Source of the DNA: an uncultured Mollicutes bacterium
Lineage (GTDB): Bacteria > Bacillota_I > Bacilli_A > RFN20 > CAG-288
DNA length: 64,000 nucleotides
Reading direction: 5' to 3'
Assembly (NCBI GenBank): GCA_900539865.1
Contig: UQDS01000003.1
Span: 90,789 to 154,788, forward strand
Within the stretch, counting starts at the first letter, position 1. The number at the start of each line of letters is the position of its first letter. Made by a program: the position numbers and the translations under genes. This document shows, piece after piece, positions 1-64,000 of this stretch. The notes beneath the pieces were generated by a model. That model was not told the origin of the DNA, searched no databases, and was given only the letters and a program-made list of their open reading frames with translations.

Positions 1-1248
1 CATTGCAAGCCTTGCGCTATCGTTTCCGGTTGGTCGGGAGCTGGTGCTTTTTCCGATGGAAAACTCTCGCTTTCCGATGAGGTAGGTGGACATTTAAATG
101 AATATGTCGGTCACGATAAAGCCATGGAGCTCATTCAAGAAGCGGATCGTTATTATTTGCGATTTGGAGCCGATGAAACCATTGAAGGTTTAGACGACAA
201 ACGAGTCGATGAAATCGCTTATGAAGCAAGCAAACACAATATTAAATTGATCCGTTGTCCTATTAGACACTTAGGAACCGAACGTGCGACTAGTGTCTTA
301 GGTGGCATGTATGATGAGTTGATAAAAAATAAAAATATCTCTTTTATGCCACTGACAGAAGCAAAAGACATCCTTGTTAAAGATAATAAAGTCGTTGGTG
401 TGACTGTTCAGCCTTATCACAAAGATCTTATCGAAGTTCGCTCTTCTAAAGTTGTAATCGCACCGGGAAGAGGTGGCGCTGAATGGTTGGAAAAAGTCGC
501 TAAAAATTTACATTTAGAAACTTGCAATAACGAAGTGGATATCGGCGTTCGTGTCGAAGTCCCTAACTCAGTGATGGACCATGTCACCAAAGATCTTTAT
601 GAAGCGAAGATGGTCTATTATGGAGACACCTATGAAAATAAAGTAAGAACTTTTTGCATGAATCCGGGTGGTGTCGTTTCGGAAGAACATTATGAGAACG
701 GACTCGCTGTTGTCAACGGTCATAGTTACGGTGATAAAAGCAAGTGGACAGAAAACACAAATTTTGCAGTTTTAGTCTCCACCAAGTTTACCGAGCCTTT
801 CCGTCAACCGATAGAATACGGCCAATATATTGCTCGACTTGCCAACATGCTCACCGGTGGACCAATTATGGTTCAACGCCTTGGCGATTTATTAAAGGGA
901 AGAAGAACAACCGCGGAACGTCTTGCCAAATCGACAACAGTCCCGACATTAAAAACCGCAGTTCCCGGCGATTTATCTTTTGTCTTGCCCCCTCGTTTCC
1001 TCACCTCTATTGTCGAAGCTTTAAAAGCCTATGATCACGTTTGCCCCGGTTTGTTTAGCAAAAACACTCTTTTATATGGTGTCGAAGTCAAATTCTACTC
1101 TTCCAAAATCAACGTAGATTCTCACCTTATGACAAAGATTGATGGCCTTTACACCATCGGTGATGGCGCCGGTATTACCAGAGGTTTGATGCAAGCAAGC
1201 GCCGCAGGTATTTTTGTCGCTGAAGACATCTTAAATCAATTGAAATAA
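1..1248 (+). CDS. FAD-dependent protein (COG2509-like oxidoreductase), 5' end outside window
   Basis: The reading frame is open from nt 1, the ORF track lists it from 124 and no stop lies upstream. It carries a GAGAFSDGKL motif and a C-terminal IGDGAGITRG motif typical of this FAD-dependent family. Confidence 0.6.
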   Translation, partial: HCKPCAIVSGWSGAGAFSDGKLSLSDEVGGHLNEYVGHDKAMELIQEADRYYLRFGADETIEGLDDKRVDEIAYEASKHNIKLIRCPIRHLGTERATSVLGGMYDELIKNKNISFMPLTEAKDILVKDNKVVGVTVQPYHKDLIEVRSSKVVIAPGRGGAEWLEKVAKNLHLETCNNEVDIGVRVEVPNSVMDHVTKDLYEAKMVYYGDTYENKVRTFCMNPGGVVSEEHYENGLAVVNGHSYGDKSKWTENTNFAVLVSTKFTEPFRQPIEYGQYIARLANMLTGGPIMVQRLGDLLKGRRTTAERLAKSTTVPTLKTAVPGDLSFVLPPRFLTSIVEALKAYDHVCPGLFSKNTLLYGVEVKFYSSKINVDSHLMTKIDGLYTIGDGAGITRGLMQASAAGIFVAEDILNQLK

Positions 1249-1365
1249 TCAATTTTTTTCTTTGAGAACGCTTTTACAACGAAGTAATACTTTTGTCCCC
1301 TACTATATGTATACAAAATAACATAGTTTATTTATAATATTACTTGTTATACGGAGGTTCCCAAA

Positions 1366-2982
1366 ATGACTGAAAATAAAAAGAAAAATTTTTACATCAC
1401 TACACCGATTTATTACGCTTCTGGCAACATTCACATCGGTCACACTTATTGCTGCGTTGTCTCTGACACCATTGCAAGATATAAACGTCTTGCCGGTTAC
1501 AACGTCCGCTTCATGACAGGTTCAGATGAACACGGTCAAAAGATTCAAGAAAAGGCAATTGCGGCCAATATGGAACCTCAGGCTTATGTCGATAAAATCG
1601 CCGACTCTTTTAAAGAAGTTTGGAAAGCAATGGATATTTCCTATGACTACTATGTCAGAACAACAGACCCCAGCCATGTCGCTTTGGTCCAAAAGGTCTT
1701 CTCAGAACTTTTAGAAAAAGGTCACATCTATTTAGGCGAATACAAAGGCTGGTATTGTACACCTTGTGAAACATTCTGGAGTGATAGCCAGTGTGAAACA
1801 AATGAAAAGGGGGAACATCTTTGCCCCGATTGTCATCGCCCTGTACACTTAGACTCTGAACAAGCCTACTTCCTCAATGTCAAAGCGTTCGGAAATTGGC
1901 TTATGGAATATTATCAAGAGCACCCGAATTTCTTCTCTGCTGACAAAATGAACGAGATGATCAACACCTTCCTCAAACCCGGTTTAGAAGATCTTTGTAT
2001 CACAAGAACCTCTTTCACCTGGGGTGTTCCGACCAAAGAAGATCCTAAGCATGTCGTCTATGTTTGGATTGACGCTTTACTCAACTATATCTCTGCTCTT
2101 GGATACAAGACAGAAGATGAAGAATTGATGAAGACTTTCTGGGGAGAAGACACCGAAATTCTTCAACTTATCGGTAGAGACATCACCCGTTTCCATACAA
2201 TCTATTGGCCGATTCTTTTAAAGATGTTAGGCTTAAGAGAACCAGATAAGATCTTGGTTCACGGTTTGCTTTTGACAAAGAGCGGAGTCAAGCTTTCTAA
2301 ATCTTTAGGCAATGCAATTTCTCCCTATCCCTTAATTGAACGCTATAGTGTCGATGCTCTTCGTTATTACATTGTCCGTGAAATCGAATTAGGAAGCGAT
2401 GGCAACTTTACCCCGACACAATTTGTCGACCGCATCAATTCCGATCTTGCTAACTCCTATGGTAATTTAGTCAACCGCACTCTCTCGATGATGAACAAAT
2501 ATTTCGACGGCATCATCCCGGAATACAAAGAACCCACCAACGACTTCACCAAGAAACTTTACCAAGACATGGAAGATAAACTCGTTTCCTACAACGAATA
2601 CATGGAGAATTATCAGATTACGCAAGGCGCAGAAAAAGCGATTGAATTGATCAATCTCGGAAATAAATATTTCGATGATATCGCTCCTTGGACACAGGCG
2701 AAGAACGAAAATATAGAACTCTTACAAGAATGTCTTTATGCTGCAAGCGAAGTCATTCGTATCGGCTCTATCATTCTCTCTCCGATGCTTGTCGAAAAAT
2801 CTCAGGACGCTCTTGATCAGGAAAATGTTCCTGCAGAGTTAAGAACCTTAGAGTCCACTCACACCATCGGTAAACTCTCTTCTATTCACATCAATGAACT
2901 TCGCGCTCTCTTCCCTCGTTTAAAGAAAGAAGACGAAGTGAAATTCCTCACCGAACTCATTGATGGACCGTTAGATAAATAA
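1366..2982 (+). CDS. metG: methionine--tRNA ligase (short form, no C-terminal tRNA-binding domain)
   Basis: A HIGH motif (NIHIGHTY), a KMSKS-type motif (KLSKSLGN) and a Cys-rich zinc knuckle (CTPCETF...CPDCH) are present. GGAGG lies upstream of the ATG. Confidence 0.9.
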   Translation: MTENKKKNFYITTPIYYASGNIHIGHTYCCVVSDTIARYKRLAGYNVRFMTGSDEHGQKIQEKAIAANMEPQAYVDKIADSFKEVWKAMDISYDYYVRTTDPSHVALVQKVFSELLEKGHIYLGEYKGWYCTPCETFWSDSQCETNEKGEHLCPDCHRPVHLDSEQAYFLNVKAFGNWLMEYYQEHPNFFSADKMNEMINTFLKPGLEDLCITRTSFTWGVPTKEDPKHVVYVWIDALLNYISALGYKTEDEELMKTFWGEDTEILQLIGRDITRFHTIYWPILLKMLGLREPDKILVHGLLLTKSGVKLSKSLGNAISPYPLIERYSVDALRYYIVREIELGSDGNFTPTQFVDRINSDLANSYGNLVNRTLSMMNKYFDGIIPEYKEPTNDFTKKLYQDMEDKLVSYNEYMENYQITQGAEKAIELINLGNKYFDDIAPWTQAKNENIELLQECLYAASEVIRIGSIILSPMLVEKSQDALDQENVPAELRTLESTHTIGKLSSIHINELRALFPRLKKEDEVKFLTELIDGPLDK

Positions 2983-2987
2983 AGGAA

Positions 2988-3017
2988 ATCCTCTTGTGCA
3001 AACAAGAGGATTTTTTA
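2988..3017 (+). terminator. rho-independent terminator of metG
   Basis: The hairpin atcctcttg-tgcaaa-caagaggat is followed by a T6 run. Confidence 0.6.
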
Positions 3018-3022
3018 ACACA

Positions 3023-3046
3023 AAAAAACGCAGCTTTTATCGCTGC
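3023..3046 (-). terminator. rho-independent terminator of the MBL hydrolase gene (convergent with the metG terminator)
   Basis: A gcagc/gctgc hairpin is preceded on the plus strand by an A7 run, which is the T-run on the minus strand. Confidence 0.45.
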
Positions 3047-3052
3047 ATTATT

Positions 3053-3700
3053 TTAAAGATTTGTTAAGAATGGATTTTGTTTCTTTTCTACATCGATGCG
3101 AGTGATTTGACCATGTCCCGGATAGACAACAAGGTAATCGCCGAGAGAAAGAACCTTTTTTAGACTGCTTTCTACTTTCGAAAGATCGCTTGTCGGAAGA
3201 TCTGTTCTTCCGATAGAGCCTTTAAATAAAGTATCTCCTGTAAAGAGCGCGTTGTCATCTTCAAAAAGATAACAGACACTTCCTTCCGTATGAAAAGGTG
3301 TATGAACCACACGAATGCGGAAGTCTTTCATATGCAATTCTTGATTGTCTTCCACCGGTATTGTCTGCACGTTGACCTGAACTTTTTCATTCATCATTAA
3401 GGACGAGTTGATCAAAGGATCTTTCAACAGGGGCATATCTTCTTGTGCTAAATAGACAGGTATGTCATATTTGCTGCGATAATGTTTCATGAACTTTGTA
3501 AGTCCACGGATATGATCAAAGTGAGCATGCGTCAATAAAACGGCTTCTACTTTCTCATAATGAGAATCGATGTAGTCATAAATAGAATCATCCGTTGATC
3601 CAATATCCACTACAACGCATCTTCCACCGATCTTTCCAACGACATAGGTGTTGGCGGAAAACTCGGTCGGCTTATCATCAAACTTAAATATTTTGACCAT
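3053..3700 (-). CDS. MBL-fold metallo-hydrolase (hydroxyacylglutathione hydrolase-like)
   Basis: It carries the HAHFDH metal-binding motif and is 215 aa long. Confidence 0.75.
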   Translation of the reverse strand: MVKIFKFDDKPTEFSANTYVVGKIGGRCVVVDIGSTDDSIYDYIDSHYEKVEAVLLTHAHFDHIRGLTKFMKHYRSKYDIPVYLAQEDMPLLKDPLINSSLMMNEKVQVNVQTIPVEDNQELHMKDFRIRVVHTPFHTEGSVCYLFEDDNALFTGDTLFKGSIGRTDLPTSDLSKVESSLKKVLSLGDYLVVYPGHGQITRIDVEKKQNPFLTNL

Positions 3701-3825
3701 AGATCGTACTCCCTTATATCATTATACTGAAAACCGAAAAGAATAGCATATAAAGAAATCACTTTTATAATTTTGTTATTTTCGTTATAATGTATACGTA
3801 TTTTTAAAAAGAAGAAGGTAATCAC

Positions 3826-4074
3826 ATGGCTAACGAAGAATATTACGTTGAAGAAAAAAAGATTGATGGCATCTTATTGCTCTTGTTATTCACTGTCGGA
3901 TGGTTAGGTTTTGAAAAGTTCTATGCCGGCAAAACTTTCAGAAGATCTTGGAAGTTCTGGTTGGTCAAATTCCTCTATTGTTTGATCGGCGTCGGTTTGA
4001 TTTGGAATATTTTTGATATTGTTCAAGCGTTCCGTAAAAAATACCAGCTCGATTTCAGAGAATATTTCCGCTAA
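3826..4074 (+). CDS. small hypothetical membrane protein (two predicted TM helices)
   Basis: It is an 82-aa ORF with hydrophobic segments and sits in its own intergenic context. Confidence 0.4.
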   Translation: MANEEYYVEEKKIDGILLLLLFTVGWLGFEKFYAGKTFRRSWKFWLVKFLYCLIGVGLIWNIFDIVQAFRKKYQLDFREYFR

Positions 4075-4135
4075 GCATTATTTAACACACCCTCTCTCTC
4101 TTGTGATAGAATACAAGTAATGGAGGATTTCCCGT

Positions 4136-4498
4136 ATGGAAGTTAGATTCTACAAAAACAAAGAAACAAAAGAAGTCGTTCTCTCTCTTGAAAAAATCGA
4201 AGATGCAAACATGCTTGAATTGAAGGCCAATGACACCGATGCTGCTTTAGAAAAGCACGTCCCTGTTGTCGAAATCAACGGCAATCACGTTCACGCTGTT
4301 GTCGGCTCTGTGCTTCATCCGATGACTGAGCCTCACTACATCGATTTCATCGCTTTGGTCACTGATCAAAAGGCTGAACTTAAGAGATTAGATCACACTG
4401 GCGCTCCGGAAGCTGATTTTGAATTAGCCGAAGGTGAAAAGGTTGTTGCAGTATATGAATTCTGCAATCTCCACGGCCTTTGGGTTAAAACTATCTAA
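4136..4498 (+). CDS. superoxide reductase (1Fe-SOR / neelaredoxin-type desulfoferrodoxin catalytic domain)
   Basis: The SOR active-site motifs EKHVPV and CNLHGLW are present with His ligands between them. No N-terminal CxxC desulforedoxin domain is present. A GGAGGA RBS lies upstream. Confidence 0.8.
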   Translation: MEVRFYKNKETKEVVLSLEKIEDANMLELKANDTDAALEKHVPVVEINGNHVHAVVGSVLHPMTEPHYIDFIALVTDQKAELKRLDHTGAPEADFELAEGEKVVAVYEFCNLHGLWVKTI

Positions 4499-4502
4499 AG
4501 TA

Positions 4503-4534
4503 AAACCGCTTGCTTTCGCAGGCGGTTTTTTTAT
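4503..4534 (+). terminator. rho-independent terminator after the SOR gene
   Basis: A aaaccgc...gcggttt hairpin is followed by a T-run of at least T7. Confidence 0.65.
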
Positions 4535-4584
4535 TTGAATTTTCAAATGTTGAAGAAGCAACGTTCCTCTTTTATATGCTTAAA

Positions 4585-7497
4585 TCATCCGTTATCAATC
4601 TTTTCAAAGAGATATTCTTGGCAGTCGATATTCACTAAGACAAGACCTTCTTCCTTGGCTAAGAAACGCGCGAGCAAGGCAAGATATCTCACATCGTGTT
4701 CATGAGAAAGAACAATGTCTGGTAGCAAAGCGTATTCGATATCGTTCTCTTTATATATAAATAGATATCTTTCATCGCTTTGCATGGCAAAGTCTTCCTT
4801 AAACATCGAAAGGAATTTCTCAGAAAGTATCGTAAAATCAAAGCCGCTCTTGTAAATAACATCGCGGTTAATAAGAGTGTCATGATATCCTTGCGTGCGC
4901 ATATCAAAAATTGTTTTATCGCTCAGCAAAAGAACATCTTTTCCAAGTCTAAATGAGTTGATTAACTCAAAATTATTCATTAACATGCTATCAAAAATGA
5001 CAACATGGTTATAGGAATCATCGTTTAAATAAACTGAATCATCGAAGCTTACAATACCGATAGGATAACGAAGTGAAAGAAGCTTAATCTGCTCATCCTT
5101 CAATTGAGCATCGGTATTTTTTTCTAATATTTCTTTTTCTTCTTCAGTGATAAGCTTGTCAAAATCACACTCTGTTAAATTCTCTTTTAAGTGCGTTTGT
5201 ATGCTTTGATAACGAAGCAAGCGGCTGATTTCTTCATAGTGAGACAAATCATCTAAATACGCGCTTTCGACTTTTTCATAACTTTGAAGATATGGCTCAA
5301 AGAGTTTTCTTCCGCGATGGTATTTGGCATATGCTAACGCCATAAAGTACTCTCTCTTTAAATAACTCAACGGTCGTTGCTTACGCATATAAGAACGTAC
5401 AGTTAACTGCAAGAGAAAACTCGCCTGCTCTAAACCAGTATTGAAAGAAGCATAATCCATAAATTGTTTTATAGAGTTGTTCTTCAATTTTTGTAGATGC
5501 TTTAATATAGCTGTAAAAGAGTACTTAAAGTAATCGCGAGGCGCTTGTAAAAAATAACCGATTAACTGATTGATATTCTTTTGAATTTCATTGTATAACA
5601 GCGCAACATCTTTTCCCAAAGACTGCATATTGATGCGGAAATCCTTGTCTTTTAAATAGCGTTTGATAAAAGGATGATTCATCGAAAAATCGTCATCATC
5701 TTTGAAGTGATTTTTAAACTTCTTGATATAAGCGATGTTGCTTTCAATCTCCACGACACCGTTCATCGTCAAGACATTATCGCCGTAAACATCCTGATAC
5801 ATCGGAAGCAATCCATCTAGTTCTATCTTCGCAGCCAAGTATCCTTTAATGACTCTTAAGATGGTTACAAAGTCATTGGACTTTTTCAATTTAAAGTAAG
5901 ATAATATGCGTTTTTTTGCTTTTTTCTTACCGAAAAAAGAACCGTTTTCGTATTCTTTGACCATCGCATCAATATCTTCTTTATAGATTTCTTCATCAAA
6001 AAAGTTATCCATGATCAGTTTTGCAGAAGACAAATTTTGATAACGTCTTTTCAAATGTGACAAAGCGTAATATTCAGAGTTATTTTGGTTCAATTTAAAA
6101 TATTTTCTTGGAAAACCATTGTATTCCGAAAGGATTTTTAAATCGTCCAAATATTTTTCTAACTCTGCAAAATTGTTGATTTGAATATTGTAATCTTCTA
6201 AGAAATGATCTTCTTTAATCTCTTTTTGTAACGCTGTTATCTCATTGCACAAATCATCGATCAACGCGTTGATAACTTGATAATTTTCTTCTTTTGCAGT
6301 CGCTGTAAGCCCATAATAAGGATGGTCGATGACATACGAATTTAAAACAGATTCATAAGAATCCAAACGATTTAAATAATCGTAATCTTTTTCAAATTCT
6401 TCTTCTGTATAATCAGAAATATCCAGCGGCGGCAAATAGCTTGTTTTATCGATAGAATTCACCAAGAAATCAAATTTTCTTTCATTTCTCCTGAAATTGG
6501 AAAAATGAGTAATTTCATATTTCTTATCGACAAAATTGATATACCTCTCTTCGTTTAAAAGGAAATTCTCTACTTTTATCTCCTCTTGTACCGACAGCGG
6601 TTTGAGCAATTCTTTCTTCAACGCTTGTAGCGATTTCACAAAGTTAGCATCGTTATAGTCAAAACAAAAATCCATCAATTTTTCTTCTTTTAAGAAGTGT
6701 AACAACTCTTCTTTTTCGGACTTTGGAACAACGAAAAGAGTATTTTCTTTATTGCGGATAACCTCATATAAAAAACCTAAGACAATATAGTCGAATGCAT
6801 CTTTTCCCTGATAAGATATCTTCTCGCTTTTATAGCCCTCTAAACGCTTCTTAGAGCGCTCAAAACGAGCTAAGAAGCCAATATCTATCTTGCTGACTTC
6901 TTTTTCAATTTCACTATCTTTTAACTCTTTAAACAAGCCTTGATACTTAACAGGATATTCTTCTCCCTTTGCAAATTGATTTAAAAAAGGCATCGCCTGA
7001 ACATAATGAATATCAGCGACATCAAAATCAGTTAGACCATAAAGTAAGTCCACTTTATTTAAAAGTTTTTTCTCAAAGATTTTTTTCTTAATCGAATCAA
7101 TGAAGGCAAATAAAACACGGCCGTTTATTTCATCATTTAAATCTATTCCAAGTTCAAAAAAGAAAGCTGTAGCAACAGGATTTAAAAAATAAACAGAATG
7201 ATCAATATATAGTTTTCCATCTTTATAACTTGTCGTTAAAAAAAGAAGTGGATAATAACAATTCTTCGATTTGTCAAACACCAAAACCGGGGACACAAAA
7301 CGCTTGTGTACCTTCTTAACTTCGATAGGCAACGTATGTAAGAAACAGCTCAGAATACTTTCATCAAAAGGATCAAAGTTATCTTCGTTGATTTCTGAAA
7401 TGGTCAACCCCGCCTTTGCTTGCTTGATCATTTCTAAACAATCAATATGTGTTTCTATAAATTTATTGGCATTGTCCATAGTTACATTATATAGCAA
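4585..7497 (-). CDS. large hypothetical cytoplasmic protein (970 aa), no recognisable catalytic or NTP-binding motifs
   Basis: The ORF is long and uninterrupted, K/E/N/Y/F-rich and AT-rich. It is flanked on both sides by terminators and so forms a stand-alone transcription unit. Confidence 0.6.
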   Translation of the reverse strand: MLYNVTMDNANKFIETHIDCLEMIKQAKAGLTISEINEDNFDPFDESILSCFLHTLPIEVKKVHKRFVSPVLVFDKSKNCYYPLLFLTTSYKDGKLYIDHSVYFLNPVATAFFFELGIDLNDEINGRVLFAFIDSIKKKIFEKKLLNKVDLLYGLTDFDVADIHYVQAMPFLNQFAKGEEYPVKYQGLFKELKDSEIEKEVSKIDIGFLARFERSKKRLEGYKSEKISYQGKDAFDYIVLGFLYEVIRNKENTLFVVPKSEKEELLHFLKEEKLMDFCFDYNDANFVKSLQALKKELLKPLSVQEEIKVENFLLNEERYINFVDKKYEITHFSNFRRNERKFDFLVNSIDKTSYLPPLDISDYTEEEFEKDYDYLNRLDSYESVLNSYVIDHPYYGLTATAKEENYQVINALIDDLCNEITALQKEIKEDHFLEDYNIQINNFAELEKYLDDLKILSEYNGFPRKYFKLNQNNSEYYALSHLKRRYQNLSSAKLIMDNFFDEEIYKEDIDAMVKEYENGSFFGKKKAKKRILSYFKLKKSNDFVTILRVIKGYLAAKIELDGLLPMYQDVYGDNVLTMNGVVEIESNIAYIKKFKNHFKDDDDFSMNHPFIKRYLKDKDFRINMQSLGKDVALLYNEIQKNINQLIGYFLQAPRDYFKYSFTAILKHLQKLKNNSIKQFMDYASFNTGLEQASFLLQLTVRSYMRKQRPLSYLKREYFMALAYAKYHRGRKLFEPYLQSYEKVESAYLDDLSHYEEISRLLRYQSIQTHLKENLTECDFDKLITEEEKEILEKNTDAQLKDEQIKLLSLRYPIGIVSFDDSVYLNDDSYNHVVIFDSMLMNNFELINSFRLGKDVLLLSDKTIFDMRTQGYHDTLINRDVIYKSGFDFTILSEKFLSMFKEDFAMQSDERYLFIYKENDIEYALLPDIVLSHEHDVRYLALLARFLAKEEGLVLVNIDCQEYLFEKIDNG

Positions 7498-7521
7498 GAG
7501 AGAAACTGTACAAAATCAGAG

Positions 7522-7547
7522 ATAAAAAAATGCCGCCTTTTGGCGGC
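7522..7547 (-). terminator. rho-independent terminator of rpmE
   Basis: The hairpin atgccgcc-tttt-ggcggcat has an A-run on the plus side, which is the T-run on the minus strand. Confidence 0.7.
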
Positions 7548-7573
7548 ATATTCTATATTGCTTGACGAAATAC

Positions 7574-7786
7574 TTATTTCTTTTCGGAAGCAGCCAATTT
7601 CTTTCTGAACTTGGCAACACGACCGGTATCAGCAGCAAAAGTAAGCTTACCAGTGTAGAAAGAATGGCACTTGGAACAAGTATCAACTCTAATTTCAGGC
7701 TGAGTAGAACCAGTTTCAAAAGTGTTTCCGCAGGTTAAGCAAACAACCTTGGCGCGATAGTATTTCGGATGAATGTCCTTTTTCAT
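7574..7786 (-). CDS. rpmE: 50S ribosomal protein L31 (zinc-binding type A)
   Basis: The sequence MKKDIHPKYY...CLTCG...CSKCH is the hallmark of L31. Confidence 0.9.
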   Translation of the reverse strand: MKKDIHPKYYRAKVVCLTCGNTFETGSTQPEIRVDTCSKCHSFYTGKLTFAADTGRVAKFRKKLAASEKK

Positions 7787-7891
7787 TTTCTATACCTCCC
7801 AATCCGGCTATAACACGTTCGCAAGCGTATTAAGCAACATAAAATATAACATTTTAGACAACAATATACAAGGATAAATTATAAGATTACA

Positions 7892-10234
7892 TCACTTTAA
7901 AAAAAGATATCCTGCAATTTTTGCAAAACTGCGAATCACTTTCTTCCCGTTTAAAAGGTTTAGGAAAGCCTCTTCTTGTTGACCAGAGCCAGGAAGATTA
8001 TACATGATTGCGCGAACTGCGCTTTCTTCCACTGTCCTATATAGCACCGGATCATTTTTATAAGGAGCAATATTGGAAGCAACCCAGAGAAATACTTTTG
8101 CACCAAAAGATCCTTCATCATATGCTTGTGCAAAAGAGTTATCTAGTCCAAATGGTCCCGTAGTTTTTGTAAAAGGCAATTCTCTTCCATAAAGAATATT
8201 AAATTCTTCATCGGAAATTTGTGAAATACCATTTTTAAAATAAGAAGGTAATTTGTTAATGTCATAAGGCAAGTTTTTATTTTTTCCACTGAAATAAAAT
8301 TCTTTTTCTTCTACAATCGTGCGTGCATCTGTACGCAAAGAAATTTTATAATTTCCGTAAAGATCAACAAAATCATGTGTCTTAACATTGAAGTAACGGA
8401 GACCGTCACGATTGATCTCTAATTCAATTTCTTTTGTCTCACCAGGTTCCAGTTTCACTTTTGTAAAAGCAACCAATTCTGCTTTGCTATTAAATACTTC
8501 ATCCGATGGTTTTGTGATATAAATTTGTGGTACTGCCTCTCCTTTTACACTGGAAGTGTTTGTCACTTTAAAGGTCACTGTTTTACGGCTCATGTGGAAA
8601 GCGAAATCTTTGTAGGAAAAAGTAGAATAAGATAAACCATAACCAAAAGGATATAAGACCGGTCTATCAAATGTTTCATAATATCGGTATCCGATATAAA
8701 TACCTTCTTTATATAAACAATTAAACCGATCGCCGGGGAAGTAAGCATAACTGGGGTTATCTTCTAATTTCAACGGAAACGTCTCGGCAAGATGACCGCT
8801 TGGATTGACCGTTCCATAAAGAATATCAAACAGAGCTTCCATGATTGCTTCTCCGCCTAAATAAGTCTCTAAGATACCTTTTACATCATCTACAAAAGGC
8901 ATTTCCAGGGGACCACCAGAGCTGAGAACCACCACAATATTATCGTTTACTTTCTTAATCTCGGAGAGCAATTGCAGTTGGTTTTCAGGAAGTTTTAAAG
9001 AGATTCTGTCCATACCTTCAGATTCATATTGCTCATCAATCCCTAAAAAAACAATCACTTTATCTGCGTTCTTTGCGTTTTCAACTGCATGAGAATTTTT
9101 AATTTTCTTCTTTGGGTTATCTAACGAATAACCCTCATCGTACTGGAAATCAACGCCTTCCAGACAATCTAAAAAGCTCTTCACACGATAGCTTTGAATA
9201 TGAGAACTACCTCCGCCTTGATAACGTGGTTTTTTTGCAAACGGACCTATAATTTCTAATTTGTCAGTCTTTTTCAAAGGAAGAATATCTTCATTCTTTA
9301 ACAATACGATGGATTTTTCCGCAAGCTCTTTTGCCACCTGATGATCCGCATCATAATTTTGCTGTTTTGTCTTCTGTGTCGGATATTTTTCAATCATACG
9401 AAGAATACGTTCCACATTCTCATCGACACAATAACGGAATTTATCACTCTTCATATATTCGTCGATTTGCTTGCGGATGGTAAAGTCGTGGCTTTGTGGC
9501 ATTTCTAAAGTTAATCCATTATAAATAGATAAAACCGGGTCATTTACAGCGCACCAGTCAGAAACAACAACACCTTTGAATCCAAATTCATCACGCAACA
9601 TATCCTTTAACAAGTATGGATTTTCTGTTGCGTGAAATCCATTTACTTTATTGTAACTAGCCATCACCATAGCCGGTTGGACATCTTGAATTGTCCGTTG
9701 AAATGGATATAGATAAATTTCTCTCAGTGTTCTTTCATCGACAATTTCATTGATAACTTGGCGATTGGCTTCACTTGAATTCACCGCATAATGTTTTAAA
9801 CACGCGCCTACCCCTTCCTTTTCTACAGCTTTTACATACGCTGTAGATAACGCATAGGTGAGATACGGATCTTCACTTAAATACTCAAATCCTCTTCCGC
9901 CTAAAGGAGAACGCTTTATATTCATCGCCGGACCTAAAATAACCTGGATTTCTTCGTTTTTTGTCTCGTTAGCCAACGTGTTTCCAAGCTTGGCAAAAAC
10001 ATCCGGATCAAAAGAGCAGGACAATAAAGCTCCAGAAGGAAAACAGACAGAGGTTGCAGTCACATTTTTTCCTTTTTCATCCTTGACCTCTTTGCGAATA
10101 CCAATCGGGCCATCACTCATGCGCAAGCTAGGAATATTGAGTTCTTCCACTCCGTATGTATTCCAAAAACCAACACCTCTCATGAAGCGAAGGCGTTGTT
10201 CAGGCGTAAGCTTTTGAATTTTCTTATTTGACAT
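7892..10234 (-). CDS. glycoside hydrolase family 3 beta-glucosidase (BglX-like) with C-terminal Fn3-like domain
   Basis: It carries a GH3 catalytic region (GFKGVVVSDW) and is 780 aa long. Confidence 0.8.
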   Translation of the reverse strand: MSNKKIQKLTPEQRLRFMRGVGFWNTYGVEELNIPSLRMSDGPIGIRKEVKDEKGKNVTATSVCFPSGALLSCSFDPDVFAKLGNTLANETKNEEIQVILGPAMNIKRSPLGGRGFEYLSEDPYLTYALSTAYVKAVEKEGVGACLKHYAVNSSEANRQVINEIVDERTLREIYLYPFQRTIQDVQPAMVMASYNKVNGFHATENPYLLKDMLRDEFGFKGVVVSDWCAVNDPVLSIYNGLTLEMPQSHDFTIRKQIDEYMKSDKFRYCVDENVERILRMIEKYPTQKTKQQNYDADHQVAKELAEKSIVLLKNEDILPLKKTDKLEIIGPFAKKPRYQGGGSSHIQSYRVKSFLDCLEGVDFQYDEGYSLDNPKKKIKNSHAVENAKNADKVIVFLGIDEQYESEGMDRISLKLPENQLQLLSEIKKVNDNIVVVLSSGGPLEMPFVDDVKGILETYLGGEAIMEALFDILYGTVNPSGHLAETFPLKLEDNPSYAYFPGDRFNCLYKEGIYIGYRYYETFDRPVLYPFGYGLSYSTFSYKDFAFHMSRKTVTFKVTNTSSVKGEAVPQIYITKPSDEVFNSKAELVAFTKVKLEPGETKEIELEINRDGLRYFNVKTHDFVDLYGNYKISLRTDARTIVEEKEFYFSGKNKNLPYDINKLPSYFKNGISQISDEEFNILYGRELPFTKTTGPFGLDNSFAQAYDEGSFGAKVFLWVASNIAPYKNDPVLYRTVEESAVRAIMYNLPGSGQQEEAFLNLLNGKKVIRSFAKIAGYLFLK

Positions 10235-10236
10235 AA

Positions 10237-10452
10237 TTATTTCCTTTCTTCATTCTCTCTCTTTTTAAACACAGCGTAAACATAACGTAAAACTACCAAA
10301 CCAATCATGCCTAAAATCATAAAAACAAGGCAGACAATCGCACCTGCATTTAATACACCGCTATCTTTTACAAGAAAAATCATTCCCAATAATCCTGCAA
10401 TGATAACAGCAACTGTAAAATAAAGAAGCGCTTGATACACAATTTTTTTCAT
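10237..10452 (-). CDS. small membrane protein (two TM helices), likely co-transcribed with the GH3 gene
   Basis: It is 71 aa and hydrophobic. Its stop codon lies 2 nt upstream of the GH3 start. Confidence 0.45.
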   Translation of the reverse strand: MKKIVYQALLYFTVAVIIAGLLGMIFLVKDSGVLNAGAIVCLVFMILGMIGLVVLRYVYAVFKKRENEERK

Positions 10453-10490
10453 AATATCATTTTAAACTAAAAAAATATAAAAACAAAACA

Positions 10491-10525
10491 TAAAAAGAGC
10501 TGCGATAATACGCAGCTCTTATTTT
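10491..10525 (-). terminator. rho-independent terminator downstream of the lipoprotein gene
   Basis: The hairpin agagctgcg-ataata-cgcagctct is flanked by A and T runs. Confidence 0.6.
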
Positions 10526-10537
10526 AAATGATTTCTA

Positions 10538-12358
10538 TTAGGCGGCAGGAGAGAAAGCAGCGACAGCAGCTTTGATCTTTGCATCGATCGGGTTGATCTT
10601 AGCGCAGCCTTCCATATTGAAGCTGAACGGAACTAAGACATAACCGCCGTTGAATAAACCGCAGCTGACATCGACATTAGTGACAACATAATCACCTGTT
10701 TCACTCTTGGTGAGAGTAGGAGTAAATTCAGTCAAATATCCATCGAATGTCCAGCCCTTTTCTTTGCAGATTTCCGGAACAGTCATGCCATAGAAACCAG
10801 AAGCAAAGTCATCAGAGACAATCTGATTTCTAGAAATGTAGACATTACCAGAACCAGACTGATTCGGATATTCAGTGAATCCGTAAAGGACAGCCTGATT
10901 TTCTTCCTTGAAGGTGTTGTAGCTGGAAGGATACGGGATGAGATCCTTAACAGTACCCTTTCCAAGAGTCTTATCAACAACGACAACTTCCTGTGCTTCA
11001 TCAAGGTAGAACGGGTAGAGAGAATCGCCTTTATTGACGAAACCATCGACCTTAGAAACGCCTAATTGATTAGCAATGCTTTGGAAGTTGTACATACCGA
11101 CATTGTAGAGATAATCAGCGGTATGATAAGCGCCCATGGTTTCACCACCAGAAGTCATATTGAGGTAGAAGTCATCCTTTAAGAAAGAATCTTTGATCTT
11201 GGAAACAGTGGCGTTAAGAGGCGGTAATTCGACATTGACAGAAGCGGCATAATCGGTAAATCTAGTATCTAAAACGGTGGAACCGACATCAGATAAAGAG
11301 GCAGTGAATAACTTCTTTTCGTGGTTTTCTAATTGAATAGTGACAGAGTTATCACGATTGACTGTCAAGGTAGTGTTGACTTTAACAGCGATATCCTGAG
11401 CGGTGTAAGAAGTGATTCCGTTGTCTTTAAGATATTGTTCAAGACCGGTAGGATCGATGAGTTTCCAAAGCAACGCTTCGACCATAGCGGAATTGAATTC
11501 ACTTTCTGTTCCGACAATTTCGTAAGTGTTGGACGGATCCTTTTCAGCGGTGAGCCACTGCGGGTTGATCGCCTGGATACCATAGAAGCTGCTATCGACA
11601 TCCAACCAAGAAGCAGCTTGGAGACCTAAGCCTCTAAAGTTGTCCTTGTTCAACGGACCAACACCCTGACCTTGCGCGCTGATACCAGTGTTGTAAAGGC
11701 CGGTGGAATCTTCCATGAGGTAGAAAGCATCACCAGTGGTATCGATGGCAAGACCGTATAAATTGACGGTGCCGTGATCCTGAACATCTTCGACAACATA
11801 GTTTGCAGTGCCGTCACCCTTAGTAGCAGTGATACCAGCATCGGTGACTTTGACAATGTTGTGAACATCGCCGTTTTCATCCTTAGAAGTAAGGGTGTAG
11901 TTGGTGTTGCCAACTGCTTTCTTCCAAGCCTGACCTAAGTTGTAAAGAGGACGGATAACTTCAACTTCTGTAGAAGCGGTGATTGCCGGATTTGCCATAG
12001 AAGTAGCGATGATTTTCGCTTTGCCGATGGTCAAACCTTTAACGTTGATAGCAATGACACCTTCTGTCATTTCAGGAAGCTGAACGATTTCGCCATCCTG
12101 TTCGACAGTGAAAGAACAAGTGAGGTTAGAAGCACCGGGAATGGCAACTTTAACACGAATAGAAACAGTGTTGTTTCTTTCGACGACATAAGAATCCTTG
12201 AGGAATGTGATTTTTCCTGCAACAGGGTCGGTTGTCGGTTCAGTGACGCTCGGTTTTTCAGTGACACTTTCCTTGTCTGTTTCCGAGGTTCCGCCACCAC
12301 AAGCAGCAAGTGTAGTCAAGGCGACTAAACTAAGAATTAAAGAACTTTTCTTTTTCAT
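10538..12358 (-). CDS. surface lipoprotein with bacterial Ig-like (Big_2) domain, function unknown
   Basis: It has a signal peptide with a lipobox (LAAC-GGG) and a Big_2-like segment, and is 606 aa long. It lies adjacent to the GH3 gene. Confidence 0.6.
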   Translation of the reverse strand: MKKKSSLILSLVALTTLAACGGGTSETDKESVTEKPSVTEPTTDPVAGKITFLKDSYVVERNNTVSIRVKVAIPGASNLTCSFTVEQDGEIVQLPEMTEGVIAINVKGLTIGKAKIIATSMANPAITASTEVEVIRPLYNLGQAWKKAVGNTNYTLTSKDENGDVHNIVKVTDAGITATKGDGTANYVVEDVQDHGTVNLYGLAIDTTGDAFYLMEDSTGLYNTGISAQGQGVGPLNKDNFRGLGLQAASWLDVDSSFYGIQAINPQWLTAEKDPSNTYEIVGTESEFNSAMVEALLWKLIDPTGLEQYLKDNGITSYTAQDIAVKVNTTLTVNRDNSVTIQLENHEKKLFTASLSDVGSTVLDTRFTDYAASVNVELPPLNATVSKIKDSFLKDDFYLNMTSGGETMGAYHTADYLYNVGMYNFQSIANQLGVSKVDGFVNKGDSLYPFYLDEAQEVVVVDKTLGKGTVKDLIPYPSSYNTFKEENQAVLYGFTEYPNQSGSGNVYISRNQIVSDDFASGFYGMTVPEICKEKGWTFDGYLTEFTPTLTKSETGDYVVTNVDVSCGLFNGGYVLVPFSFNMEGCAKINPIDAKIKAAVAAFSPAA

Positions 12359-12610
12359 ATTATTTCTCCTTCTTCGAAGACATGGTTTATTTCATATAAT
12401 CAATATTATGTCAAACCATGTACAACAAATCATATCACAATTTTAAAAAAACAATAATCGTGCGCTTTTCACGTCCTTTTATCCTTTTTTTATATTTTTT
12501 AGCATTTTTATGCAAAAAAAGTGTTTTTTTATTTTGTTTTAATATTTTTGCCTTTTTTTAAGAAAAGAACAACAAACCTTTTTTGATTGTAAACGCTTAC
12601 ATTTGTTTTA

Positions 12611-12646
12611 AATGAAGAAAACTGCCCCGATAGAGACAGGGCAGTT
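12611..12646 (-). terminator. rho-independent terminator of the opp operon
   Basis: The hairpin aactgccc...gggcagtt is followed on the minus strand by the T-rich tract tttcttcattt. Confidence 0.55.
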
Positions 12647-12658
12647 TATCGTCGAAAA

Positions 12659-13951
12659 TTAGTTTTCCTTTTGAGCAAGGAGTTCATCATCTTCTTCGAT
12701 CATCTTGTGATACTTTTCTAATTCGGCAGTATTCGCAAGAATGAAATGACCGGGAAGAATTTCATGAAGTTTCGGTTTTTCCACCGAATAATCATGTTCC
12801 GTACTCGGATTATAGACAATTCTTTGTCTATCTTTTTCCGAAAGCGGATCGGGCTTAGGAATAGCAGAAAGCAAAGCTCTGGTGTAGGGGTGAAGCGGAT
12901 GGCGGAAGAGCTCTTCGCTTGTCGCTAATTCAACCATCTCGCCAAAGTACATAACGGCGATACGATCGCAGAAGTATTTGACGACAGAAAGGTCGTGCGC
13001 GATGAACATCAATGTCAATCCGTGATTTACTTTCAAATCATTAAGAAGATTAATAATCTGAGCGCGGATAGAGACGTCCAAAGCAGAGATCGGTTCGTCA
13101 CAGATGAGGAATTCAGGATTCATGATAATTGCACGAGCAATACCGATACGCTGTCTCTGACCGCCAGAGAATTCATTCGGATAACGAGAACAATAATCCG
13201 GAAGCAAACCGACTTCTTCTAAAACTTTACAAGCTTTTTGGTGGTTCTCTTCACGGTTGGTGAATCCTTGAATCTTCAAGCCTTCCTGAATGATATCTTC
13301 GACAGTCATACGAGGGTCGAGAGAGTCAATCGGATCTTGGAAGATCATCTGCATCTTACACTGCAATTGACGTGAGACATTTCTGTTATCATGACGAATC
13401 TGAGCAATTTTCTCTTTTTGGACCTTGACAACTTGAGCAAGTTCCGCATTGAGCTTTGCTACCTTTTCATCATATTCTGCCTTTACTTTTTTAATCGCCT
13501 CTTGTCCTTCCAAACTGGAATTGTCCATATCGGCGATGATGGAATATTCTTCTTGACGAAGCTCGTGAATGGCATTTTGTGTCTTGATACGTTTCCACTT
13601 GATTTCTTTTTCGTTCCAACGGCTTCCTGCATTGATACGGTAACCTTTGAAGTAAACAGAACCCGAAGTGATTTTGTGAAGACCGATGATGCTGCGACCA
13701 GTTGTTGTCTTACCGCAGCCTGATTCACCGACAACGCCGAAACATTCACCCTTCTTGATGTCGAAAGAAAGATCGTGAACAGCTTTCAATCTCTTTCCAT
13801 GACCCAAGGAAAAGAACATTTTCAAATGTCGGACAGAGAGAAGAATGTCGTTTTGAACAAGTTCAGGTTTGAACTTTGTATCGCAAACAATTTCATCTCC
13901 GTTGGCAAAAGTGCCTTGGTGTTTTTCTTTTTTATCTATCATCTTCGACAC
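12659..13951 (-). CDS. oppF: oligopeptide ABC transporter ATP-binding protein OppF (with ~100-aa insertion between Walker A and signature)
   Basis: Walker A (GESGCGKTT), signature (FSGGQRQRIGIARA), Walker B (LICDEP) and a C-terminal oligopeptide-type extension are present. Confidence 0.85.
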   Translation of the reverse strand: MSKMIDKKEKHQGTFANGDEIVCDTKFKPELVQNDILLSVRHLKMFFSLGHGKRLKAVHDLSFDIKKGECFGVVGESGCGKTTTGRSIIGLHKITSGSVYFKGYRINAGSRWNEKEIKWKRIKTQNAIHELRQEEYSIIADMDNSSLEGQEAIKKVKAEYDEKVAKLNAELAQVVKVQKEKIAQIRHDNRNVSRQLQCKMQMIFQDPIDSLDPRMTVEDIIQEGLKIQGFTNREENHQKACKVLEEVGLLPDYCSRYPNEFSGGQRQRIGIARAIIMNPEFLICDEPISALDVSIRAQIINLLNDLKVNHGLTLMFIAHDLSVVKYFCDRIAVMYFGEMVELATSEELFRHPLHPYTRALLSAIPKPDPLSEKDRQRIVYNPSTEHDYSVEKPKLHEILPGHFILANTAELEKYHKMIEEDDELLAQKEN

Positions 13952-15647
13952 CTGCCCTTTCTAAACTTTTCTCAATACGATTGCTGACAATCTTCGGCAT
14001 GACAGCCTTAGGGGCTCTTTCATCTAAGAGCCATGTCGCGGCGTAATGAGTATCGGAAATTTTGAAGAACGGAGGTTCCTGCTCAAAGTCGATCTGCATC
14101 GCGTATTTGTTACGCGCTGCAAAGGCGTCACCTTTGGGAGGATTGAGCAAGTAAGGAGGGGTTCCCGGAATCGCTTCTAGTTTTTCTTTTGAATCCAAAT
14201 CAGGAATGGAAGAAAGAAGCGCCCAGGTGTAGGGATGTCTTGGATCATAGAAGATCTCATAGGCAGTACCGACTTCAACAATCTTACCGGCGTACATAAC
14301 AGCGACACGATCAGCCATGTTAGCAACAACACCCAAGTCATGAGTGATGAAGATGATGGACATATTACGCTCTCTCTTGAGCTTGTTTATCAACTCAAGA
14401 ATTTGTGCTTGAATCGTGACGTCTAACGCCGTTGTCGGTTCATCGCAGATTAAGACATCCGGATTTGCGGTAAGAGCAATTGCGATAACAATTCTCTGTC
14501 TCATACCGCCAGAGAATTCAAAGGGGTATTGTTTGAAGCGGATTTCCGGTTGCGGAATACCGACTTCTCTCATGACCTCTAAGGCTTTCGCTTTTGCCTG
14601 TTTTCTTGTGATCTTGAAGTTTTCTTTATAGCGTTCCTTACAGGCAGAAACCTTTTTCGCAAGCTCTCTCTTCTCTTCACGATAAGTGACAAAGAGACGC
14701 TGTGCTTTGAGTTCTTCCGCTTCTTTCTCATACACTGCCTTCTTTTCGGCTTTGTAATTGCGGATATACTCATCGGCTTCTTTTGTTTTTTGATTTAACG
14801 CGGCTTTTAAAGCAGGAATTTCACTCTTATAAAGAGCGTCTGCTTCCTTCTTCTTCGCCTTGTTTTCTAAACTGATACGTTGATGTTCTGCTTTCTTCTT
14901 AGCAAGAATATCTTTCTTTTGCAGTTTAACTTCGTTTTTAAGAGCGGTGACTTTTGCCATCGCCTCTTCATACTCAGCGCTTCCTTTGGAATGTTGATCC
15001 GTTTCAAAGACAGCTTCATCGATTTTTCTTTCCAAAGCCAAGATTTGTCTGTTGAAAATTTCATCCGAGACATCTAAGGCGTGATCGCACTGGATGTAAA
15101 CGTTCTTTTTTCTGATTTTGCAGTTTTTAAAAGCGGCGAATTCTTTAGAGATGTAGCTATCTTTCATTCTCTTAACGAGATTTCCGCTAACTAACATCGC
15201 TTCTGTAATCTGCTTTCCTACTTTCATAATCGGATTTAAAGAGGAAAGAGGATCTTGGAAGATCATACCGATTTTATGACCGCGAATACGGTGGAATTCC
15301 GATTCATCAATCTTAGTCAAATCTTCACCTTCATAGATGATGCTTCCTTGTTCAATGACAGCAGAAGCAGAAAGAATACCCATGATTGTTTTGGAAGTGA
15401 CAGATTTACCGGAACCGGATTCACCGACAATGCATAAGGTCTCGCCTTTGTAAAGATCAAAGGAGACACCTCTAACCGCATGGACAAGACCTTCATCTGT
15501 CTTGAAAGACACGTGTAAATTCTTACAAGAGAGAATCGGTTCTCCGCCTTGTTCTGATTTTAACAATTCTGAGAGTTTCTTACCTCTAACACCTTGGGTA
15601 TCTGAAGAGTTGGAAACTTCATTTAAATTTTTAATTTCGTTTTCCAT
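13932..15647 (-). CDS. oppD: oligopeptide ABC transporter ATP-binding protein OppD with ~200-aa K/E-rich coiled-coil insertion
   Basis: Walker A (GESGSGKSVT), signature (FSGGMRQRIVIAIAL) and Walker B (LICDEPTTALD) are present. It overlaps oppF by 20 nt. Confidence 0.85.
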   Translation of the reverse strand: MENEIKNLNEVSNSSDTQGVRGKKLSELLKSEQGGEPILSCKNLHVSFKTDEGLVHAVRGVSFDLYKGETLCIVGESGSGKSVTSKTIMGILSASAVIEQGSIIYEGEDLTKIDESEFHRIRGHKIGMIFQDPLSSLNPIMKVGKQITEAMLVSGNLVKRMKDSYISKEFAAFKNCKIRKKNVYIQCDHALDVSDEIFNRQILALERKIDEAVFETDQHSKGSAEYEEAMAKVTALKNEVKLQKKDILAKKKAEHQRISLENKAKKKEADALYKSEIPALKAALNQKTKEADEYIRNYKAEKKAVYEKEAEELKAQRLFVTYREEKRELAKKVSACKERYKENFKITRKQAKAKALEVMREVGIPQPEIRFKQYPFEFSGGMRQRIVIAIALTANPDVLICDEPTTALDVTIQAQILELINKLKRERNMSIIFITHDLGVVANMADRVAVMYAGKIVEVGTAYEIFYDPRHPYTWALLSSIPDLDSKEKLEAIPGTPPYLLNPPKGDAFAARNKYAMQIDFEQEPPFFKISDTHYAATWLLDERAPKAVMPKIVSNRIEKSLERAGVEDDR

Positions 15648-15648
15648 A

Positions 15649-17823
15649 TTATTCAGATCCTTTCAATGACGGGTTAAAGGCATCTCTTAAACCGTTACCA
15701 AACAAGTTAAAACAAATCATCAATAAGGATATGATGACAGCAGGAATCATCATCTGATACGGATAAACCGAAAGGTTTTTCTGAGCATCAGAGAGAATGA
15801 CACCTAAAGAGGAAAGGTTCTGGAGACCCAAACCTAAATAAGAAATTGTTGCCTCAGAGAAGATGGTGCTAGGAATCATTAAAACAGAAGAGGTGATAAT
15901 CGGACCGACTGCGTTAGGAAGAATGTGACGGAAAATCAATCGCGGAGCACTTGCGCCTAGCGTTCGTGCTGCAAGGACATATTCTCGCCCTTTATATCGG
16001 TAGAATTGTGAACGTGTAATCGATTCTGTACCAATCCAACCAGTAAGACATAAAGCAAGAGCAAAGACAAAGAAGTTTTGTCCTAACTTAATACAGAGAA
16101 CAGTCATCAAGACAATCCACGGAATACCGACTAAAATATCGGTAAAACGTTCCATCATCAAGTCAACCCAACCGCCGAAGTAACCGGAGATAGAGCCCCA
16201 AAGGACACCGAAAGCAATGTTGATAAGTGCAACTAAAGTACCTAAGAGCAAGGAGGTTCTCAAACCTGCAAAAACATTCTTAAGAACATCTTTTCCTTCT
16301 CTATCTGTACCAAAGAGATGAAGCGGCATCGATTTATATCCTAAATACTTGTACATTAAGACAGTACAGCTGAGAGAATAAACCTTGTTGCCATGAGCAT
16401 CGACACTCGAAGTTTGCTTTTCTACAGATTGAACGAAGACTTCACCGGAATTCTGTCCTGCTTCCGTAACTTTGAAAGTTCTCGGGGCATCGACATTGTT
16501 TTTGCTGAAGTCATATTCGACATATCCGTTATCAACCCATCTTTGGATGGTAGAACCATCGATGGTGATATCTTTACGAATGCCATATTGCATCGCATAA
16601 GAATCTAAAAGAAGATCACACTTAATAGAGCGGACATCAGAAGCGTCGAAACGGGAATCAGAGATAGAGGACCAATAACTATCATTGGGCTTACCGTTGA
16701 TTTCCTTTTCCTGAAGGACCATGGAGTTTGCATCCTTGATCTTATCGCCTTCATTACCGAAGCTACGGTTTTTAAGAGCGTATCTTTCGATGACAGGCAA
16801 TTGTCCACCCGCATTAGTAGTACCGGAGATATTGAAGTCTTTTAAGAAGAATTCAACTTCTTTCTCAGCATCAGAGTGAATTGCAAAACCAACAGAGAAA
16901 GGTTTGCTTGTAACAGCAGTATCAATCGCTGCTGTTGTAATCAACTCATTCAAAGAGACATTTTCAACTGTCTGATGAGGAGTGATTGTCATATCCTTAT
17001 TTTCTTTTTGACCGGTCGGACCATAATCTGTAGTGAATTCCTGAAGCGGATGAATTAAGCCGTTGTTATCGACAAGGCAAAGCGCATATTCTGGCTTCTT
17101 GGTGTCACCAACATCTCTTGTACCTAAAGTATAAGAAACAGTGTATTTGTTGTTTTCTAAGTCAAAATTAGTCTTAGAGAAAACCATATAACCGGTTTGA
17201 ACATTTTCCGGAGACGGATTTTTATTGATGGTAGCATAACCACCAGATCCGCTAGAAGTAGCGAAATCAACAAATCCTTCAGAGATGTTCTTAATGTCAA
17301 GAATGACATTTGGATCATCGTACTCGCCGATGTATTTGTTGTAATTGATGTTGCCATCCGCATCTAATTCATAAGGAAGAGACTGATTCTTTGCAACGCG
17401 TGTGCCATCCCAAAAACCTGTACCGGCAGGGAAGAGCTTCATCGGAAGGTTCGTCTCATAATTATGTTTGTTTTGAATATCGTAAGGCAACGTTTGGATG
17501 GTGACTCCGCCGACGTTGATTTCGAAAGGAAGAATAATTGCAAAGGCGAAGAGCACACCTAAAATGATACCCGCAACAACAGAAGATTTGCTCTTGCGGA
17601 AACGACGGAAGGCGTCTTTAAAGAACGTCGTAGGACGCGTGGTGAATTTTGTATCGTGGATTTTCTTATCCTGCTGCACGAAGACAAAGCCCGAATCATT
17701 GGCTTGTTTTCCGTGAGCGTCCGCACCTTTTTCACCAGCGTTGAATGTGAATTTTGCCGACTCGTTAGAAGTAGAATTCTTGTTATCAAGTGGCAGATTG
17801 TTTTTCTTTTCGTTTTCCATCAT
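15649..17823 (-). CDS. oppC: oligopeptide ABC transporter permease OppC with ~450-aa extracytoplasmic insertion after TM1
   Basis: The C-terminal 230 aa form a BPD-transporter permease core. The gene is 724 aa in total and overlaps oppB by 4 nt. Confidence 0.8.
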   Translation of the reverse strand: MMENEKKNNLPLDNKNSTSNESAKFTFNAGEKGADAHGKQANDSGFVFVQQDKKIHDTKFTTRPTTFFKDAFRRFRKSKSSVVAGIILGVLFAFAIILPFEINVGGVTIQTLPYDIQNKHNYETNLPMKLFPAGTGFWDGTRVAKNQSLPYELDADGNINYNKYIGEYDDPNVILDIKNISEGFVDFATSSGSGGYATINKNPSPENVQTGYMVFSKTNFDLENNKYTVSYTLGTRDVGDTKKPEYALCLVDNNGLIHPLQEFTTDYGPTGQKENKDMTITPHQTVENVSLNELITTAAIDTAVTSKPFSVGFAIHSDAEKEVEFFLKDFNISGTTNAGGQLPVIERYALKNRSFGNEGDKIKDANSMVLQEKEINGKPNDSYWSSISDSRFDASDVRSIKCDLLLDSYAMQYGIRKDITIDGSTIQRWVDNGYVEYDFSKNNVDAPRTFKVTEAGQNSGEVFVQSVEKQTSSVDAHGNKVYSLSCTVLMYKYLGYKSMPLHLFGTDREGKDVLKNVFAGLRTSLLLGTLVALINIAFGVLWGSISGYFGGWVDLMMERFTDILVGIPWIVLMTVLCIKLGQNFFVFALALCLTGWIGTESITRSQFYRYKGREYVLAARTLGASAPRLIFRHILPNAVGPIITSSVLMIPSTIFSEATISYLGLGLQNLSSLGVILSDAQKNLSVYPYQMMIPAVIISLLMICFNLFGNGLRDAFNPSLKGSE

Positions 17824-18872
17824 GCCGCCTTAGCTCCCATTCTGATTCGAGGATCGACAATACCATAACTTAAGTCAACTAAAAGATTGGCAAACAAACC
17901 GATAACCGTGTAGATTGCCATGTCAACAAACAAGACGTTGTAGTCTTTCTTGGAGATGCAGTCAACAAACAACGTACCAATGCCAGGAATACCATAAAGC
18001 TGTTCCAAAACCATAGAACCGGAGAGAATACCCACGAATTGACCGATGATCATAGGAACAATCGGAACCAAAGAGTTTCTCATTGCGTGTCTGACGACGC
18101 ACTGGCTCTTAGAAAGACCTTTTGTTCTTGCCAAAAGCAAGAAATCGGAAGACATGACTTCGCAAAGCTCTGCACGAGTATAGCGAGTAAATGCTGCAAT
18201 AGAACCAAACGACAGCGACAGAACAGGTATGACATAACCTGCCGCTCTTTCACCAAATGCGACATCTGCGCCCGTTGGCCATTGGCTAGGTAACCATTGT
18301 AAACGGAAACAAAGTAATAACATCAAAAGAGAAATGACAACGAAAGACGGAACAGAAATCATAACCATAACTAATGTGGAAATGACACCGTCTGTCGCCT
18401 TGTTCTTTTTCAAAGCTGCCCAGATACCTAAAAGGAAGCCGAGCGGAACAGAAACAAGCATCGCGAAGATATTGACCTTAATCGAGGGTCCAAGTCTTTG
18501 AGCGATGATATAAATTGCAGAAGAAGAAGGGGAAATCGCAGAAGAAACACCCCAATCCCATCTGGTGAAGATACCAGTTAACCAAGCGCCATACTGAAGG
18601 ACGATCGGCTTCTGATAATAATAATAGGTGAGACCAGTGGGGTCGTTATAGATAAGTTTGACTGGGCCATACCCGTCCGTTTCCTCTAAGAAACGGACGA
18701 AGTAACCCAGACGAACTTGTTCCATACAGTAAGCGTTTTGTGCGACTTCGCTTCCCATCATCGCTTCTCCTGGTAACATTTTTACCAGGAAGAAGGTGAT
18801 GGTTAAAATGATGAACGTTGCTGCAATCAACAATCCAATACGTTTTAACGTGTATTTAACAATATAAGGCAT
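17820..18872 (-). CDS. oppB: oligopeptide ABC transporter permease OppB
   Basis: It is a 350-aa polytopic permease with the EAA-like motif region (ARTKGLSKSQCVVRHAMRN). Confidence 0.85.
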   Translation of the reverse strand: MPYIVKYTLKRIGLLIAATFIILTITFFLVKMLPGEAMMGSEVAQNAYCMEQVRLGYFVRFLEETDGYGPVKLIYNDPTGLTYYYYQKPIVLQYGAWLTGIFTRWDWGVSSAISPSSSAIYIIAQRLGPSIKVNIFAMLVSVPLGFLLGIWAALKKNKATDGVISTLVMVMISVPSFVVISLLMLLLCFRLQWLPSQWPTGADVAFGERAAGYVIPVLSLSFGSIAAFTRYTRAELCEVMSSDFLLLARTKGLSKSQCVVRHAMRNSLVPIVPMIIGQFVGILSGSMVLEQLYGIPGIGTLFVDCISKKDYNVLFVDMAIYTVIGLFANLLVDLSYGIVDPRIRMGAKAA

Positions 18873-18884
18873 AAGGACAGACCT

Positions 18885-21794
18885 TTATTTATTGATACCA
18901 ACATAGGTAGGAAGTCTTAAAGTGGAGTTAACAATCTTATCCTGTCCATTGAAATCGACGGAGTAGACGAATGTGAGTGTGGCAATCGGAGTATTCACGA
19001 CATCTGCTTCAGCTTCCACGGTGTTGAACGCCTTGTCTAAGGTGATTTCAACAGTGTAATTGTTGCTAGCAGTTGCGCCGAACTCAGAAAGGTTCCACTT
19101 GCGAGTGATACCACCGTTTGTCGCCTGGATGGAGAAACCTTCTAACTTCGCACCAGCGTTGACTAATTCCTTGAAGGAAAGCTTATAAGTGACAGACTGA
19201 GAAGCTCTATCTGTGGTTTGACCAACCTTAGTAGCATTTGCTAAATCGCCCTTAGAGTTGAGAAGAACAGCAGTGTTAGCTGCATTCCACAAACCATCGA
19301 AAGACCAAGTCTTACCATCATAGACAATCGGATTTTTGGCATCGACCTTATCGGTGTCAGCGCCCCAGTTAAGGGTGAAACCAGAAGAGTTATCACTCTT
19401 TAAAACTTCAACGAAGTTAATCGGGTTAAGCGCGTTGCCAGAAACAGCACCGAAACCTAAGTCGAATTCACCACGTTTCATCTTGTCGTAAACGGCGTTG
19501 TAATCGCTAGAAGGTGTCGGTTCAACAAATCTGAGGATGTAATTTCCATAATATTTCTTGCTGACAAGTTCGTCGAAAGCTTTCTTGATGGAATCAAAGA
19601 CATCGGAATATTCCTTGGTGTCGTTGGGGTTCATCCAGTCAACTCTGACAGAGATGACATATGCGTTACCTTCTTTTTCAAGTTTTCCGGCTTCTGCCAT
19701 CTGTTTGATAGAACCTTCAATCGCTAATTCAAGTTCTTTCTTAGCGGCATCCGGGTTGTATCCATAAGTGTCGTTATAACGGTCAGCAAGGACAGCTTTG
19801 TGAGCGTCGGTGGAGTTATAAGAAACACCGCTTTCCGGATCGATGAGGTAGTTATCAGAGAAGTATTCTTGTGTCGGCTTCATACCACGGGATTCGCAAA
19901 TTGTCTTACGATCCATGGAGAAGGATAAGAAATTAAGGAAGTGAATATCAGACATGTAAGGTCTGTGTTGGAGGTAATCCGCTTTGGTAGTTTCGTTACC
20001 GTTGAAGTCGTGCTGATAAATCGTACCGTTCTTACCGAAACGATTTGTCCACTGTTCTACAGTAGAAGCGTTGACATTGAGTTTGAAGTTAGAATCGCCC
20101 TTGGTCTCATATTTTCTCCACTTGATGCCGTTGGAAGAAACACCGTCATTGGCACTATAAGCACCACCGGTCTTCAAATCTTCTTTGCTCGGAGCATAGG
20201 AGTCGATTTGACCTGCTTCAAAAGCATTCTTAGAAGTGGCCGGATCATCAACCATATGATATTCAAAGCCCTTAAGCTGATAAACATCACGTGTACCGCC
20301 AGAAGCGAAAACGTCTCTGGTGTAGAAATATTTGTCGTTCTTAGCGAAGGTAATATCCTTATCTTCCCAACGGGTGATGTAGTAAGGACCTGTGGAAAGC
20401 ATGGTGTCTAACGGTTTGTATCCGTCAGGAGACTTACCTAAATCCTTCGGATTCCAAAGGTTGAGGAAGTCGCCAGGAAGCGGAGAGTAGAGAGAAGAGG
20501 AGAGATAATACATGGCGTAGAACTGTGTGCAAGGCTGCTGGAGTGTGAATTCAATGTAATCACCGGATTCATCATGACCAGTCTTGACAACATTGTCCAT
20601 GTTGCATTCTTTCCACAACTTTTCGTTGTAGTAATTATAATCGCCAGTGAGATTGGAAGTCTTAGCTAAGTAATCGGCAGCCTCTAATCCTAAACCGGAA
20701 ATACCTTTGGTTTGTTCCGGACCTCTATACTGACCATTGTAACCAGTGAGCATGTACTTGATCGGAGCGATGTAGTCGTCCAAAGCGACCTTTCTACCAT
20801 CAAAGCTCTTGAGCTGAACTCCGTTCTTTGACTTGGTAGAAGCAGTACGATAGACAAAGTCTTCGCCGGTCTTGACGTGGATTCTCCACTTGTTGCTCAA
20901 GACAGAGTCCTGATTTTCAGTGATGACAGAGCCAGAATCCGATAACGGAAGCGGACGATCATCTGTAGAAAGAAGCGGATACCACTCATAACCGTCGTTG
21001 GTTTCGTTCATACGAGTAGAGAAGTAAGAGGTGGTGATGTGCTGAGCAGCATCGGAAACGTCAGAACCAGATGCGTTCATGGCATTGAGGTGAGCAGGAA
21101 GCGCAGTGGTACCGACCTGATACATTTCCGCATCGTGACCAATGAACGGATTCGGAAGCTTACCAGTGAGCTTACCTTCTCTCATTGTTCCCCAACCATA
21201 ACCGTTGATGTAAGACGGAGCGGTAGGAACATAACGGTTGTTATAAACAATGTTAGAACCGTTAGAGAACATGGTGATACCAGTGAGATAGTTATCGACA
21301 GCATATTTTTCTAATGCGCCGAGAATATTGGCTTTTTCTTCATAGCTTGCAGTTGCGTAAGAGAAAGCGCCTTCTGCTTGCTGTGTCGCTTTGACAGTGA
21401 CAGTGAAAACCATGTTCTGAGTATCATCGCCAGTCGGATGGACTGTGATGTCTGCAGAACCAGCTTTTACCGGCTTGAGTAAACCGTTGTTTTCATCGAC
21501 ACCAAGAACACTCGGATCACTCGATGTATAAGTGAATTCAGGAACATTGCCAGTGAGATCAGTAGCGACAAGGATTGCAGTCTTGTCACCAAGATAGACT
21601 TCAATTCCTGCACCCTGTTCATATTGTTGACCTTTATAGGTGACATAGAAAGCAACATCAGTGATGTCAGAAGTGTGACCGGAGTTACCAGTGTCTGTGC
21701 TAGGACCGACACTCGGCTGGTTACCGCCGCAAGATCCAAGAAGAGCAACAGATACGAGCGCTAACAACGTAAGACCTTTTTTCATGTTTTTCAT
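18885..21794 (-). CDS. oppA: oligopeptide-binding lipoprotein OppA (enlarged, 969 aa)
   Basis: It has a signal peptide with the lipobox LLGSC-GG and substrate-binding-protein family-5-like regions. It is the first gene of the operon. Confidence 0.75.
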   Translation of the reverse strand: MKNMKKGLTLLALVSVALLGSCGGNQPSVGPSTDTGNSGHTSDITDVAFYVTYKGQQYEQGAGIEVYLGDKTAILVATDLTGNVPEFTYTSSDPSVLGVDENNGLLKPVKAGSADITVHPTGDDTQNMVFTVTVKATQQAEGAFSYATASYEEKANILGALEKYAVDNYLTGITMFSNGSNIVYNNRYVPTAPSYINGYGWGTMREGKLTGKLPNPFIGHDAEMYQVGTTALPAHLNAMNASGSDVSDAAQHITTSYFSTRMNETNDGYEWYPLLSTDDRPLPLSDSGSVITENQDSVLSNKWRIHVKTGEDFVYRTASTKSKNGVQLKSFDGRKVALDDYIAPIKYMLTGYNGQYRGPEQTKGISGLGLEAADYLAKTSNLTGDYNYYNEKLWKECNMDNVVKTGHDESGDYIEFTLQQPCTQFYAMYYLSSSLYSPLPGDFLNLWNPKDLGKSPDGYKPLDTMLSTGPYYITRWEDKDITFAKNDKYFYTRDVFASGGTRDVYQLKGFEYHMVDDPATSKNAFEAGQIDSYAPSKEDLKTGGAYSANDGVSSNGIKWRKYETKGDSNFKLNVNASTVEQWTNRFGKNGTIYQHDFNGNETTKADYLQHRPYMSDIHFLNFLSFSMDRKTICESRGMKPTQEYFSDNYLIDPESGVSYNSTDAHKAVLADRYNDTYGYNPDAAKKELELAIEGSIKQMAEAGKLEKEGNAYVISVRVDWMNPNDTKEYSDVFDSIKKAFDELVSKKYYGNYILRFVEPTPSSDYNAVYDKMKRGEFDLGFGAVSGNALNPINFVEVLKSDNSSGFTLNWGADTDKVDAKNPIVYDGKTWSFDGLWNAANTAVLLNSKGDLANATKVGQTTDRASQSVTYKLSFKELVNAGAKLEGFSIQATNGGITRKWNLSEFGATASNNYTVEITLDKAFNTVEAEADVVNTPIATLTFVYSVDFNGQDKIVNSTLRLPTYVGINK

Positions 21795-21996
21795 ATTTTT
21801 ACCTCCTTTGGGTTTTAAATCGACAAATAAAAAACTTTTCCTTGTGTAAAAACAAGTATTTATATTTTATTTAATATACTTATATTTGCAATGTATAATT
21901 TTATAAAAATCAATATATAGACAATCTTAAGATTGATAGCGGTTACATATTTTCTTGGTTGTCAAGAAAAAACACACCCGCTTTTCATGCTTTTCG

Positions 21997-22377
21997 TCAA
22001 TGAATAAAGGCGAAAATAATGCTGAGAATAGCAAAGATTGTACCGATGATAACAAAAGGAAGCCAAAAATTCTTTCGGCCCTCTCTCACTTCATTCAACT
22101 TTTCCTGATAGGAATAAGCGTCTTTATAAGGACGAGGACTATTTTTCTTAAACGACGACATCCAGTTGATAAATTGATATCGAAAGACATCAAAAGTACC
22201 TCCCCTAGTTATCGCATAAAGACCACTGCCACCAAGATATAATGTGGCAATCAAAGCAAAAATATTGCTCAAAACCCAGTCCGTCAAAAAATACATCGGG
22301 AGAAAAATAATCAGTGGAACGATGATTGCTACGCCTGTAATAATACAAAGCTTTTTTAAATAATCTGTGAACAACAT
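21997..22377 (-). CDS. small membrane protein (DUF3899-like)
   Basis: It is 126 aa with TM segments at both ends. It lies downstream of the subtilase terminator. Confidence 0.45.
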   Translation of the reverse strand: MLFTDYLKKLCIITGVAIIVPLIIFLPMYFLTDWVLSNIFALIATLYLGGSGLYAITRGGTFDVFRYQFINWMSSFKKNSPRPYKDAYSYQEKLNEVREGRKNFWLPFVIIGTIFAILSIIFAFIH

Positions 22378-22382
22378 AAGTT

Positions 22383-22422
22383 AAAAAATAGACAAAGGCC
22401 TCGGAAAAACCGGGGCCTTTGT
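22383..22422 (-). terminator. rho-independent terminator of the subtilase gene
   Basis: The hairpin caaaggcc...ggcctttg has a plus-strand A6 run, which is the T-run on the minus strand. Confidence 0.6.
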
Positions 22423-22435
22423 AATAGAAGACAAA

Positions 22436-25400
22436 TTACTTGTCGGCCTTCTTCTTGAAGATGGCAACAGCAGCTCCTAAGAGAGCAAGTGCGCCAACAG
22501 TGGAAGAAGCGATGACGACAGAACCGCCACAGCCGCCCTTTTCAGGTTCCGAAGTGGAAGTGCCGCCTTCGGTTGTGCCGCCGCTAGAGGAGTCACCACC
22601 AGAAGATTCACCGCCAGTAGAGCCGCCACCAGTTCCTTCAGATGCAGGAGCGTGGTTGATTGTAAAGGAAGCAGCATCTTTACTAAACGTGAAGCTGATT
22701 AAACCAGTTTCGGCGTTGTAGTTGACCTGGACAGATTCGCCATCGACAAAGACCTTAATGTCATCGACATTCAAATTCTTTGCGATGTTCATGTTGATCG
22801 TCATATCCTGCTTTCTGATGACAGAGTCACCGGTAGCAGCGTTAAGAATATCAACAGCGTAGGTGTAATTTCCGTTAGAAGCATTGATTAAAGTGATGTC
22901 ATAATCTTGCTTCGAAGTGAAGAAAGTAGAAGAGACAGAGAAGTCAATCTGAGAAGGCTTGACTAAGATCTTCTGAGTGTTGTGAGCGTGGTCGGTGAGT
23001 TCAACAAACATCTTATCCTCTTCCTTCCAGCTATCGTTGATCCAGAAGTAAGTAGAGGTGAGATCTGTGCCAGCAATCTCTTCCATCTCACGACCAACTG
23101 TGACGTTGACGGAAGCGAAGGAAGCACCATGGGTGACAATATTGAGACGGTCATCTCCATCTTCCTGAGTGATGGAAAGACCAGCTAAAGTCGGAGCAGT
23201 CTTATCGACAACAAGAGTGTACTGTTTGACTTGCATTGTTCCAGTACCGATCTTCTTGAAGTTGAACTTCAATGTGTATTCGCCTTCCGGAACAGTGGAA
23301 AGGTCGATATCGACATAGCCGCGATGGATCATGAATCCAGTGCCATTTGCAACTAAGAAGGACTTCATCAATTCTCCCATATCCTGAGCAACTGCCGCAG
23401 TACCATAGGTGTATAAATCGCGGATATTCTCGCCTTTAATCTTCTTACCATCTTTATTGATGATTTCATAGTTTGCATCAGAAACTGCACGGTTGACGAA
23501 GAAGGTACCAATCAAATGTTCAGAGACACCAGGAGCACCAGCATAGATGCGATCCTTGTTCTTTCCATCGGTAACTGTCAAGTAAGTTGTACCGTTTGGT
23601 TTTGTGCTTTCATCGAAGGTGTTGATACGAGCGAAGTTTTCACTGGTCAAACCAGAAGCGCTTGCAGCGAGAGTGGAGCCGGCATAAGCATAAGGTTTCT
23701 TATAGGCATCGGCTAAGTTCTGCACGTAGTTGCTGACAAGATCAGAACCATAGAGCTTGCCTTCTTCTCTTTCGAAATCAAATGCTTCTACAGCATCGGC
23801 CTTAGTGTAATCACCATAGAATCCCATGAACGGAACAGAGAGTTCGCTCTTTACATCTTTCTTGGTGCTGACATCTTCGAAATCGAGATAGCCTTCGATA
23901 TAGTTACCGCCTGCTTCTTCGAAATACTTCTGGTAATATTCTTTCAAGGTACCCTTGAAGTTTTCAACCTGAGAGTCGTTGAATTCTTTTTCAAACGGAA
24001 GGTTGTCAATTCTGACTTTGCACTTGCCGCTGATTTCGCCATTTGCAGGAACGACAACATTGTCTAATTCAACTTTCTTGACCAAATCATCAAGAACTGT
24101 TGTGGTGATTTGACCAACACCATAAGGATAATCAGAAGAGTTCTTATTATAACCGATAACTTCGGATTTGGAAGATTCTTCCATATTGTCATATTCATCG
24201 TGAGAAACCGCAACTCTCAAGCTAGGAACCATGACAGAGAGCGCCGGCTTGTAAGTTCTTTCGACTGCGGAATCATTGTGGATTGTGTAATCGAATTCAA
24301 TATAGCTTTCAGTAGTATCGCTTGTATTAGAGAAATCAACCTTGAGAGACTTAGAATTCTTTAATTCCACTTTGGATTGAACCGTATTTTCAAATCCTTG
24401 AGTGTCTTCGTTAGGAACAGTGATGTAAGAGTCAGAGGTGAGCATCTTTTCGACATCGATACGACCAGCACCCTGAACTCTCGGAGAAGCGTAGTTTCCG
24501 TCGCCGGAAGTGCTAAGGAGCTTCTCAGTAGAAGACATTGCCTTCATAGAAGCGACTTTCTTTTCGTTTTCGAAAGCCTGTGCATCTTGAAGCGCAAGTG
24601 TTCCCTTATTATCCGGTTTTCTTTCAGAGAGATATAAAGCTAATGCACCGGTGAAGTTAGGAGCTGCCATAGAAGTACCGGACATATTTTCATAACCAGT
24701 TAAGAAGGAATAACCAGGATTCATCGGGTTGGAACCATCGTTGTAATATTCAGCGCTGACAGCACCCATGATTTCTTTACCAGGAGCTGCAACAGTGACA
24801 CCCATATCGAGGTTTGCTTCGCCGCCGTCACTAGAGAAAGAAGCTAACATGTTGCCATCGCTAGCAGTCTGGGTAGTGTTAGTAGCGATAGTAAGCTTAC
24901 CTTCGTTACCGCTATTTTCATCCGGTAAACCGAAGATTCCTTTGGAGTTTTGGAAAACAAAGACAATCGGAATAGAAGGATCATTATCCGCAAAGTCCAT
25001 AGAGAAGTTGAAGGTGACAGAAGGATCGTTGTTGATGACGATCAATGCTTTTGCACCGTGAGATGCAGCAGAGAGATATTTGTTGACGAAGGAAGTAGTA
25101 CCACGGGAGACAACCGCAATCTTACCAGAGACATAGGAATCTGTCTTCGGGTTGTAAGAGCTAGTGTCGATACCATGAGCTCTATCGACCTTTTCATAGT
25201 CGGAATCTTTACCCCAGCCAGGAATGACAACATATTCGAAATCGGCAGAAGACTGACCTTGCGGCAATAAAGAAGCCAAAGGACGATCGGTGACGTTCGG
25301 TTGTGTGGCAGAGGATTTAGCCTGGTCGTTATAAGCGACAGCGCTCGGAGCAGAAGCATCCTTGTTTTGGACAGTAAGAATCGAAGAGAAGAAAGCTTTT

Positions 25401-26623
25401 TCCGGATTAGAAGCCGCAACGATATTGGCAGATTCATCAAAGTGAGATTCACCACCTAAGATACTGGTTTCCACCATGTCACGAGTCCAGTCGCCATAAG
25501 AAGCAGAGCTGGAGAAACTAGACTTACCAGAGTTACCGGCAGCATAGTTGACAATGACACCGGCTTTGGAAGCAGCGTTGATTGCTCTGTAACCGGCAGA
25601 TTCTGTATTGTCACCGCTGGTGTTAAGGTCCGTACCTAAAGAGAGGTTGACAACATCGAGTTTAAGTTTTGCAGCATCTTCCAACGCTTTGATAACCGCG
25701 CCTTCAGAAGCGCCGCCATCATAGTCCGGGAAGACCTTCATAACAGCGATTTGAGCTTTCGGGGCAATACCCTGGAAAACATCGCCGTTAGCACCTGCTA
25801 AAGAAGCGACGTGTGTACCATGTTCACTTCCGTTGCTTGTCGGATCGACATTGTTGTCGCCGCCGTCATAGTCGCGAGCGAAGAAGACTTTGTTGTTGAC
25901 GTGAGTGAAATAATTTTCCTTAAAGCCTTTGCTGATGACATCATCCTTGGTGACAGAATAATCACCGGCAGAAAGATCTTTAAAAGCGGCGGGGTTGAGT
26001 TTCTTTCCCTGACTGAGAAGTTTTTCTCTGGTTTCAGAACCTTCAACCTGGTTGAGATAAAGACCGGTATCGATGATACCTACTGTGATGTTTTTACCTT
26101 GCTGAGAAGAAACGCCTTCGCTGGCGCCTCTCTTCTTCAAAGCATCGGCAACCGCTTTGTTCGTGGCATCCATGGTTTCAGCAGAATAGTTTGCTAATCT
26201 GAGTTCACGGGTTTCATAACCAGCGTCTGTAGGAAGCATAGAGTCTAAACCAGTGCTGACAGCCTCCGGTCTAGCGTAGGTGTGAGAAGCCAAAACTTCG
26301 CTGACACCATTGACAGATTTGAGATAATCTTCATAACGGGCGTTGACTTTGATTTCAAAGCCGTTGAGAAGAGTGTCATAGGTATTAACCACTTCAAAAG
26401 AACCTTGTGGAAGGTTGTAAGTAATTTGGTTAAGAACTTTGTTACGGTTATACTTCAAGGAAGCAGCATCGTCTTTGAATACATCGCCATCACAAAGGAC
26501 AATGTATGACTTGTCTTCATCATTCTTAGCAAGTTTATCACTGATTTTTGTGTGACTTGCAGAATAGAAACTAAGTCCGAGGATGGTTGCTAAAGAAGCC
26601 ATAACGATAAATTGTTTTTTCAT
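22436..26623 (-). CDS. cell-envelope subtilisin-like serine protease (peptidase S8, lactocepin/C5a-peptidase-like) with PA-domain insert, G/S-rich stalk and C-terminal TM anchor
   Basis: It has a signal peptide and the catalytic motifs VGIIDTGL (Asp), HGTHVAS (His) and GTSMAAP (Ser). The C-terminus ...GGCGGSVVIASSTVGALALLGAAVAIFKKKADK has no LPXTG. Confidence 0.85.
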   Translation of the reverse strand: MKKQFIVMASLATILGLSFYSASHTKISDKLAKNDEDKSYIVLCDGDVFKDDAASLKYNRNKVLNQITYNLPQGSFEVVNTYDTLLNGFEIKVNARYEDYLKSVNGVSEVLASHTYARPEAVSTGLDSMLPTDAGYETRELRLANYSAETMDATNKAVADALKKRGASEGVSSQQGKNITVGIIDTGLYLNQVEGSETREKLLSQGKKLNPAAFKDLSAGDYSVTKDDVISKGFKENYFTHVNNKVFFARDYDGGDNNVDPTSNGSEHGTHVASLAGANGDVFQGIAPKAQIAVMKVFPDYDGGASEGAVIKALEDAAKLKLDVVNLSLGTDLNTSGDNTESAGYRAINAASKAGVIVNYAAGNSGKSSFSSSASYGDWTRDMVETSILGGESHFDESANIVAASNPEKAFFSSILTVQNKDASAPSAVAYNDQAKSSATQPNVTDRPLASLLPQGQSSADFEYVVIPGWGKDSDYEKVDRAHGIDTSSYNPKTDSYVSGKIAVVSRGTTSFVNKYLSAASHGAKALIVINNDPSVTFNFSMDFADNDPSIPIVFVFQNSKGIFGLPDENSGNEGKLTIATNTTQTASDGNMLASFSSDGGEANLDMGVTVAAPGKEIMGAVSAEYYNDGSNPMNPGYSFLTGYENMSGTSMAAPNFTGALALYLSERKPDNKGTLALQDAQAFENEKKVASMKAMSSTEKLLSTSGDGNYASPRVQGAGRIDVEKMLTSDSYITVPNEDTQGFENTVQSKVELKNSKSLKVDFSNTSDTTESYIEFDYTIHNDSAVERTYKPALSVMVPSLRVAVSHDEYDNMEESSKSEVIGYNKNSSDYPYGVGQITTTVLDDLVKKVELDNVVVPANGEISGKCKVRIDNLPFEKEFNDSQVENFKGTLKEYYQKYFEEAGGNYIEGYLDFEDVSTKKDVKSELSVPFMGFYGDYTKADAVEAFDFEREEGKLYGSDLVSNYVQNLADAYKKPYAYAGSTLAASASGLTSENFARINTFDESTKPNGTTYLTVTDGKNKDRIYAGAPGVSEHLIGTFFVNRAVSDANYEIINKDGKKIKGENIRDLYTYGTAAVAQDMGELMKSFLVANGTGFMIHRGYVDIDLSTVPEGEYTLKFNFKKIGTGTMQVKQYTLVVDKTAPTLAGLSITQEDGDDRLNIVTHGASFASVNVTVGREMEEIAGTDLTSTYFWINDSWKEEDKMFVELTDHAHNTQKILVKPSQIDFSVSSTFFTSKQDYDITLINASNGNYTYAVDILNAATGDSVIRKQDMTINMNIAKNLNVDDIKVFVDGESVQVNYNAETGLISFTFSKDAASFTINHAPASEGTGGGSTGGESSGGDSSSGGTTEGGTSTSEPEKGGCGGSVVIASSTVGALALLGAAVAIFKKKADK

Positions 26624-26880
26624 AAATCGTATCCTCCAATAAGCGCTTAAAATAAAGCGGAATATATTTTATTAAATGAAATAATCGACTTTCAAATTTT
26701 ATATATACATATATATAAATGCATTTTTTGCAAACTTGAAAAAAATTACATATTTTGCAATAAAAATTTAAAAATTAAAGCGTTTTTTTATAAAATCAAA
26801 CGTTAAACAACAAAATCAATTTATTTGAAAACGCTTACAATGTTATTTTTTTATAGAGATTGCCTTTATTGATATCTCTT

Positions 26881-28074
26881 TTAGGCTTTCATCAATTGAT
26901 AAACGACACCGACAAGAGCTTCCATCTGATAAAGATCGACATATTCATAACGACCATGCATGTTGTAATCGCCTGTACCAAGATTCGGAGTAGGTAACCC
27001 CATGAAAGAAAGTTGACTTCCTGTCGTGCCACCGCGAATAGGTAAATAAATCACCGGAATATCACAGCTCTTCATCGCTTCTTCCATCTCTTTTTGAATT
27101 TCTGGATGCTGATCCATGATGACTTTCATATTGTGATACTGCTCTTGGAAAGAAAGTGAGATCGCTTCATATCCGATGCGCTGATTGATGCGTCTTGCAG
27201 TAAGCTTAGCAAGAGAGATCATCTCTTGTACCTGATGGTCATCAAAGGAACGGATGATATATTCTCCCTTTGCCTCTTCTTCACAACCTGAAATATCCAA
27301 GATGTGATAGAAAGGTTCTTTCTCATCCGTGTGTTCCGGACGCAAGAATTCCGGAAGAGCAGAATGGAAGTTCATCAAGACATTGATTGCGTTGACCATC
27401 TGATCTTTTGCACTTCCCGGATGAATCGACTTTCCTTTCACTTTGACTGTCATTGCATATGCGCTAAATGTTTCAATCGATGGTGCACGATAATCGCCTC
27501 CATCTACGGTATAACCATATTTTGCTTTCACAGTTTCTAAAGAGACATGTTTTGCATCTGCGCCGATTTCCTCATCCGTAGTGAAAATAATTTCTAAGGA
27601 ACGATGATTTTCATCACCTTTTAAGATCTTTTCTAAGGCTTCCATGATAATAGCCATACCGGCTTTATCATCACCGCCTAAGAGCGTATTGCCATCCGTG
27701 ACGATAATTTTATGTCCTCTTGACCAGGCTAACATCGGGAATTCTTTTTCAGAAAGATACATGCCCTCTTGCAACTCTACATCCTTACCATCGTAATCTA
27801 CTACCCTAGGCTTTACATCCTTGCCAGAACAAGCGGGCGCTGTGTCCATATGTGCGATAAAAGCAACCATATCTTTGTCGCTTTTTCCATAGAATTTGGC
27901 ATCGACAATACCAAATTGGTTAATGCTAATTTCATCGGGATGAAGCTGTTGTAATTCTAAAAGAACATGCTGAGCAAGATGAAACATCAAATCATTAGAG
28001 GGACCATCATCCCTTTCTTCTTTTGCGGTCGTTTCATAGGAAACATAGGTTAGAAATTTGTCTAAAACACTCAT
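26881..28074 (-). CDS. pepT: peptidase T (tripeptide aminopeptidase, M20B)
   Basis: It has the M20 metal-binding architecture with His/Asp/Glu ligand motifs (HMDTA, GGDDKAG, TTDEEIG) and is 397 aa long. Confidence 0.8.
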   Translation of the reverse strand: MSVLDKFLTYVSYETTAKEERDDGPSNDLMFHLAQHVLLELQQLHPDEISINQFGIVDAKFYGKSDKDMVAFIAHMDTAPACSGKDVKPRVVDYDGKDVELQEGMYLSEKEFPMLAWSRGHKIIVTDGNTLLGGDDKAGMAIIMEALEKILKGDENHRSLEIIFTTDEEIGADAKHVSLETVKAKYGYTVDGGDYRAPSIETFSAYAMTVKVKGKSIHPGSAKDQMVNAINVLMNFHSALPEFLRPEHTDEKEPFYHILDISGCEEEAKGEYIIRSFDDHQVQEMISLAKLTARRINQRIGYEAISLSFQEQYHNMKVIMDQHPEIQKEMEEAMKSCDIPVIYLPIRGGTTGSQLSFMGLPTPNLGTGDYNMHGRYEYVDLYQMEALVGVVYQLMKA

Positions 28075-28125
28075 ATTTATTGCCTTTCTTTATATTATTT
28101 CACGTGAAATTTCACGCTTATTCTT

Positions 28126-31100
28126 CTACTTGTTATCGTTCGTACGGAAAATGAAGTTATAAACAGAGTACTTTCCGTTGAAATGATAAATTTCCGAGAA
28201 ACTATAGCTATGACCGATGGCGGAATCTTTCAAAGCAGAACTATCCAATGGTAATTTATCAATGATGGAGGGACCGATATGCAAACTCTTTTTAATTGTA
28301 GAATTGATGATTGGTGTGAGAATGAAATCATACTGTAACGCCTTCATTTCAATGTTCTTACTGGCAAGAATCAACTGTTCAAAGTTCATATGTCGCAAGG
28401 AAAGCGGAACTTCTAACTGGTTCAAAACGATGTAAGCATTAAACTCATCCGCGAATTTTTTCTTCATCGCAAAGCGATAAGTGTTCAACAATACAGCATA
28501 GTTTAACGCCTCTTTATATGCGCCTTCTGCCTGACCATCGAAAGTGAGGAAGACATAGCCGTTTTTACCATATGTTGTCTTCATTTCTAAGAAGGAGCGA
28601 GGGCAAGTTCTTTGCGCTGTGCGATCGATCAAATCATAGAAAAGCTTTTCTTTCGTATTGTCAGAACCGTCTTCTTTTGAGCTTGTGCATTTGACAAAGA
28701 TATAAATCAATTTCGTAGTCTTCTTTTCGTTTCTCTTTGCCACTTCTAAAGCTTCTGCAGTGTTATAAGGATCGGTGATAAAGTCATCAGAAACAATTTG
28801 GAAGCCCTTAGCATCTTCTACGATATTAAATTCTTTTCCATTAGTAGAGAAGGACTCTTCTTTCATATCTTGTAAAGATAAAAGATTTCCGATAACAACA
28901 TTATTTTTGTTTTCTTCATAACGTGGATTGATAACACGATAATTCCATCCATAATCACTATTTTTAATATTGAATTCTTTCTTTCTGATCAAGCGGCCTG
29001 CAAAATCAGTGACAAAGTCTTTCTCTTCTCCGATGATTTCATCCCAATAATCATATGCTTTCGCTTCGTTTTTGATCTCTTCATCAACATAAGAAACATC
29101 GCTTTGTCCGAGTTCTTCTACCTCGTTATCCGCAAGATTTAAATCATATACTTTTTCATTGTCTTTTCTAACCCAAGTGGTATGACTTAAAAGTGCTTCT
29201 TCGATATTATTTGTCTCTAATGCAAGAGCGTTTTCCGAAAGATAAGAAGTCATCTCATTATAGAAATTCAAATCTCCGCCCAAAGAGACATAAATCAATT
29301 TCATTTCTAAAGCCTTGTTTTTCTTTTGAGTTGTCTCTAATTCTTCTTCTGTTCTTGTCACTTTTTCTTTTAAGGTGACAAGTTCTTCTCCTAAGGACTT
29401 GTTTTCCGATAAGGAACTTTCATTCGCTAAGCGGATAGCAGCGAATTCTTTTTCATATTCTTCTAACTTCAATCCTTCTTGCGCAGATTTGCTTTCCAAC
29501 GCCTGCTTTTCTTCTTTCAATTGTTCTAATTCTTGTTGTTGTTCTTCTTTTAAAGAAGAAAGTTCACTTACTTGTGAAGTTAAAACTTCTAAATTTTCTT
29601 TCAATTGGGCATTTTCATGAGAAAATTCATTGCGTTCAAAAGCGATGCTATCAAAGCGTTCACTCGCTAATTTATCTTCTTCTTCCTCTCTTGCTTTTTC
29701 TTCTAAGAGAGCAGTCTTTTCCGCTTCTAACGCTTCTTTTGTTTGCTTGAGTGTTTCCAATTCCTTCAGCAATTCTTCTCTTTGTGTTTCTTGTGCTTTC
29801 TCTTTTAACAAAACTTGTTGTTCTCTCTCTGAAATTAAAACATTCAAAGAAGAAATTGTGTCGCGAAGTGTATTTTCGTCGTTTTCACAATTTTCCAATT
29901 TTTCTTTTTGCTCTTTCAATTCTTGAGCCATTTTTTCTAATTGCAATGTTTGTTCTTGAAGTTGTTGTTTCAGTTTTTCAGTTTCTTCTTCTTTCTCATT
30001 TAAAGAAGCCTCTTTCAAAGTTAACACTTCTTCTTGATTCTTTTCTAAAAGTAAAACTTTGTGCATGTAATCTTCTTTTTGAAGAGAAAGTGCATCTTTT
30101 TCATCGGTTAAAGTCTCCACCTTCATCTTCCAATCCGTGATTTCTTGCGATAAGTTTTCCTTCTCGTTCACAACATTTTGATAAGAACTCTTACATTCTG
30201 CTAACTGAGAAGACAATTCTTCTACCTGTTTATTTAAACGATTGATCTCTGTCTCATCGTTGATTGATTTCGCCATCAACGTTTCCGCTTTTGCTTTATA
30301 GGAATCCAATAGACCATCCAATTCAAAACGATTGGCTTCGCCAAGTTCTTTCATCTGTTGATTCAATTCTTGAATCTGTTGTTTCATGTGACATTTTTCT
30401 TTCGTCACATTTTCTAAATCAACCAAAAGCTGTTCTTTCGCACCCGAAAGATTGTCTTTTGCTTGTGCTAAAGTAGCAATCAATTCTTTGGCTGAAACCA
30501 AAGAATTTCTTGTGATTCCCAACTCTGTTTTAATTTCTTCAAAAGAAGATAGCAACGATTCATAATTCGTTTTTAATTCTTCTTTTTCCTGGATGAGAAT
30601 ATTCTTTTCATCCGTCAAATCAGCAACTTTTGTAAGTAGAAGTTCTGTTTCTTCCTCTTCAGAAGATATTTCTTCCTTTTTCTCTTCGTGGACAATTTCT
30701 GTCTCTGTTTCAAAAGGATCTACAACATCGATATCAACCGATGTCACTTCTTTTTCTAATCCATCTGTCAAAATAGTCTCGTGAGATAAAGTATCTTCTT
30801 CCTCTTCTTCCGTGATTTCGACAGGTTCCCCTTCAAAAATAATATCGCTGATTTCCTTATCATCCAAAATTTCTTCTTTGTCACCTAAATCAACTTCTTC
30901 GACGACTTCTTTTTGTTCAATATTTTTCGTAACTGTTTCCGGGTTGACCTCTTTTAAGATTTTTTCATCCGAAAGAGAAGTTTCTACTTGTGAAGCATTA
31001 AAAACAGGTGCTTGATCCAAATTTTGATTATCGGCGTTTGTCTCTTCTTCAAATTCAAAACCTACCGTATTTTCCGAAAAAACTTTATCGCGGATATTTT

Positions 31101-31542
31101 TTAAATTTGGAAGAATAAAGTGCTTTGTCTGTCCATTCGTTCCATAAAGTTTTTTGTGATATGCTAAAACTTTCTCAGTATCTAAATCGTCTTTACTCGG
31201 TGTACGATCCAGAGGGTGATTGAAATCAGTGACATCATAAATTGCAAAGGTACGGAATTTTTTGCCTTTGCGAACTTCAAAAATGCCATTGCCAATTTTA
31301 AAGGACATCTTGTCTCCGCGAATATTCTTTGTAAGCATGGAACAAGGGATTAAATTATCATCCGTGATCATGCCTCCGTTTGACAAAGGCTTAATCAAAT
31401 CGATGGTCCAACCATAATTTGAATTTTCGTTTTCAAAGTCTTCTAATTTCATCGGTTGCGCTGCATAATCGTATGCTACTTGCGCTTCACCAAAATATCG
31501 TTTCCAAATTTCAATAGATTTCGTTTGCTCCATAAGAAACAC
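28126..31542 (-). CDS. giant coiled-coil protein flanked by two copies of a degenerate (His-less) HNH-like domain
   Basis: The N-terminus W..YFGE..YDYA...NYGWTIDLIKPLSNGG...DNL.PC....KN..GDK aligns to the HNH core DHIxPxSxGGxxxxxNLxxLCxxCNxxK with His replaced by Leu and the Cys residues lost. A second copy lies after the coil (DYGWNYRVINP...NNVVIGNLLSL). Between them is a roughly 600-aa E/K/L/Q heptad-rich region and an acidic tract. Confidence 0.6.
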   Translation of the reverse strand: MFLMEQTKSIEIWKRYFGEAQVAYDYAAQPMKLEDFENENSNYGWTIDLIKPLSNGGMITDDNLIPCSMLTKNIRGDKMSFKIGNGIFEVRKGKKFRTFAIYDVTDFNHPLDRTPSKDDLDTEKVLAYHKKLYGTNGQTKHFILPNLKNIRDKVFSENTVGFEFEEETNADNQNLDQAPVFNASQVETSLSDEKILKEVNPETVTKNIEQKEVVEEVDLGDKEEILDDKEISDIIFEGEPVEITEEEEEDTLSHETILTDGLEKEVTSVDIDVVDPFETETEIVHEEKKEEISSEEEETELLLTKVADLTDEKNILIQEKEELKTNYESLLSSFEEIKTELGITRNSLVSAKELIATLAQAKDNLSGAKEQLLVDLENVTKEKCHMKQQIQELNQQMKELGEANRFELDGLLDSYKAKAETLMAKSINDETEINRLNKQVEELSSQLAECKSSYQNVVNEKENLSQEITDWKMKVETLTDEKDALSLQKEDYMHKVLLLEKNQEEVLTLKEASLNEKEEETEKLKQQLQEQTLQLEKMAQELKEQKEKLENCENDENTLRDTISSLNVLISEREQQVLLKEKAQETQREELLKELETLKQTKEALEAEKTALLEEKAREEEEDKLASERFDSIAFERNEFSHENAQLKENLEVLTSQVSELSSLKEEQQQELEQLKEEKQALESKSAQEGLKLEEYEKEFAAIRLANESSLSENKSLGEELVTLKEKVTRTEEELETTQKKNKALEMKLIYVSLGGDLNFYNEMTSYLSENALALETNNIEEALLSHTTWVRKDNEKVYDLNLADNEVEELGQSDVSYVDEEIKNEAKAYDYWDEIIGEEKDFVTDFAGRLIRKKEFNIKNSDYGWNYRVINPRYEENKNNVVIGNLLSLQDMKEESFSTNGKEFNIVEDAKGFQIVSDDFITDPYNTAEALEVAKRNEKKTTKLIYIFVKCTSSKEDGSDNTKEKLFYDLIDRTAQRTCPRSFLEMKTTYGKNGYVFLTFDGQAEGAYKEALNYAVLLNTYRFAMKKKFADEFNAYIVLNQLEVPLSLRHMNFEQLILASKNIEMKALQYDFILTPIINSTIKKSLHIGPSIIDKLPLDSSALKDSAIGHSYSFSEIYHFNGKYSVYNFIFRTNDNK

Positions 31543-31662
31543 TCCTTATAATCGCTTACTAAAATTATAGCAATTTATATATATATTTGGCACTAAATTT
31601 CTCTTTTTCTTTCTAAATTCTACCTTTTAATCATTTTCTTGAAATTGATTTTTTATGCTTTC

Positions 31663-31702
31663 AAAAAAAACGATATGTCTTCTTTGACAAAAACATATCG
31701 TT
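31663..31702 (-). terminator. rho-independent terminator of the GH2 gene
   Basis: The hairpin aacgatatg...catatcgtt is preceded on the plus strand by A8, which is the T8 on the minus strand. Confidence 0.6.
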
Positions 31703-31739
31703 GTTTTCTATTCAATTATGACTTTTTAATTTCTTTCGA

Positions 31740-33509
31740 TCAAAACATATCTGCAAACGCTTGATATAAAGTCGCATTAAGCTCTTGCATCTTTTTCACA
31801 TCAACTTTGCACTCACTTCTCGTAAGATCATATAAACCACAATATTCCGTCTCAACATCAGCAATTTGTGTATAGATGAAACCAGATAATCCTCTATCCT
31901 TTATTTGTGGTAGCAAGTCTTTTAAATAGAGCTTTTCAATTTTCTTCATCAACTTTTGTTTGCTTTTTACTTTACCATGTCCTGAGATTTTATCATAAGG
32001 AGCATTTTCAGGCTTTTTGCTTACTCCACCGCACTCCGAAATGATATAGCAGTGATGATATCTATTTTTTCTCTTCATCTTCGGACAATAATACGTATGA
32101 ATAGAGAAGAAATCTGATTTTTCCGCTTCATACCATCCTGACGTTGTATCGATCAATTGACAATCTTTAATTTCTTTTTTAAGTTGCTCATACATATGAG
32201 AAGCGTCAAACTGTCCCCATCCTTCGTTGAAGATTGTATAAATGATAATAGATGGGTGAGATGACAAGCGCTGAGAACACCCTTTCATCATTTGGATAAA
32301 CTCTTCTTTTCCTCTCTCGTTTGTTCTTCCTAATTGTTTTTCATTTGTCTTCTTTTCATCATTCAAACACGGAAAGACAACAGGTTTTGCAACATTGATC
32401 AAAGGAACTTTATCCCCACCGTTTGGAAAATCTTGTATCAATAGCATTCCTAACTTATCCGCATAATAATAAAATATTTCCGGTAAGATGGTGACATGAA
32501 CTCTCAAACAATTAAAACCCATTTCTTTGGCTATTACAATATCGCGTTCATACTCTTTGGCGCGCACCGGTGTCAAATTGTTATACCCGTAATATCCTTG
32601 ATCTAAAAGTCCCGAGAGAAAGAGTGGTTTTCCGTTCAGATACATGTAAGAACGACCGTCTTTTTCTCTTGTTTCAATCTGGCGAAAAGCAAAGTAGGAG
32701 CTCACTTCATCCAATCCCGGAATTTCGATCTTGCAATCATATAAATAGGGATCTTCTATCGACCAATAATGAATTTCATCTAACGTTAGTTCTGACCATT
32801 GATTTGATACAATTTCATAACTCTTTTCTCGCACATAAAATTTCAATGTCGTTTTATTTTTTGTCTCCACATATACGCAAAGCTTTTTTAATTTATGATC
32901 TACATCATATCGAACTGACTTTATATAATTTTCCTCTACAGATTCCATCCAAACAGGACGGAAAATACCTGTCGTAGTAGTGTAAGTGAAATACTTTGGC
33001 TGTAAAGATTGTTTTCCGCGGCTTAAATCATTTTGATCACTCCGGTCTCTAACCCTGATTACAAGATCAAACATCTTCGGTGTTTTATCGCTTAAAACAA
33101 CGTCAAATCCTTCATACATACCAACATGAGTAAGGACTTCTTTGCGGTCGATAAAGACAGTTGCTTCTTGATCAACGCCTTCAAAATGAATGATGATTTC
33201 CTTCTTTTTAAAGTTATCTGGAAGCATGACAATACGATGATAAAAAATATAATCTCCCGGTTCTGGCAACACTTTAACTCCGCTGTCTAACGCTTCTAAA
33301 GGAAATGGTACTTGAACTTTTTTATCATAACTGCGAGGAAGTTCTTTACTCTTACTGATGGATAAATCCCACAATCCATGTAAAGATACAAAAGAATCGC
33401 GAACCATCTGCGGACGAGGATACTCCGAAAGAGGTAATTCCTCATAGACGTTCATCTTTCCTGAAAAAAGATATCCCTGATTGATTCCATTTTGTTTAAT
33501 TGCTCTCAT
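31740..33509 (-). CDS. glycoside hydrolase family 2 (beta-galactosidase/beta-glucuronidase-like)
   Basis: It has a GH2 sugar-binding N-domain and a TIM-barrel region (NCLRVH..., ISECGG), and is 589 aa long. Confidence 0.75.
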   Translation of the reverse strand: MRAIKQNGINQGYLFSGKMNVYEELPLSEYPRPQMVRDSFVSLHGLWDLSISKSKELPRSYDKKVQVPFPLEALDSGVKVLPEPGDYIFYHRIVMLPDNFKKKEIIIHFEGVDQEATVFIDRKEVLTHVGMYEGFDVVLSDKTPKMFDLVIRVRDRSDQNDLSRGKQSLQPKYFTYTTTTGIFRPVWMESVEENYIKSVRYDVDHKLKKLCVYVETKNKTTLKFYVREKSYEIVSNQWSELTLDEIHYWSIEDPYLYDCKIEIPGLDEVSSYFAFRQIETREKDGRSYMYLNGKPLFLSGLLDQGYYGYNNLTPVRAKEYERDIVIAKEMGFNCLRVHVTILPEIFYYYADKLGMLLIQDFPNGGDKVPLINVAKPVVFPCLNDEKKTNEKQLGRTNERGKEEFIQMMKGCSQRLSSHPSIIIYTIFNEGWGQFDASHMYEQLKKEIKDCQLIDTTSGWYEAEKSDFFSIHTYYCPKMKRKNRYHHCYIISECGGVSKKPENAPYDKISGHGKVKSKQKLMKKIEKLYLKDLLPQIKDRGLSGFIYTQIADVETEYCGLYDLTRSECKVDVKKMQELNATLYQAFADMF

Positions 33510-33585
33510 AACTTTTCCTTTCTAGGCTTTGTTGCTATGCTTTTTTATTCTAGCAGTTTATCCGTCAAATGTGTCATCCTTAGCA

Positions 33586-33615
33586 TGATAAAAATGGCTA
33601 TCAAACGATAGCCAT
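33586..33615 (-). terminator. hairpin/terminator between MFS symporter and GH2 genes
   Basis: The hairpin atggctatc-aaac-gatagccat is followed on the minus strand by ttttatc. Confidence 0.45.
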
Positions 33616-33626
33616 TCATTTATTTG

Positions 33627-35135
33627 TCATTCTTCTTTTTGTTCTAAATCTACCTTTTGAATTTCTTTTTCTTGCATCTTCGCAAGGATTTCTTGTTCGT
33701 AAGCTTCTTGCTTCTTTTGATGTTCTATCGCCAACATCTCTTTATTGTGATTCCATTCTTTACCATGAAGAGGATAAAACCACATCGCGACAAAAGATAA
33801 TACTAAGAGGATACCTGTGATCAACATCCAACAAATAAAGAGACCATTTTTTGCACTATCCGGTTGACCGACCCAATCAGTGACACCATCGATTTTCTTA
33901 TCCGGTTGGAAGTTGAAAAAGCTTGTCATCATCCAGGGGAAGATCGCTTGTGCAATTGCACCAGCAGGTTTCGTGATCAAGGAGTTAATACCGGCATAAA
34001 CACCTTCTCTGCGCGCTCCGTTATCTAACTCATCCTTGTCCATGACATCGCCATTGACCATCGGAACCAAATATAGACCGCCGGAGAAACCGATACCGAT
34101 TAAGAAAAAGCTAAGGAGAAGAACATAGAAATACATTCCTAAGAAGGAAGAGAGAAGACAACCAGCTCCCATACAACCGACACAGATGAGGGTATTTACT
34201 CTTGTTCCTAATTTATCACGCATGAATACAAAGAAGAGAATTCCAGCGACAGCGCCGACGATTAAAGCGCCATATAAGATCAATATAGAAGTGGATCCCA
34301 TCCATCCGTTGATTCCAGCCATGGCGTCGTTTGCCCACATACCTTGCACATAAGTAAGACCGATCATCAAAGCGTTTTGAGCAAAGATGACAGTCCAAGA
34401 GAGCACTTCAAAATAGAGGAATGATTTATTTTTAATACACATCTTTAAACCTTCCCAGAAGCGGGGCTGTTTTTCCTCTACGACATAATCGTTTTCTTTA
34501 TAAAAGAATGTAGAAACAAAGATGACAATACCACAAATGATGCCGGCTGCCGCCATAATCCAAGGGAAAACCGCAGATTGTTCTTCGATGAGTTTATCGA
34601 GATAAGAATTGAGAACCATAGGAGCACCAAAAGAGATTAATGAGAATCCAATGTTCCATAAAAATATTTTATTTCTAGCTTTATTCGTTACCGCCATTTC
34701 GTAAGGCATGACATAAATTGCTGATGCTATAGCTGTGTAGACAATATCGAATAAAAACAGTGCTAACAGCTCTTGGAAGAAAAGAAACCAATTGTTTCCT
34801 TGCATGCTAGGAAAACTGATCCATGTGAGAGCAAAGAAGAGTGCAATCAGCGGTGCACCATAACGAATCCACGGTCTTCTTCTTCCTAACTTCGAGTGTG
34901 TTCTATCCGCTAAGAAGCCGTAGATTGGGTCGTTGATGGCATTCCAAATACCAAAGAGAATCCAAGATACTGCGTTGAATTTCGGATCTAATCCCAAGTG
35001 ATTGACAAAGAAATAAGTAACTGCACTTCCTTCAGCAAAAGCGACAAGTAGTCCGGTAAAGGCATTCGCAGCTCCGAGCCATGCAGCCGATGATGTCTTT
35101 ACCTTCTCCACATATTGCGGTTTATCATACTCCAT
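33627..35135 (-). CDS. MFS glycoside-pentoside-hexuronide (GPH) family sugar:cation symporter
   Basis: It has 12-TM topology with the GPH-type N-terminus (DRTHSKLGRRRPW). It lies adjacent to the GH2 gene. Confidence 0.75.
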   Translation of the reverse strand: MEYDKPQYVEKVKTSSAAWLGAANAFTGLLVAFAEGSAVTYFFVNHLGLDPKFNAVSWILFGIWNAINDPIYGFLADRTHSKLGRRRPWIRYGAPLIALFFALTWISFPSMQGNNWFLFFQELLALFLFDIVYTAIASAIYVMPYEMAVTNKARNKIFLWNIGFSLISFGAPMVLNSYLDKLIEEQSAVFPWIMAAAGIICGIVIFVSTFFYKENDYVVEEKQPRFWEGLKMCIKNKSFLYFEVLSWTVIFAQNALMIGLTYVQGMWANDAMAGINGWMGSTSILILYGALIVGAVAGILFFVFMRDKLGTRVNTLICVGCMGAGCLLSSFLGMYFYVLLLSFFLIGIGFSGGLYLVPMVNGDVMDKDELDNGARREGVYAGINSLITKPAGAIAQAIFPWMMTSFFNFQPDKKIDGVTDWVGQPDSAKNGLFICWMLITGILLVLSFVAMWFYPLHGKEWNHNKEMLAIEHQKKQEAYEQEILAKMQEKEIQKVDLEQKEE

Positions 35136-35156
35136 AAAAATTCTCCTTTTCTTGCA

Positions 35157-36077
35157 TTATATCTGCGCGATTTTTCTTAAAAAACTCTTCACAACTTCTT
35201 CGTATTTCTGCGGGTGTTTTTCTAAAGATTTTGCATGTCGTGCTCCCTCAAAGAAATGCAATTCTTTATAACCTTTTTCTTTGGCATCATAGAGATGCTG
35301 ACATTGAATAAACGGAACAAAATCATCTTCATGACCTGTCGTTAATAAAAGTGGAATATCACTCTCTTTCACATATTTTTCAGGATTGACATCATCGATG
35401 TGATAGCCGTGTTTTCGTTTGATGATATGATCGATAGGTTTGAGTAAAAACTGAGGCATGTACATTGTTTTTAACTTATATGAGAACAATTCTCTTAAAG
35501 AAGAGTAGGGACAATCCGCATGGACAAACTCTAGCGGATCATGATATTTAAGAACTTGTAAGACAGTAGCTCCTCCCATGCTTTCCCCCATGATTCCAAG
35601 TTGAATATCTGCGCCGTATTTCTCGTAGATAAAGCGGATAATACAATGAAGGTCTTCTGCTTCTTTATATCCCATTGTCACATCATTGTGAATGTTTTCT
35701 CCATGGCTTCTCTCATCGTAAAGAACAATGCTATAACCAAGTCTTTGATAAATCTGCGCATACTTGAGTTGTCCTTCTCTTGTCCATGTATAGCCGTGAG
35801 CGAAAATGACAAATTTTTTTAAGTTATTTCTAGTGATATCTCCGTGAATAATATATCCGTCCGGCATTTGGAATTCGACCTTAATTCTCTCCATCTGATC
35901 CACATCAGGAAGCAGTCCTTTCTTTTTATCTACGGACAGTGCTGTCTCATTGTCATAGCGGCGTGGATAAGACAAATAATGAACCAAAATATAAGGAAGA
36001 ATAAAGTAAAGAAGCAAAATAAAAAGGCTCAAAGATAAAATGACCAAAAGCAAAATATAATACCAAGCCATATCCAC
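35157..36077 (-). CDS. membrane-anchored alpha/beta hydrolase
   Basis: It has an N-terminal TM helix, the GxSxG nucleophile elbow (GESMGG) and C-terminal Asp/His residues. Confidence 0.7.
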   Translation of the reverse strand: MDMAWYYILLLVILSLSLFILLLYFILPYILVHYLSYPRRYDNETALSVDKKKGLLPDVDQMERIKVEFQMPDGYIIHGDITRNNLKKFVIFAHGYTWTREGQLKYAQIYQRLGYSIVLYDERSHGENIHNDVTMGYKEAEDLHCIIRFIYEKYGADIQLGIMGESMGGATVLQVLKYHDPLEFVHADCPYSSLRELFSYKLKTMYMPQFLLKPIDHIIKRKHGYHIDDVNPEKYVKESDIPLLLTTGHEDDFVPFIQCQHLYDAKEKGYKELHFFEGARHAKSLEKHPQKYEEVVKSFLRKIAQI

Positions 36078-36153
36078 TCCTTTACAAACTCATTTTAAAC
36101 AAAAGCTTCTTTCATTTTAAATCGCAATTCTACTGATAGCAATCATTTATAAA

Positions 36154-36228
36154 TAAAAAAACAGTCCGGTGGAAGTTTCCCTAAGAGTTCAACCTCTTAA
36201 TCAGGGAAAACTACCGACACGGACTGTT
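36154..36228 (-). terminator. long compound hairpin terminator after dnaN
   Basis: The nested stems acagtccg...cggactgt, agtttccct...agggaaact and aagag...ctctt are preceded on the plus strand by A7, which is the T-run on the minus strand. Confidence 0.55.
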
Positions 36229-36242
36229 TTAAATCGATTATT

Positions 36243-37397
36243 TTAATAGCTCGACATTCTGATTGGAGTGATGATTTGATGGTTTTCAGGATCATCATTT
36301 TTCGCCATGAACATCTTTGTCGGCGAAGTGAAAACAAGTGTGAATTTATCAGACTTTAAAGCTTTGACAGCAGCTGTGACAAAATCGATATTAAAGGCGA
36401 TTTCAAAAATGCTTGCTCCTTCCGGAAGAGTAGCTACTGCTTCTTTCAACTTTTCTTGAGAATTACCATAGTTTGTACTTCTAGCAGAGAGTGTGACAGT
36501 ACCATCGCTGGTCAAAGAAAGTTTTACTTGCGAATTCTTATCTTCCGCAGAAGAAATAATTTTAACGCGCTCTGCCGCTTTCAAAAACTCTTCGGTTGTC
36601 ATCGATACGCTGTAGGGGAATGCAGGCGGAATCAAACGGTCGATAGAAGGGAAGTCACCATGTAAAAGACGAGTGGAAATCATGACAGAGTCAGAGACAA
36701 AGAGCGCTCTTTGTTCATCTAAATAGATGGTGCATTCTCCCGTTTCTGAAATACGAGTGACCATATCAAGAGACTTAACAGGACAAGTGAAAACAAAGTT
36801 TACATCCTGACTCGGTTCCGGAAGTGCTAATGAAGCCATGCGGAAGGAATCAGTTGCTAAGAAGACTAATTTACCGCCGATTGCGCGTACATTGATGCCT
36901 TGATAAAGTTCCTTCGGTCCTTTGATAGCAACAGCATAAGAAGTGGTGTCAAAGAGAATTTTGATATCTTTTAAAGGAACTTTGAAACCCTGTGTATCTT
37001 CCGGGATGTTAAGATTGACATCCGGATATTCTTCGCCTGCCTTTGTAACAAGATTGAAATCAGAAATTTCATCCGAAATATTTAAAAGACCGGTATCCAC
37101 CATTTCAAGAGTGACAATTTCACCGCCCAACTTACTGATCATATCTAAAAGTAAACGTGCCGGTGTCTGAATAAAGCCAGGTTCGATAGAGAAAATGATA
37201 TCATTTCCCTTTTCATCTTTCATGTTTTGGGTGACTTTAGTCGAGATAGAACCATCCGAAGCGATAACGCTGACGAAATCTACTCCTACTTCAATAAGAT
37301 AGTTCATGTATTGACTTTCTGCAGTCTTAGCGGGAATCGCTTGAGATGCGAAAGTGAGAAGTTTTAAAAAGTCTACTCTTTTGATGGTAAGTTTCAT
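36243..37397 (-). CDS. dnaN: DNA polymerase III beta sliding clamp
   Basis: It has three-domain clamp architecture, is 384 aa long and lies immediately downstream of dnaA. Confidence 0.9.
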   Translation of the reverse strand: MKLTIKRVDFLKLLTFASQAIPAKTAESQYMNYLIEVGVDFVSVIASDGSISTKVTQNMKDEKGNDIIFSIEPGFIQTPARLLLDMISKLGGEIVTLEMVDTGLLNISDEISDFNLVTKAGEEYPDVNLNIPEDTQGFKVPLKDIKILFDTTSYAVAIKGPKELYQGINVRAIGGKLVFLATDSFRMASLALPEPSQDVNFVFTCPVKSLDMVTRISETGECTIYLDEQRALFVSDSVMISTRLLHGDFPSIDRLIPPAFPYSVSMTTEEFLKAAERVKIISSAEDKNSQVKLSLTSDGTVTLSARSTNYGNSQEKLKEAVATLPEGASIFEIAFNIDFVTAAVKALKSDKFTLVFTSPTKMFMAKNDDPENHQIITPIRMSSY

Positions 37398-37868
37398 AAG
37401 GGAATACTCCTTTTCTCTTGCAAATATATCGATTTGAAAAAATATATTTTGCTAAATTAATATATATTTATATATATATTATTATACCACTTTTATACAG
37501 AATAATAAAGCGATATCCGCAGTGTTTCCTAGATTGTTATAGCAAAAAAAAAATGTTTTTTTATAAAAATTTTTTATTAATTTTTTATTAATAATAATTT
37601 AACATATTATTCTTATTATTATAGGCCGGTGGAGATGTGGATAAGTTGCTGTTTTTTATATTTTTTTTAAAATATTTTTTTGCTTAAAACACCTATATTG
37701 TCGGCAAATATGAGAAAATAAATCCAGTTATTATTTTTATTATATTTTGATGATTTAAGGTGGGTTAATAGTGGTGTTACTGGGATAACTTTTTTCTTTT
37801 GTGGATAACTTTTTCAATTGTTTTCAAACATTTAAAATTGAGAAATAAAAAAAGGAACCGAAGTTCCT
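37398..37868. promoter_or_regulatory. oriC part 2: dnaA-dnaN intergenic with DnaA boxes and AT-rich unwinding region
   Basis: Perfect TGTGGATAA boxes lie at 37636-37644 and 37800-37808, with a near-box at 37782-37789. Long A/T tracts run from 37540 to 37700. Confidence 0.7.
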
Positions 37869-39233
37869 TTAATTATTGTCTTTTATCATCTCTTCTAAGT
37901 GTTGAATAACTGATTTTAAGCTGTCATTGGTCGTTAACGAATTCTGGATTTTTTGAACGTTAGCCATAACGGTCGTATGGTCTTTTCCAAAGTATTTTCC
38001 AATACCTTGATAGGTCATCTGAAGCAAGTCACGAGCAAGGTACATAGCGATCTGTCTAGCCAATGCGATTTGACCGATGCGCGATTTGCTTTTGAGTTGA
38101 TTTTCTGTCAAAGAATAGTAAGATGCGACAACAGAAATAATTTTATCGATAGAAAGCGTACCATCGTTGATTTTCTTTTGTTCATCGACATGGAATACAT
38201 TCTTACAAAAGTTCATATCGATGACAGGACCGTGGGACGTTGTTGTAATAGCGAAGAGAAGGTTGGTAAATGCGCCTTCTAATTCACGGACGTTTTTACA
38301 ATAATTTTCAGCGAGATAATCTAAGACTTTAGGATCGAACATACTTTCTTCCAAGCCTTGAATTTTTATTTTCATCTTGAGAATATTGACCAAAGTATCT
38401 TTGTTTGGATTAGAGATATTGATGGTTAGACCACCGCTGAAACGAGAGATGAGACGGTCAGGAAGATCTTTAAGTTCGCTAGGAGAACGGTCAGAAGTAA
38501 GAATGATTTGTCTATTGTGAGAAACTAAGAAATTGAAGACATTGAAGAACATTGTCTGCGTATCGGTTTTACCGGCAAGAAATTGAATATCGTCGACTAA
38601 AAGCATGTCGACAGTAGTGAAGAAGTCACGTAATTCTTCGGCTTTTCTACCTTTGATATATTTCACATATTCGTTTAAAAAATCATCGGATGTAATATAA
38701 AGAACTTTCGCATCAGGATGTTTGGTTTGATATTCGTTACCAATCGCTTGAATCAAGTGGGTTTTACCTAAACCAGATTTAGAATATAAGAAGATAGGAT
38801 TGCTTTTCGCAGGTGTAGCAACAGCATATAAACCGGCGGTGTAGGCTGTTTTATTGTAGGGACCGACAACAAAGGAATCAAAGGTGTATTGCGGTTGCAA
38901 CGAGGAGTTTTTAAAGAATGTATCTGTGGCCTGTTGCAAGGCTTCTTTGCGTTTCATGAAGGTCTTACGATCTAAGATTTCTACTTGTATAGGAGTTTCT
39001 AAAACGCGGCTGAGATAATCTTGAATATTGGTCAACAAGGAGCTTTTAATGATGGTGGCATTTGTTTCATTATCAGTGATGAAAGTAGCTTTGTTATCCT
39101 GCAAAGATTTCAATTCAAAAGAGCCATCAGAAAAGATGACATCAAAGAGTTTGCTATCGATACTTTTACGAAGTTCTTCTGCTAAATTTTCAGATATTTC
39201 ATTGAGTTGACGTTCTTTGTTTGTTTCGTACAT
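37869..39233 (-). CDS. dnaA: chromosomal replication initiator protein DnaA
   Basis: It has the AAA+ Walker A (GKSGLGKTHL), Walker B (LLVDDIQF), the sensor/DnaA signature and a C-terminal DNA-binding domain. Confidence 0.95.
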   Translation of the reverse strand: MYETNKERQLNEISENLAEELRKSIDSKLFDVIFSDGSFELKSLQDNKATFITDNETNATIIKSSLLTNIQDYLSRVLETPIQVEILDRKTFMKRKEALQQATDTFFKNSSLQPQYTFDSFVVGPYNKTAYTAGLYAVATPAKSNPIFLYSKSGLGKTHLIQAIGNEYQTKHPDAKVLYITSDDFLNEYVKYIKGRKAEELRDFFTTVDMLLVDDIQFLAGKTDTQTMFFNVFNFLVSHNRQIILTSDRSPSELKDLPDRLISRFSGGLTINISNPNKDTLVNILKMKIKIQGLEESMFDPKVLDYLAENYCKNVRELEGAFTNLLFAITTTSHGPVIDMNFCKNVFHVDEQKKINDGTLSIDKIISVVASYYSLTENQLKSKSRIGQIALARQIAMYLARDLLQMTYQGIGKYFGKDHTTVMANVQKIQNSLTTNDSLKSVIQHLEEMIKDNN

Positions 39234-39310
39234 AAGAAAGCTCCTTAATAAGCGTATAGATTATAGATTATTTCACCTGAATTTCAAAGATAAAAAACGA
39301 CATATAAAAG

Positions 39311-39594
39311 TTATCCACAAAAAAAGAGAGAAAGAAATAGACATTATCATATCCCCTTGAAAAAAGTTATCCACCAAGATTTTACGGGTAAAAAATGTGG
39401 ATAGGTATGATGTGGATAACTCAAAATGTGGATAAGTGGATAACTTTTGGTGGATAAGTATTTTATCCACAGGTTAATTTATCGATGATTTAGGAAAAAT
39501 TTTGACTTATCCACCACATTTATTTAGGCTTATCCACCAGCGGTGAATTACGTTGTTTTCGGTGGATAAGTCTGTGTATAAGTATGTGGATAAC
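39311..39594. promoter_or_regulatory. oriC part 1: cluster of at least 12 DnaA boxes upstream of dnaA
   Basis: Perfect TTATCCACA/TGTGGATAA boxes lie at 39311, 39411, 39427, 39463 and 39586. One-mismatch boxes lie at 39367, 39396, 39436, 39451, 39507, 39530 and 39561. Confidence 0.85.
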
Positions 39595-39826
39595 ATAAAA
39601 TGAAATGAATTGTTAAAAATAATTCTCCACCTGATTATTCACTTTTAATTTTAAACATTACTTCCATTTTATTTACAAACTTTATCAGTTTAAAATTATT
39701 TGTGGAAAACTTTGTCAAAACAGCAAAAATGCCCAATTGAATGCCGGCGTTTAAAATGAATCTCAATGATATAAAATAGAAACTATATTGTTATAATAGT
39801 AGACAGATAAAAGGAGATGAATTCCC

Positions 39827-40864
39827 ATGGCTCAGAATGAAATGAATCAGACTGAGGAAATACGTTTGAATACGCCTGAGGAAATCGTGTTGAATTCCCA
39901 ATTTAAAGATGGCTTTTTTAAGCGTATGCTCTTCGGCTTTCTCTATGGTTTAGCAATTATTATTCCAGGTATTTCCGGCGCAGCAGTTTCCATCATATTC
40001 AAGCTCTATGATGAATTGATTTATGCCGTTTCTAACTTATTTAAACGTTTTAAAAAATGTTTTTTATTTTTGCTTCCAATTGTCTTAGGCCTACTGGTTG
40101 GTTTATTACTTGGCTTATTGGCAGTACAGAAACTGCTTGAGCTTCTTCCCGTCTCGATTGTCTTCCTTTTTGCCGGCTTGATGATCGGATCATTCCCCGC
40201 AGTAAGACGCGAGATTAAAGGCAATAAAAAAGATGTGAAAAACAGTTCGTTCTTCCTTCTTGGCACCTTGTTACCTCTTATCTTTTTAGCCGTAACAGTC
40301 GGTTTGAACTTCAAAGATTTAGCGACACAGGCACAAGGTGATTTCAACGACACTGGCATCGCTGAAAACTTCTTTAAAGATTTCCCTATCTATCTTTATT
40401 TTCTTGCCATTCCAATCGGTATGATTGTCGGCCTTACACAAGTTGTCCCTGGTTTATCCGCTTCCGCTTTCTTAATGATGGTCGGTTGGTTCAATCCGTT
40501 GATGGATTCCTTACACCGTGATTATCTTTTCCAAAATCCGAAGATCTTTATTGTCATCGCTATTCTCATTGTCAGTTTCCTTGTCGGTTTCTTCCTCACT
40601 TCTAAATTGATTGCTTATTGTACGAAGAAAAATCGCGTTTTGTCTTATCAATTTATTGTCGGCCTTTCTTTAGGCTCTATTTTCTCAATGTTTGCAAATC
40701 CGGAAGTGATGACAATTTACTTGGGTTGGTATTATAAAGGAATTGTCGGAACAATCGGTATTGTGGATGTCAGCTTAGCAGCGCCACTGATGATTCTTGG
40801 TATCGGCTTAGCTTATTGGCTTGTCCGTTACGAAATGAAGAAAACAGAAAGCATAGAAAAATAG
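39827..40864 (+). CDS. polytopic membrane protein, DUF368-like (two internal repeats with PG-x-S motif)
   Basis: It has 8-10 TM segments with the repeated motifs IPGISGAAVS and VPGLSASAFL, which resemble the DUF368 PGxSRSG repeats. Confidence 0.45.
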   Translation: MAQNEMNQTEEIRLNTPEEIVLNSQFKDGFFKRMLFGFLYGLAIIIPGISGAAVSIIFKLYDELIYAVSNLFKRFKKCFLFLLPIVLGLLVGLLLGLLAVQKLLELLPVSIVFLFAGLMIGSFPAVRREIKGNKKDVKNSSFFLLGTLLPLIFLAVTVGLNFKDLATQAQGDFNDTGIAENFFKDFPIYLYFLAIPIGMIVGLTQVVPGLSASAFLMMVGWFNPLMDSLHRDYLFQNPKIFIVIAILIVSFLVGFFLTSKLIAYCTKKNRVLSYQFIVGLSLGSIFSMFANPEVMTIYLGWYYKGIVGTIGIVDVSLAAPLMILGIGLAYWLVRYEMKKTESIEK

Positions 40865-40919
40865 CCCACACGGGCTATTTTCTTTTTCCACACAATTTTA
40901 TTTCAATTATAATATTTGT

Positions 40920-42686
40920 ATGAAAACAAAAACTTTGGACAACCCTAAAAAATTAAGAAATTATTGGCTGTGTCAATGGCCTCTTGTCACGGCCAGTTTT
41001 TTAGTTGGTATACTTTATAATTTTGGCGCGTTGGCTACCCCTTATTTCAACACGGTTTTGATCAATGTCATCGAAGAAAAAAGAGCGTTCTTATCCGTAG
41101 TTAATATCGTCTTGATTTATATCGCGGTGATTGTCTCTGTTGAATTGTGTCGCGCATTGAAACGTTATTTTGTTCGCATCTTTGCTAATCGCACTCTTTT
41201 TATGATGCGAAAGAATTTGTACAACAATCTTTTGCATATGGACAAGAAAGAAATAGAACAAGTAAATATGGGAGATTTGCTTTCTAGAAATATCTCTGAT
41301 GTCAACAAAACAGTGGAAGGTATGAGAAAATTGACAACAGAAATTTATGATACGGTACTGCTGTTTTTCTTCTATGTCGCATATATGATGATCTTTGATC
41401 CGATTGCGACATTGTATTCTTTAATACCGATATGTTTCGCTATTTTTTTAGCTTTTTTATTAAGAAAACCTTCCGCAGAATTATCGACACAAAGCAGAAA
41501 GATTTTTGCCAAGATGACCGATCAGACATATGATAATTTTCATAACGCAATGTTATATCGTTTGTACTCTAGAGAAGAAGATATGGATAGATACTACAAT
41601 CAAACATTGAGCGAATATGAAAAGAAAAACAAGCGCTTTTTGTTGTTGCAAGATAGTATTACACCATTGAGTAAAATCATCTCTTTGTTTGGACTTATTC
41701 CCATTGTGTATTTTGGAACAATTCATGTTTTACAGCAAGATTCATTACTTGTTTCTCTCCCTTTGATCGAAGATCAAGTTTGGAATGCAGGTATTTTATC
41801 AGGATATATCATGACTTTTGTACTTATGGCGACAAAAGCAAGTAATACTTCTCGCCTGTTTTCTTCGGTTGAAAAGGGATTGGCTTCTTGGAAAAAAATC
41901 AAACCATATATCGAAAAATCCTCTTCCTATGATGTTCCTGTAACGGTGGAAGGAAATACATTACAGCTAGAGCATTTCACTTTGAAAACACATGATCGCA
42001 TTTTGATGAATGATGTTACCTCTTGTTTTCAAACAGGACAAATCATCGGCATTACCGGAGAAATCAGTTCAGGAAAAACAGCGTTTGGAAAGGTGTTCAT
42101 CAGAGAGTTGGATTATGAAGGAAGCCTGATTTTATTTGGAAAAGAATTGCGGGATTATCAAACAAATGAAATCAAGGGAACAGTGTCTTACATGGGACAT
42201 AATCCCAATTTATTGACGATGACCTTAAAAGAAAACATCACGTATGGTGATGAAAAGGATGTCATCCCTTATTTACAAATGGTTTCCTTTGAAGAAGATT
42301 TAAATTCAATGCCCGAAAAAGAAAAGACAATCATTGGAAATGAAGGTGTGAGACTTTCCGGTGGCCAACAGCAGAGAATCGCTTTGGCACGAACTTTATA
42401 TCATCAACATAAACTCATCATTCTCGACGATCCTTTTTCTTCTATTGACTCCAAGACAGAAACAAATATTTTGTCGGCGATTCAAGAGTTAAAAAAAGAT
42501 TGTATTGTGTTATTGATTTCTCATCGTTTTAAAATATTTCCAGAGTTAGATAAAGTTATGGTGCTTCATACATCTGGAGAAGTGAGCGTGGGAAAACACG
42601 ATGATCTTCTTTGTAGCGACTCTGATTATAGGCGCTTATTTGACTTACAACAAAAGGAGAATAAAGAGAATGAATCAACCATATAA
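40920..42686 (+). CDS. ABC exporter permease/ATPase fusion, subunit 1 of a heterodimer (non-canonical Walker B, Asp instead of catalytic Glu)
   Basis: It has a 6-TM domain and an NBD with Walker A (GEISSGKT), signature (LSGGQQQRIALAR) and Walker B (ILDDPFSSID). Confidence 0.85.
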   Translation: MKTKTLDNPKKLRNYWLCQWPLVTASFLVGILYNFGALATPYFNTVLINVIEEKRAFLSVVNIVLIYIAVIVSVELCRALKRYFVRIFANRTLFMMRKNLYNNLLHMDKKEIEQVNMGDLLSRNISDVNKTVEGMRKLTTEIYDTVLLFFFYVAYMMIFDPIATLYSLIPICFAIFLAFLLRKPSAELSTQSRKIFAKMTDQTYDNFHNAMLYRLYSREEDMDRYYNQTLSEYEKKNKRFLLLQDSITPLSKIISLFGLIPIVYFGTIHVLQQDSLLVSLPLIEDQVWNAGILSGYIMTFVLMATKASNTSRLFSSVEKGLASWKKIKPYIEKSSSYDVPVTVEGNTLQLEHFTLKTHDRILMNDVTSCFQTGQIIGITGEISSGKTAFGKVFIRELDYEGSLILFGKELRDYQTNEIKGTVSYMGHNPNLLTMTLKENITYGDEKDVIPYLQMVSFEEDLNSMPEKEKTIIGNEGVRLSGGQQQRIALARTLYHQHKLIILDDPFSSIDSKTETNILSAIQELKKDCIVLLISHRFKIFPELDKVMVLHTSGEVSVGKHDDLLCSDSDYRRLFDLQQKENKENESTI

Positions 42687-44372
42687 AATTTCTTCTTTTC
42701 TCCTTCCTTTTCTAAAAAAACATATCGTGATTGTTGTTCTTTTAATCATGATTGTCATTTGTTCTGTCATCTCTACGCTTCTTCCTTCTTATGCGTTGAA
42801 ATTTTTGATTGATAGCATCGTAAACAGTCAAGGGACATCCGACAATATCATTTTGAATTCATGTTTATTTTTCGGCTCTTATTTTCTTGTGGCTCTTTTT
42901 ACCATGCTGCAAAATTATATGATCGATATCTATGGTCAAAAATTGATTCATGAGCTTCGTTATCAAATGATTGAAAAATCACACCGCATGACTTACGCTT
43001 ACTTCACCCATCATGGTACAGGCGAGATGACCTCTCGTATCATTGATGATGTTCAAGCGGTAGAGACATTATTTGCTAGCGGATTGATTTCTTTTGTTGT
43101 CTCTTTTTTTAAGATAATTGGTATCTTAATTTCGGTGTTTGTTTTTTCTTGGCCTCTTGGTCTCATCCTTATGGCAGTGATACCAGTCATTTACTTCTTG
43201 ACTAAGTTTTTCCGTAAACGCATGCTCAATTATCAGATGAAAAACCGCAAGCAACTCAACGCGCTTACCAATGATATCTCAGAGACAAGTCAAAACATGC
43301 AAGTGATTCAATTGCTTGGTAAAGAACAATATCAAGAGGAAAAATATCAACAGATATTAAAAGCTTTAAATCAAACAAAACAAAAGACAGCCTTGTTTGA
43401 TTCCATATATTCTCCTATCGTTGATTCTATAAAAGCAATCTTTATCGGAAGTGTTACATTGCTTGTATCTTATGCCAGCGAAACAACGAGTGTTATTAGT
43501 CTTGGAATCACCGTTGGAACTTTTGCAGCCGCATTAGATTTAATCAGCAATATTTTTGTTCCCATCATCAATTTAGGACAGGAGATGGAAACGATGCAAG
43601 AGGGTATTTCTGGACTGAAGAGAGTTGAAGTTTTTATGTCCGAGAAAGAGATCACATCAAAAGATAATTCCATTCTTGCAAAAGAGGTTTTGAAAAAAGA
43701 AGAATTAATTCGAGTGGAAAACTTATCCTTCCATTATGATGACAGCGAGGAAGATGTCATAAAAGATGTCAGTTTTTCTTTGAAGAAAAAAGATAAAGTG
43801 ACACTCATTGGTAGAACAGGAGCAGGAAAGACTACTCTATTTCGTTTGCTTACGGGAATTTTAGAACCTACCACAGGAGATATATTTATCGGAGATTACA
43901 AAGCAAATCGCATTCCAGAGCAGCAAAAAAATATCTCTTTGGATACGTAGAACAAGGATTTTCAGCCATTCCCGGAACAGTGTTAGATCAGATTACTTTA
44001 CACGATAAAAGCATTTCTATAGAGCAAGTGGAAAAAGTGATGGATAGAGTGTTTTTAAACGATTATGTACTTACGGAAGTAAAAGGCGGATATCAAGCGG
44101 AATTTCGCATGGATTTATTCTCGCGTGGGCAATTGCAATTACTCTCACTTGCCAGAGCACTTGTCTTTGATCCTGAAATCTTGCTTTTAGATGAAATCAG
44201 TGCAAATTTAGATGCAAAGACAGAAGGTGAAATCATCGCTATTTTAAGTGATCCAACAATGGATAAAACTATTATTTCTATCTCACATCATTTATCTGAT
44301 CAACTCAATTTTAATAAGATTCTTGAGGTAAATCATAAAGGAGTTACTTTACACTGCAAAGAGAACCAGTGA
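42670..44372 (+). pseudogene. ABC exporter permease/ATPase fusion, subunit 2, interrupted by a frameshift in an A7 run (43925-43931)
   Basis: The ATG at 42670 follows AAGGAG. It has a TM domain and Walker A (GRTGAGKTT). The reading frame switches from 1 to 3 within caaaaaaat. The downstream ORF 43980-44372 carries a degenerate signature (FSRGQLQ) and canonical Walker B (LLLDEIS), and the frame-3 translation KKYLFGYVEQGF...GTVLDQI continues the NBD. Confidence 0.7.
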
Positions 44373-44382
44373 TTTTAGTCAT

Positions 44383-44447
44383 AAAAAAAACCTTATCGTT
44401 GTTCAAAACATAAAGTGTATATACTTTATCTGTACAGCGATAAGGTT
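44383..44447 (-). terminator. compound hairpin terminator (serves CDF gene on minus strand, possibly ABC genes on plus)
   Basis: The outer stem aaccttatcg...cgataaggtt encloses a 20-nt perfect palindrome at 44410-44429. A8 runs on the plus side. Confidence 0.6.
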
Positions 44448-44451
44448 ATCT

Positions 44452-45426
44452 TTAACGCAAATATTCTCGTTGATTTCGATGGAAATCATCGTCCGGTTGG
44501 ACAATGACAAAGACATTTTTTAAATCGTCGAAATGATTTAATAATGTTTCTTTAATCTTATCTGAGATATCATCACTTTCTTTTAAAGTCATATTTTCAT
44601 TTTCAAGAATATAAATTTCCAAATAGAATTTTTCTGAGAACATACGAGAGGAAATCATTTTGACTTGCTCTTTGCTGATGATGGTATAAAGAGTTTCTTT
44701 TACTTCGTTTAATTTTTCTTCACTGATAGCGTGATCTGTCAATTCTTTTGTTGCTGGGATAAATGTGCTGACACCAACCCAAATAACCATAATAGCAATC
44801 GGATAAGTGAAAATGGGATCTAAGATATTATTCGGTAACCAGATAGAGCCTAATAAGGCAATGATAGCAGCAGCGCTAGAAAGAGCGTCTACAATCTGAT
44901 GCCATGCGTCGGCGACCATCGCTTTCGAGTGGGCTTTTTTAGCTGCGTACATTGTGATGAAAAACATCACAAGTTTAACGGCAATGCTATCTAAAGCGAG
45001 AGATAAAGATAACCACCACATGCCAGAAAAGGCTTCTGCGCCTGCCTCGCCATGTCCTTGTGTGATGTCGATTAAACCATGGGTAGAATCGATGATGATT
45101 TCGCCAGCGAGAATAAAAAGGATGATGGCTAAAATCATGCTTCCGATACTGGCCCAGCGTTCATATCCGTAATTGTATTGCTTGTTTTTCTTTCTCGCTG
45201 CAATCCAGATAGAAACAACGGCGATGATTGTTGTTAAAACATCTCCTGTTCCGTGAACGCCATCTGAGAAGACTGCGTTGGAATTCGCGACTTTTCCGAC
45301 AACGATTTTGGTCAATCCTAAACAGAGGTTTAAGATGATGGAAACGACACCGACAATTGTTGCGATTCTTACAGGGTCTTTTTCTTTTTCTTCTAAAGTT
45401 TCAATTCGATTATGGTTCATATGCAA
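44452..45426 (-). CDS. cation diffusion facilitator (CDF) family metal efflux transporter
   Basis: It has a 6-TM domain with His/Asp metal ligands in TM2/TM5 (SDGVHGTGD, HQIVDALSS) and a C-terminal cytoplasmic domain. Confidence 0.8.
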   Translation of the reverse strand: MHMNHNRIETLEEKEKDPVRIATIVGVVSIILNLCLGLTKIVVGKVANSNAVFSDGVHGTGDVLTTIIAVVSIWIAARKKNKQYNYGYERWASIGSMILAIILFILAGEIIIDSTHGLIDITQGHGEAGAEAFSGMWWLSLSLALDSIAVKLVMFFITMYAAKKAHSKAMVADAWHQIVDALSSAAAIIALLGSIWLPNNILDPIFTYPIAIMVIWVGVSTFIPATKELTDHAISEEKLNEVKETLYTIISKEQVKMISSRMFSEKFYLEIYILENENMTLKESDDISDKIKETLLNHFDDLKNVFVIVQPDDDFHRNQREYLR

Positions 45427-46063
45427 TGCTGTCTTTCTCCAAAACTAAAAGGAGTGTTCCGTCTTTTACTGAGATATTGACTTCTTTTCCAATCAGTTCG
45501 TTGGATATACCAAGGGGTGTATCATTTGACAAAGTGGCATCGTGTAATTCATACATGGCGCCAGTGATTGTCACGCCTCTTGCTTTACTATTATAGCTGA
45601 AGAGAGAGAACTTTCCACCGTTCTTTGCTTTTAAGCGTATACATGAATTAAATATCATATGAACAATGGTTTGATTGTCCTGAGAATAAAGATATGCTTT
45701 CTTGTGCTGACTTGTTAAGAAATAGATAAGTTGGAAGTTGGCAATGGTATGTTCTACCTTTCCTCCTAGGCACCCAAAAAGGTGAAATTCATCGTAGTTT
45801 TGCGCCAAAAGATACTTTAGAGCTACTAATGTATCGGTATCATCTTTATGCGTGTTTAATTCGATGAGTTCTTTGGGGTTTTGGACTCTGGAACGGTCGA
45901 AAGTATCAAAATCCCCTACAAGCAAATCCGGTTCGATTTTCGCTTTTATAAAAGATTCTTGTCCGCCGTCACAGGCGACAAGAAAAAATCCTTCTTCGCG
46001 TGCTTTATTTAAAAAGGAAACGTCTTCTAAGGGGAGAGCCCCGACAATGATTGCTTTTTTCAT
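45410..46063 (-). CDS. thiamine pyrophosphokinase
   Basis: It matches the TPK family, with ...LVACDGG...LLVGDFDT... and a C-terminal thiamine-binding domain. It overlaps the CDF gene by 17 nt. Confidence 0.75.
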   Translation of the reverse strand: MKKAIIVGALPLEDVSFLNKAREEGFFLVACDGGQESFIKAKIEPDLLVGDFDTFDRSRVQNPKELIELNTHKDDTDTLVALKYLLAQNYDEFHLFGCLGGKVEHTIANFQLIYFLTSQHKKAYLYSQDNQTIVHMIFNSCIRLKAKNGGKFSLFSYNSKARGVTITGAMYELHDATLSNDTPLGISNELIGKEVNISVKDGTLLLVLEKDSIAYEP

Positions 46064-46620
46064 AAGGTGATACCGGGCAATTCGATGCCTCTTTCTTTCG
46101 CTTGATTGTAAATTCTTTCTTGCAAGTCTTTGTCTCTGTCTTCGCTCGCCATTATCAGCATTCCGTAATAGCCTTCCATCATTCCGCTTTGGGCTGCTTT
46201 TTTATAGTTTTCAAAAGCTTGTTTTCGGTTCTTTTCAAAAACATTTCCATAGTGTTGACATTTCGCCATTTCTAAGCACGCTTCTGCAATCCCCTCATCC
46301 GCTGCAATACGAAGAAAATTTCTTGCGTCGACAGGTCTTGTGTCTTTGACAAGATGAAAAAGATAGTAGCATCCATAGAGGCAACCTTCTTTGACAGCCA
46401 AACGCGCTTGTTGAATTGCTTCTTCTTTGCTGACTACAAAGATAGGATTCTCTTCTGCGAAATAACACTGCACCAAAAAAAGGTGATTTCGTCCGAAGAA
46501 GTTGGTGCTGTTTTCAAAAATTTTACGGATATCGAATTTTTGTTCGCAGGTTGTAAAAGGATCTTTGGCGATGATTAACAATCTTTTTAAGAGTTCCTCT
46601 TTGTTGATTTTCTTTTCCAT
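46060..46620 (-). CDS. Sel1-like repeat (TPR-like) protein
   Basis: It has three repeats with A..G...G.Y.L spacing (AVKEGCLYGCYYL, AADEGIAEACLEM, AAQSGMMEGYYGM). Confidence 0.5.
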   Translation of the reverse strand: MEKKINKEELLKRLLIIAKDPFTTCEQKFDIRKIFENSTNFFGRNHLFLVQCYFAEENPIFVVSKEEAIQQARLAVKEGCLYGCYYLFHLVKDTRPVDARNFLRIAADEGIAEACLEMAKCQHYGNVFEKNRKQAFENYKKAAQSGMMEGYYGMLIMASEDRDKDLQERIYNQAKERGIELPGITL

Positions 46621-46735
46621 GCTCTTATTATAATCCTAAAAGCACTTTCTCTTTCTATATGACTTTCAAATTGCATATAATATTGGTAATAAACTTGAAG
46701 TTTGTACTTCAAAAAGAAATGAAGAAAGAGATACT

Positions 46736-47608
46736 ATGAACACGATTATTGTCCGCGCCTTAGCTAAGATTAATCTAGCGATTGATATCAAAGAGAGAAG
46801 AGAAGATGGGTATCATGAAATTGATATGGTTACAATTCCATTAAAACTTCATGATTCTGTAGAAATCACACCCTATCCTGAAAAAGCAGGTATGGAGACT
46901 TATCTTTATTGCGATGATCCTTCCATTATTTGTGATGAATCTAACCTCGCTTATAAAGCGTTAAATGTCATGAAAGAGAACAAAAAAATTGAAGGCTCTT
47001 TCCAAATGATGATACACAAGAGAATCCCGGTGGAAGCAGGACTTGGCGGAGGAAGCGCAGATGCAGCTGCAGTCATTCGCGCTTTAGATGCTTTTTCTAA
47101 AGAAAAGAATGTAGAAGATTTCGAAAACAAAATTGCGTTGTCTATCGGAAGTGATGTTCCGTTCTGCTTAAAAAACAAACCCTGTCGCGTACAAGGAATC
47201 GGTGAAAAGCTTACTGAAATTGAAATTAAGCGTCACTATCATGTTTTGATTGTAAAACCGGATGTAGGACTTTCTACGAAATCGGTTTTTGAAGCTTATG
47301 ACTTAATTGATCCAAGCCGTATTCAAAGACCAAATATTGAAGAGCTGATTCAGGGCTTGAAAGAAGATGATGAAGCGTTGATTGAAAAGAATTTGATCAA
47401 TGTTCTTTCTTATCCGGCAATCGATGCGCTTCCGGTCATTCAAGAATTATTAGATAAAATGAAGTTCATGGGATTGAAACTTTGCGGTATGTCTGGAACA
47501 GGTTCCGCTTGTTTTGCTTTGAGCAAAGATAAGAAATTGCTAGAGCATGTCTACAATATCTTTGAAAGATACGGTTATTCTTGCTACATGAGTGAATTTA
47601 TAGATTAG
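46736..47608 (+). CDS. ispE: 4-(cytidine 5'-diphospho)-2-C-methyl-D-erythritol kinase
   Basis: It carries the GHMP kinase motif PVEAGLGGGSADAAAV and the IspE N-terminus (ALAKINL). Confidence 0.85.
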   Translation: MNTIIVRALAKINLAIDIKERREDGYHEIDMVTIPLKLHDSVEITPYPEKAGMETYLYCDDPSIICDESNLAYKALNVMKENKKIEGSFQMMIHKRIPVEAGLGGGSADAAAVIRALDAFSKEKNVEDFENKIALSIGSDVPFCLKNKPCRVQGIGEKLTEIEIKRHYHVLIVKPDVGLSTKSVFEAYDLIDPSRIQRPNIEELIQGLKEDDEALIEKNLINVLSYPAIDALPVIQELLDKMKFMGLKLCGMSGTGSACFALSKDKKLLEHVYNIFERYGYSCYMSEFID

Positions 47609-47725
47609 TGCCTCTTAAGAGGCACTTTTTATTTAAAAAAATCATTTATAAATCGAATTTTCTTAAAACAGAATAGAAAGTAAGCTACTAGATTTTGTAT
47701 AATAAATTGTTGTTTGGAGGTAAAT

Positions 47726-48721
47726 ATGCAGATCGATAAGAATGCCGTGTTGTTTGCCTTAAGCGCAAATAAAGTACTTGCCGAAAAAGTTGCCGAGGAG
47801 TTAAATATTCAACTCAGTTCCGTTCATTTAGCAAAGTTTCCATCTCAAGAAATCTTAGCCTGTCCGATTGATACTGTCCGTGGTAAACAAGTCTTTATCA
47901 TTCAGTCTACTTGTCCGCCGGTCAATGATAATTTGATGGAAGTTCTTGTTTTCGTTGACGCTCTGCGCAGAGCATCTGCTGGCGAAATCAATGTGATCAT
48001 TCCTTATTTTGGCTATGCGAGACAGGATCGTAAATCAAAACCGAGAGAACCAATTTCTTCTCGTCTTGTTGCTGATTTATTAGTTACTGCCGGTGTTCAT
48101 CGTGTCATCACGTTCGATTTGCACGCTGCTCAAATTCAAGGGTTCTTCAACTGTCTGGAAGATGATATCTCTGCTATACCATTATTAGGTCATGTCATCT
48201 TCAATGATCCGGACATTGACAGAAAGAATCTTGTCACCGTTTCTCCAGATCACGGCGGTGTTAACCGCGCTCGTAAAATTGCGGAAAAATTAAATACACC
48301 AATCGCTATTATCGACAAGAGACGCAACTCTAAATATCAGCCGGAAGTCATGAACATCATCGGCTCTGTCGAAGGAAAAGATTGTATTATTATCGACGAT
48401 ATGATTGATACCGCAGGAAGTGCAGTTGCTGCCGCAAAAGCCTTGAAGAACTTCGGTGCACAAAGAATATTTATGGCTGTGACACACCCAGTTTTATCTG
48501 ATCCTGCATTTGAAAGACTGAGCAGTGCTCACGTCTTTGAAAAACTTTATGTCACAGACTCTATACCTTTGGATTCTCGTTTCATAAATAACAAAGATAT
48601 TCCTGTGACTGTTGTTTCTTTAGCAAAGGTGATTGCAGATGCGATTCTTGCAATCAATAACAACTGTTCTGTGTCTGAAATTTACGGCGCATATGTCGAT
48701 GTTTTAGACGAACAAAAGTAA
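47726..48721 (+). CDS. prs: ribose-phosphate pyrophosphokinase
   Basis: It has the PRPP synthetase motifs (FGYARQDRK, the PRPP-binding loop DDMIDTAGS). The ATG at 47726 follows GGAGG; the ORF track lists 47714..48721 from an upstream TTG start. Confidence 0.9.
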   Translation: MQIDKNAVLFALSANKVLAEKVAEELNIQLSSVHLAKFPSQEILACPIDTVRGKQVFIIQSTCPPVNDNLMEVLVFVDALRRASAGEINVIIPYFGYARQDRKSKPREPISSRLVADLLVTAGVHRVITFDLHAAQIQGFFNCLEDDISAIPLLGHVIFNDPDIDRKNLVTVSPDHGGVNRARKIAEKLNTPIAIIDKRRNSKYQPEVMNIIGSVEGKDCIIIDDMIDTAGSAVAAAKALKNFGAQRIFMAVTHPVLSDPAFERLSSAHVFEKLYVTDSIPLDSRFINNKDIPVTVVSLAKVIADAILAINNNCSVSEIYGAYVDVLDEQK

Positions 48722-48844
48722 ATGATGAAAACGATGTGCTACATGCGCATCGTTTTTTATATCCCGCTCGGCAAAGATTGAGTTTTTCTTTAAATTATGA
48801 AATAATTTATATATAGATTAAATAGCTACGAAAGGTAATACTTC

Positions 48845-49627
48845 ATGAACCACTCTCGAAAAGTTTTAATTATCTCGCAGACATTTGTTTATGGCTTGGT
48901 TTTTATCATTTTCATTCTTTGCATCAATGGATTTGTCTCCTATTGGGATGAAACTCAAACTAAGACAATTCTTGTTGCCAGTACGACAGGTTTAATTGCG
49001 ATTTGGCTGACAGTTATTTTAGAAAAAATCACCGATTTTCGCTTCTCAATTTTAGTTGACAGTTGTATTGCTGCTGACTTGTTTTTATCTATTATCATCG
49101 GTGAATGCTGTGAAGGTTACTATCGCATTCCTTATTATGATCGCGTTTTGCACTTTATTGGAACTGGTCAATTTGCTGTCTTAGGATACGCACTTTTTAA
49201 AATTGCATTAAGAAGCACAAACAAAGGAACTGGTCAATTGGCACTCTCCTTAGTCTTTGGCTTTTTCTTCGCTGTTGCTGTTGAATCCATGTGGGAATTG
49301 TACGAGTGGGCAGCGGACTGTCTCTTTGGAACCAATATGCAAAAATTTGTTCCTCCAGAGATGTTGCCTTTCTTGGATGAGAATCTTGTGTTTCCAGAAT
49401 CTATGAAAGATCAAATTTATGAGTTTTACTCTAAGAGAGACGGATATCATTATGCGATTATGGATACAATGTGGGACATCGTTTGCGATGTGTTAGGTGC
49501 GATTACTTTCACTATTGGCAATGCAGTTTTAATGCATCAAAAGCCGCGCTATCAAGATGTTATTATTTATCGTGAAAAAGAAGAAGATGTTCTTCGTATC
49601 ATCAACAAGAACAAAGAAGGCGAATAA
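48845..49627 (+). CDS. hypothetical polytopic membrane protein
   Basis: It is 260 aa with about 6 TM segments and a Cys-rich loop (IIGECCEG). Confidence 0.45.
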   Translation: MNHSRKVLIISQTFVYGLVFIIFILCINGFVSYWDETQTKTILVASTTGLIAIWLTVILEKITDFRFSILVDSCIAADLFLSIIIGECCEGYYRIPYYDRVLHFIGTGQFAVLGYALFKIALRSTNKGTGQLALSLVFGFFFAVAVESMWELYEWAADCLFGTNMQKFVPPEMLPFLDENLVFPESMKDQIYEFYSKRDGYHYAIMDTMWDIVCDVLGAITFTIGNAVLMHQKPRYQDVIIYREKEEDVLRIINKNKEGE

Positions 49628-49632
49628 ATAAG

Positions 49633-50397
49633 ATGCGTACAGAAGCAAACGCCGATTCCAATAAACTTTTGTTGACGTTTACCTATCTCCTGCTTGCTTA
49701 TTTGGGTGTACAACTCATCCCTTATGAAATGATGGGGGAAAGAATTTGGGTTCATTTGCTTGTAAAAGATATCTGTCTTCTTTTTGTGCTGTTTCTTTGT
49801 GTTTTTGAAATGAGAACAAAACGCCAAAAAGCACAAAGAGTTTCCGTTTCACTTTGGCCAATTTTACTTTTAATTGGCTGTTTTTCTAATTTTATTTATG
49901 CAGGAATATTCCACTTATCTCCAATTTTTATTTTAGAACCAACTTCTTTTACATTAAAAACAATTGGATTAATTGTTTCTGCTGTTGTTGAAGAATATAT
50001 CTTCCGTGGATTTCTTCAGATGTATCTCATACAAAAAGTAAGCAGAGCGACGTATAAGAATACGATTGTCATTGTTTTGACATCGCTTTGTTTTTCATTG
50101 ATGCACGTGATTAATTTTTACGGGAACGATCCGCTTGCGGTATCTGCTCAGCTTGGATATACCTTCATCTTAGGCATTGTTCTTTCAACAATATCATTTT
50201 CTTTTTCATATCCGCTTGTCTTTACTGTTCTTGGTCATATTTGTTTCAACTTCTTTAACGATCTTTTATTCGCTGCCTTTTATCAGATACCATTGACATG
50301 GGTTTATATTTTGTTCAGTGTCGGAATCGGTATTTTTTGTGTTGTCTATTCACTTATCGGTTATAATATTTTTTATCGTAGAAAGAGAGAAATGTAA
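49633..50397 (+). CDS. CPBP family intramembrane glutamic endopeptidase (CAAX protease-like)
   Basis: It has the EEYIFRG (EExxxR) and FSLMHV (H motif) signatures in a polytopic protein. Confidence 0.7.
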   Translation: MRTEANADSNKLLLTFTYLLLAYLGVQLIPYEMMGERIWVHLLVKDICLLFVLFLCVFEMRTKRQKAQRVSVSLWPILLLIGCFSNFIYAGIFHLSPIFILEPTSFTLKTIGLIVSAVVEEYIFRGFLQMYLIQKVSRATYKNTIVIVLTSLCFSLMHVINFYGNDPLAVSAQLGYTFILGIVLSTISFSFSYPLVFTVLGHICFNFFNDLLFAAFYQIPLTWVYILFSVGIGIFCVVYSLIGYNIFYRRKREM

Positions 50398-51152
50398 TGT
50401 TACCAGATATTGGATTTGATGTTTATCCCATTTTTATCGTGTTAGGTGTCTTTTCCTCTTTTGTTTTATTGGAACTTTATTTTCGGAAGAAGAAAATAGA
50501 TAAGAAAATTACAACGTCCACAGAACTTGCGGTTATCATGGCAGCCATTGTAGCAATAGTTACGGCTATCCTATTTCAAAATCTTTATGATTTTATTGAG
50601 AATCCACAAAATTATAAATGGACTTGGGGAATGACTTTCTTCGGTGGTATTATCGGTGGTGTTTTGACTTTTGTCCTTGAATATTTTGTTCATTTACGAA
50701 AAAAATACGGCCCGTATTTAAAGCATGTTGCTATTGTTGCTGGTATGGCTATACCTTTGGCACATGCTATTGGAAGAATCGGTTGTGTTTTAGATGGTTG
50801 TTGTTATGGTAAGGAGACGGATTCTATCTTTGGAATCAAGTTCAATACAACAGAGACAAAAGTTTACCCTACGAATCTCTTTGAATGCATTTTTTTATTC
50901 GTGTTGGCTGGACTTCTTATTTATCTTGTCTTTCGTCATCAATTTGAAATGACTCTTCAAGTTTATATGATTTCTTATGGTGTGTTTCGCTTCTTAATTG
51001 AATATCTAAGAGGTGATGATAGAGGACAATTGATTCCTGGCGTTAGCCCTTCTCAATTTTGGGCGATTCTCTTATTTATCGGCGGACTTATTTACTTGGG
51101 TATAACACTGTATTTAAAGCATCAAAAAAAGAATGACCCATTAAAAGAATAA
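50397..51152 (+). CDS. Lgt-family-like membrane protein with non-canonical GRIGCxLDGCCYG motif (putative prolipoprotein diacylglyceryl transferase family)
   Basis: It has 7 TM segments. The HAIGRIGCVLDGCCYGKE loop lies in the position of the Lgt signature, and the gene is translationally coupled to the CPBP gene. Confidence 0.5.
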   Translation: MLPDIGFDVYPIFIVLGVFSSFVLLELYFRKKKIDKKITTSTELAVIMAAIVAIVTAILFQNLYDFIENPQNYKWTWGMTFFGGIIGGVLTFVLEYFVHLRKKYGPYLKHVAIVAGMAIPLAHAIGRIGCVLDGCCYGKETDSIFGIKFNTTETKVYPTNLFECIFLFVLAGLLIYLVFRHQFEMTLQVYMISYGVFRFLIEYLRGDDRGQLIPGVSPSQFWAILLFIGGLIYLGITLYLKHQKKNDPLKE

Positions 51153-51170
51153 GTAGAAAAGAATATATAT

Positions 51171-51205
51171 AAAAAAGCTGGCAATAAAGCCAGCTTATTT
51201 TTATT
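51171..51205. terminator. bidirectional rho-independent terminator between the Lgt-like gene (+) and HAD hydrolase gene (-)
   Basis: The hairpin aagctggc-aataaa-gccagctt is flanked by A6 upstream and a long T-run downstream. Confidence 0.65.
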
Positions 51206-52058
51206 TTTTTCTGCCTTCTTCTTCGTCTACTTGTTGATAATGAAGGCGATAGAGTTTATCCATCGGTGCTACTTTGTCGATGATTAATTTTGCAATTTCA
51301 TCTAACTTACTTTCTTCAGAATAATCGGCTTCACATAAGAAATCAACTCTTCTGTCTCTAAAGAGGGAAGCAGCAGGTTTCTTCTTTTTCTTATCGTAAA
51401 CAGCAATAGCGAAACCGCCGTTTGCACGAACTGTCTTCATACAGGGTACGTCTGTTTCACCATCTGCGATATAAACCATGTTTTGCATTGGAACAGGTTT
51501 GTCTTCATCTGGCATAGAGGCATTGACTTTGTTGTTTTCGTATAATTCTAAGACACCTTTGTTGATACGGTATAAGAATTGTGTCTTTGTAGTGTAATTG
51601 ACCGCGCTCTTTGGCCAGACAGCAGCACCATCCTTGTAGAGGAATTCACAGGCGAAGACTTCGCGAAAATAAGGAGCAATGCTTGATCCTTCAATGATTT
51701 CTTTATTTCCAGAAGAGATAACGTAGTGCTGAACTTCAACCCCGCGGCTAGCGCCATATTCATCTAATCTTTTAAACCATCCCTCGACGCCAGGAAAGTA
51801 CTGGATATCTTTTCCTAACTGAACAAACGCTTCTCTATTGATAGGAAGGTTTCGCTTTTTGGATTCTTCTATCATCAAATACATATATGCCAAAAGGGGA
51901 TCCATGTTTTCTTTAACAGATAAATCATTTGCGGCAGACCAAAATTCTCCCGTCTTAATATTCAATGAAGGAATGAAGGAATAATTCTGCATATCAGTAG
52001 TGCAGAGTGTGTGGTCGAAATCATAGACGAATGCTACAATCGTTTTTCCAGTGTTCAT
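51201..52058 (-). CDS. HAD-superfamily hydrolase
   Basis: It carries motif I DFDHT and motif IV GDGETD. Confidence 0.65.
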   Translation of the reverse strand: MNTGKTIVAFVYDFDHTLCTTDMQNYSFIPSLNIKTGEFWSAANDLSVKENMDPLLAYMYLMIEESKKRNLPINREAFVQLGKDIQYFPGVEGWFKRLDEYGASRGVEVQHYVISSGNKEIIEGSSIAPYFREVFACEFLYKDGAAVWPKSAVNYTTKTQFLYRINKGVLELYENNKVNASMPDEDKPVPMQNMVYIADGETDVPCMKTVRANGGFAIAVYDKKKKKPAASLFRDRRVDFLCEADYSEESKLDEIAKLIIDKVAPMDKLYRLHYQQVDEEEGRKK

Positions 52059-52201
52059 TTATTAAATGTTCCTTTCCTAAATTATAACTGAAATAGGATA
52101 TAGATACAAATAACAACTTTACAAATATATAGAAATAGACTTATTGTTTCATCAGGAAAGTAAACCTTTGTTATAATAGAAAAAAGAGGAATAGTAATCT
52201 C

Positions 52202-52468
52202 ATGAAAATTTGTCCGAACTGTCATAGAGAATGTGATGAACACAATTGGTATTGTCCAAATTGCCATCAAAGGCTTCCTTCTTTGAATATCAAAGCAACG
52301 GGGCATGCAAGTTATGGAGATCTTGATGCCTATAATCAGCGCTTTAAAGCATCGGTAGAAGATAAAGAGATGATTCGAGAAAAAAATCATCAAACCAGTG
52401 GCGATGATGATTTTGATTGCGCACAACCATACTCTTATATCAAAAGAGAAAACGGAGATCGAAATTAA
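52202..52468 (+). CDS. zinc-ribbon domain protein
   Basis: It has two CxxC pairs (CPNCH...CPNCH) at the N-terminus and is 88 aa long. Confidence 0.5.
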   Translation: MKICPNCHRECDEHNWYCPNCHQRLPSLNIKATGHASYGDLDAYNQRFKASVEDKEMIREKNHQTSGDDDFDCAQPYSYIKRENGDRN

Positions 52469-52599
52469 AAAAACAAAATACTTTAAAATGATATGAATTA
52501 CCGATTCTGGACAACTGAGAAAATAGAAAAATTAACTATCCAAACAAATTATAAATCATACTAATTAGTGTTGATGTGAATAGAGAAAAATCATTGTTT

Positions 52600-52652
52600 G
52601 TTAAAAGAATAGTGATAGATAATTTCCTTATTGTCAGATTTTTCAGCAAGAT
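52600..52652. repeat. roughly 50-bp relic of an rhs gene, near-identical to 54624-54675 inside the RHS CDS
   Basis: The sequence aagaata..gatagatRatttccttattgtcagatttttcagcaag has about 3 mismatches over about 50 nt. It sits in non-coding AT-rich DNA. Confidence 0.55.
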
Positions 52653-52972
52653 TATGAAGGAAGTGTGAAGCTATAAAAATATATATCATCTTATAAGTGT
52701 TCAAATGTGTTTTTTAGACACATTTGAGAACCATAAGAAAGAGAATTTTTTTATAAAAACATTCAACCAACAAACTTAAATGTGGTTAAGAATAATGTTT
52801 ATATATAATTTAATGACGGTCTCAAAGAATACATTAATAAGAACTATGATGGCTTAAATATCTAGATCAAGATTCAAATTGAGGGGAGCGTCAACTCATT
52901 AAAAACAACAAAATAGAATCACAACAAAAGACCGCTTGATCCTATTAGTGATAGTAGGGTTGGGCGGTCTAT

Positions 52973-53467
52973 TTACTTATTAATTTTAGGTAAAGAATCA
53001 TAGAAATGAGGAACTAAATGCAGTATTTCTTTTTCTAAATCCTCATAGTCTTTTTGGCTCATTTTGCTTTGCTTTTCAAATAATTTATTACTTTGTTTAG
53101 AAAGGATGCACTTGGTGATAATCACTATTGAGACATAAATTCCCATCAAAACACCACTAATGATATTTAAGGTTAGATAAAAAACTTCATTTAACTCGAA
53201 ATACACAATAAAAGAGCAAATCACCGAATTAATAAGGAAATAGATCCAGAAACTTAATACAATAACAACATTTTGTTTTATGTGAAGGAAGTTTTTGTAA
53301 CGGTTTTTCTTTAAAAAAAGAAAATGAAGCCAGCTATTTGGTTTAATCATATATGTTTTAAAAAGTAAATCCGAGTCTATGATATTAAAGACGACTCTTC
53401 CTGGAGAAATTAAGAAACTACATAATGAATACAGAATAATGAAAATATGCAAAATCAAAAATATCAT
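52973..53467 (-). CDS. small multi-TM membrane protein, putative immunity protein for the adjacent RHS C-terminal toxin
   Basis: It is 164 aa with 3-4 TM helices and lies immediately downstream of the RHS gene on the same strand. Toxin-immunity gene order is inferred. Confidence 0.4.
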   Translation of the reverse strand: MIFLILHIFIILYSLCSFLISPGRVVFNIIDSDLLFKTYMIKPNSWLHFLFLKKNRYKNFLHIKQNVVIVLSFWIYFLINSVICSFIVYFELNEVFYLTLNIISGVLMGIYVSIVIITKCILSKQSNKLFEKQSKMSQKDYEDLEKEILHLVPHFYDSLPKINK

Positions 53468-53596
53468 AATTATAATTATAGATATATATTCATAGTTTTA
53501 GAAGTAAAAAATCGTTTAGTTCTCTACTTTAATGAACTGACTAATCAAAAGTAGACTATTCAAATACGAGAATTACTGGGTTAAAGATTAAAAGGT

Positions 53597-53643
53597 ATAA
53601 AAAGGCTGTCGCCACAACTTACATTAATTGTTTTGACAGCCTT
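53597..53643 (-). terminator. hairpin terminator after the RHS gene
   Basis: The hairpin aaggctgtc...gacagcctt has a 24-nt loop and a flanking A/T run. Confidence 0.45.
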
Positions 53644-53650
53644 TATTTGT

Positions 53651-55606
53651 TTACATATATGGCGACAACACTTCTGAACAGACAGTAGTTAATACCATTA
53701 TCAAGCTCCCCATAAATACGTTTTTAATAGCAGTATTTTTAAGAGCTTTGGCAAAGGATACGGTTGCACTTTTAAGGAATAGATTCATCGTACCTTGAAC
53801 TCCTCTTAAGGAAATTCCTCCCATAAAGAATTTACTTATTGTATTTTTTACTACATTTGATGATTTAAATGGCATCGTTTTGAATAGTGTTCTTGTCATT
53901 AACTTAGAAGTTTGCGCTCCTTCACCAAGCAATCCACTTATTGCACCTAACATTGCAGAATCAAATACATTGTTCCAATTTATGGGATCTCCGTTAATGA
54001 TATCAGTTCCCATGCTTTGAACAGCTGATAAACCTGCATTAATGAGAACTTGTCCTCCTAAGCCAATTCCTGTGGCACCAAGCGCACCTCCAATTCCACC
54101 AATGACAGCGCTAAGAGCAACTTCTTCCCAATTAATATTTTCCCAACCATTTTGAATTCCTTGAGATACAATATTTGTAGCTGCACTTACTGTAGCACCT
54201 ATTGCTGTCCCAATTACAACCGCCAATAAAGAAAATATAAAATGGCCTGAAGGATCCACATTCATCACCGGATTATCACCGCAGTACATGTAGAGGTTCA
54301 ACCCGTTAATTTGGGACTTAGTTTTGTCAAGGATGGATAACTCATCTGAAGAGATGAATCTACTCATTGTAGGAGAATAATATCTAGCATTGAGATAATA
54401 CCAACCAGTCTCAGAATCGAAGTAATAACCACGATATCTGAATGGGTTTATGTCACCAATTGTGTCATCAGTATAATTGATTACTTCATGGTTTCCATAT
54501 GCGTCGTAATGGTACTCAGCAACTAAAGTTAGATTATCTTTTTGATAGATTCTCAAGACATCTCCTTGGATATTTCTTTCATAGATGTATTCGACACCAT
54601 TGAAAGTAAATCCAATGAGTTTGTCAGAAGAATAACGATAGATGATTTCCTTATTGTCAGATTTTTCAGCAAGTATTTTATCATTAAGAATAAAGTAAGT
54701 GGTCTTGACTCCATTAACAACTTTACTCGTTCTAATACCATTTAAGCCATAGGTATAAACTACATCATCGAATCCAATGAGCTTACCTTTCTTGTTCCAA
54801 GTAAGTTTATGATTGCCGATAGAATTAGGTCTACCCATGACATCGTAGGCGATTGTTTCACCATTGAAGTTAGTGAGTTGATCTTTATTACCTTTCGATG
54901 CATAGGTGTAGGAAGTGATATTAGGAGAATAAAGTCTATCCTCAAGCGAGTATTTATATTCTTTCTTAAGCAAGATGTTTCCACCGGAATCATATTTATA
55001 GACAATTGTTTTATTTAAGGATGGATTATCTTCTCTAACCAGTCTACCTAACGCATCATATTGATAACGGATTTCAGAATCATCTCTTTTTATAGAGATA
55101 ATGTTGCCAGATACATCATATTCGTATTCGGTGGTATCACTGATGACACCACCAATACGAATATCATGCTCTTTGATAAGATCCAGTGCATTTTCGCCAT
55201 AGCGGAGATACTCGATACTTTCGTCGACAAGAGAGCGTTCATCATCAAGAAGTTCTTTTCTAGTGACTCTACCTAAGGCATCATATTCAAACTGCTGTTT
55301 TGTATTGTCAATAGAGACAGTTTTAATTTGATTCTCTTTGCCTTCAACGTATTCGAATTTAGTCGTTGTAGTGATATTGCTGGCAGTTTCCGTTTTTGTC
55401 ACAACTCTTCCGTGACTGTCATAAGTAACTTCTTCTTTTGTTGTAATATCATCATACTTATATTCGTTGGAAAGAATCTGGTCCTCGATGTTATAGGCAG
55501 TGGTTACAGTTTCCTCACCGGAATTTTTATCAATTTTAACCAAACGGTCTCTATCGTCATATACATAGACGATAGAATCACCATCATTTGTCGTTGTGGA
55601 GTTCAC
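53651..55606 (-). CDS. RHS/YD-repeat polymorphic toxin, N-terminally truncated remnant with glycine-zipper C-terminal toxin domain
   Basis: Multiple YD repeats (YxYDxxGR) and the core end ARYYSPTMSRFISSDE...NLYMYCGDNPVMNVDPSGH are followed by GxxxG-rich hydrophobic helices. The only possible start is a GTG lacking an RBS, and an in-frame stop lies 10 codons upstream at 55634-55636, less than 120 nt from the glyA stop. Confidence 0.7.
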   Translation of the reverse strand: MNSTTTNDGDSIVYVYDDRDRLVKIDKNSGEETVTTAYNIEDQILSNEYKYDDITTKEEVTYDSHGRVVTKTETASNITTTTKFEYVEGKENQIKTVSIDNTKQQFEYDALGRVTRKELLDDERSLVDESIEYLRYGENALDLIKEHDIRIGGVISDTTEYEYDVSGNIISIKRDDSEIRYQYDALGRLVREDNPSLNKTIVYKYDSGGNILLKKEYKYSLEDRLYSPNITSYTYASKGNKDQLTNFNGETIAYDVMGRPNSIGNHKLTWNKKGKLIGFDDVVYTYGLNGIRTSKVVNGVKTTYFILNDKILAEKSDNKEIIYRYSSDKLIGFTFNGVEYIYERNIQGDVLRIYQKDNLTLVAEYHYDAYGNHEVINYTDDTIGDINPFRYRGYYFDSETGWYYLNARYYSPTMSRFISSDELSILDKTKSQINGLNLYMYCGDNPVMNVDPSGHFIFSLLAVVIGTAIGATVSAATNIVSQGIQNGWENINWEEVALSAVIGGIGGALGATGIGLGGQVLINAGLSAVQSMGTDIINGDPINWNNVFDSAMLGAISGLLGEGAQTSKLMTRTLFKTMPFKSSNVVKNTISKFFMGGISLRGVQGTMNLFLKSATVSFAKALKNTAIKNVFMGSLIMVLTTVCSEVLSPYM

Positions 55607-55717
55607 CCACGGAACAAAAGAAGGGCGTTATGGATTCCTACATGATTATCGTGATTGATATCACGATATAGAGGTAGCGTTATAAAATAAAAAACAGGAA
55701 TTTAAACATATAAAATT

Positions 55718-56974
55718 TTAGTCTAACTCATAGGGAAGCGGATATTTTTCGTTGAGCTTACGAACCTCTTCTCTTACTTTTTGATGGATTTCTTCATCGC
55801 TTGGATTCTTTAAGACAAGTGCGATTAATTTACCAACTTGAATGAAGTCTTCACGGTTATAGCCACGCGTGGTCATCGCAGGAGTTCCTAAACGCAAACC
55901 AGAAGTGTAAGCCGGCTTTTCTTTATCGCCAGGGATAGAATTCTTATTTGCGGTGATATTGCAAGACTCTAAGAGTTCTTGTGCCTGTAAACCTGTGACG
56001 CCAAAGGAATCTTTCACGTTGACAAGAAGAAGGTGGTTATCACTGCCACCAGTGATGATTTTCATTCCTTGTCTAGAAAGTTCTTCGCATAGCGCATGGC
56101 AATTATCCACAACGCGTTCCATGTACACTTTATAGTCTTCTTGTAAATCTTCACCAAAAGCAACGGCTTTGGCTGCAATTGTATTTTCTAATGGTCCACC
56201 TTGGCAACAGGGGAAAACGGCTTTATCGATTTTCTTTCCGATTTCAACATCATCAGAGATGATAATACCCCCTCTTGGACCTCTTAAAGTCTTATGAGTT
56301 GTGGAGGTGATGACATGTGCATAGGGAACCGGACTTGGATGTAATCCAGTGGCGACAAGACCGGCAATGTGAGCCATATCTACCATTAAGTAAGCGCCGA
56401 CTTCATCTGCAATTTCTCTAAATCTCTTAAAGTCTATGATGCGGGGATAGGCGCTAGCACCTGCTACGATAAGTTGCGGCTTTACTTCTTTAGCGATTCT
56501 TAAAACTTCATCGTAGTCGATCAAACCAGTTTCTTCGTTGACACCATAAGAGTAAGATTCATAGTCTTTTCCGGAGAAAGAGAAACGATATCCGTGTGTT
56601 AAGTGGCCTCCGGCATCTAAAGACATACCTAAAATGCGGTCACCATTTTTTAAAAGAGCTTTGTAGACTTCCATATTGGCTTGTGAACCAGAGTGGGGTT
56701 GTACGTTTGCAAAAGAGCAGTGGAATAATTTTTTCAATCTTTCGATTGCTAAATTTTCTGCCATATCAACAAACTGGCACCCACCGTAATATCTTTTGCC
56801 GGGATAGCCTTCAGCGTATTTGTTTGTCAAAACAGAACCGTTTGCTTCTCTCACTGCGTTAGAAACAAAGTTCTCGCTTGCGATTAATTCGATATTATCT
56901 TCTTGTCTACGTCTTTCTTTGCAGACGATATCATATAACTCGGGGTCTGCTTTTCTTAAATTGTTGTTATCCAT
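55718..56974 (-). CDS. glyA: serine hydroxymethyltransferase
   Basis: It has PLP-dependent SHMT motifs and a conserved Lys region ([12 protein letters not shown]). The start is at the ATG (MDNNNLRK) preceded by GGAGG; the longer ORF-track start at 57028 has no RBS. Confidence 0.9.
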
Positions 56975-57092
56975 AGTGAATTCCTCCAAACTTATATTAG
57001 AGTAACACAAACAAAAGTCTTTGAGCATTAAAATTGATAAATGAACTATATCAATATATACATTTTAAAACAATGAAGAAAAGTTGCCTTAT

Positions 57093-57126
57093 AAAAAACC
57101 TCTTTACTGAATTAACAGTAAAGAGG
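57093..57126 (-). terminator. rho-independent terminator of glpK
   Basis: The hairpin cctctttactg-aattaa-cagtaaagagg has a plus-strand A6, which is the T-run on the minus strand. Confidence 0.65.
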
Positions 57127-57132
57127 TTGATT

Positions 57133-58623
57133 TTATTTGTGTTTTGGTTTAAATGCTCTAGTTGCTTTAACAGCTTCTAACCAACCGTCATAGAGGTCGT
57201 TGACTTCTTCAGAAGAAAGCATTGGTTTGTAGATCTTTTGAATGCTTCTATTCGATTCAATATCTGCTTTACTCTTCCAAAAACCGACGCCAAGACCAGC
57301 CATATAACCAGCACCTAATGCGGTTGTTTCAACACAGCGAGGGAGGTGAACTTCGCATTGTAAAATATCAGATTGGAACTGCATGAGCAAAGAGTTTGCA
57401 CTGGCACCACCGTCAACACGCAAAGCCTTTAATTCTAAGTTTGCTTCTCTCTTCATCGCTTCAATGACGTCTTTTGATTGATAAGCGATAGAGAAAAGCG
57501 TAGCGCGAACAAAGTTGTGACGATCCGCCCCTCTTGTCAAACCAAAGACAGCACCTCTTGCATCATCATCCCAATAAGGGGTTCCTAAACCGACGAAGGC
57601 GGGAACAACATAGACACCAGCGGTATCTTTCACTCTGTTTGCATATTCTTCGGATTGGGAGGAACTACGGATCATATCCATTTGATCACGCAACCATTGG
57701 ATGATGGCACCGCCCATAAAGACAGAGCCTTCTAAGGCGTAAACAGTGTCTTCTCCTTTTTCTCTCCAAGCGACTGTCGTTAATAGTCCTTGTTTTGAAA
57801 TCAAAGGCTTGTTACCGATGTTCATCAACATGAAGCAACCGGTTCCGTAGGTGTTTTTACTATCGCCAGGATTGAAACAACACTGACCGAATAAAGCGGC
57901 TTGTTGGTCGCCAGCGACACCGGTAATCGGAACGGAACCTTGGAAGAAGTCAGCAACGCCAAAATTATCTGTATTGTCTTTTACTTCTGGAAGCATACAA
58001 GCGGGAATGTTCCAAATCTTGAGCAACTCTTCATCCCATTTCATATCGAAGATATTGTAAAGCATTGTACGGGAAGCGTTCGTGACATCCGTTGCATGAC
58101 TCTTTCCGTTTGTCATCTTATAAATGATCCAAGAGTCGATGGTTCCGAAAAGAAGTTCACCGCGTTCTGCTCTTTTTTGGCCATCGGGAATATTATCCAA
58201 AATGAAGCGGATTTTAGAAGCAGAGAAATAAGGGTTCATTCTCAAACCAGTCTTTGCTTGAATGATGTCAGTGTATTCTTCTCTTTCATCACATAAAGAT
58301 TGTGTCTGTTTAGACTGCCAGATGACAGCGTTGTAAACGGCATTGCCGGTGTTCTTATCCCAAACAATAGTGGATTCACGCTGATTTGTGATACCAATGG
58401 CAGCAACATCATCCATGGTGGCGTTGGAGTAGACCATCAATTCGTTAATGACGTCGATGACGGAAATCCAAATTTTATTGGCGTCTGTTTCAACCCAACC
58501 GGGCTTTGGAAAAAGGCACTCTACTTCTCTTTGTGCCTTATAGACACCTTCTCCCCTGTCATTGATTAAGATGGCACGAGTAGAAGTTGTGCCTTGGTCG
58601 ATTGATAAAATATATTTTTTCAT
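57133..58623 (-). CDS. glpK: glycerol kinase
   Basis: It has the FGGY kinase N-terminus (ILSIDQGTTSTRA) and is 496 aa long. Confidence 0.9.
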   Translation of the reverse strand: MKKYILSIDQGTTSTRAILINDRGEGVYKAQREVECLFPKPGWVETDANKIWISVIDVINELMVYSNATMDDVAAIGITNQRESTIVWDKNTGNAVYNAVIWQSKQTQSLCDEREEYTDIIQAKTGLRMNPYFSASKIRFILDNIPDGQKRAERGELLFGTIDSWIIYKMTNGKSHATDVTNASRTMLYNIFDMKWDEELLKIWNIPACMLPEVKDNTDNFGVADFFQGSVPITGVAGDQQAALFGQCCFNPGDSKNTYGTGCFMLMNIGNKPLISKQGLLTTVAWREKGEDTVYALEGSVFMGGAIIQWLRDQMDMIRSSSQSEEYANRVKDTAGVYVVPAFVGLGTPYWDDDARGAVFGLTRGADRHNFVRATLFSIAYQSKDVIEAMKREANLELKALRVDGGASANSLLMQFQSDILQCEVHLPRCVETTALGAGYMAGLGVGFWKSKADIESNRSIQKIYKPMLSSEEVNDLYDGWLEAVKATRAFKPKHK

Positions 58624-58811
58624 AAACCCTAATTTGTCTAAAAGACAATTCCTTTTTATATGAATATATTATAAAACAAAAAATGCTCATTTAATGATTA
58701 TTTTTAACATTTTTATAAATTAAATAAACGATTTTCGCGCATGAATGCCGTGTTTTTTATCACTTCCTTTTCTGTGACTAAAAAGTGGGGTATATAAAAT
58801 GATCGGAAAAT

Positions 58812-58845
58812 AAAAAAATGCGTCTTCCTTTGAGAAAGACGCATC
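58812..58845 (-). terminator. rho-independent terminator of groEL
   Basis: The hairpin atgcgtctt...aagacgcat has a plus-strand A7, which is the T-run on the minus strand. Confidence 0.7.
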
Positions 58846-58857
58846 ATGCAAATAAAT

Positions 58858-60477
<1,620 letters not shown>

Positions 60478-60498
60478 TTATAACCTCTTTTCTATGGA

Positions 60499-60780
60499 TT
60501 AGTCGATGACTGCAAGGATATCAGAATCCTTGATCAACATCCATTTTTTGCCGCCCTCAGTGTAATCGGTGCTAGCGTATTTTTTATAAATGACCTTTTC
60601 GCCTACTTTGGCTTCCACCTTGATTTCGTGGCCGTCTTTATCAACATATCCCGGGCCAACAGCAACGACTTTTGCAATTGCTGAATCGTTTTCATGCGAT
60701 GAAGCGATAAGAATTCCACCGACGTTCTTCTCTTCGGGAACTTTTTCAAGAACGACATAATCTCTTAATGGTCTAATCAT
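60499..60780 (-). CDS. groS: co-chaperonin GroES
   Basis: It is 93 aa and begins MIRPLRDYVVLEK. It lies 24 nt upstream of groEL. Confidence 0.9.
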   Translation of the reverse strand: MIRPLRDYVVLEKVPEEKNVGGILIASSHENDSAIAKVVAVGPGYVDKDGHEIKVEAKVGEKVIYKKYASTDYTEGGKKWMLIKDSDILAVID

Positions 60781-60839
60781 TTTTCATACCTCGATTTCTG
60801 TCGCGTTCAACTGCGACTAATGATATTATATCGCGAAAA

Positions 60840-60866
60840 TTAGCAAATACAATAGTAGAGTGCTAA
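60840..60866 (-). promoter_or_regulatory. CIRCE-like HrcA operator upstream of groES (one half-site perfect, one degenerate)
   Basis: The minus strand reads TTAGCACTC-N9-ATTTGCTAA against the consensus TTAGCACTC-N9-GAGTGCTAA. A TATAAT -10 element lies just downstream on the minus strand. Confidence 0.55.
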
Positions 60867-61102
60867 ATATTACATTGAAAACAAAGTGTCTCACTTTATT
60901 GACACGCTTTTATTAATAAATAGGTAAAGTAAAATAAATTTTAATAATATTATTAAATTAGATTAAAATGTATATTTATTTTCGAAAATAAAAAAATATA
61001 AATTTAAATTTCTTTGAAAAGTTAAAAGATTAACACTTTTTAAATGATGATAAAGTTTTAGATATAAAAAAGATACTCGCATCTACGAGTATCTTTTTAT
61101 TT

Positions 61103-61855
61103 TTAATCTTTCATCTCGGATTGTTTACGCATCACCTTGGAGATGACTTTTCTAGGGAAAAGATGGGAGAAGAAGTGTAAACACTTCATCTTGAAGCCAG
61201 GAACGATTGTTGTCTTTCCTTTTAAAGTCTTCTTGATTGCATAACTTCCGACAAATTCTGGTTGCAAGGAACCGATAGAGAACTTGGCATTTGCTACTTC
61301 TTCAAATCTAGTTTTGACCGGTCCAGGGCAAAGAGCGGAGATAGTGACTTTAGATTTCATTTCCTTTAATTCGCGATAATAGCCGTGAACTAAAGAATAG
61401 ACAAATGCTTTCGATGCGTAGTATACGTTCATGTAAGGAGCAACACCAAAAGCAGCTGCAGAACAGACGAGTAAAACTCTTCCGTGATCCTTTTTGATGA
61501 AACGAATGAGGAATTCCTTGACTAAAATCAAAGCGGCGATGTCGTTTACTTTCACCATTTTGATTTCTTTTTGAATATCGGTTTTTGTAATTTTTCCAAT
61601 ATCTCCAAAACCTGCATTGTTTACAAAGAGATCAAAATCTTCGTTTTCTGTATCTTTTAATAAACGGAAACATTCATTTTCATCTGAAAGATCATAAGAT
61701 CCGAAATGAATTTTTGCATCCGGATATTTTTCAATAAGTTTGGGAAGATCGCCTTCTCTACGAGAGACGACGGATACTTCATAACCTCTTTTTATTAAAT
61801 CTTCAACCATGCAGTAACCAATACCGCTGGTACCACCAGTAACTAACGCCTTCAT
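61103..61855 (-). CDS. SDR family short-chain dehydrogenase/reductase
   Basis: It has the TGGTSGIGY Rossmann motif and the YxxxK active site (YYASKAF). Confidence 0.75.
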   Translation of the reverse strand: MKALVTGGTSGIGYCMVEDLIKRGYEVSVVSRREGDLPKLIEKYPDAKIHFGSYDLSDENECFRLLKDTENEDFDLFVNNAGFGDIGKITKTDIQKEIKMVKVNDIAALILVKEFLIRFIKKDHGRVLLVCSAAAFGVAPYMNVYYASKAFVYSLVHGYYRELKEMKSKVTISALCPGPVKTRFEEVANAKFSIGSLQPEFVGSYAIKKTLKGKTTIVPGFKMKCLHFFSHLFPRKVISKVMRKQSEMKD

Positions 61856-61879
61856 AGTCTTTCCTTTCTAATCTCATTT

Positions 61880-62791
61880 TTATTTTTGCAATTTGAGAAG
61901 CTCTACGGCTAATTCACCGCCGACGCGAGCGTTGTTCTCAATTAAAGCCATGTTTGTCTTCAAAGATTTTCCTTCGGTGAGTCCAACCAACTTATCTAAG
62001 AGGTAAGGAGTAACCCTCTTTCCGGTGACCCCTTCTTTCTCCATCATGGCAATTGCTTTTTCAATCTCTCTCTCCATGTAATCGGGATCAAGAGAATATT
62101 CTTCGGGAACAGGATTGAGAATTAAAGTTCCTTGGTTTAAACCTAAATCGTGAGAGATTTGAATGATACGAGCAAGCTCAGCAGCATCATTTGCAGTCTG
62201 ATCAATGTCGTATTTGCTTGTGCTAGAGTAAAAGAGCGGAACCTTGTTTGTCTTGTAACCGATGACCTCAACACCTTGTGTTTCTAAGTACTCTAAAGTT
62301 CTAGGGACATCAAGAATTGCTTTCGGACCAGCGCAAATGACATTGACTTCTGTACGAGAAAATTCGCCTAAGTCCGTGGATACATCCATCGAGTCGTTAA
62401 AGCCGCGATGAACGCCGCCGATACCACCGGTAGAGAAGACGCGGATGTTTGCCATTTTCGCTAAAATCATTGTAGCAGCAACGGTGGTAGAGCCGTTGCA
62501 TCCTTTTTCTAAAACATAGGGAAGTTCACGACGAGAGACTTTCATCGCATGCATTGTCTTTCCAAGATATTCAATCTCTTCACGGGAGAGACCAATTTTG
62601 ATTTTTCCGTCGATAATACCAATGGTATAGGGCTCTGCACCCGCTTTGCGAATTTCTTCTTCACACTTTAATGCACACTCCACATTCTGAGGATAAGGCA
62701 TACCATGTGTCAAAACAGTGGTTTCTAAAGCGACGGCAGGACGGGAGGATAAATCAGGAATATCACGAAGCATTTCTTTGATATTGTTCAT
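61880..62791 (-). CDS. psuG: pseudouridine-5'-phosphate glycosidase (IndA family)
   Basis: It has the N-terminus VALETTVLTHGMPYPQN characteristic of PsuG and is 303 aa long. Confidence 0.8.
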   Translation of the reverse strand: MNNIKEMLRDIPDLSSRPAVALETTVLTHGMPYPQNVECALKCEEEIRKAGAEPYTIGIIDGKIKIGLSREEIEYLGKTMHAMKVSRRELPYVLEKGCNGSTTVAATMILAKMANIRVFSTGGIGGVHRGFNDSMDVSTDLGEFSRTEVNVICAGPKAILDVPRTLEYLETQGVEVIGYKTNKVPLFYSSTSKYDIDQTANDAAELARIIQISHDLGLNQGTLILNPVPEEYSLDPDYMEREIEKAIAMMEKEGVTGKRVTPYLLDKLVGLTEGKSLKTNMALIENNARVGGELAVELLKLQK

Positions 62792-62802
62792 AATTGTTAC
62801 CT

Positions 62803-63780
62803 TTACTTTTTGCTAATTTTATACGTCATGAAATGAGAATATTTTTCACCTGCTTTCAAAATGATATTGCTCATTATCGGACAAGCTTCGGGCTCGATGG
62901 CAATCGCGCGTCTGTTGGCATTGCTCAAACAACGACAATTTTTGAAAACGTAGGGAACAAGAGAAGTATCCACATAGAAGTTGACAGAGTCAAAATCGGT
63001 ATCTACTTCAACTTTGATAGAATCTGTCTCTAGTATCACTTTGGGTCCTTGGCAATCATCTAAAATCAAAGTGTGATCAAATGTGCCAATTTCCGGATAA
63101 TCTCTTACCATCATATCGAGTTTGTTTTGTAGGAGAGAGGGTGTTCTAAAGTCTAAACATTCGGGGACATCTTCTATTCCGACAACCAGTTGACTACCGG
63201 GTTTGAAAGAACCGCATTTAGAAGCGTTGACTTGTAAGGTGTAATCATTGACCGATTTAGAAGCGTTGATATTCCAATATATATGGTTAGATAAGGAGAG
63301 AAGAGTATCTTTATCGCTTGTGGCTTCGTAGCGAATTTGGAATATATTTTCTTCGCCTTTTAAAAATGCGTAGGTGACAAAAAGGTCAAGATTTCCGGGA
63401 AATCCACATTCGCCATCAGCGGAAAGATAATGGAAAATAATACGTGTTTCTTTTTCATCTTCTTCTTTGACAGCGTCAAAAAGACGGAAGGTTAAAGAAT
63501 CCATCATACCGCCGTGTAAACAGATGTGATTTGCTTCTCCGGGAACTTTATAAAGTTTTCCGTTGAGCATAAATTCATCGGGGATGCGTCCGGCAATGCG
63601 GCCTAAAGTTTTGCCGTGATATCCTTTGGAAGAAAGATAATCTTGATCTTCTTCAAATTCAAGAATCAACGGTTTTCCATCCAATGTTAAAGAGGCAACG
63701 CCTGCCCCCAAAGTAGAAAATCTTCCGACTAAGCCATGGCCATTGTCCAATGTAAGAAAGTCAGAAACAAAGGTTCTCAT
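62803..63780 (-). CDS. aldose 1-epimerase (galactose mutarotase-like)
   Basis: It has the mutarotase beta-sandwich family pattern (HGG..., catalytic His/Glu regions) and is 325 aa long. Confidence 0.6.
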   Translation of the reverse strand: MRTFVSDFLTLDNGHGLVGRFSTLGAGVASLTLDGKPLILEFEEDQDYLSSKGYHGKTLGRIAGRIPDEFMLNGKLYKVPGEANHICLHGGMMDSLTFRLFDAVKEEDEKETRIIFHYLSADGECGFPGNLDLFVTYAFLKGEENIFQIRYEATSDKDTLLSLSNHIYWNINASKSVNDYTLQVNASKCGSFKPGSQLVVGIEDVPECLDFRTPSLLQNKLDMMVRDYPEIGTFDHTLILDDCQGPKVILETDSIKVEVDTDFDSVNFYVDTSLVPYVFKNCRCLSNANRRAIAIEPEACPIMSNIILKAGEKYSHFMTYKISKK

Positions 63781-63834
63781 AACGTTACCTCCTAAATTTC
63801 GATAATTGCTTTTTTAATTTAATAGCGAGAAATA

Positions 63835-64000
63835 TTATTCCGCTTTCGGTTCTTCAGCAGCAGGTTCTCCTGCTTTTAAAGTACCATTTTTATAAGCGGC
63901 ATAACGAAGATCAAGAGAATCAGCAAAGAAGCTGTGAACGTGTTTAACAAATTCGTCGCGGTTTTCGCTCATAAGACGTTGCACTCTTTCGGCAGATGCT
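63835..64000 (-). CDS. 3' end of an unidentified gene (C-terminus ...YKNGTLKAGEPAAEEPKAE), start outside window
   Basis: An open frame runs to the window edge on the minus strand with a TAA stop at 63835-63837. It is not in the ORF track because it is shorter than the cutoff. Confidence 0.3.
   Translation of the reverse strand, partial: ASAERVQRLMSENRDEFVKHVHSFFADSLDLRYAAYKNGTLKAGEPAAEEPKAE

What the first reader, a model, noticed from the sequence alone, without database searches (positions are those of the whole stretch)
4585..7497. 970-aa orphan protein with no recognisable motifs in an AT-rich stand-alone transcription unit
This long clean ORF sits between the SOR gene and rpmE, and each of those neighbours has its own terminator. 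It shows no Walker A/B, nuclease, protease, TM or signal-peptide signatures. Its composition is K/E/N/Y/F-rich and its DNA is visibly more AT-rich than the flanking housekeeping genes. This may indicate horizontal acquisition or a lineage-specific factor. The C-terminal 150 aa (...RYLFIYKENDIEYALLPDIVLSHEHDVRYLALLARFL...) hint at a restriction-endonuclease-like or helicase-C-like fold, but I cannot support that.
Basis: inference. Interest (0 to 1): 0.55.

Follow-up and report, generated by a model that had tools for sequence, protein, structure and literature searches.

The report
Catalytically dead helicase–nuclease relic, vertically inherited
The "orphan" 964-aa protein is a real, conserved gene of a clade of uncultured small-genome Bacilli: a stripped-down descendant of a large DUF4011 helicase–nuclease (the class that defence finders call Hhe / PDC-S37) that has lost its ATP-binding and nuclease residues, so it probably works by binding rather than by catalysis.

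The parts
4585..7479 (-). CDS, 964 aa plus a TAA stop. The maximal ORF extends to a TTG at 7497, but the ATG at 7479 is the start conserved in orthologues.
6970..7443 (-). aa 13-170: N-terminal alpha/beta domain, a shortened DUF4011. Relatives that pass Pfam's DUF4011 threshold carry 53-68 more residues inserted at about aa 59. P77, L78 and N100 are conserved.
   Evidence: Pfam DUF4011 above the gathering score in P0045/46/51/53/56/58/60. Insertion map. hhalign to the DUF4011 core of P0095. Model pLDDT about 90.
6643..6831 (-). aa 217-279: first half of the RecA1-like helicase domain (strands 218-223, 247-250 and 272-274).
6787..6810 (-). aa 224-231, QGKDAFDY: the position of the helicase Walker A (GPPGTGKS in P0095). 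The P-loop is destroyed: Lys aligns to D230 and Ser to Y231. These columns are unconserved across the family.
5068..6642 (-). aa 280-804: 525-residue all-helical insertion inside RecA1, and the most conserved part of the family. Signature blocks: Y357/D365, HPYYGL at 386-391, EYNGFPRKYF at 452-461, YGDNVLTMNGVVEIESN at 565-581, PFIKRYLKDKDFR at 603-615, and S687. Part of it is homologous to the same insertion in PDC-S37/DUF4011 helicases.
4822..5067 (-). aa 805-886: second half of the RecA1-like domain (strands 807-810, 823-829, 846-854 and 867-870).
4981..5013 (-). aa 823-833, YNHVVIFDSML: remnant of helicase motif II. The helicase's FDIVVFDEASQ aligns here, with Asp opposite F829 and Glu opposite D830.
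4903..4944 (-). aa 846-859, GKDVLLLSDKTIFD: remnant of helicase motif III (GKDAVIVGDPNQMP in P0095).
4588..4821 (-). aa 887-964: C-terminal alpha-beta-beta-beta-alpha-beta-alpha domain, the positional and probable evolutionary remnant of the Vsr-like MTES_1575 nuclease domain. Only D921 of the parent's three acidic positions is kept (F907 and L919 replace the other two). The wHTH/DUF3320 module that follows in the 1150-1280-aa relatives is absent here.
   Evidence: A direct hhalign of this tail alone is not significant.
7486..7491 (-). TATAAT box ending 7 nt before the ATG, with no Shine-Dalgarno. This suggests a leaderless or near-leaderless mRNA. The same arrangement occurs in the orthologous loci L002, L003 and L004.
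7530..7549 (-). rpmE terminator-like hairpin, which separates rpmE from the target gene.
4502..4529 (+). SOR terminator-like hairpin, 56 nt beyond the target's stop on the convergent strand. It may serve both genes.

Best explanation
The gene encodes a catalytically inert, shortened descendant of the large DUF4011 - SF1B (Upf1/Dna2-like) helicase - Vsr-like nuclease - wHTH proteins, the class that defence finders call Hhe / PDC-S37. Shown: it keeps the N-terminal DUF4011-type domain and a RecA1-like helicase domain split by a ~525-aa helical insertion. Its Walker A and motif II/III positions are not conserved as catalytic residues. It has no second RecA domain and no wHTH. It is one orthologous, vertically inherited, origin-proximal chromosomal gene of a clade of uncultured Bacilli with genomes of about 1 Mb. 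It evolves quickly but under purifying selection. Supported less strongly (secondary-structure topology plus an alignment anchored through longer relatives): the small C-terminal domain is what remains of the nuclease. Inferred: it cannot bind or hydrolyse ATP in the normal way, cannot translocate and probably cannot cut. Because selection acts mainly on the helical insertion and the DUF4011 domain, it most likely works as an ATP-independent recognition or scaffold protein. The precedent is the dead helicase-nuclease RecC, or the dead helicase half of AddB. It would bind a nucleic-acid structure or a partner protein through the helical arch and DUF4011 module. What it binds is unknown.
Against: No biochemical data exist for this family. 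In the papers I found, no mechanism is described for the parent class: it appears there only in defence-system tables and lists, or as a conserved chromosomal marker gene. The nuclease-remnant assignment fails a direct profile test (E 0.7); it rests on topology plus an alignment anchored through longer relatives. Foldseek against the PDB gave nothing significant. The protein is acidic (pI 5.3, net -31), which does not favour generic DNA binding, although the parent helicases and the local proteome are equally acidic. No partner gene is encoded nearby, so the RecC-like scaffold idea has no direct support.
Confidence: 0.75

Rival explanations
1. It is still an active motor or nuclease that uses non-canonical catalytic residues, for example K226 and D830 as substitutes, and acts like its Hhe/PDC-S37 parents in defence or DNA processing.
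Against: No P-loop exists in any member. The P-loop columns show no residue above 50% across the family, and K226 is not conserved. The Mg-binding Asp of Walker B aligns to Phe. There is no second RecA domain, because only about 30 residues separate the motif III remnant from the tail, and SF1 ATP hydrolysis and translocation need both RecA domains (established knowledge of SF1 helicases). Two of three acidic nuclease positions are hydrophobic.
Confidence: 0.07
2. It is a horizontally acquired accessory or defence-island gene, as the first reader suggested from its AT-richness.
For: Overall GC is 5 points below the window. The parent class is catalogued as an anti-phage system. The gene evolves fast. 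L004 has Schlafen/AlbA_2-type and AAA_14/DUF4143 genes inserted nearby.
Against: GC3 is within 0.5 sd of the window's genes. The same chromosomal position recurs in every locus examined across the family, next to rpmE/SOR/metS and origin-proximal genes. There are no hits in plasmids, phages or viral contigs. It is uniformly present and full-length in 17 within-species variants.
Confidence: 0.05
3. It is a decaying relic with no function, an ORF kept open by chance or by weak selection.
For: All recognisable catalytic features are lost. Sequence divergence is very fast. The one within-species comparison shows 5 nonsynonymous and 0 synonymous differences.
Against: An ORF of 940-1280 aa stays open in more than 60 lineages diverged to about 15% identity. 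Two columns are invariant and six nearly invariant, with long conserved blocks in the helical insert. pN is far below pS between species. The gene is retained where the longest carrying contigs are only 1.0-1.1 Mb, which suggests small genomes. It has its own conserved promoter arrangement.
Confidence: 0.05
4. It is a non-catalytic protein whose conserved helical module binds a protein partner or forms a structural assembly unrelated to nucleic acids. On this reading the helicase ancestry is only history.
For: Constraint is concentrated in a 525-aa helical insert rich in invariant aromatic residues. All modules are acidic. Foldseek's weak hits are to long coiled-coil or SMC-type proteins.
Against: The Foldseek hits are insignificant (TM <0.1). 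The DUF4011 and RecA1 parts are also retained and modelled confidently. The acidity matches the parent helicases.
Confidence: 0.15

Closest known systems
Hhe / PADLOC PDC-S37 class: DUF4011 - AAA_11/AAA_12 (Upf1/Dna2-like SF1B helicase) - MTES_1575 Vsr-like nuclease - DUF3320 wHTH proteins of about 1600-1900 aa, e.g. P0095-P0097
   Same: Homologous by profile and by fold. Domain order is the same: DUF4011, then RecA1 split by a giant helical insertion with similar spacing (608 vs 624 aa), then a Vsr-like domain. Such genes can also be conserved chromosomal genes: a core marker in P. aeruginosa and chromosomal in Mycoplasma.
   Different: It has no P-loop, no DE in motif II, no RecA2/AAA_12, only one of three acidic nuclease positions, and no wHTH. 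It is half the length. It scores 34.5 bits on PDC-S37 against 1206-1810 for true members and gives no Hhe hit. It passes no Pfam model.
RecC of RecBCD, and the helicase-like domain of AddB (dead SF1 helicase folds used as scaffolds)
   Different: No specific sequence relationship was shown. RecC and AddB work in obligate complexes with active partners encoded alongside, whereas no partner is encoded near this gene. This is an analogy of mechanism, not membership.
Upf1-like SF1B helicases (Upf1, Ighmbp2, Dna2, senataxin/Sen1, ZNFX1, nsp13)
   Different: Those are active ATPases with both RecA domains. Their insertions (1B/1C) are small compared with the 525-aa helical module here.
The ~1150-1280-aa members of the same new family (e.g. 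P0011, P0060)
   Same: Same family, same synteny, and also without a P-loop or RecA2.
   Different: They keep a C-terminal extension of 138-216 aa homologous to the parent's DUF3320/wHTH end. Many also keep a full-size, Pfam-detectable DUF4011. The window protein is the more reduced form.

Membership tests
DUF4011 helicase-nuclease (Hhe / PDC-S37) | N-terminal DUF4011 domain passing Pfam's PF13195 gathering score | tested here: not met
   The window protein has 0 Pfam hits at E<=1. Seven distant family members do pass. The window protein's domain lacks about 65 residues.
DUF4011 helicase-nuclease (Hhe / PDC-S37) | Homology to the family by profile-profile comparison, colinear over several domains | tested here: met
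   hmmsearch E 5.6e-11. hhalign prob 95.7%/E 9.8e-9, E 2.9e-5, and prob 93.3%/E 2.8e-7.
DUF4011 helicase-nuclease (Hhe / PDC-S37) | Walker A P-loop, GxxGxGK[ST] | tested here: not met
   GPPGTGKS aligns to QGKDAFDY. No P-loop at this position in any of 94 family sequences. The columns are unconserved.
DUF4011 helicase-nuclease (Hhe / PDC-S37) | Motif II DE(A/S)xQ and motif III GDxxQ | tested here: not met
   DEASQ aligns to FDSML and VGDPNQ to LSDKTI. The family consensus lacks the acidic pair.
DUF4011 helicase-nuclease (Hhe / PDC-S37) | Second RecA domain (AAA_12, motifs IV-VI) | tested here: not met
   No Pfam AAA_12 hit. Only about 30 residues lie between the motif III remnant and the C-terminal tail. 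The longer relatives also lack it.
DUF4011 helicase-nuclease (Hhe / PDC-S37) | Vsr-like MTES_1575 nuclease domain with its acidic residues | tested here: inconclusive
   The topology (alpha-beta-beta-beta-alpha-beta-alpha) and an anchored alignment support a remnant. A direct hhalign of the tail is not significant. Acidic positions: the Asp of 'rID' aligns to F907, the Glu to L919, and D921 is kept.
DUF4011 helicase-nuclease (Hhe / PDC-S37) | C-terminal wHTH (DUF3320) | tested here: not met
   The protein ends at aa 964, directly after the tail. The module is present only in the 1150-1280-aa relatives.
DUF4011 helicase-nuclease (Hhe / PDC-S37) | Full-length match to the PADLOC Hhe or PDC-S37 HMMs | tested here: not met
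   PDC-S37 scores 34.5 bits over aa 313-722 only, with no Hhe hit. True members score 1206-1810 and 591-655 bits. Five other family members give no hit.
SF1B (Upf1-like) helicase fold | RecA-like alpha/beta domain with inserted accessory domain | tested here: met
RecC/AddB-type dead-helicase scaffold | Obligate active helicase or nuclease partner | not testable with these tools
   No partner lies within the 64-kb window. Whole genomes could not be searched.

The most novel reading that the evidence does not exclude
A former helicase-nuclease of a class catalogued as anti-phage defence has been domesticated in a reduced-genome Bacilli clade into an ATP-independent core chromosomal factor. It would be a RecC-like recognition or scaffold protein whose conserved 525-aa helical arch plus DUF4011 domain reads a DNA or RNA structure or recruits another enzyme. 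If so, it would give the first functional handle on what the DUF4011 and helical-insert modules of the whole Hhe/PDC-S37 class recognise.
Probability: 0.25. Interest if true: 0.6.

Novelty: new variant of a known kind. Interest (0 to 1): 0.4.

Why it matters
The result converts an unannotated "hypothetical protein" family (about 92 clusters, with no Pfam or NCBIfam model) into a defined evolutionary product: a pseudo-helicase/pseudo-nuclease derived from the DUF4011 Hhe/PDC-S37 class. The family discarded the catalytic parts and kept the DUF4011 domain and the giant helical insertion under selection. That makes it a natural experiment isolating the non-catalytic, presumably substrate-recognising module of a poorly understood helicase-nuclease class. 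It also shows that such a gene can be a stable, vertically inherited, origin-proximal chromosomal gene in what appear to be ~1-Mb genomes, rather than a mobile defence gene. In practical terms, it supports building a new family model and annotating these proteins as "DUF4011-related inactive helicase-like protein".

Tried and rejected
1. Single-sequence Pfam, NCBIfam and PHROGs scans gave nothing usable.
2. Sequence searches against the PDB with 5- and 67-sequence profiles gave nothing.
4. Foldseek against the PDB on the good model gave no hit at E<=1e-3, only spurious SMC or coiled-coil matches and weak Setx/nsp13 hits. afdb50 was unavailable.
5. I first guessed that "VVPKSEKEE" was the degenerate Walker A. 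hhalign shows it is the motif Ia strand, and the P-loop position is 224-231.
6. Direct hhalign of the C-terminal 79 aa against the MTES nuclease domain was not significant. The assignment was recovered only with the anchored alignment.
7. Compositional evidence for HGT is rejected on GC3.
8. Plasmid, phage and viral-contig searches were empty.
9. Acidity as a clue to DNA mimicry or protein binding is rejected, because the parent helicases and the local proteome are equally acidic.
10. Within-species dN/dS has too few differences to interpret (5N:0S).
11. The word-indexed search with the 67-sequence alignment recovered few family members and is unreliable for this low-complexity-rich family.
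12. An Rfam scan of the window found no RNA element.
Full report
**Observation**

The window has an uninterrupted minus-strand ORF at 4585..7497. Its translation begins LLYNVTMDNANK. Orthologues all begin at the Met (MDNANK / MSSEHK / MNEEKK / MNDEK / MENENK), so the real start is the ATG at 7479, giving 964 aa.

From base composition, 970 open codons have a probability of about 1e-35. The opposite strand of the same region never stays open for more than 79 codons.

A 120-aa desulfoferrodoxin/SOR gene lies convergent at 4136-4498, and rpmE (L31) lies upstream at 7574-7786. Each is followed by a GC-rich hairpin and a T-run (4502-4529 and 7549-7530).

Pfam and NCBIfam give no hit at E<=1. There is no Walker A and no TM segment or signal peptide.

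The gene is AT-richer than its surroundings: 33.1% GC against 38.2% for the window, with an ORF mean of 39.0 +/- 3.7. Third-codon-position GC is ordinary, though (34.6% against 37.1 +/- 4.6). The AT-richness therefore reflects the K/E/D/N/Y/F/I-rich protein rather than foreign DNA.

**It is a family, not an orphan**

The word-indexed search found only five full-length relatives at 31-100% identity. The exhaustive HMMER search with their alignment found 92 cluster representatives, 63 of them at E<=1e-30. About 40 are around 950 aa long and about 25 are 1150-1283 aa. Where NCBI or JGI give these proteins any name, it is "hypothetical protein".

The one GTDB species-representative hit is "MAG: Bacilli bacterium RGIG4442" from roe-deer omasum. 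Contigs carrying the gene reach 1.04-1.12 Mb, which suggests small genomes.

**Ancestry**

Seven of the sixteen longer relatives scanned have an N-terminal Pfam DUF4011 above the gathering score. A profile of 67 family members (A2) retrieves three proteins of 1843-1923 aa from the 5.8-billion-sequence database at E 5.6e-11 to 3.9e-4. Their Pfam architecture is DUF4011 - AAA_11 - AAA_12 - MTES_1575 - DUF3320. PADLOC classifies them end-to-end as PDC-S37 (1206-1810 bits) and also as Hhe (591-655 bits). The window protein itself gives a weak PDC-S37 hit (E 1.2e-9, aa 313-722).

Profile-profile alignment of A2 to P0095 has 95.7% probability (E 9.8e-9, 439 columns) and covers three regions:
- the DUF4011 core (YPLxF...P..N..L...GI);
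- the first half of RecA1;
- the start of the large helical insertion.

In that alignment the helicase's Walker A GPPGTGKS lies opposite QGKDAFDY (aa 224-231), with the catalytic Lys opposite D230. Its motif Ia strand tVLFVAek lies opposite TLFVVPKS.

A C-terminal slice aligns to motif II/III (E 2.9e-5). FDIVVFDEASQ...RGKDAVIVGDPNQMP lies opposite YNHVVIFDSML...LGKDVLLLSDKTIF, so the Walker B Asp-Glu is Phe-Asp here and the motif III Gly and Gln are Ser and Ile. The spacing from the Walker A position to the motif II position is 608 aa, against 624 in P0095.

**Fold**

The secondary structure fits this layout:
- an alpha/beta N-domain (13-170);
- RecA1 strands at 218-223, 247-250 and 272-274;
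- an all-helical module at 280-804;
- RecA1 strands at 807-810, 823-829, 846-854 and 867-870;
- a final alpha-beta-beta-beta-alpha-beta-alpha unit at 887-963.

**What was lost**

No sequence in the family has a P-loop at the expected place. Across the family the P-loop columns have no majority residue, and the acidic pair of motif II is absent. Information content peaks in the helical module, at aa 340-720.

There is no room for a second RecA domain, because only about 30 residues lie between the motif III remnant and the tail.

The longer relatives differ from the window protein in two ways:
- A 53-68-aa insertion at about aa 59 in most of them. This explains why Pfam still recognises DUF4011 in several of them but not in the window protein.
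- A 138-216-aa C-terminal extension. It aligns to the parent's extreme C-terminus, the DUF3320 region (prob 87.5%). Anantharaman et al. (PMC3710099) describe DUF3320 as overlapping wHTH domains that follow a Vsr-family REase domain in the MTES_1575 proteins.

When the tail and the extension are aligned together, the match extends back through the whole MTES nuclease domain in the register predicted from secondary structure (prob 93.3%, E 2.8e-7, 295 columns). In that register the helicase's "yrID" Asp falls on the family's Leu (F907 here), the Glu of "IEcDG" falls on L919, and its Asp falls on the conserved D921.

Tested alone, the 79-residue tail is not significantly similar to the nuclease domain (E 0.7). 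I therefore treat "Vsr-like remnant" as likely rather than proven.

**Inheritance and selection**

The gene occupies the same place in every locus recovered. In the window, L001, L002, L004/5, L011 and L012 it lies between L31 and the convergent SOR / small TM2-like gene pair, where the contig reaches that far, near GH3 and metS. In L003 it lies beside GH3 and near rpmH-rnpA-yidC-jag.

The same holds for remote members. P0011 (30% identity) and P0060 (16% identity, with Pfam DUF4011) are still near rpmE, metS, GH3 or SOR. The most distant members, P0087 and P0069, are still followed by the TM2-like gene and SOR, and lie next to rpmH-rnpA-yidC and dnaX-recR.

In the window, dnaA lies at 37869-39233 and gene orientation flips near 39.5 kb. 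The gene is therefore about 30 kb from the probable origin, on the leading strand. No relatives occur in PLSDB plasmids, INPHARED phages or IMG/VR contigs. Horizontal acquisition is therefore not supported.

The protein evolves fast. Its identity is 47/36/31% in loci where MetRS is 92/80%, L31 is 96/93/93% and SOR is 82/64%. Selection is nonetheless purifying. Against the 65% orthologue, pN is 0.21 and pS is saturated at 0.78. Seventeen within-species variants are all 964 aa with 0-5 substitutions. The family keeps two invariant and six nearly invariant columns across its full divergence.

**How it most likely works**

Shown: ancestry from a DUF4011 SF1B helicase-nuclease; retention of the DUF4011-type domain, RecA1 and the giant helical insert; and absence of the ATPase motifs, RecA2 and the wHTH. 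Supported less strongly: the C-terminal tail is a nuclease remnant with two of three acidic positions lost.

Inferred: without a P-loop, a Walker B acidic pair or a second RecA domain, the protein cannot run the SF1 ATPase/translocation cycle. With two of three acidic nuclease positions hydrophobic, it probably cannot cut. Because selection acts on the helical module and the DUF4011 domain, the retained activity is most likely binding of a nucleic-acid structure or of a partner protein.

In the papers I found, no mechanism is given for the parent class. Hhe appears in defence-system tables and lists. DUF4011 genes also occur as core or chromosomal genes in P. aeruginosa and Mycoplasma.

**Verdict**

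It is wrong about horizontal acquisition.

The object is a new, catalytically dead, truncated variant of a known helicase-nuclease class, forming an unmodelled family. It fails the defining catalytic and architectural features of Hhe/PDC-S37, so it should not be filed as a member. Interest is moderate. Pseudo-enzymes derived from helicases are known, but this one isolates the uncharacterised DUF4011 and helical-insert module as a conserved chromosomal gene of a clade with apparently small genomes.

Noticed in passing
window 7479-7515 (minus strand); L002, L003, L004 upstream of the orthologous ATG: The target gene has no Shine-Dalgarno, whereas rpmE and SOR have GGAGG. A TATAAT box ends 7 nt before its ATG, and orthologues have TATAAT 7-10 nt upstream of theirs. 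This suggests a conserved leaderless or near-leaderless mRNA. The distant relative in L007 has a normal GGAG instead.
   Followed up: partly
window 10538-12358 (-) and 10237-10452 (-): A 606-aa protein has no Pfam hit, and a 71-aa protein follows it (its orthologues give weak zinc-ribbon hits). Both lie just upstream of the GH3 gene. The arrangement recurs in the orthologous loci, and the 606-aa protein evolves as fast as the target (48/33/31% identity). It is a second unannotated lineage-specific gene.
   Followed up: partly
window 28126-31533 (-): A 1135-aa ORF has no Pfam family at E<=1e-5 and is also AT-rich (35.0% GC). It is another large unannotated protein.
   Followed up: no
window 37869-39233 (-) and about 39.3-39.8 kb: dnaA is here. 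The long ORFs from 3 to 39 kb are on the minus strand (two short genes at 3.8-4.5 kb are on +), and those just after 39.8 kb are on the plus strand. The chromosomal replication origin is probably in the 39.3-39.8 kb gap. In other family loci the target lies beside rpmH-rnpA-yidC-jag, which are also origin-proximal.
   Followed up: partly
window 3826-4498 (+) and L004, L008, L013, L015: The convergent pair of a small TM2-like membrane protein (about 80 aa) and SOR (120 aa) follows the target gene across much of the family, including its most divergent members. This is a neighbourhood conserved for a very long time on the opposite strand. It probably reflects low rearrangement rather than a functional link, but that was not tested.
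   Followed up: partly
window 4585-7479 vs L011 3001-5895: Against a same-species variant, the target shows 5 nonsynonymous and 0 synonymous differences, while GH3 next door shows 3 and 2. This is too few to test, but it fits relaxed or diversifying selection in the recent past.
   Followed up: partly
L004 5745-6986, 11770-13077, 16731-18050; L008 14644-15966: In some relatives' loci, AAA_14/DUF4143 ATPase genes and Schlafen/AlbA_2 + HATPase_c_4 genes are inserted into the otherwise conserved neighbourhood. They are possible defence or mobile insertions near the target's locus.
   Followed up: no
window 1-64000: No Rfam family reaches its gathering score anywhere in the 64-kb window: no rRNA, tRNA, riboswitch or T-box, including upstream of metS.
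   Followed up: no
window 18885-26623 (-): A 1395-aa S8 subtilase with a PA domain and a 969-aa protein with a Big-like domain lie downstream of the Opp-type ABC transporter genes. They look like a set of large secreted or surface proteins.
   Followed up: no

What the first reader, a model, noticed from the sequence alone, without database searches (positions are those of the whole stretch)
28126..31542. 1138-aa coiled-coil protein bracketed by two catalytically dead HNH-like domains
The N-terminal 90 aa align to the HNH nuclease core, DLIKPLSNGGMITDDNLIPCSMLTKNIRGDK against DHIxPxSxGGxxxxxNLxxLCxxCNxxK. The catalytic His is replaced by Leu and the Zn-binding Cys residues are lost. A second, more diverged copy of the same roughly 90-aa module lies around residue 820 (W.EIIGE..DFVTDFA...DYGWNYRVINP...NNVVIGNLLSL...GKEFNIVEDAKGFQIVSD against IWKRYFGE..AYDYA...NYGWTIDLIKP...DDNLIPCSML...GNGIFEVRKGKKFRTFAIYD). 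The two copies flank a roughly 600-aa uninterrupted heptad-rich coiled coil and an acidic E/D/T tract. A roughly 300-aa uncharacterised C-terminal domain follows. I do not recognise this architecture as a described family. A dead-nuclease fold used as a binding module on a long coiled-coil spacer suggests a structural or scaffolding role, possibly nucleic-acid-associated. The gene lies only about 6 kb from oriC.
Basis: partly seen in the sequence, partly recalled or inferred. Interest (0 to 1): 0.7.

Follow-up and report, generated by a model that had tools for sequence, protein, structure and literature searches.

The report
Coiled-coil protein with dead nuclease modules
This is a real, conserved but unnamed 1135-residue protein of uncultured gut Bacilli, built from two inactivated HNH nuclease modules, a long acidic tract plus coiled coil, and a cyclase-fold end domain; its gene always sits beside dnaN near the replication origin, and its function is unknown.

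Summary
The ORF is on the minus strand and most likely starts at the ATG at 31533, giving 1135 aa. It defines a family of about 45 clusters (at 50% identity) of 830-1330 aa proteins.

- **HNH modules:** both are homologous to an active Cas9/IscB-type HNH clade (hhalign E=1e-27 and 1e-21) and to each other (E=5e-15). The catalytic His and the helix Asn are replaced family-wide. No Zn-binding cysteines were lost, because the active relatives have none.
- **Middle region:** a disordered acidic tract of about 160 aa is followed by about 455 aa of heptad helix with 2-3 predicted breaks. It is not 600 uninterrupted residues.
- **Relatives:** proteins of about 400 aa carry the same HNH, HNH-like and cyclase-like core without the coiled coil, often with an intact Asp-His. 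The window protein therefore looks like that core split by a roughly 700-aa insertion.
- **Synteny:** the order dnaN-(insert)-X-pepT is conserved in 17 of the 18 non-window homologue loci; the 18th holds no DNA upstream of X.

Function is inferred only. I favour a non-enzymatic coiled-coil tether or scaffold, possibly linked to the origin or replisome. No curated family matches the protein.

The parts
28126..31533 (-). Coding sequence of protein X (1135 aa plus stop). The GTG at 31542 listed by the ORF finder is probably not the start.
   Evidence: ORF list. AAGGAG lies 8 nt before the ATG. The exact 1135-aa product is in public collections as 'hypothetical protein', in a cluster of 18; the 11 full-length members aligned are 99% identical.
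31198..31533 (-). N-terminal inactivated HNH module (res 1-112). It has a helix, a ββα core and a β-hairpin extension (FEVRKGKxYGTF...DVTDRNHP). It is the most conserved part of the protein.
   Evidence: phmmer hits to proteins carrying Pfam HNH/HNH_4/HNH_5 at the aligned region. hhalign against the active clade gives Prob 99.8, E=1.2e-27. The Asp-His His is replaced by L/Y/C/F/E/K and the TNxEK Asn by K/x across the family. AF2 pLDDT is 80-92 apart from one loop block at 65, with strands 42-46 and 61-65 and helix 66-72.
30658..31197 (-). Short helical linker (res 113-132) and disordered acidic E/D/T/V-rich tract (res ~133-292).
   Evidence: In the window (res 170-300) E and D make up 36% of residues. 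The res 113-292 segment has net charge -36. pLDDT is 30-50 with no secondary structure. Length is variable (99-238 aa) but composition is conserved in homologues.
29284..30657 (-). Heptad-rich coiled-coil region (res ~293-750).
   Evidence: The heptad register persists in four long runs, with shifts near 405-416, 493 and 578. AF2 gives helices at 293-421, 431-443, 465-621 and 638-750. The only database matches are coiled-coil noise (SMC, CENP-F), far below cut-offs. Length in homologues is 240-583 aa.
29098..29283 (-). Small conserved helical domain plus linker (res ~751-812; motif GG..xY...L....ENI...L..HP.W).
   Evidence: Family alignment. AF2 pLDDT is 89-95 over model residues 1-50. No Pfam match.
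28774..29097 (-). Second, more degenerate HNH-derived module (res ~813-920; DFAGR...YGW..-..-NV.IAN...F.sNGh.F).
   Evidence: hhalign against the active HNH clade gives Prob 99.4, E=1.5e-21, and against the N-module E=4.6e-15. phmmer matches the HNH region of P0137. The model shows a ββα order: E863-867, E879-883, H884-889.
28129..28773 (-). C-terminal domain with a class III nucleotidyl-cyclase (CHD) fold (res ~921-1135). The canonical metal-binding Asp pair is absent. It has its own conserved set: K948, D999, E1008, N1017, Y1019, R1020, R1047, H1048, H1085, G1087.
31564..31593 (-). Promoter-like site upstream of X (GTGCCA-18-TATAAT with TG). It is preceded by a terminator-like hairpin at 31669-31702 that ends the upstream GH2 gene.
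   Evidence: Consensus scan. This is a pattern match only.
26881..28074 (-). pepT (peptidase T, M20), 51 nt downstream of X. It is the conserved downstream neighbour.
   Evidence: The adjacency is conserved in all homologue loci.
36243..39233 (-). dnaA (37869-39233) and dnaN (36243-37397). dnaN is the conserved upstream neighbour of X. In this genome the two are separated by an inserted hydrolase-MFS-GH2 block (31740-36077).
39311..39709 (.). DnaA-box cluster (14 boxes with at most 1 mismatch) upstream of dnaA. Two perfect boxes also lie at 37636 and 37800, between dnaA and dnaN. Together these are the likely oriC.
   Evidence: The pattern search found 46 matches against 16.6 expected, concentrated here. 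The cumulative GC skew reaches its minimum near 34-36 kb.

Best explanation
Protein X belongs to an undescribed, vertically inherited family of cytoplasmic proteins in uncultured gut and rumen Bacilli.

Shown:
- It derives from a ~400-aa three-domain core: a Cas9/IscB-type HNH nuclease, a degenerate second HNH copy, and a cyclase-fold domain.
- A ~700-aa insertion (acidic disordered tract, coiled coil, small helical domain) now separates the first HNH from the rest.
- The nuclease catalytic residues are lost in both HNH modules.
- The cyclase-fold domain lacks the two-Asp metal site.
- The gene order dnaN-X-pepT is kept across homologues that share only 30-59% identity.

Inferred:
- X no longer cuts DNA or makes cyclic nucleotides.
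- It acts as an elongated, probably dimeric, coiled-coil tether or scaffold. Its conserved ex-enzyme end modules would serve as binding modules. The N-terminal module would sit on a flexible acidic leash, and the HNH-like plus cyclase-like unit would sit at the other end.
- The persistent dnaN linkage makes an origin-, replisome- or nucleoid-associated partner the most likely target. This is the weakest step in the argument.
For: - Family and architecture: 207 hits, about 45 of them full-length, with both ends matched (alignments).
- HNH homology of both modules.
- Loss of the Asp-His His and of the helix Asn family-wide, with the structural Asn (N60) kept invariant.
- Cyclase fold. Missing Asp pair.
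- ~400-aa relatives with the same core and no coiled coil, many with Asp-His intact.
- No enzyme-family, defence-family or ATPase match.
- No signal peptide or TM segment.
- Synteny with dnaN and pepT in 17 of the 18 non-window homologue loci (the 18th holds no upstream DNA). In the more distant homologues the gap between dnaN and X is 2-250 nt.
- The N-module is the most conserved segment (63% mean column identity over 18 clusters), as expected for a specific binding surface.
Against: - No experiment or interaction prediction supports any partner.
- The protein is very acidic (about -98 net). Neither HNH module is basic (-1 and -9), which argues against simple DNA binding.
- No conserved β-clamp-binding motif was found.
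- pepT, an S8 peptidase and DUF3899 are equally syntenic. The dnaN linkage may therefore reflect slow rearrangement near the origin rather than function. In the window's own clade a hydrolase-MFS-GH2 block separates dnaN from X.
- The cyclase-fold domain keeps a conserved polar constellation (K948, D999, E1008, N1017, R1020, R1047, H1048, H1085) that could still be a ligand or active site.
- The full-length model is of low confidence (pTM 0.38), so neither a hairpin nor an extended rod is established.
Confidence: 0.4

Rival explanations
1. X is a cytoskeletal or architectural scaffold unrelated to DNA, comparable in role to the long acidic coiled-coil proteins of Mollicutes. The ex-enzyme end modules would bind proteins. 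The position next to dnaN would be inherited gene order without functional meaning.
For: - The protein is strongly acidic and has a long disordered acidic tract.
- The coiled-coil length varies from 240 to 583 aa.
- A homologue weakly matches a Mycoplasma 'helix-rich protein' model in its coiled-coil part.
- Unrelated genes (pepT, S8 peptidase, DUF3899) are just as syntenic.
- An insertion between dnaN and X is tolerated.
- Core-domain relatives occur in Mycoplasmopsis.
Against: - The tight or overlapping dnaN-X junctions in distant homologues suggest co-transcription with dnaN. Examples are a 2-nt gap in L013 and a 21-nt gap in L009.
- The end modules descend from a DNA-cutting domain.
- No membrane anchor or known cytoskeletal domain is present.
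Confidence: 0.25
2. The cyclase-fold domain is still a working ligand-binding or catalytic unit, for example an NTP or cyclic-nucleotide sensor or an enzyme with a non-canonical site. X would then be a signalling protein whose coiled coil transmits or spaces that signal.
For: - A conserved polar constellation survives in the cyclase-fold domain: K/R948 100%, D999 93%, E1008 93%, N1017 100%, Y1019 100%, R1020 98%, H1048 86%, H1085 90%.
- Class III cyclase-like ATP-binding, non-catalytic proteins exist among the structural neighbours (6yii).
- One ~400-aa relative gives a weak PycC match.
Against: - The canonical metal-binding Asp pair is absent.
- No sequence-profile similarity to any cyclase was found.
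- The conserved residues were not mapped onto the cyclase active site by superposition.
Confidence: 0.15
3. X is part of a conflict or defence system, for example a sensor, decoy or regulator derived from a nuclease effector, rather than a housekeeping protein.
For: - The ~400-aa relatives keep an intact Cas9-type HNH and sit in variable, non-syntenic contexts. One is near a transposase in Mycoplasmopsis cynos.
- Pairing a nuclease with a cyclase fold is a recurring theme in defence systems (general knowledge).
Against: - X sits at one fixed chromosomal position across homologues that share only 30-59% identity, with no partner genes typical of defence islands.
- There is no PADLOC match beyond coiled-coil noise.
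- No phage homologue of the ~400-aa core relative P0101 was found; X itself was not searched.
- All nuclease residues are lost.
Confidence: 0.07
4. The HNH resemblance is a chance match of a short motif, and the protein is simply a generic coiled-coil protein such as an M-like surface protein or an SMC-like protein.
For: - Direct Pfam, NCBIfam and PDB sequence searches with X alone give no HNH hit.
- Fold searches list no HNH structure among the top 50.
Against: - Profile-profile E-values of 1e-27 and 1e-21 over ~92 aligned columns, against a clade whose members pass Pfam HNH thresholds.
- There is no signal peptide or LPXTG motif.
- SMC models match only the coiled coil, at 35.6 bits against a cut-off of 567.
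Confidence: 0.01

Closest known systems
Cas9/IscB-type HNH nuclease domain (Pfam HNH_4 PF13395 / HNH PF01844), as found in small standalone 'HNH endonuclease' proteins
   Same: Both modules of X share the ~95-aa module with these proteins. It consists of an N-terminal helix (W..FG...a.DfaGR.I), a ββα core (GW.iD-x-I.P...GG....NL) and a following β-hairpin (F.aNGk.Fqv.K). hhalign gives E=1e-27 for the N-module and 1e-21 for module 2. The active relatives match Cas9 and IscB models below threshold, in the HNH region only.
   Different: The general-base His of Asp-His is replaced by variable residues, and the helix Asn (TNxEK) by Lys or another residue. There is no RuvC domain, guide-RNA module or Zn-binding cysteines. 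X itself does not reach any Pfam HNH threshold.
Uncharacterised ~400-aa 'HNH endonuclease domain-containing' proteins with an HNH + HNH-like + cyclase-fold core (e.g. P0087, P0101; the Mycoplasmopsis cynos locus annotated WP_129720803.1 matches P0101 over 75% of its length)
   Same: The three globular domains occur in the same order, with shared motifs (DFAGR, LLNtY).
   Different: They lack the acidic tract, the coiled coil and the helical domain. Many keep the catalytic Asp-His. Their genomic context is variable and is not next to dnaN.
Class III nucleotidyl cyclase catalytic domain (CHD; adenylyl/guanylyl cyclases and the Pycsar uridylate/cytidylate cyclases)
   Different: Identity is 5-13%, and there is no profile match. 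The β1 position is 100% Lys/Arg, and the β2-β3 turn has Asp in only 36% of members, so the two-metal Asp pair is missing.
SMC / Rad50 / MukB-type chromosome proteins
   Same: Globular parts are separated by hundreds of residues of coiled coil inserted into a formerly contiguous unit, and the gene lies next to the origin.
   Different: There is no ABC ATPase head, Walker motifs or hinge. SMC models match only the coiled coil, at 35.6 bits against a cut-off of 567. An antiparallel hairpin was not predicted with confidence (pTM 0.38).

Membership tests
HNH (His-Me finger) endonucleases | Sequence homology to the HNH domain | tested here: met
   hhalign Prob 99.8 / E=1.2e-27 (N-module) and 99.4 / E=1.5e-21 (module 2) against a clade whose members pass Pfam HNH/HNH_4 cut-offs. 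X alone does not hit Pfam HNH.
HNH (His-Me finger) endonucleases | ββα core fold | tested here: inconclusive
HNH (His-Me finger) endonucleases | Catalytic general-base His (the Asp-His motif) | tested here: not met
   This position is invariant His in the active clade. In X-family N-modules it is L/Y/C/F/E/K/R/T/M, and in module 2 it is non-His.
HNH (His-Me finger) endonucleases | Metal-ligand Asn/His on the α-helix (TNxEK) | tested here: not met
   This position is invariant Asn in the active clade. X has T-K-N-I-R, and the family consensus is T.x.R.
HNH (His-Me finger) endonucleases | Nuclease activity | not testable with these tools
   Needs biochemistry.
Class III nucleotidyl cyclases | Cyclase homology domain fold | tested here: met
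Class III nucleotidyl cyclases | Two metal-binding Asp (end of β1 and the β2-β3 turn) | tested here: not met
   Column counts show β1 position 948 is K/R in 42 of 42 sequences, with no acidic column in β1. The hairpin position 992 is Asp in 15 of 42. Positions were assigned from the model's secondary structure, not from a superposition.
Class III nucleotidyl cyclases | Sequence-profile membership (Pfam Guanylate_cyc) | tested here: not met
   No Pfam hit at E up to 10. No PDB sequence hit with a 32-sequence profile.
SMC/Rad50-like ABC ATPases | Split ABC ATPase head (Walker A/B, signature motif) and hinge or zinc hook | tested here: not met
   Only residues 284-495 (coiled coil) match SMC models, at 35.6 bits against a cut-off of 567. 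There are no ATPase Pfam hits.
Gram-positive M-like surface coiled-coil proteins | Signal peptide and LPXTG wall anchor | tested here: not met
   There is no hydrophobic N-terminus; the maximum 19-residue Kyte-Doolittle mean is 0.79. The translation has no LPXTG motif and ends ...RTNDNK.
Known anti-phage defence systems (PADLOC-DB 2.0) | Match to a defence-protein model | tested here: not met
   The only hit is LmuB at E=0.0064 over the coiled coil.

The most novel reading that the evidence does not exclude
A nuclease plus cyclase-fold module, of a kind that elsewhere looks like a mobile or conflict-type enzyme, has been domesticated in one lineage of reduced gut Bacilli. It would now be an origin-linked, SMC-like-in-layout chromosome or replisome tether. 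A long coiled coil was inserted between the two HNH copies, all catalytic residues were lost, and the gene took the slot directly downstream of dnaN. In many Firmicutes that slot is occupied by yaaA-recF (general knowledge). This would be a new, non-ATPase class of origin-proximal chromosome-organising protein.
Probability: 0.15. Interest if true: 0.8.

Novelty: new variant of a known kind. Interest (0 to 1): 0.5.

Why it matters
The family is conserved, about 1100 aa long and unnamed. It is present across a whole lineage of uncultured gut and rumen Bacilli, and it is fixed next to dnaA and dnaN.

It gives a clear example of enzyme domains being recycled into non-catalytic parts. Two HNH modules and a cyclase fold have all lost their active-site residues. 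A formerly compact protein has also been split by a coiled-coil insertion, the same layout that defines SMC-type proteins.

If the dnaN linkage is functional, X is a candidate replication or segregation factor in organisms whose cell biology is otherwise inaccessible. If it is not, X remains a sizeable structural protein of unknown role that deserves a family definition.

The related ~400-aa proteins (HNH, HNH-like, cyclase-fold), many with an intact nuclease site, are also undescribed in the libraries searched here.

Tried and rejected
- **Direct family scans of X and its pieces.** Pfam and NCBIfam returned only coiled-coil noise, plus a NOV_C hit at E=0.019.
- **PDB sequence searches.** Searches with X and with family profiles found nothing relevant.
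- **Word-indexed homologue search.** All three searches returned nothing, including one with a 32-sequence alignment, although the family exists. The full HMMER scan found the family.
- **Genome-contig scan with X itself.** It found nothing. A six-sequence alignment worked.
- **afdb50 fold library.** It was unavailable.
- **Full-length AF2 model, to decide hairpin versus rod.** It was inconclusive, with pTM 0.38.
- **Clamp-binding motif (QLxLF-like) search across 42 homologues.** No conserved site was found.
- **Phage search with the ~400-aa relative.** No match.
- **Literature searches.** Searches for inactive HNH plus coiled coil, and for HNH plus cyclase, found nothing on this family.
- **Rfam on the whole window.** No match.
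- **Antisense ORFs inside X (29375-30140, + strand).** I reject these as products of the low-complexity E/K/L coding strand.


Full report
**1. The observation**

The window holds one long ORF at 28126..31542 on the minus strand. An AAGGAG sits 8 nt upstream of the fourth codon, an ATG at 31533. The 1135-aa product from that ATG is the form present in public collections. There it is labelled 'hypothetical protein' and forms a cluster of 18 sequences from gut metagenomes; the 11 full-length members I aligned are 99% identical. All residue numbers below use this 1135-aa form.

The protein has no hydrophobic N-terminus and no TM segment. Pfam and NCBIfam scans of the whole protein and of its four pieces gave only sub-threshold coiled-coil matches and no HNH hit.

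**2. It is a family, and the HNH reading is right**

A full HMMER scan of 1.84 billion cluster representatives was run with the two globular ends joined. It found 207 proteins at E≤0.001. About 45 of these are 830-1330 aa long and match at both ends, so they share the architecture (alignments).

More than 100 further hits are small proteins that match only residues ~5-92. Of the ten of these scanned, eight carry Pfam HNH, HNH_4 or HNH_5 exactly at the aligned stretch. P0137, whose HNH stretch matches module 2, does too.

The alignment of X with these proteins runs over the whole module. It covers:
- an N-terminal helix (W..FG...a.D),
- the ββα core (GW.ID-H-I.P.S.GG.....NL......TN.EK),
- and a β-hairpin (F.ANGK.FQV.K).

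Profile-profile comparison gives three results:
- N-module family against the active clade: Prob 99.8%, E=1.2e-27.
- Second module against the active clade: Prob 99.4%, E=1.5e-21.
- The two modules against each other: E=4.6e-15. BLASTP within X alone gives E=5e-6.

In the active clade the Asp-His pair, two Asn and a Lys are invariant. In the X family:
- the His is replaced by L/Y/C/F/E/K/R/T/M, with no conservation;
- the helix Asn is replaced;
- the structural Asn (N60) stays invariant.

Module 2 is more degenerate still. 'Catalytically dead' is therefore a family-wide property.

**3. The middle of the protein**

- Residues ~133-292 are acidic (the res 113-292 segment has net charge -36) and are predicted disordered, with pLDDT 30-50.
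- Residues ~293-750 carry a persistent heptad pattern in four runs, with register shifts near 405-416, 493 and 578.
- The full-length AlphaFold2 model gives helices at 293-421, 431-443, 465-621 and 638-750.

The coiled coil is thus ~455 aa with breaks, not ~600 uninterrupted residues. Its length varies from 240 to 583 aa among homologues. The full-length model has pTM 0.38, so I cannot say whether the rod is extended or folds back on itself.

**4. The C-terminal region**

An AlphaFold2 model of residues 741-1135, built with a 32-sequence family alignment, has mean pLDDT 90.7. It contains a small helical domain, module 2 and a ~215-aa terminal domain.

- Foldseek gives the same cyclase hits for both models.
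- There is no sequence-level similarity to cyclases.

In the family alignment β1 has no acidic column, and position 948 is Lys or Arg in 42 of 42 sequences. The β2-β3 turn is variable, with Asp in 15 of 42. The canonical two-Asp metal site is therefore missing. This assignment uses the model's secondary structure, not a superposition.

The domain does keep its own conserved polar residues: K948, D999, E1008, N1017, Y1019, R1020, R1047, H1048 and H1085. Ligand binding, or an unorthodox activity, cannot be excluded.

**5. Where the architecture came from**

Local re-alignment of the hits shows proteins of ~400 aa with HNH, module 2 and the cyclase-fold domain in direct succession, with no coiled coil. 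Examples are P0087, P0101, P0108, P0137, P0140 and P0164.

- Many keep Asp-His. Their HNH matches Cas9 and IscB models below threshold.
- Others of 430-890 aa have lost it.
- One relative lies in a variable context, not near dnaN.
- A Mycoplasmopsis cynos locus that matches P0101 is annotated 'HNH endonuclease domain-containing protein' and lies near a transposase.
- None was found in phage genomes.

X is best read as this core split between its two HNH copies by a ~700-aa insertion. The two HNH modules did not originally 'bracket' anything.

**6. Genomic context**

In the window the gene order on the minus strand is:
- dnaA (37869-39233),
- dnaN (36243-37397),
- an α/β-hydrolase, an MFS transporter and a GH2 glycosidase,
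- X,
- pepT,
- a 1395-aa S8 peptidase,
- DUF3899.

DnaA boxes cluster at 39311-39709, with two perfect boxes between dnaA and dnaN.

I looked at 18 loci of homologues from other species, which share 30-59% identity with X. dnaN lies upstream of X in 17 of them; the 18th (L016) holds no DNA upstream of X. pepT lies immediately downstream in all 18.

- In the more distant homologues dnaN and X are 2-250 nt apart.
- In the window's wider clade an MFS-GH2 block is inserted between them. X then has its own promoter-like site after a terminator-like hairpin.
- The records are labelled Bacilli, Erysipelotrichaceae, Candidatus Enterosoma and the like.

The S8 peptidase and DUF3899 are just as syntenic, however, so conserved order is only moderate evidence for a replication-linked function.

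**7. What it most likely does**

Shown:
- X is cytoplasmic.
- Both HNH active sites are lost.
- The cyclase metal site is missing.
- The protein is dominated by a disordered acidic tract and a long coiled coil.
- It is vertically inherited at a fixed, origin-proximal position.

Inferred: X is a non-enzymatic, elongated, probably dimeric tether or scaffold whose ex-enzyme ends act as binding modules. The N-module is the most conserved part (63% mean column identity), which suggests a specific partner. I favour an origin-, replisome- or nucleoid-associated partner because of the dnaN linkage and the DNA-cutting ancestry of the modules. My confidence in this whole explanation is about 0.4.

Against it:
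- The protein's net charge is about -98, and the modules are neutral to acidic.
- No conserved clamp-binding motif exists.

The rivals are a DNA-unrelated cytoskeletal scaffold, a nucleotide-sensing or unorthodox enzymatic role for the cyclase-fold domain, and a conflict-system derivative. A chance HNH match and an M-like surface protein are both excluded.

**8. Comparison with known families, and novelty**

X is related to HNH nucleases, but it fails their catalytic criteria. It has the fold of class III cyclases, but it fails their sequence and metal-site criteria. It resembles SMC-type proteins only in layout, with no ATPase head. No model in Pfam (2025), NCBIfam (2026) or PADLOC covers it or its ~400-aa relatives, and two literature searches found nothing.

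I rate it a new variant of known kinds: known folds in an undescribed architecture, with function unknown. Interest is moderate. The anatomy is clear and unusual, but the biology rests on inference in uncultured organisms.

Noticed in passing
window 31740-36077 (minus strand); compare L008, L009, L013, L025-L027: The hydrolase (S9/S15-like), MFS transporter and GH2 glycosidase block lies between dnaN and X in the window's species. L007, L014 and L017-L024 also carry a GH2 homologue between dnaN and X. The block is absent in the more distant homologues, where X follows dnaN directly. It looks like an insertion into an ancestral dnaN-X operon.
   Followed up: partly
L001 93-1564: In one metagenome the same species carries a Tn916-type Xis and integrase immediately upstream of dnaN. 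A conjugative transposon appears to have integrated in the oriC region.
   Followed up: no
L003 2465-3973: The MFS transporter gene upstream of GH2 is split into two ORFs (164 and 330 aa) in the NCBI MAG GCA_900760975.1, but it is intact (502 aa) in the window. This is a likely frameshift or assembly error.
   Followed up: no
L009 4614-7980: In the genome encoding homologue P0076, dnaA is inverted relative to dnaN, so the two genes are divergent. The dnaN-X-pepT order is kept.
   Followed up: no
L021 (record CAVCCX010000008.1); also L016, L017: One contig is labelled Bacteroides uniformis, and two are labelled Clostridia or Clostridiales. All carry the pepT-S8 block that follows X in the Bacilli loci, and L021 and L017 also show dnaN and GH2 upstream. 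Bin contamination or mislabelling is likely.
   Followed up: no
window 22436-26623 and 18885-21794 (minus strand): Two very large secreted-type proteins lie downstream of pepT: a 1395-aa S8 peptidase with a PA domain, and a 969-aa protein with a Big-like domain. The S8 peptidase and the adjacent DUF3899 gene are syntenic with X in most homologue loci long enough to reach them.
   Followed up: partly
proteins P0089, P0091-P0094: Some small relatives carry two to four tandem copies of the same HNH module. Tandem duplication of this module therefore recurs outside the X family.
   Followed up: partly
window 52001-54000: This is the lowest G+C stretch of the window (0.295 against ~0.37 around it). 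I did not examine it.
   Followed up: no
tool behaviour: The word-indexed protein search and the first genome-contig scan returned neither X itself nor any relative. Yet X is in the collection and the family is found by the full HMMER scan. Negative results from those two tools should not be read as absence of homologues.
   Followed up: yes

Follow-up and report, generated by a model that had tools for sequence, protein, structure and literature searches.

A probable orphan rhs-CT/immunity module beside glyA in a human-gut Bacilli genome

Orphan rhs modules have been described in Enterobacteria (Poole et al. 2011, PMC3150448; Koskiniemi et al. 2014, PMC3967940), and a Salmonella orphan rhs has been found to produce a toxic Rhs-CT by means of internal promoters and a non-ATG start (PMC7043789). 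Among Rhs effectors, Tse5 (RhsP1) of Pseudomonas aeruginosa carries a pore-forming, depolarising C-terminal domain (CT) (PMC9637101, PMC10684867). [quoted passage not shown] In Tde1, a glycine zipper functions in translocation (PMC10240207). Polymorphic toxins are also carried by temperate phages of Firmicutes, as MuF toxins (PMC5576092). Here we describe a locus from a human-gut bacterium, which is the left-over 3′ end of a large RHS toxin gene together with a still-intact immunity gene, and compare it with these systems. The term window refers throughout to the whole 64-kb stretch of DNA that was analysed.

A truncated RHS gene adjoining glyA

The ORF at 53651-55606 on the minus strand encodes 651 aa from a GTG start, comprising a YD-repeat/RHS core of 454 aa that runs up to a DPSGH motif, followed by a hydrophobic, glycine-rich CT of 197 aa. 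Its place among RHS proteins is supported by matches to Pfam RHS_repeat (PF05593, 1e-14), to TIGR01643 (1.5e-11) and, over aa 367-455, to the Rhs_assc_core model TIGR03696 (3e-21). The layout proposed in a first-pass annotation of this DNA, with YD repeats and the end of an RHS core (ARYYSPTMSRFISSDE...DNPVMNVDPSGH) and then a CT of ~200 aa (VIGGIGGALGATGIGLGG), was confirmed, as were its statements that the locus abuts glyA (55718-57028) and is AT-rich (GC of 26-30% at 52500-53750 and 33-39% over the RHS ORF, versus 38-46% in the flanks). By sequence, DNPVMNVDPSGH is a DPxG autoproteolysis motif that closes the RHS-associated core, where cleavage is predicted. The core fragment (aa 1-454; 54245..55606, minus strand), delimited by Pfam and NCBIfam matches and by tblastn, consists of YD repeats and the RHS-associated core, terminates in DNPVMNVDPSG and corresponds to aa 1472-1925 of an intact 2122-aa homologue. 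By tblastn, the window RHS is 70% identical over 475 aa to the full-length RHS protein of L013. An Rfam scan of the whole window gave no match.

Intact relatives in related gut Bacilli MAGs are 2122-2124 aa long (L013, P0147), and the window ORF aligns to residues 1472-2122 of these 2122/2124-aa proteins. A complete repeat shell with an N-terminal plug or delivery region, for which the full length would exceed ~1400 aa, is not present; the core amounts to 454 aa only. The earlier description of a deleted N-terminal half was therefore right about the truncation but not about its extent, since ~70% of the protein is missing by alignment to aa 1472-2122 of 2122. In the stretch that joins the end of glyA to the RHS fragment (55607..55717, minus strand), an in-frame TAA lies at 55628-55630, eight codons before the GTG, so that the upstream stop stands but not the position first given for it (10 codons upstream, at 55634-55636). 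The junction also contains a 9-bp hairpin (~55640-55675) and, as had been noted before, no Shine-Dalgarno (SD) sequence precedes the GTG at 55606, though most genes in the window have one. The same junction was found in the conspecific contigs L017, L018 and L023. When the window was searched by tblastn with RHS proteins, no second rhs was found, except for a 120-nt relic.

The C-terminal domain and its putative immunity partner

The C-terminal toxin domain, here CT_A (aa 455-651 and the stop; 53651..54244, minus strand), was characterised by hydropathy, motif counts, a family profile and an AF2 model. Hydrophobic, TM-like segments lie at CT residues 2-20, 42-60 and 176-194, and a glycine zipper, SAVIGGIGGALGATGIG, at CT residues 45-61. 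CT_A therefore has hydrophobic helices with a glycine zipper, as do Tse5-CT, EsxX, TspA, TelE and the CdiA ionophores. The first-pass description of the domain as packed with GxxxG motifs proved mostly a matter of composition, as 5.3% of composition-preserving shuffles attain the six motifs observed (p 0.05), but the extended zipper is genuine. The AF2 model is all-helical, with seven helices, at moderate confidence (pLDDT 68).

With the CT of P0147, an intact RHS protein, CT_A shares 91% identity. A word-indexed protein search with the CT alone returned one protein, and an exhaustive profile search was used to define the family; it recovered 1046 cluster representatives (50% identity), with the domain C-terminal in every case and, in every case tested, on an RHS protein. 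Searched against Pfam and NCBIfam, the CT domains and all three immunity types found no family, even at E up to 1, while a sequence profile search of the PDB with the CT gave a chance lectin match only (E 0.028) and a Foldseek comparison of its model with the PDB gave generic helical membrane proteins only (best E 0.65). These Pfam/NCBIfam, PDB profile and Foldseek searches revealed no homology, by sequence or fold, to a characterised pore-former. CT_A is thus a large family without annotation. Its hydrophobicity, its glycine zipper and the membrane protein encoded next to it suggest that it acts on the membrane.

That neighbour is a putative cognate immunity gene (52973..53467, minus strand), recognised by ORF calling, hydropathy and covariation. 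It is intact and encodes 164 aa, with three strongly hydrophobic segments (aa 2-20, 67-85 and 99-117) and a polar C-terminal tail of ~45 aa, in keeping with the small 3-4-TM protein reported earlier beside the toxin. The exact sequence occurs on 36 contigs. Across conspecific loci, the gene was intact in all eight examined and the protein identical in seven, with one residue different in L006. CT_A was always accompanied downstream by the 164-aa TM family, both in the window and in L011 and L024 (88% identical), L008 (33%, E 1e-13) and L009 (hhalign probability 91%), and a second CT type was always followed by a gene from an unrelated 142-149-aa family. In addition, the CT type of L017 copy 1 has a soluble domain at its C-terminus and a soluble partner, an immunity protein of 111 aa, whereas CT_A is paired with a TM protein. 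This covariation of CT type and downstream gene family, which had no exception in the loci examined, supports the proposal already made in the first-pass annotation that the two genes form a toxin–immunity pair.

Terminators flank the immunity gene on both sides. After the RHS ORF there is an intrinsic terminator hairpin followed by UUUUUAUACCUUUU (53601..53644, minus strand; inverted repeat I7), with a folding energy of -20 kcal/mol (z -3.9) that was matched by 0 of 200 shuffles. A bidirectional terminator hairpin (52929..52970; -15.1 kcal/mol, z -2.7) separates the immunity gene from a convergent holin relic, and lies within a ~155-nt block that is conserved downstream of different cassettes, with homologous blocks in L003 and L017. 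No SD was seen at the immunity ATG. A TATAAT hexamer (53475..53480, minus strand) is positioned 7 nt upstream of this ATG, with the same spacing in the intact loci L011 and L024, and may be the -10 box of a leaderless immunity transcript. The hexamer does not appear in the output of a promoter scan, which returned fewer sites than shuffled sequence (10 versus a mean of 18) and no statistically supported promoter call.

Intact relatives, phage genes and cassette exchange

In L024 and L025, the intact gene is part of an operon that encodes a sigma factor, an XhlA-like protein, a holin, a nucleotidyltransferase (NTase), the 2124-aa RHS protein and the 164-aa immunity protein (imm164). This operon is convergent with the holin130, XhlA-like and tail genes of a prophage lysis cassette, and L011 is likewise prophage-adjacent. 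The intact homologues in L011 and L024, together with the fragment in L008, adjoin a prophage holin, an XhlA-like gene and a tail module, of which the window retains a holin relic only. Full-length rhs genes do exist in related genomes, as had been anticipated, but not with the LXG, WXG or T7SS N-terminus that was envisaged: neither an N-terminal domain nor a signal peptide could be recognised in the intact relatives, whose genes stand behind a holin. A scan of IMG/VR with the RHS protein found no relatives, and tblastn against INPHARED found distant RHS/YD proteins only (23-37% identical) and no close relative, so that the phage link rests on the prophage context in MAG contigs.

The stretch at 52470-52973, which could be taken for empty intergenic spacer, contains two gene relics. 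One is a phage holin pseudogene of the phrog_13712 family (52683..52904, plus strand), convergent with the immunity gene and located by tblastn with the L011 holin, a query that was itself identified as a holin at E 3.6e-30. It has four in-frame stops, and its translation aligns over 74 aa with the L011 holin at 35% identity (E 4e-8 to 4e-9). The other is an older RHS core fragment of ~120 nt (52582..52704, minus strand), detected through direct repeat family D1 and a translated match, which is equivalent to aa 1766-1803 of the intact protein (41-49% identity over 39-41 aa, E 1e-4 to 5e-4) and has one internal stop. Within it, the 55 nt at 52596-52650 are a copy of 54619-54673, at 91% identity. 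The holin relic is only 35% identical to its L011 counterpart, yet the neighbouring cassette is ~90% identical, which points to more than one event in the history of the locus. The phage connection, like these downstream relics, had been overlooked in the first-pass annotation.

Comparison of the window with L011 showed 70-86% identity in the core, 90-98% from the core/CT junction (~54207-54244) through the immunity gene, and a drop after ~52977. The core gave a dS of 1.32, the immunity gene one of 0.11. The CT and immunity gene thus appear to have been swapped as a single 1.25-kb cassette. Strain-variable tandem arrays, related by core-repeat recombination, were seen among conspecific contigs. 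L017 and L019 have two modules in tandem, and between them lie a holin gene with a frameshift and the final 11 codons of an XhlA-like gene. The window, L018, L022 and L023 have one module, which combines the 5′ junction of copy 1 with the CT of copy 2. In L017, the cores of the two modules show 2 differences over 1362 nt. An empty site between glyA and the HAD gene was not found among conspecific contigs; each contig that spans the site carries one or two modules. These one-module and two-module alleles suggest that the retained 1.36-kb core serves as a homology arm for the gain and loss of cassettes.

Interpretation and comparison with known systems

We consider it likely that the locus is an orphan rhs-CT/immunity module, made up of the 3′ third of a ~2120-aa RHS toxin gene, the immunity gene that belongs to it and what is left of earlier modules, with a toxin that cannot be delivered and an immunity protein that is probably functional. 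In intact relatives, the RHS shell would enclose the hydrophobic CT, and release of the protein would be aided by the holin or by lysis. Once cut off at DPxG, the CT would insert into the cytoplasmic membrane of a competitor and dissipate its membrane potential, unless blocked within the membrane by the 3-TM immunity protein. In the window strain, ~1471 codons are missing from the 5′ end, as are all the other genes of the operon, and because the remaining ORF has no ribosome-binding site, a deliverable toxin cannot be made. The immunity gene probably still works. Its reading frame is unbroken, terminators flank it and it could be transcribed from a promoter of its own, and its product would guard against CT_A-type toxins from neighbours, while the retained core would allow cassettes to be gained or lost.

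Were the fragment not silent, an internal promoter and a start just upstream of the cleavage site could yield an intracellular CT that forms, with the immunity protein, a module resembling a type II toxin–antitoxin or addiction system, which would stabilise the locus or modulate growth. The Salmonella orphan (PMC7043789) is a precedent, and the window has a site resembling a promoter (TTGAAC, 18 nt, GATAAT; 54301-54272) 6 nt upstream of the Met448 ATG (54265-54263), with an SD-like GGTGAT 9 nt upstream of this ATG; many database ORFs of the CT family also begin at the same Met ('MNVDP...'). We nevertheless regard this as unlikely, as the deficit of promoter-like sites relative to shuffles deprives the site of statistical weight, GGTGAT is dictated by conserved Gly-Asp codons, and, where a start is called at 'MNVDP', this may be an artefact of gene calling in truncated fragments. 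It is less probable still, and by a clear step, that the hydrophobic C-terminal region serves in membrane anchoring or in translocation rather than as a toxin, with the downstream membrane protein being unrelated or accessory. The zipper of Tde1 does serve translocation (PMC10240207), CT_A matches no toxin family, and CT type C (L017 copy 1) and P0017/P0019 have a similar Gly-rich hydrophobic stretch ahead of a soluble C-terminal domain. CT_A, however, has no soluble part after the hydrophobic region, and all of its 197 aa follow the DPxG cleavage site, which is the cargo position of RHS proteins. Moreover, the soluble-CT type goes with a soluble immunity protein and the all-membrane CT types with TM proteins, and the covariation and the joint 1.25-kb exchange form a toxin–immunity signature.

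The least credible alternative, to which we give hardly any weight, is that the ORF encodes a true short RHS toxin of ~650 aa, which has a start of its own, is conserved at this length and is exported as such. The database does contain seven near-identical 651-aa and two 650-aa proteins, and the core dN/dS of 0.08-0.18 is well under 1 and below 0.2. The equal lengths, however, reflect one species-level allele and coincidental ORF calls. Homologous fragments in other genomes break at five distinct residues (1415, 1472, 1489, 1545 and 1604), and these differences indicate that the called starts are ORF-calling artefacts: in L001 and L002 the frame continues for 55 codons 5′ of the called start before a stop, and L003, L008 and L010 break at other points. 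A conserved short RHS architecture, as the nine database proteins of 650-651 aa might suggest, was dismissed once mapping had shown that the truncation points differ. The absence of an SD at the start, a repeat region of 454 aa that makes up about one third of a shell, and the presence of the same CT on intact 2122-2124-aa homologues argue in the same direction. As for the dN/dS, it could reflect selection on the fragment, but an equally good explanation is that recombination brought in variation from functional paralogues; the core differences are clustered and mosaic, which points to recombination and makes dN/dS uninformative as a test of pseudogene status.

As a type, a locus of this kind is an ordinary orphan toxin remnant. 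What makes it useful is the access that it gives to the unannotated CT_A family and the 3-TM immunity family of human-gut Bacilli, both linked to an intact operon that is associated with a prophage and encodes a sigma factor and a holin of its own. This arrangement suggests a way in which monoderms that lack T6SS or T7SS signals could release RHS toxins. The one- versus two-module polymorphism is a natural record of cassette turnover through RHS core homology, and the retained immunity gene may affect which strains coexist in the gut. More tentatively, and with doubts that outweigh our confidence, we suggest that RHS toxins in uncultured gut Bacilli are carried by prophages and released through holins, with no dependence on a secretion system, and that the sigma/XhlA-like/holin/NTase operon drives release of a ~2100-aa RHS protein that lacks a signal peptide and bears the unannotated, membrane-inserting CT. 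Phages would bring new cassettes to the remnants of RHS cores in the chromosome, where homologous recombination would insert them, leaving orphan arrays with holin pseudogenes, and the window would be both a landing pad and a standing stock of immunity.

Compared with the glycine-zipper toxins EsxX, TspA and TelE, CT_A is likewise a C-terminal glycine-zipper domain on a Gram-positive interbacterial toxin, with depolarisation predicted for CT_A; those toxins have an LXG N-terminus and T7SS export, whereas CT_A sits on an RHS scaffold, and homology between them and CT_A was not detected. Tse5 likewise has an RHS scaffold with a hydrophobic glycine-zipper CT that acts on the membrane, as is predicted for CT_A, and CT_A has no detectable sequence or fold similarity to it. 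Tse5 is delivered by the T6SS into the Gram-negative periplasm, whereas the window type has no secretion domain and its intact relatives are holin-linked. As with MuF toxins and the APSE-3 YD-repeat cassette, a polymorphic or YD-repeat toxin is found in a prophage accessory region near lysis genes. MuF toxins, however, are head-morphogenesis fusions, whereas the intact RHS described here belongs to a sigma-XhlA-holin operon of its own; eukaryotes are the target of the APSE toxin, APSE YD toxins match the window ORF only distantly (23-24% identity), and the window locus keeps a holin relic only. The orphan rhs-CT/rhsI modules of Enterobacteria (PMC3150448, PMC3967940) resemble the locus in having a 5′-truncated rhs with a partial core, a variable CT and a cognate immunity gene, and in forming strain-variable tandem arrays that are gained and lost by homologous recombination between core repeats. 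They differ in that the window module abuts glyA instead of following a full-length main rhs, none being present within the 64-kb window, in that its host, represented by a gut Bacilli MAG, is monoderm and has no T6SS, and in that the modules here are interleaved with remnants of phage holin and XhlA-like genes.

The RHS fragment beside glyA

The ORF at 53651-55606 (minus strand, 651 aa, GTG start) lies downstream of glyA across a gap of 111 nt. Its first-pass identification as an RHS gene was borne out by a Pfam RHS_repeat match (1e-14), by the NCBIfam RHS-associated core domain TIGR03696 over residues 367-455 (3e-21), and by a core whose C-terminal end reads DNPVMNVDPSG-H. The N-terminal half had been taken to be deleted. 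The gene is indeed truncated, but the loss is larger: the ORF aligns to residues 1472-2122 of an intact 2122-aa RHS in a related MAG (L013, 'uncultured Bacilli bacterium'), and therefore ~70% of the protein is missing. An exhaustive profile search also returned a 2124-aa RHS (P0147) whose CT, the C-terminal domain past the DPxG cleavage site, is 91% identical to that of the window. The in-frame stop reported upstream of the GTG exists, although it is a TAA at 55628-55630, 8 codons away rather than 10. The GTG lacks a Shine-Dalgarno motif, while AGGAG-like motifs are present at most window genes, and the ORF is followed by a strong terminator (53601-53644; -20 kcal/mol, z -3.9).

Nine database proteins of 650-651 aa suggested a conserved short RHS form, which was rejected because the mapped fragments break at different points. 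Two related loci (L001 and L002) continue the RHS frame 55 codons upstream of the called start before a stop, and others break at residues 1489 (L003), 1545 (L010) and 1604 (L008). Their neighbourhoods are unrelated, comprising an IS3-bearing defence island, the edges of prophages and, in the window, glyA and the HAD hydrolase gene. The called starts of these fragments are ORF-calling artefacts. The longest glyA ORF itself starts at 57028 (436 aa), but a GGAGG Shine-Dalgarno instead precedes the ATG at 56974, which is probably the real start; glyA is called at 418 aa in most contigs of the same species (L005, L006, L017, L018, L023) and at 436 aa in L007. Four large ORFs elsewhere in the window, all on the minus strand (4585-7497, 18885-21794, 22436-26623, 28126-31542), showed no relationship to RHS by tblastn; two of ~970 aa lack an NCBIfam match, the 1395-aa ORF is subtilisin-like (S8), and the 1138-aa ORF is coiled-coil and SMC-like.

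The C-terminal domain and its putative immunity protein

RHS cargo sits after the cleavage site. Here it comprises 197 hydrophobic, glycine-rich residues (12.7% Gly), with three strongly hydrophobic 19-mers (CT residues 2-20, 42-60 and 176-194). The first-pass annotation had described a domain packed with GxxxG motifs; one extended glycine zipper (SAVIGGIGGALGATGIG) is present, but the six GxxxG motifs only marginally exceed expectation from composition (p = 0.05). HMM searches, proposed at first pass for the CT, gave no known family: neither it nor the 164-aa protein encoded next matched one in Pfam, NCBIfam or PDB. AF2 modelled seven helices with moderate confidence (pLDDT 68; alignment of 36 sequences), and Foldseek found no relative of the model in the PDB (best E 0.65). 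A profile built from nine domains like that of the window (CT type A) and searched against 1.84 billion representatives matched 1046 proteins at E <= 1e-3 and 407 at E <= 1e-10, always at the C-terminus. Each of the five long carriers that were scanned (1413-2425 aa) is an RHS protein; among the best 145 of the 1046 matches, about two in three fall short of 500 aa and are therefore fragments or orphans.

We infer that the CT acts on membranes from four features: it is hydrophobic, it carries the zipper, it follows the cleavage site, and its putative immunity protein is embedded in the membrane. Precedents are Tse5, an Rhs pore-former (PMC9637101, PMC10684867), and EsxX, a glycine-zipper depolarising toxin (PMC12744356); Tox-WTIP was the sole pore-forming RHS cargo in the 2012 polymorphic-toxin catalogue (PMC3482391). 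The window CT shares physical features with characterised pore-forming toxins, but homology was undetected and, on these negative tests, it is not demonstrably a member of any such family.

The putative immunity gene (52973-53467, minus strand) encodes a 164-aa protein in which three TM-like segments are accompanied by a ~45-aa polar tail. The gene and its spacers have a GC content of 26-30% versus 38-46% in flanking DNA, in agreement with the AT-richness noted at first pass. Its proposed role as cognate immunity gained comparative support, in that CT type tracks the downstream family. In four lineages a 164-aa family member comes after type A, namely in the window, L011/L024 (88% identical), L008 (33% identity, E 1e-13) and L009 (hhalign probability 91%, E 1e-6). 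By contrast, the gene after a second, all-hydrophobic CT type (P0008, P0009, P0011) always belongs to a 142-149-aa TM family unrelated to the 164-aa family by hhalign (probability 0.35%). A third type, in the conspecific contig L017 (1334-3757), has ~130 Gly-rich hydrophobic residues, which may be a translocation segment, then a soluble domain of ~90 aa; its neighbour is a soluble 111-aa protein, whereas all-hydrophobic CTs pair with TM proteins.

Nucleotide identity between the window and L011 is 70-86% across the core, rises to 90-98% from the core/CT junction (~54207-54244) through the CT, terminator and immunity gene, and drops after ~52977. Together with dS values of 1.32 for the core versus 0.11 for the immunity gene, this step indicates that CT and immunity gene move as one ~1.25-kb cassette. 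Joint exchange of this kind between diverged cores is the hallmark by which polymorphic toxin systems are known. Each of the eight conspecific loci examined has an intact immunity gene, with an identical protein in seven (L006 differs by one residue), and 36 contigs carry the exact sequence. Two terminators set the gene apart as a separate unit, and a TATAAT 7 nt upstream of its ATG, kept in the intact locus, would fit a leaderless transcript.

Gene relics and strain polymorphism

The stretch 52470-52973 is not empty: it contains two gene relics which, like a phage link, were overlooked at first pass. Across a bidirectional terminator (52929-52970) from the immunity gene lies a phage holin relic (52683-52904, plus strand) with four in-frame stops and 35% identity over 74 aa (E 4e-8) to a 130-aa phage holin that matches phrog_13712 at 3.6e-30. 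An RHS core relic (52582-52704, minus strand) corresponds to core residues 1766-1803 and contains a 55-nt direct repeat of 54619-54673 (91% identity). Between the relics and the HAD gene, an 88-aa ORF (52202-52468, plus strand), present in all conspecific contigs, weakly matches a double zinc ribbon (PF12773, E 8e-4).

Conspecific contigs, 99.2-99.6% identical to the window flanks, carry two alleles, with one module (the window, L018, L022, L023 and L005-L007) or two (L017, L019). Read in the RHS sense, L017 has glyA, an RHS fragment with the same glyA junction as the window (core from residue 1472, CT type C), the gene for the 111-aa immunity protein, a holin gene that is almost complete but frameshifted (79-89% identity to the L011 holin), the final 11 codons of the XhlA-like gene, a further RHS fragment (core from residue 1403, CT type A), the 164-aa immunity gene, the old holin relic and the RHS core relic. 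Its core copies are identical but for 2 of 1362 nt, and the allele with one module joins the 5' junction of copy 1 to the 3' end of copy 2, so that a single homologous recombination between core repeats relates the two alleles. Remnants of lysis genes lying between the modules show that a cassette came in along with phage DNA. In the simplest model, a phage-borne rhs would have recombined, Campbell-type, with a chromosomal core remnant, deletion following later. The holin relic is far more diverged than the adjoining cassette, and therefore more than one event occurred.

Intact relatives and the present role of the locus

The order RHS, immunity gene and convergent holin recurs in L003, L008, L011 and L024; the holin of L011 and L024 closes an intact prophage late region with an XhlA-like gene and tail proteins. 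In L024 (7828-17119) and L025 (75-8678), genes for a sigma-70 region-4 (sigma70_r4) protein, a second XhlA-like protein (phrog_1863), a Phage_holin_5_2 holin and a nucleotidyltransferase precede an intact 2124-aa RHS, with the immunity gene last. L009 (6535-13242) follows a like logic: sigma factor, 99-aa protein, holin and a split RHS (763 + 919 aa), with immunity and orphan modules next. Downstream, L009:13467-16820 holds a string of small ORFs, including one for a 174-aa CT fragment with a Gly zipper and, after it, one for a 138-aa TM protein, and looks like a classical orphan array. Anti-phage defence genes adjoin RHS modules in L024:2964-7466 (PycTM, AAA_23, MC2, CTD6) and L001:1-9226 (AbiH, HamA with a helicase, EcoRI methylase).

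An LXG, WXG or T7SS N-terminus had been expected on the full-length gene, but no signal peptide or recognisable N-terminal domain was found there; the most economical inference is that the protein would be released via the holin or lysis. The operon layout recalls the sigma- and holin-dependent release of large clostridial toxins.

In the window, the toxin is undeliverable because the locus lacks the shell, N-terminus, sigma factor and holin as well as a translation signal. The locus is best read as an orphan immunity gene and recombination substrate. A TA-like module, with the CT expressed internally, is a real alternative that has a precedent in Salmonella (PMC7043789). An internal start is possible at Met448, seven codons before the DPSG/H cleavage site; many database ORFs of the CT family begin at the equivalent 'MNVDP', and a promoter-like TTGAAC-18-GATAAT and a Shine-Dalgarno-like GGTGAT lie just upstream (54263-54301, minus strand), although neither carries statistical weight.

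Beside the orphan immunity gene and recombination substrate favoured here, the newer content lies mainly outside the window, in an unannotated CT family of 1046 cluster representatives and in an RHS operon of gut Bacilli that is prophage-borne and linked to a holin. Orphan rhs-CT/rhsI modules (PMC3150448, PMC3967940) lie downstream of a main rhs gene, whereas the window locus does not; in most other respects it corresponds to such a module and would work alike.
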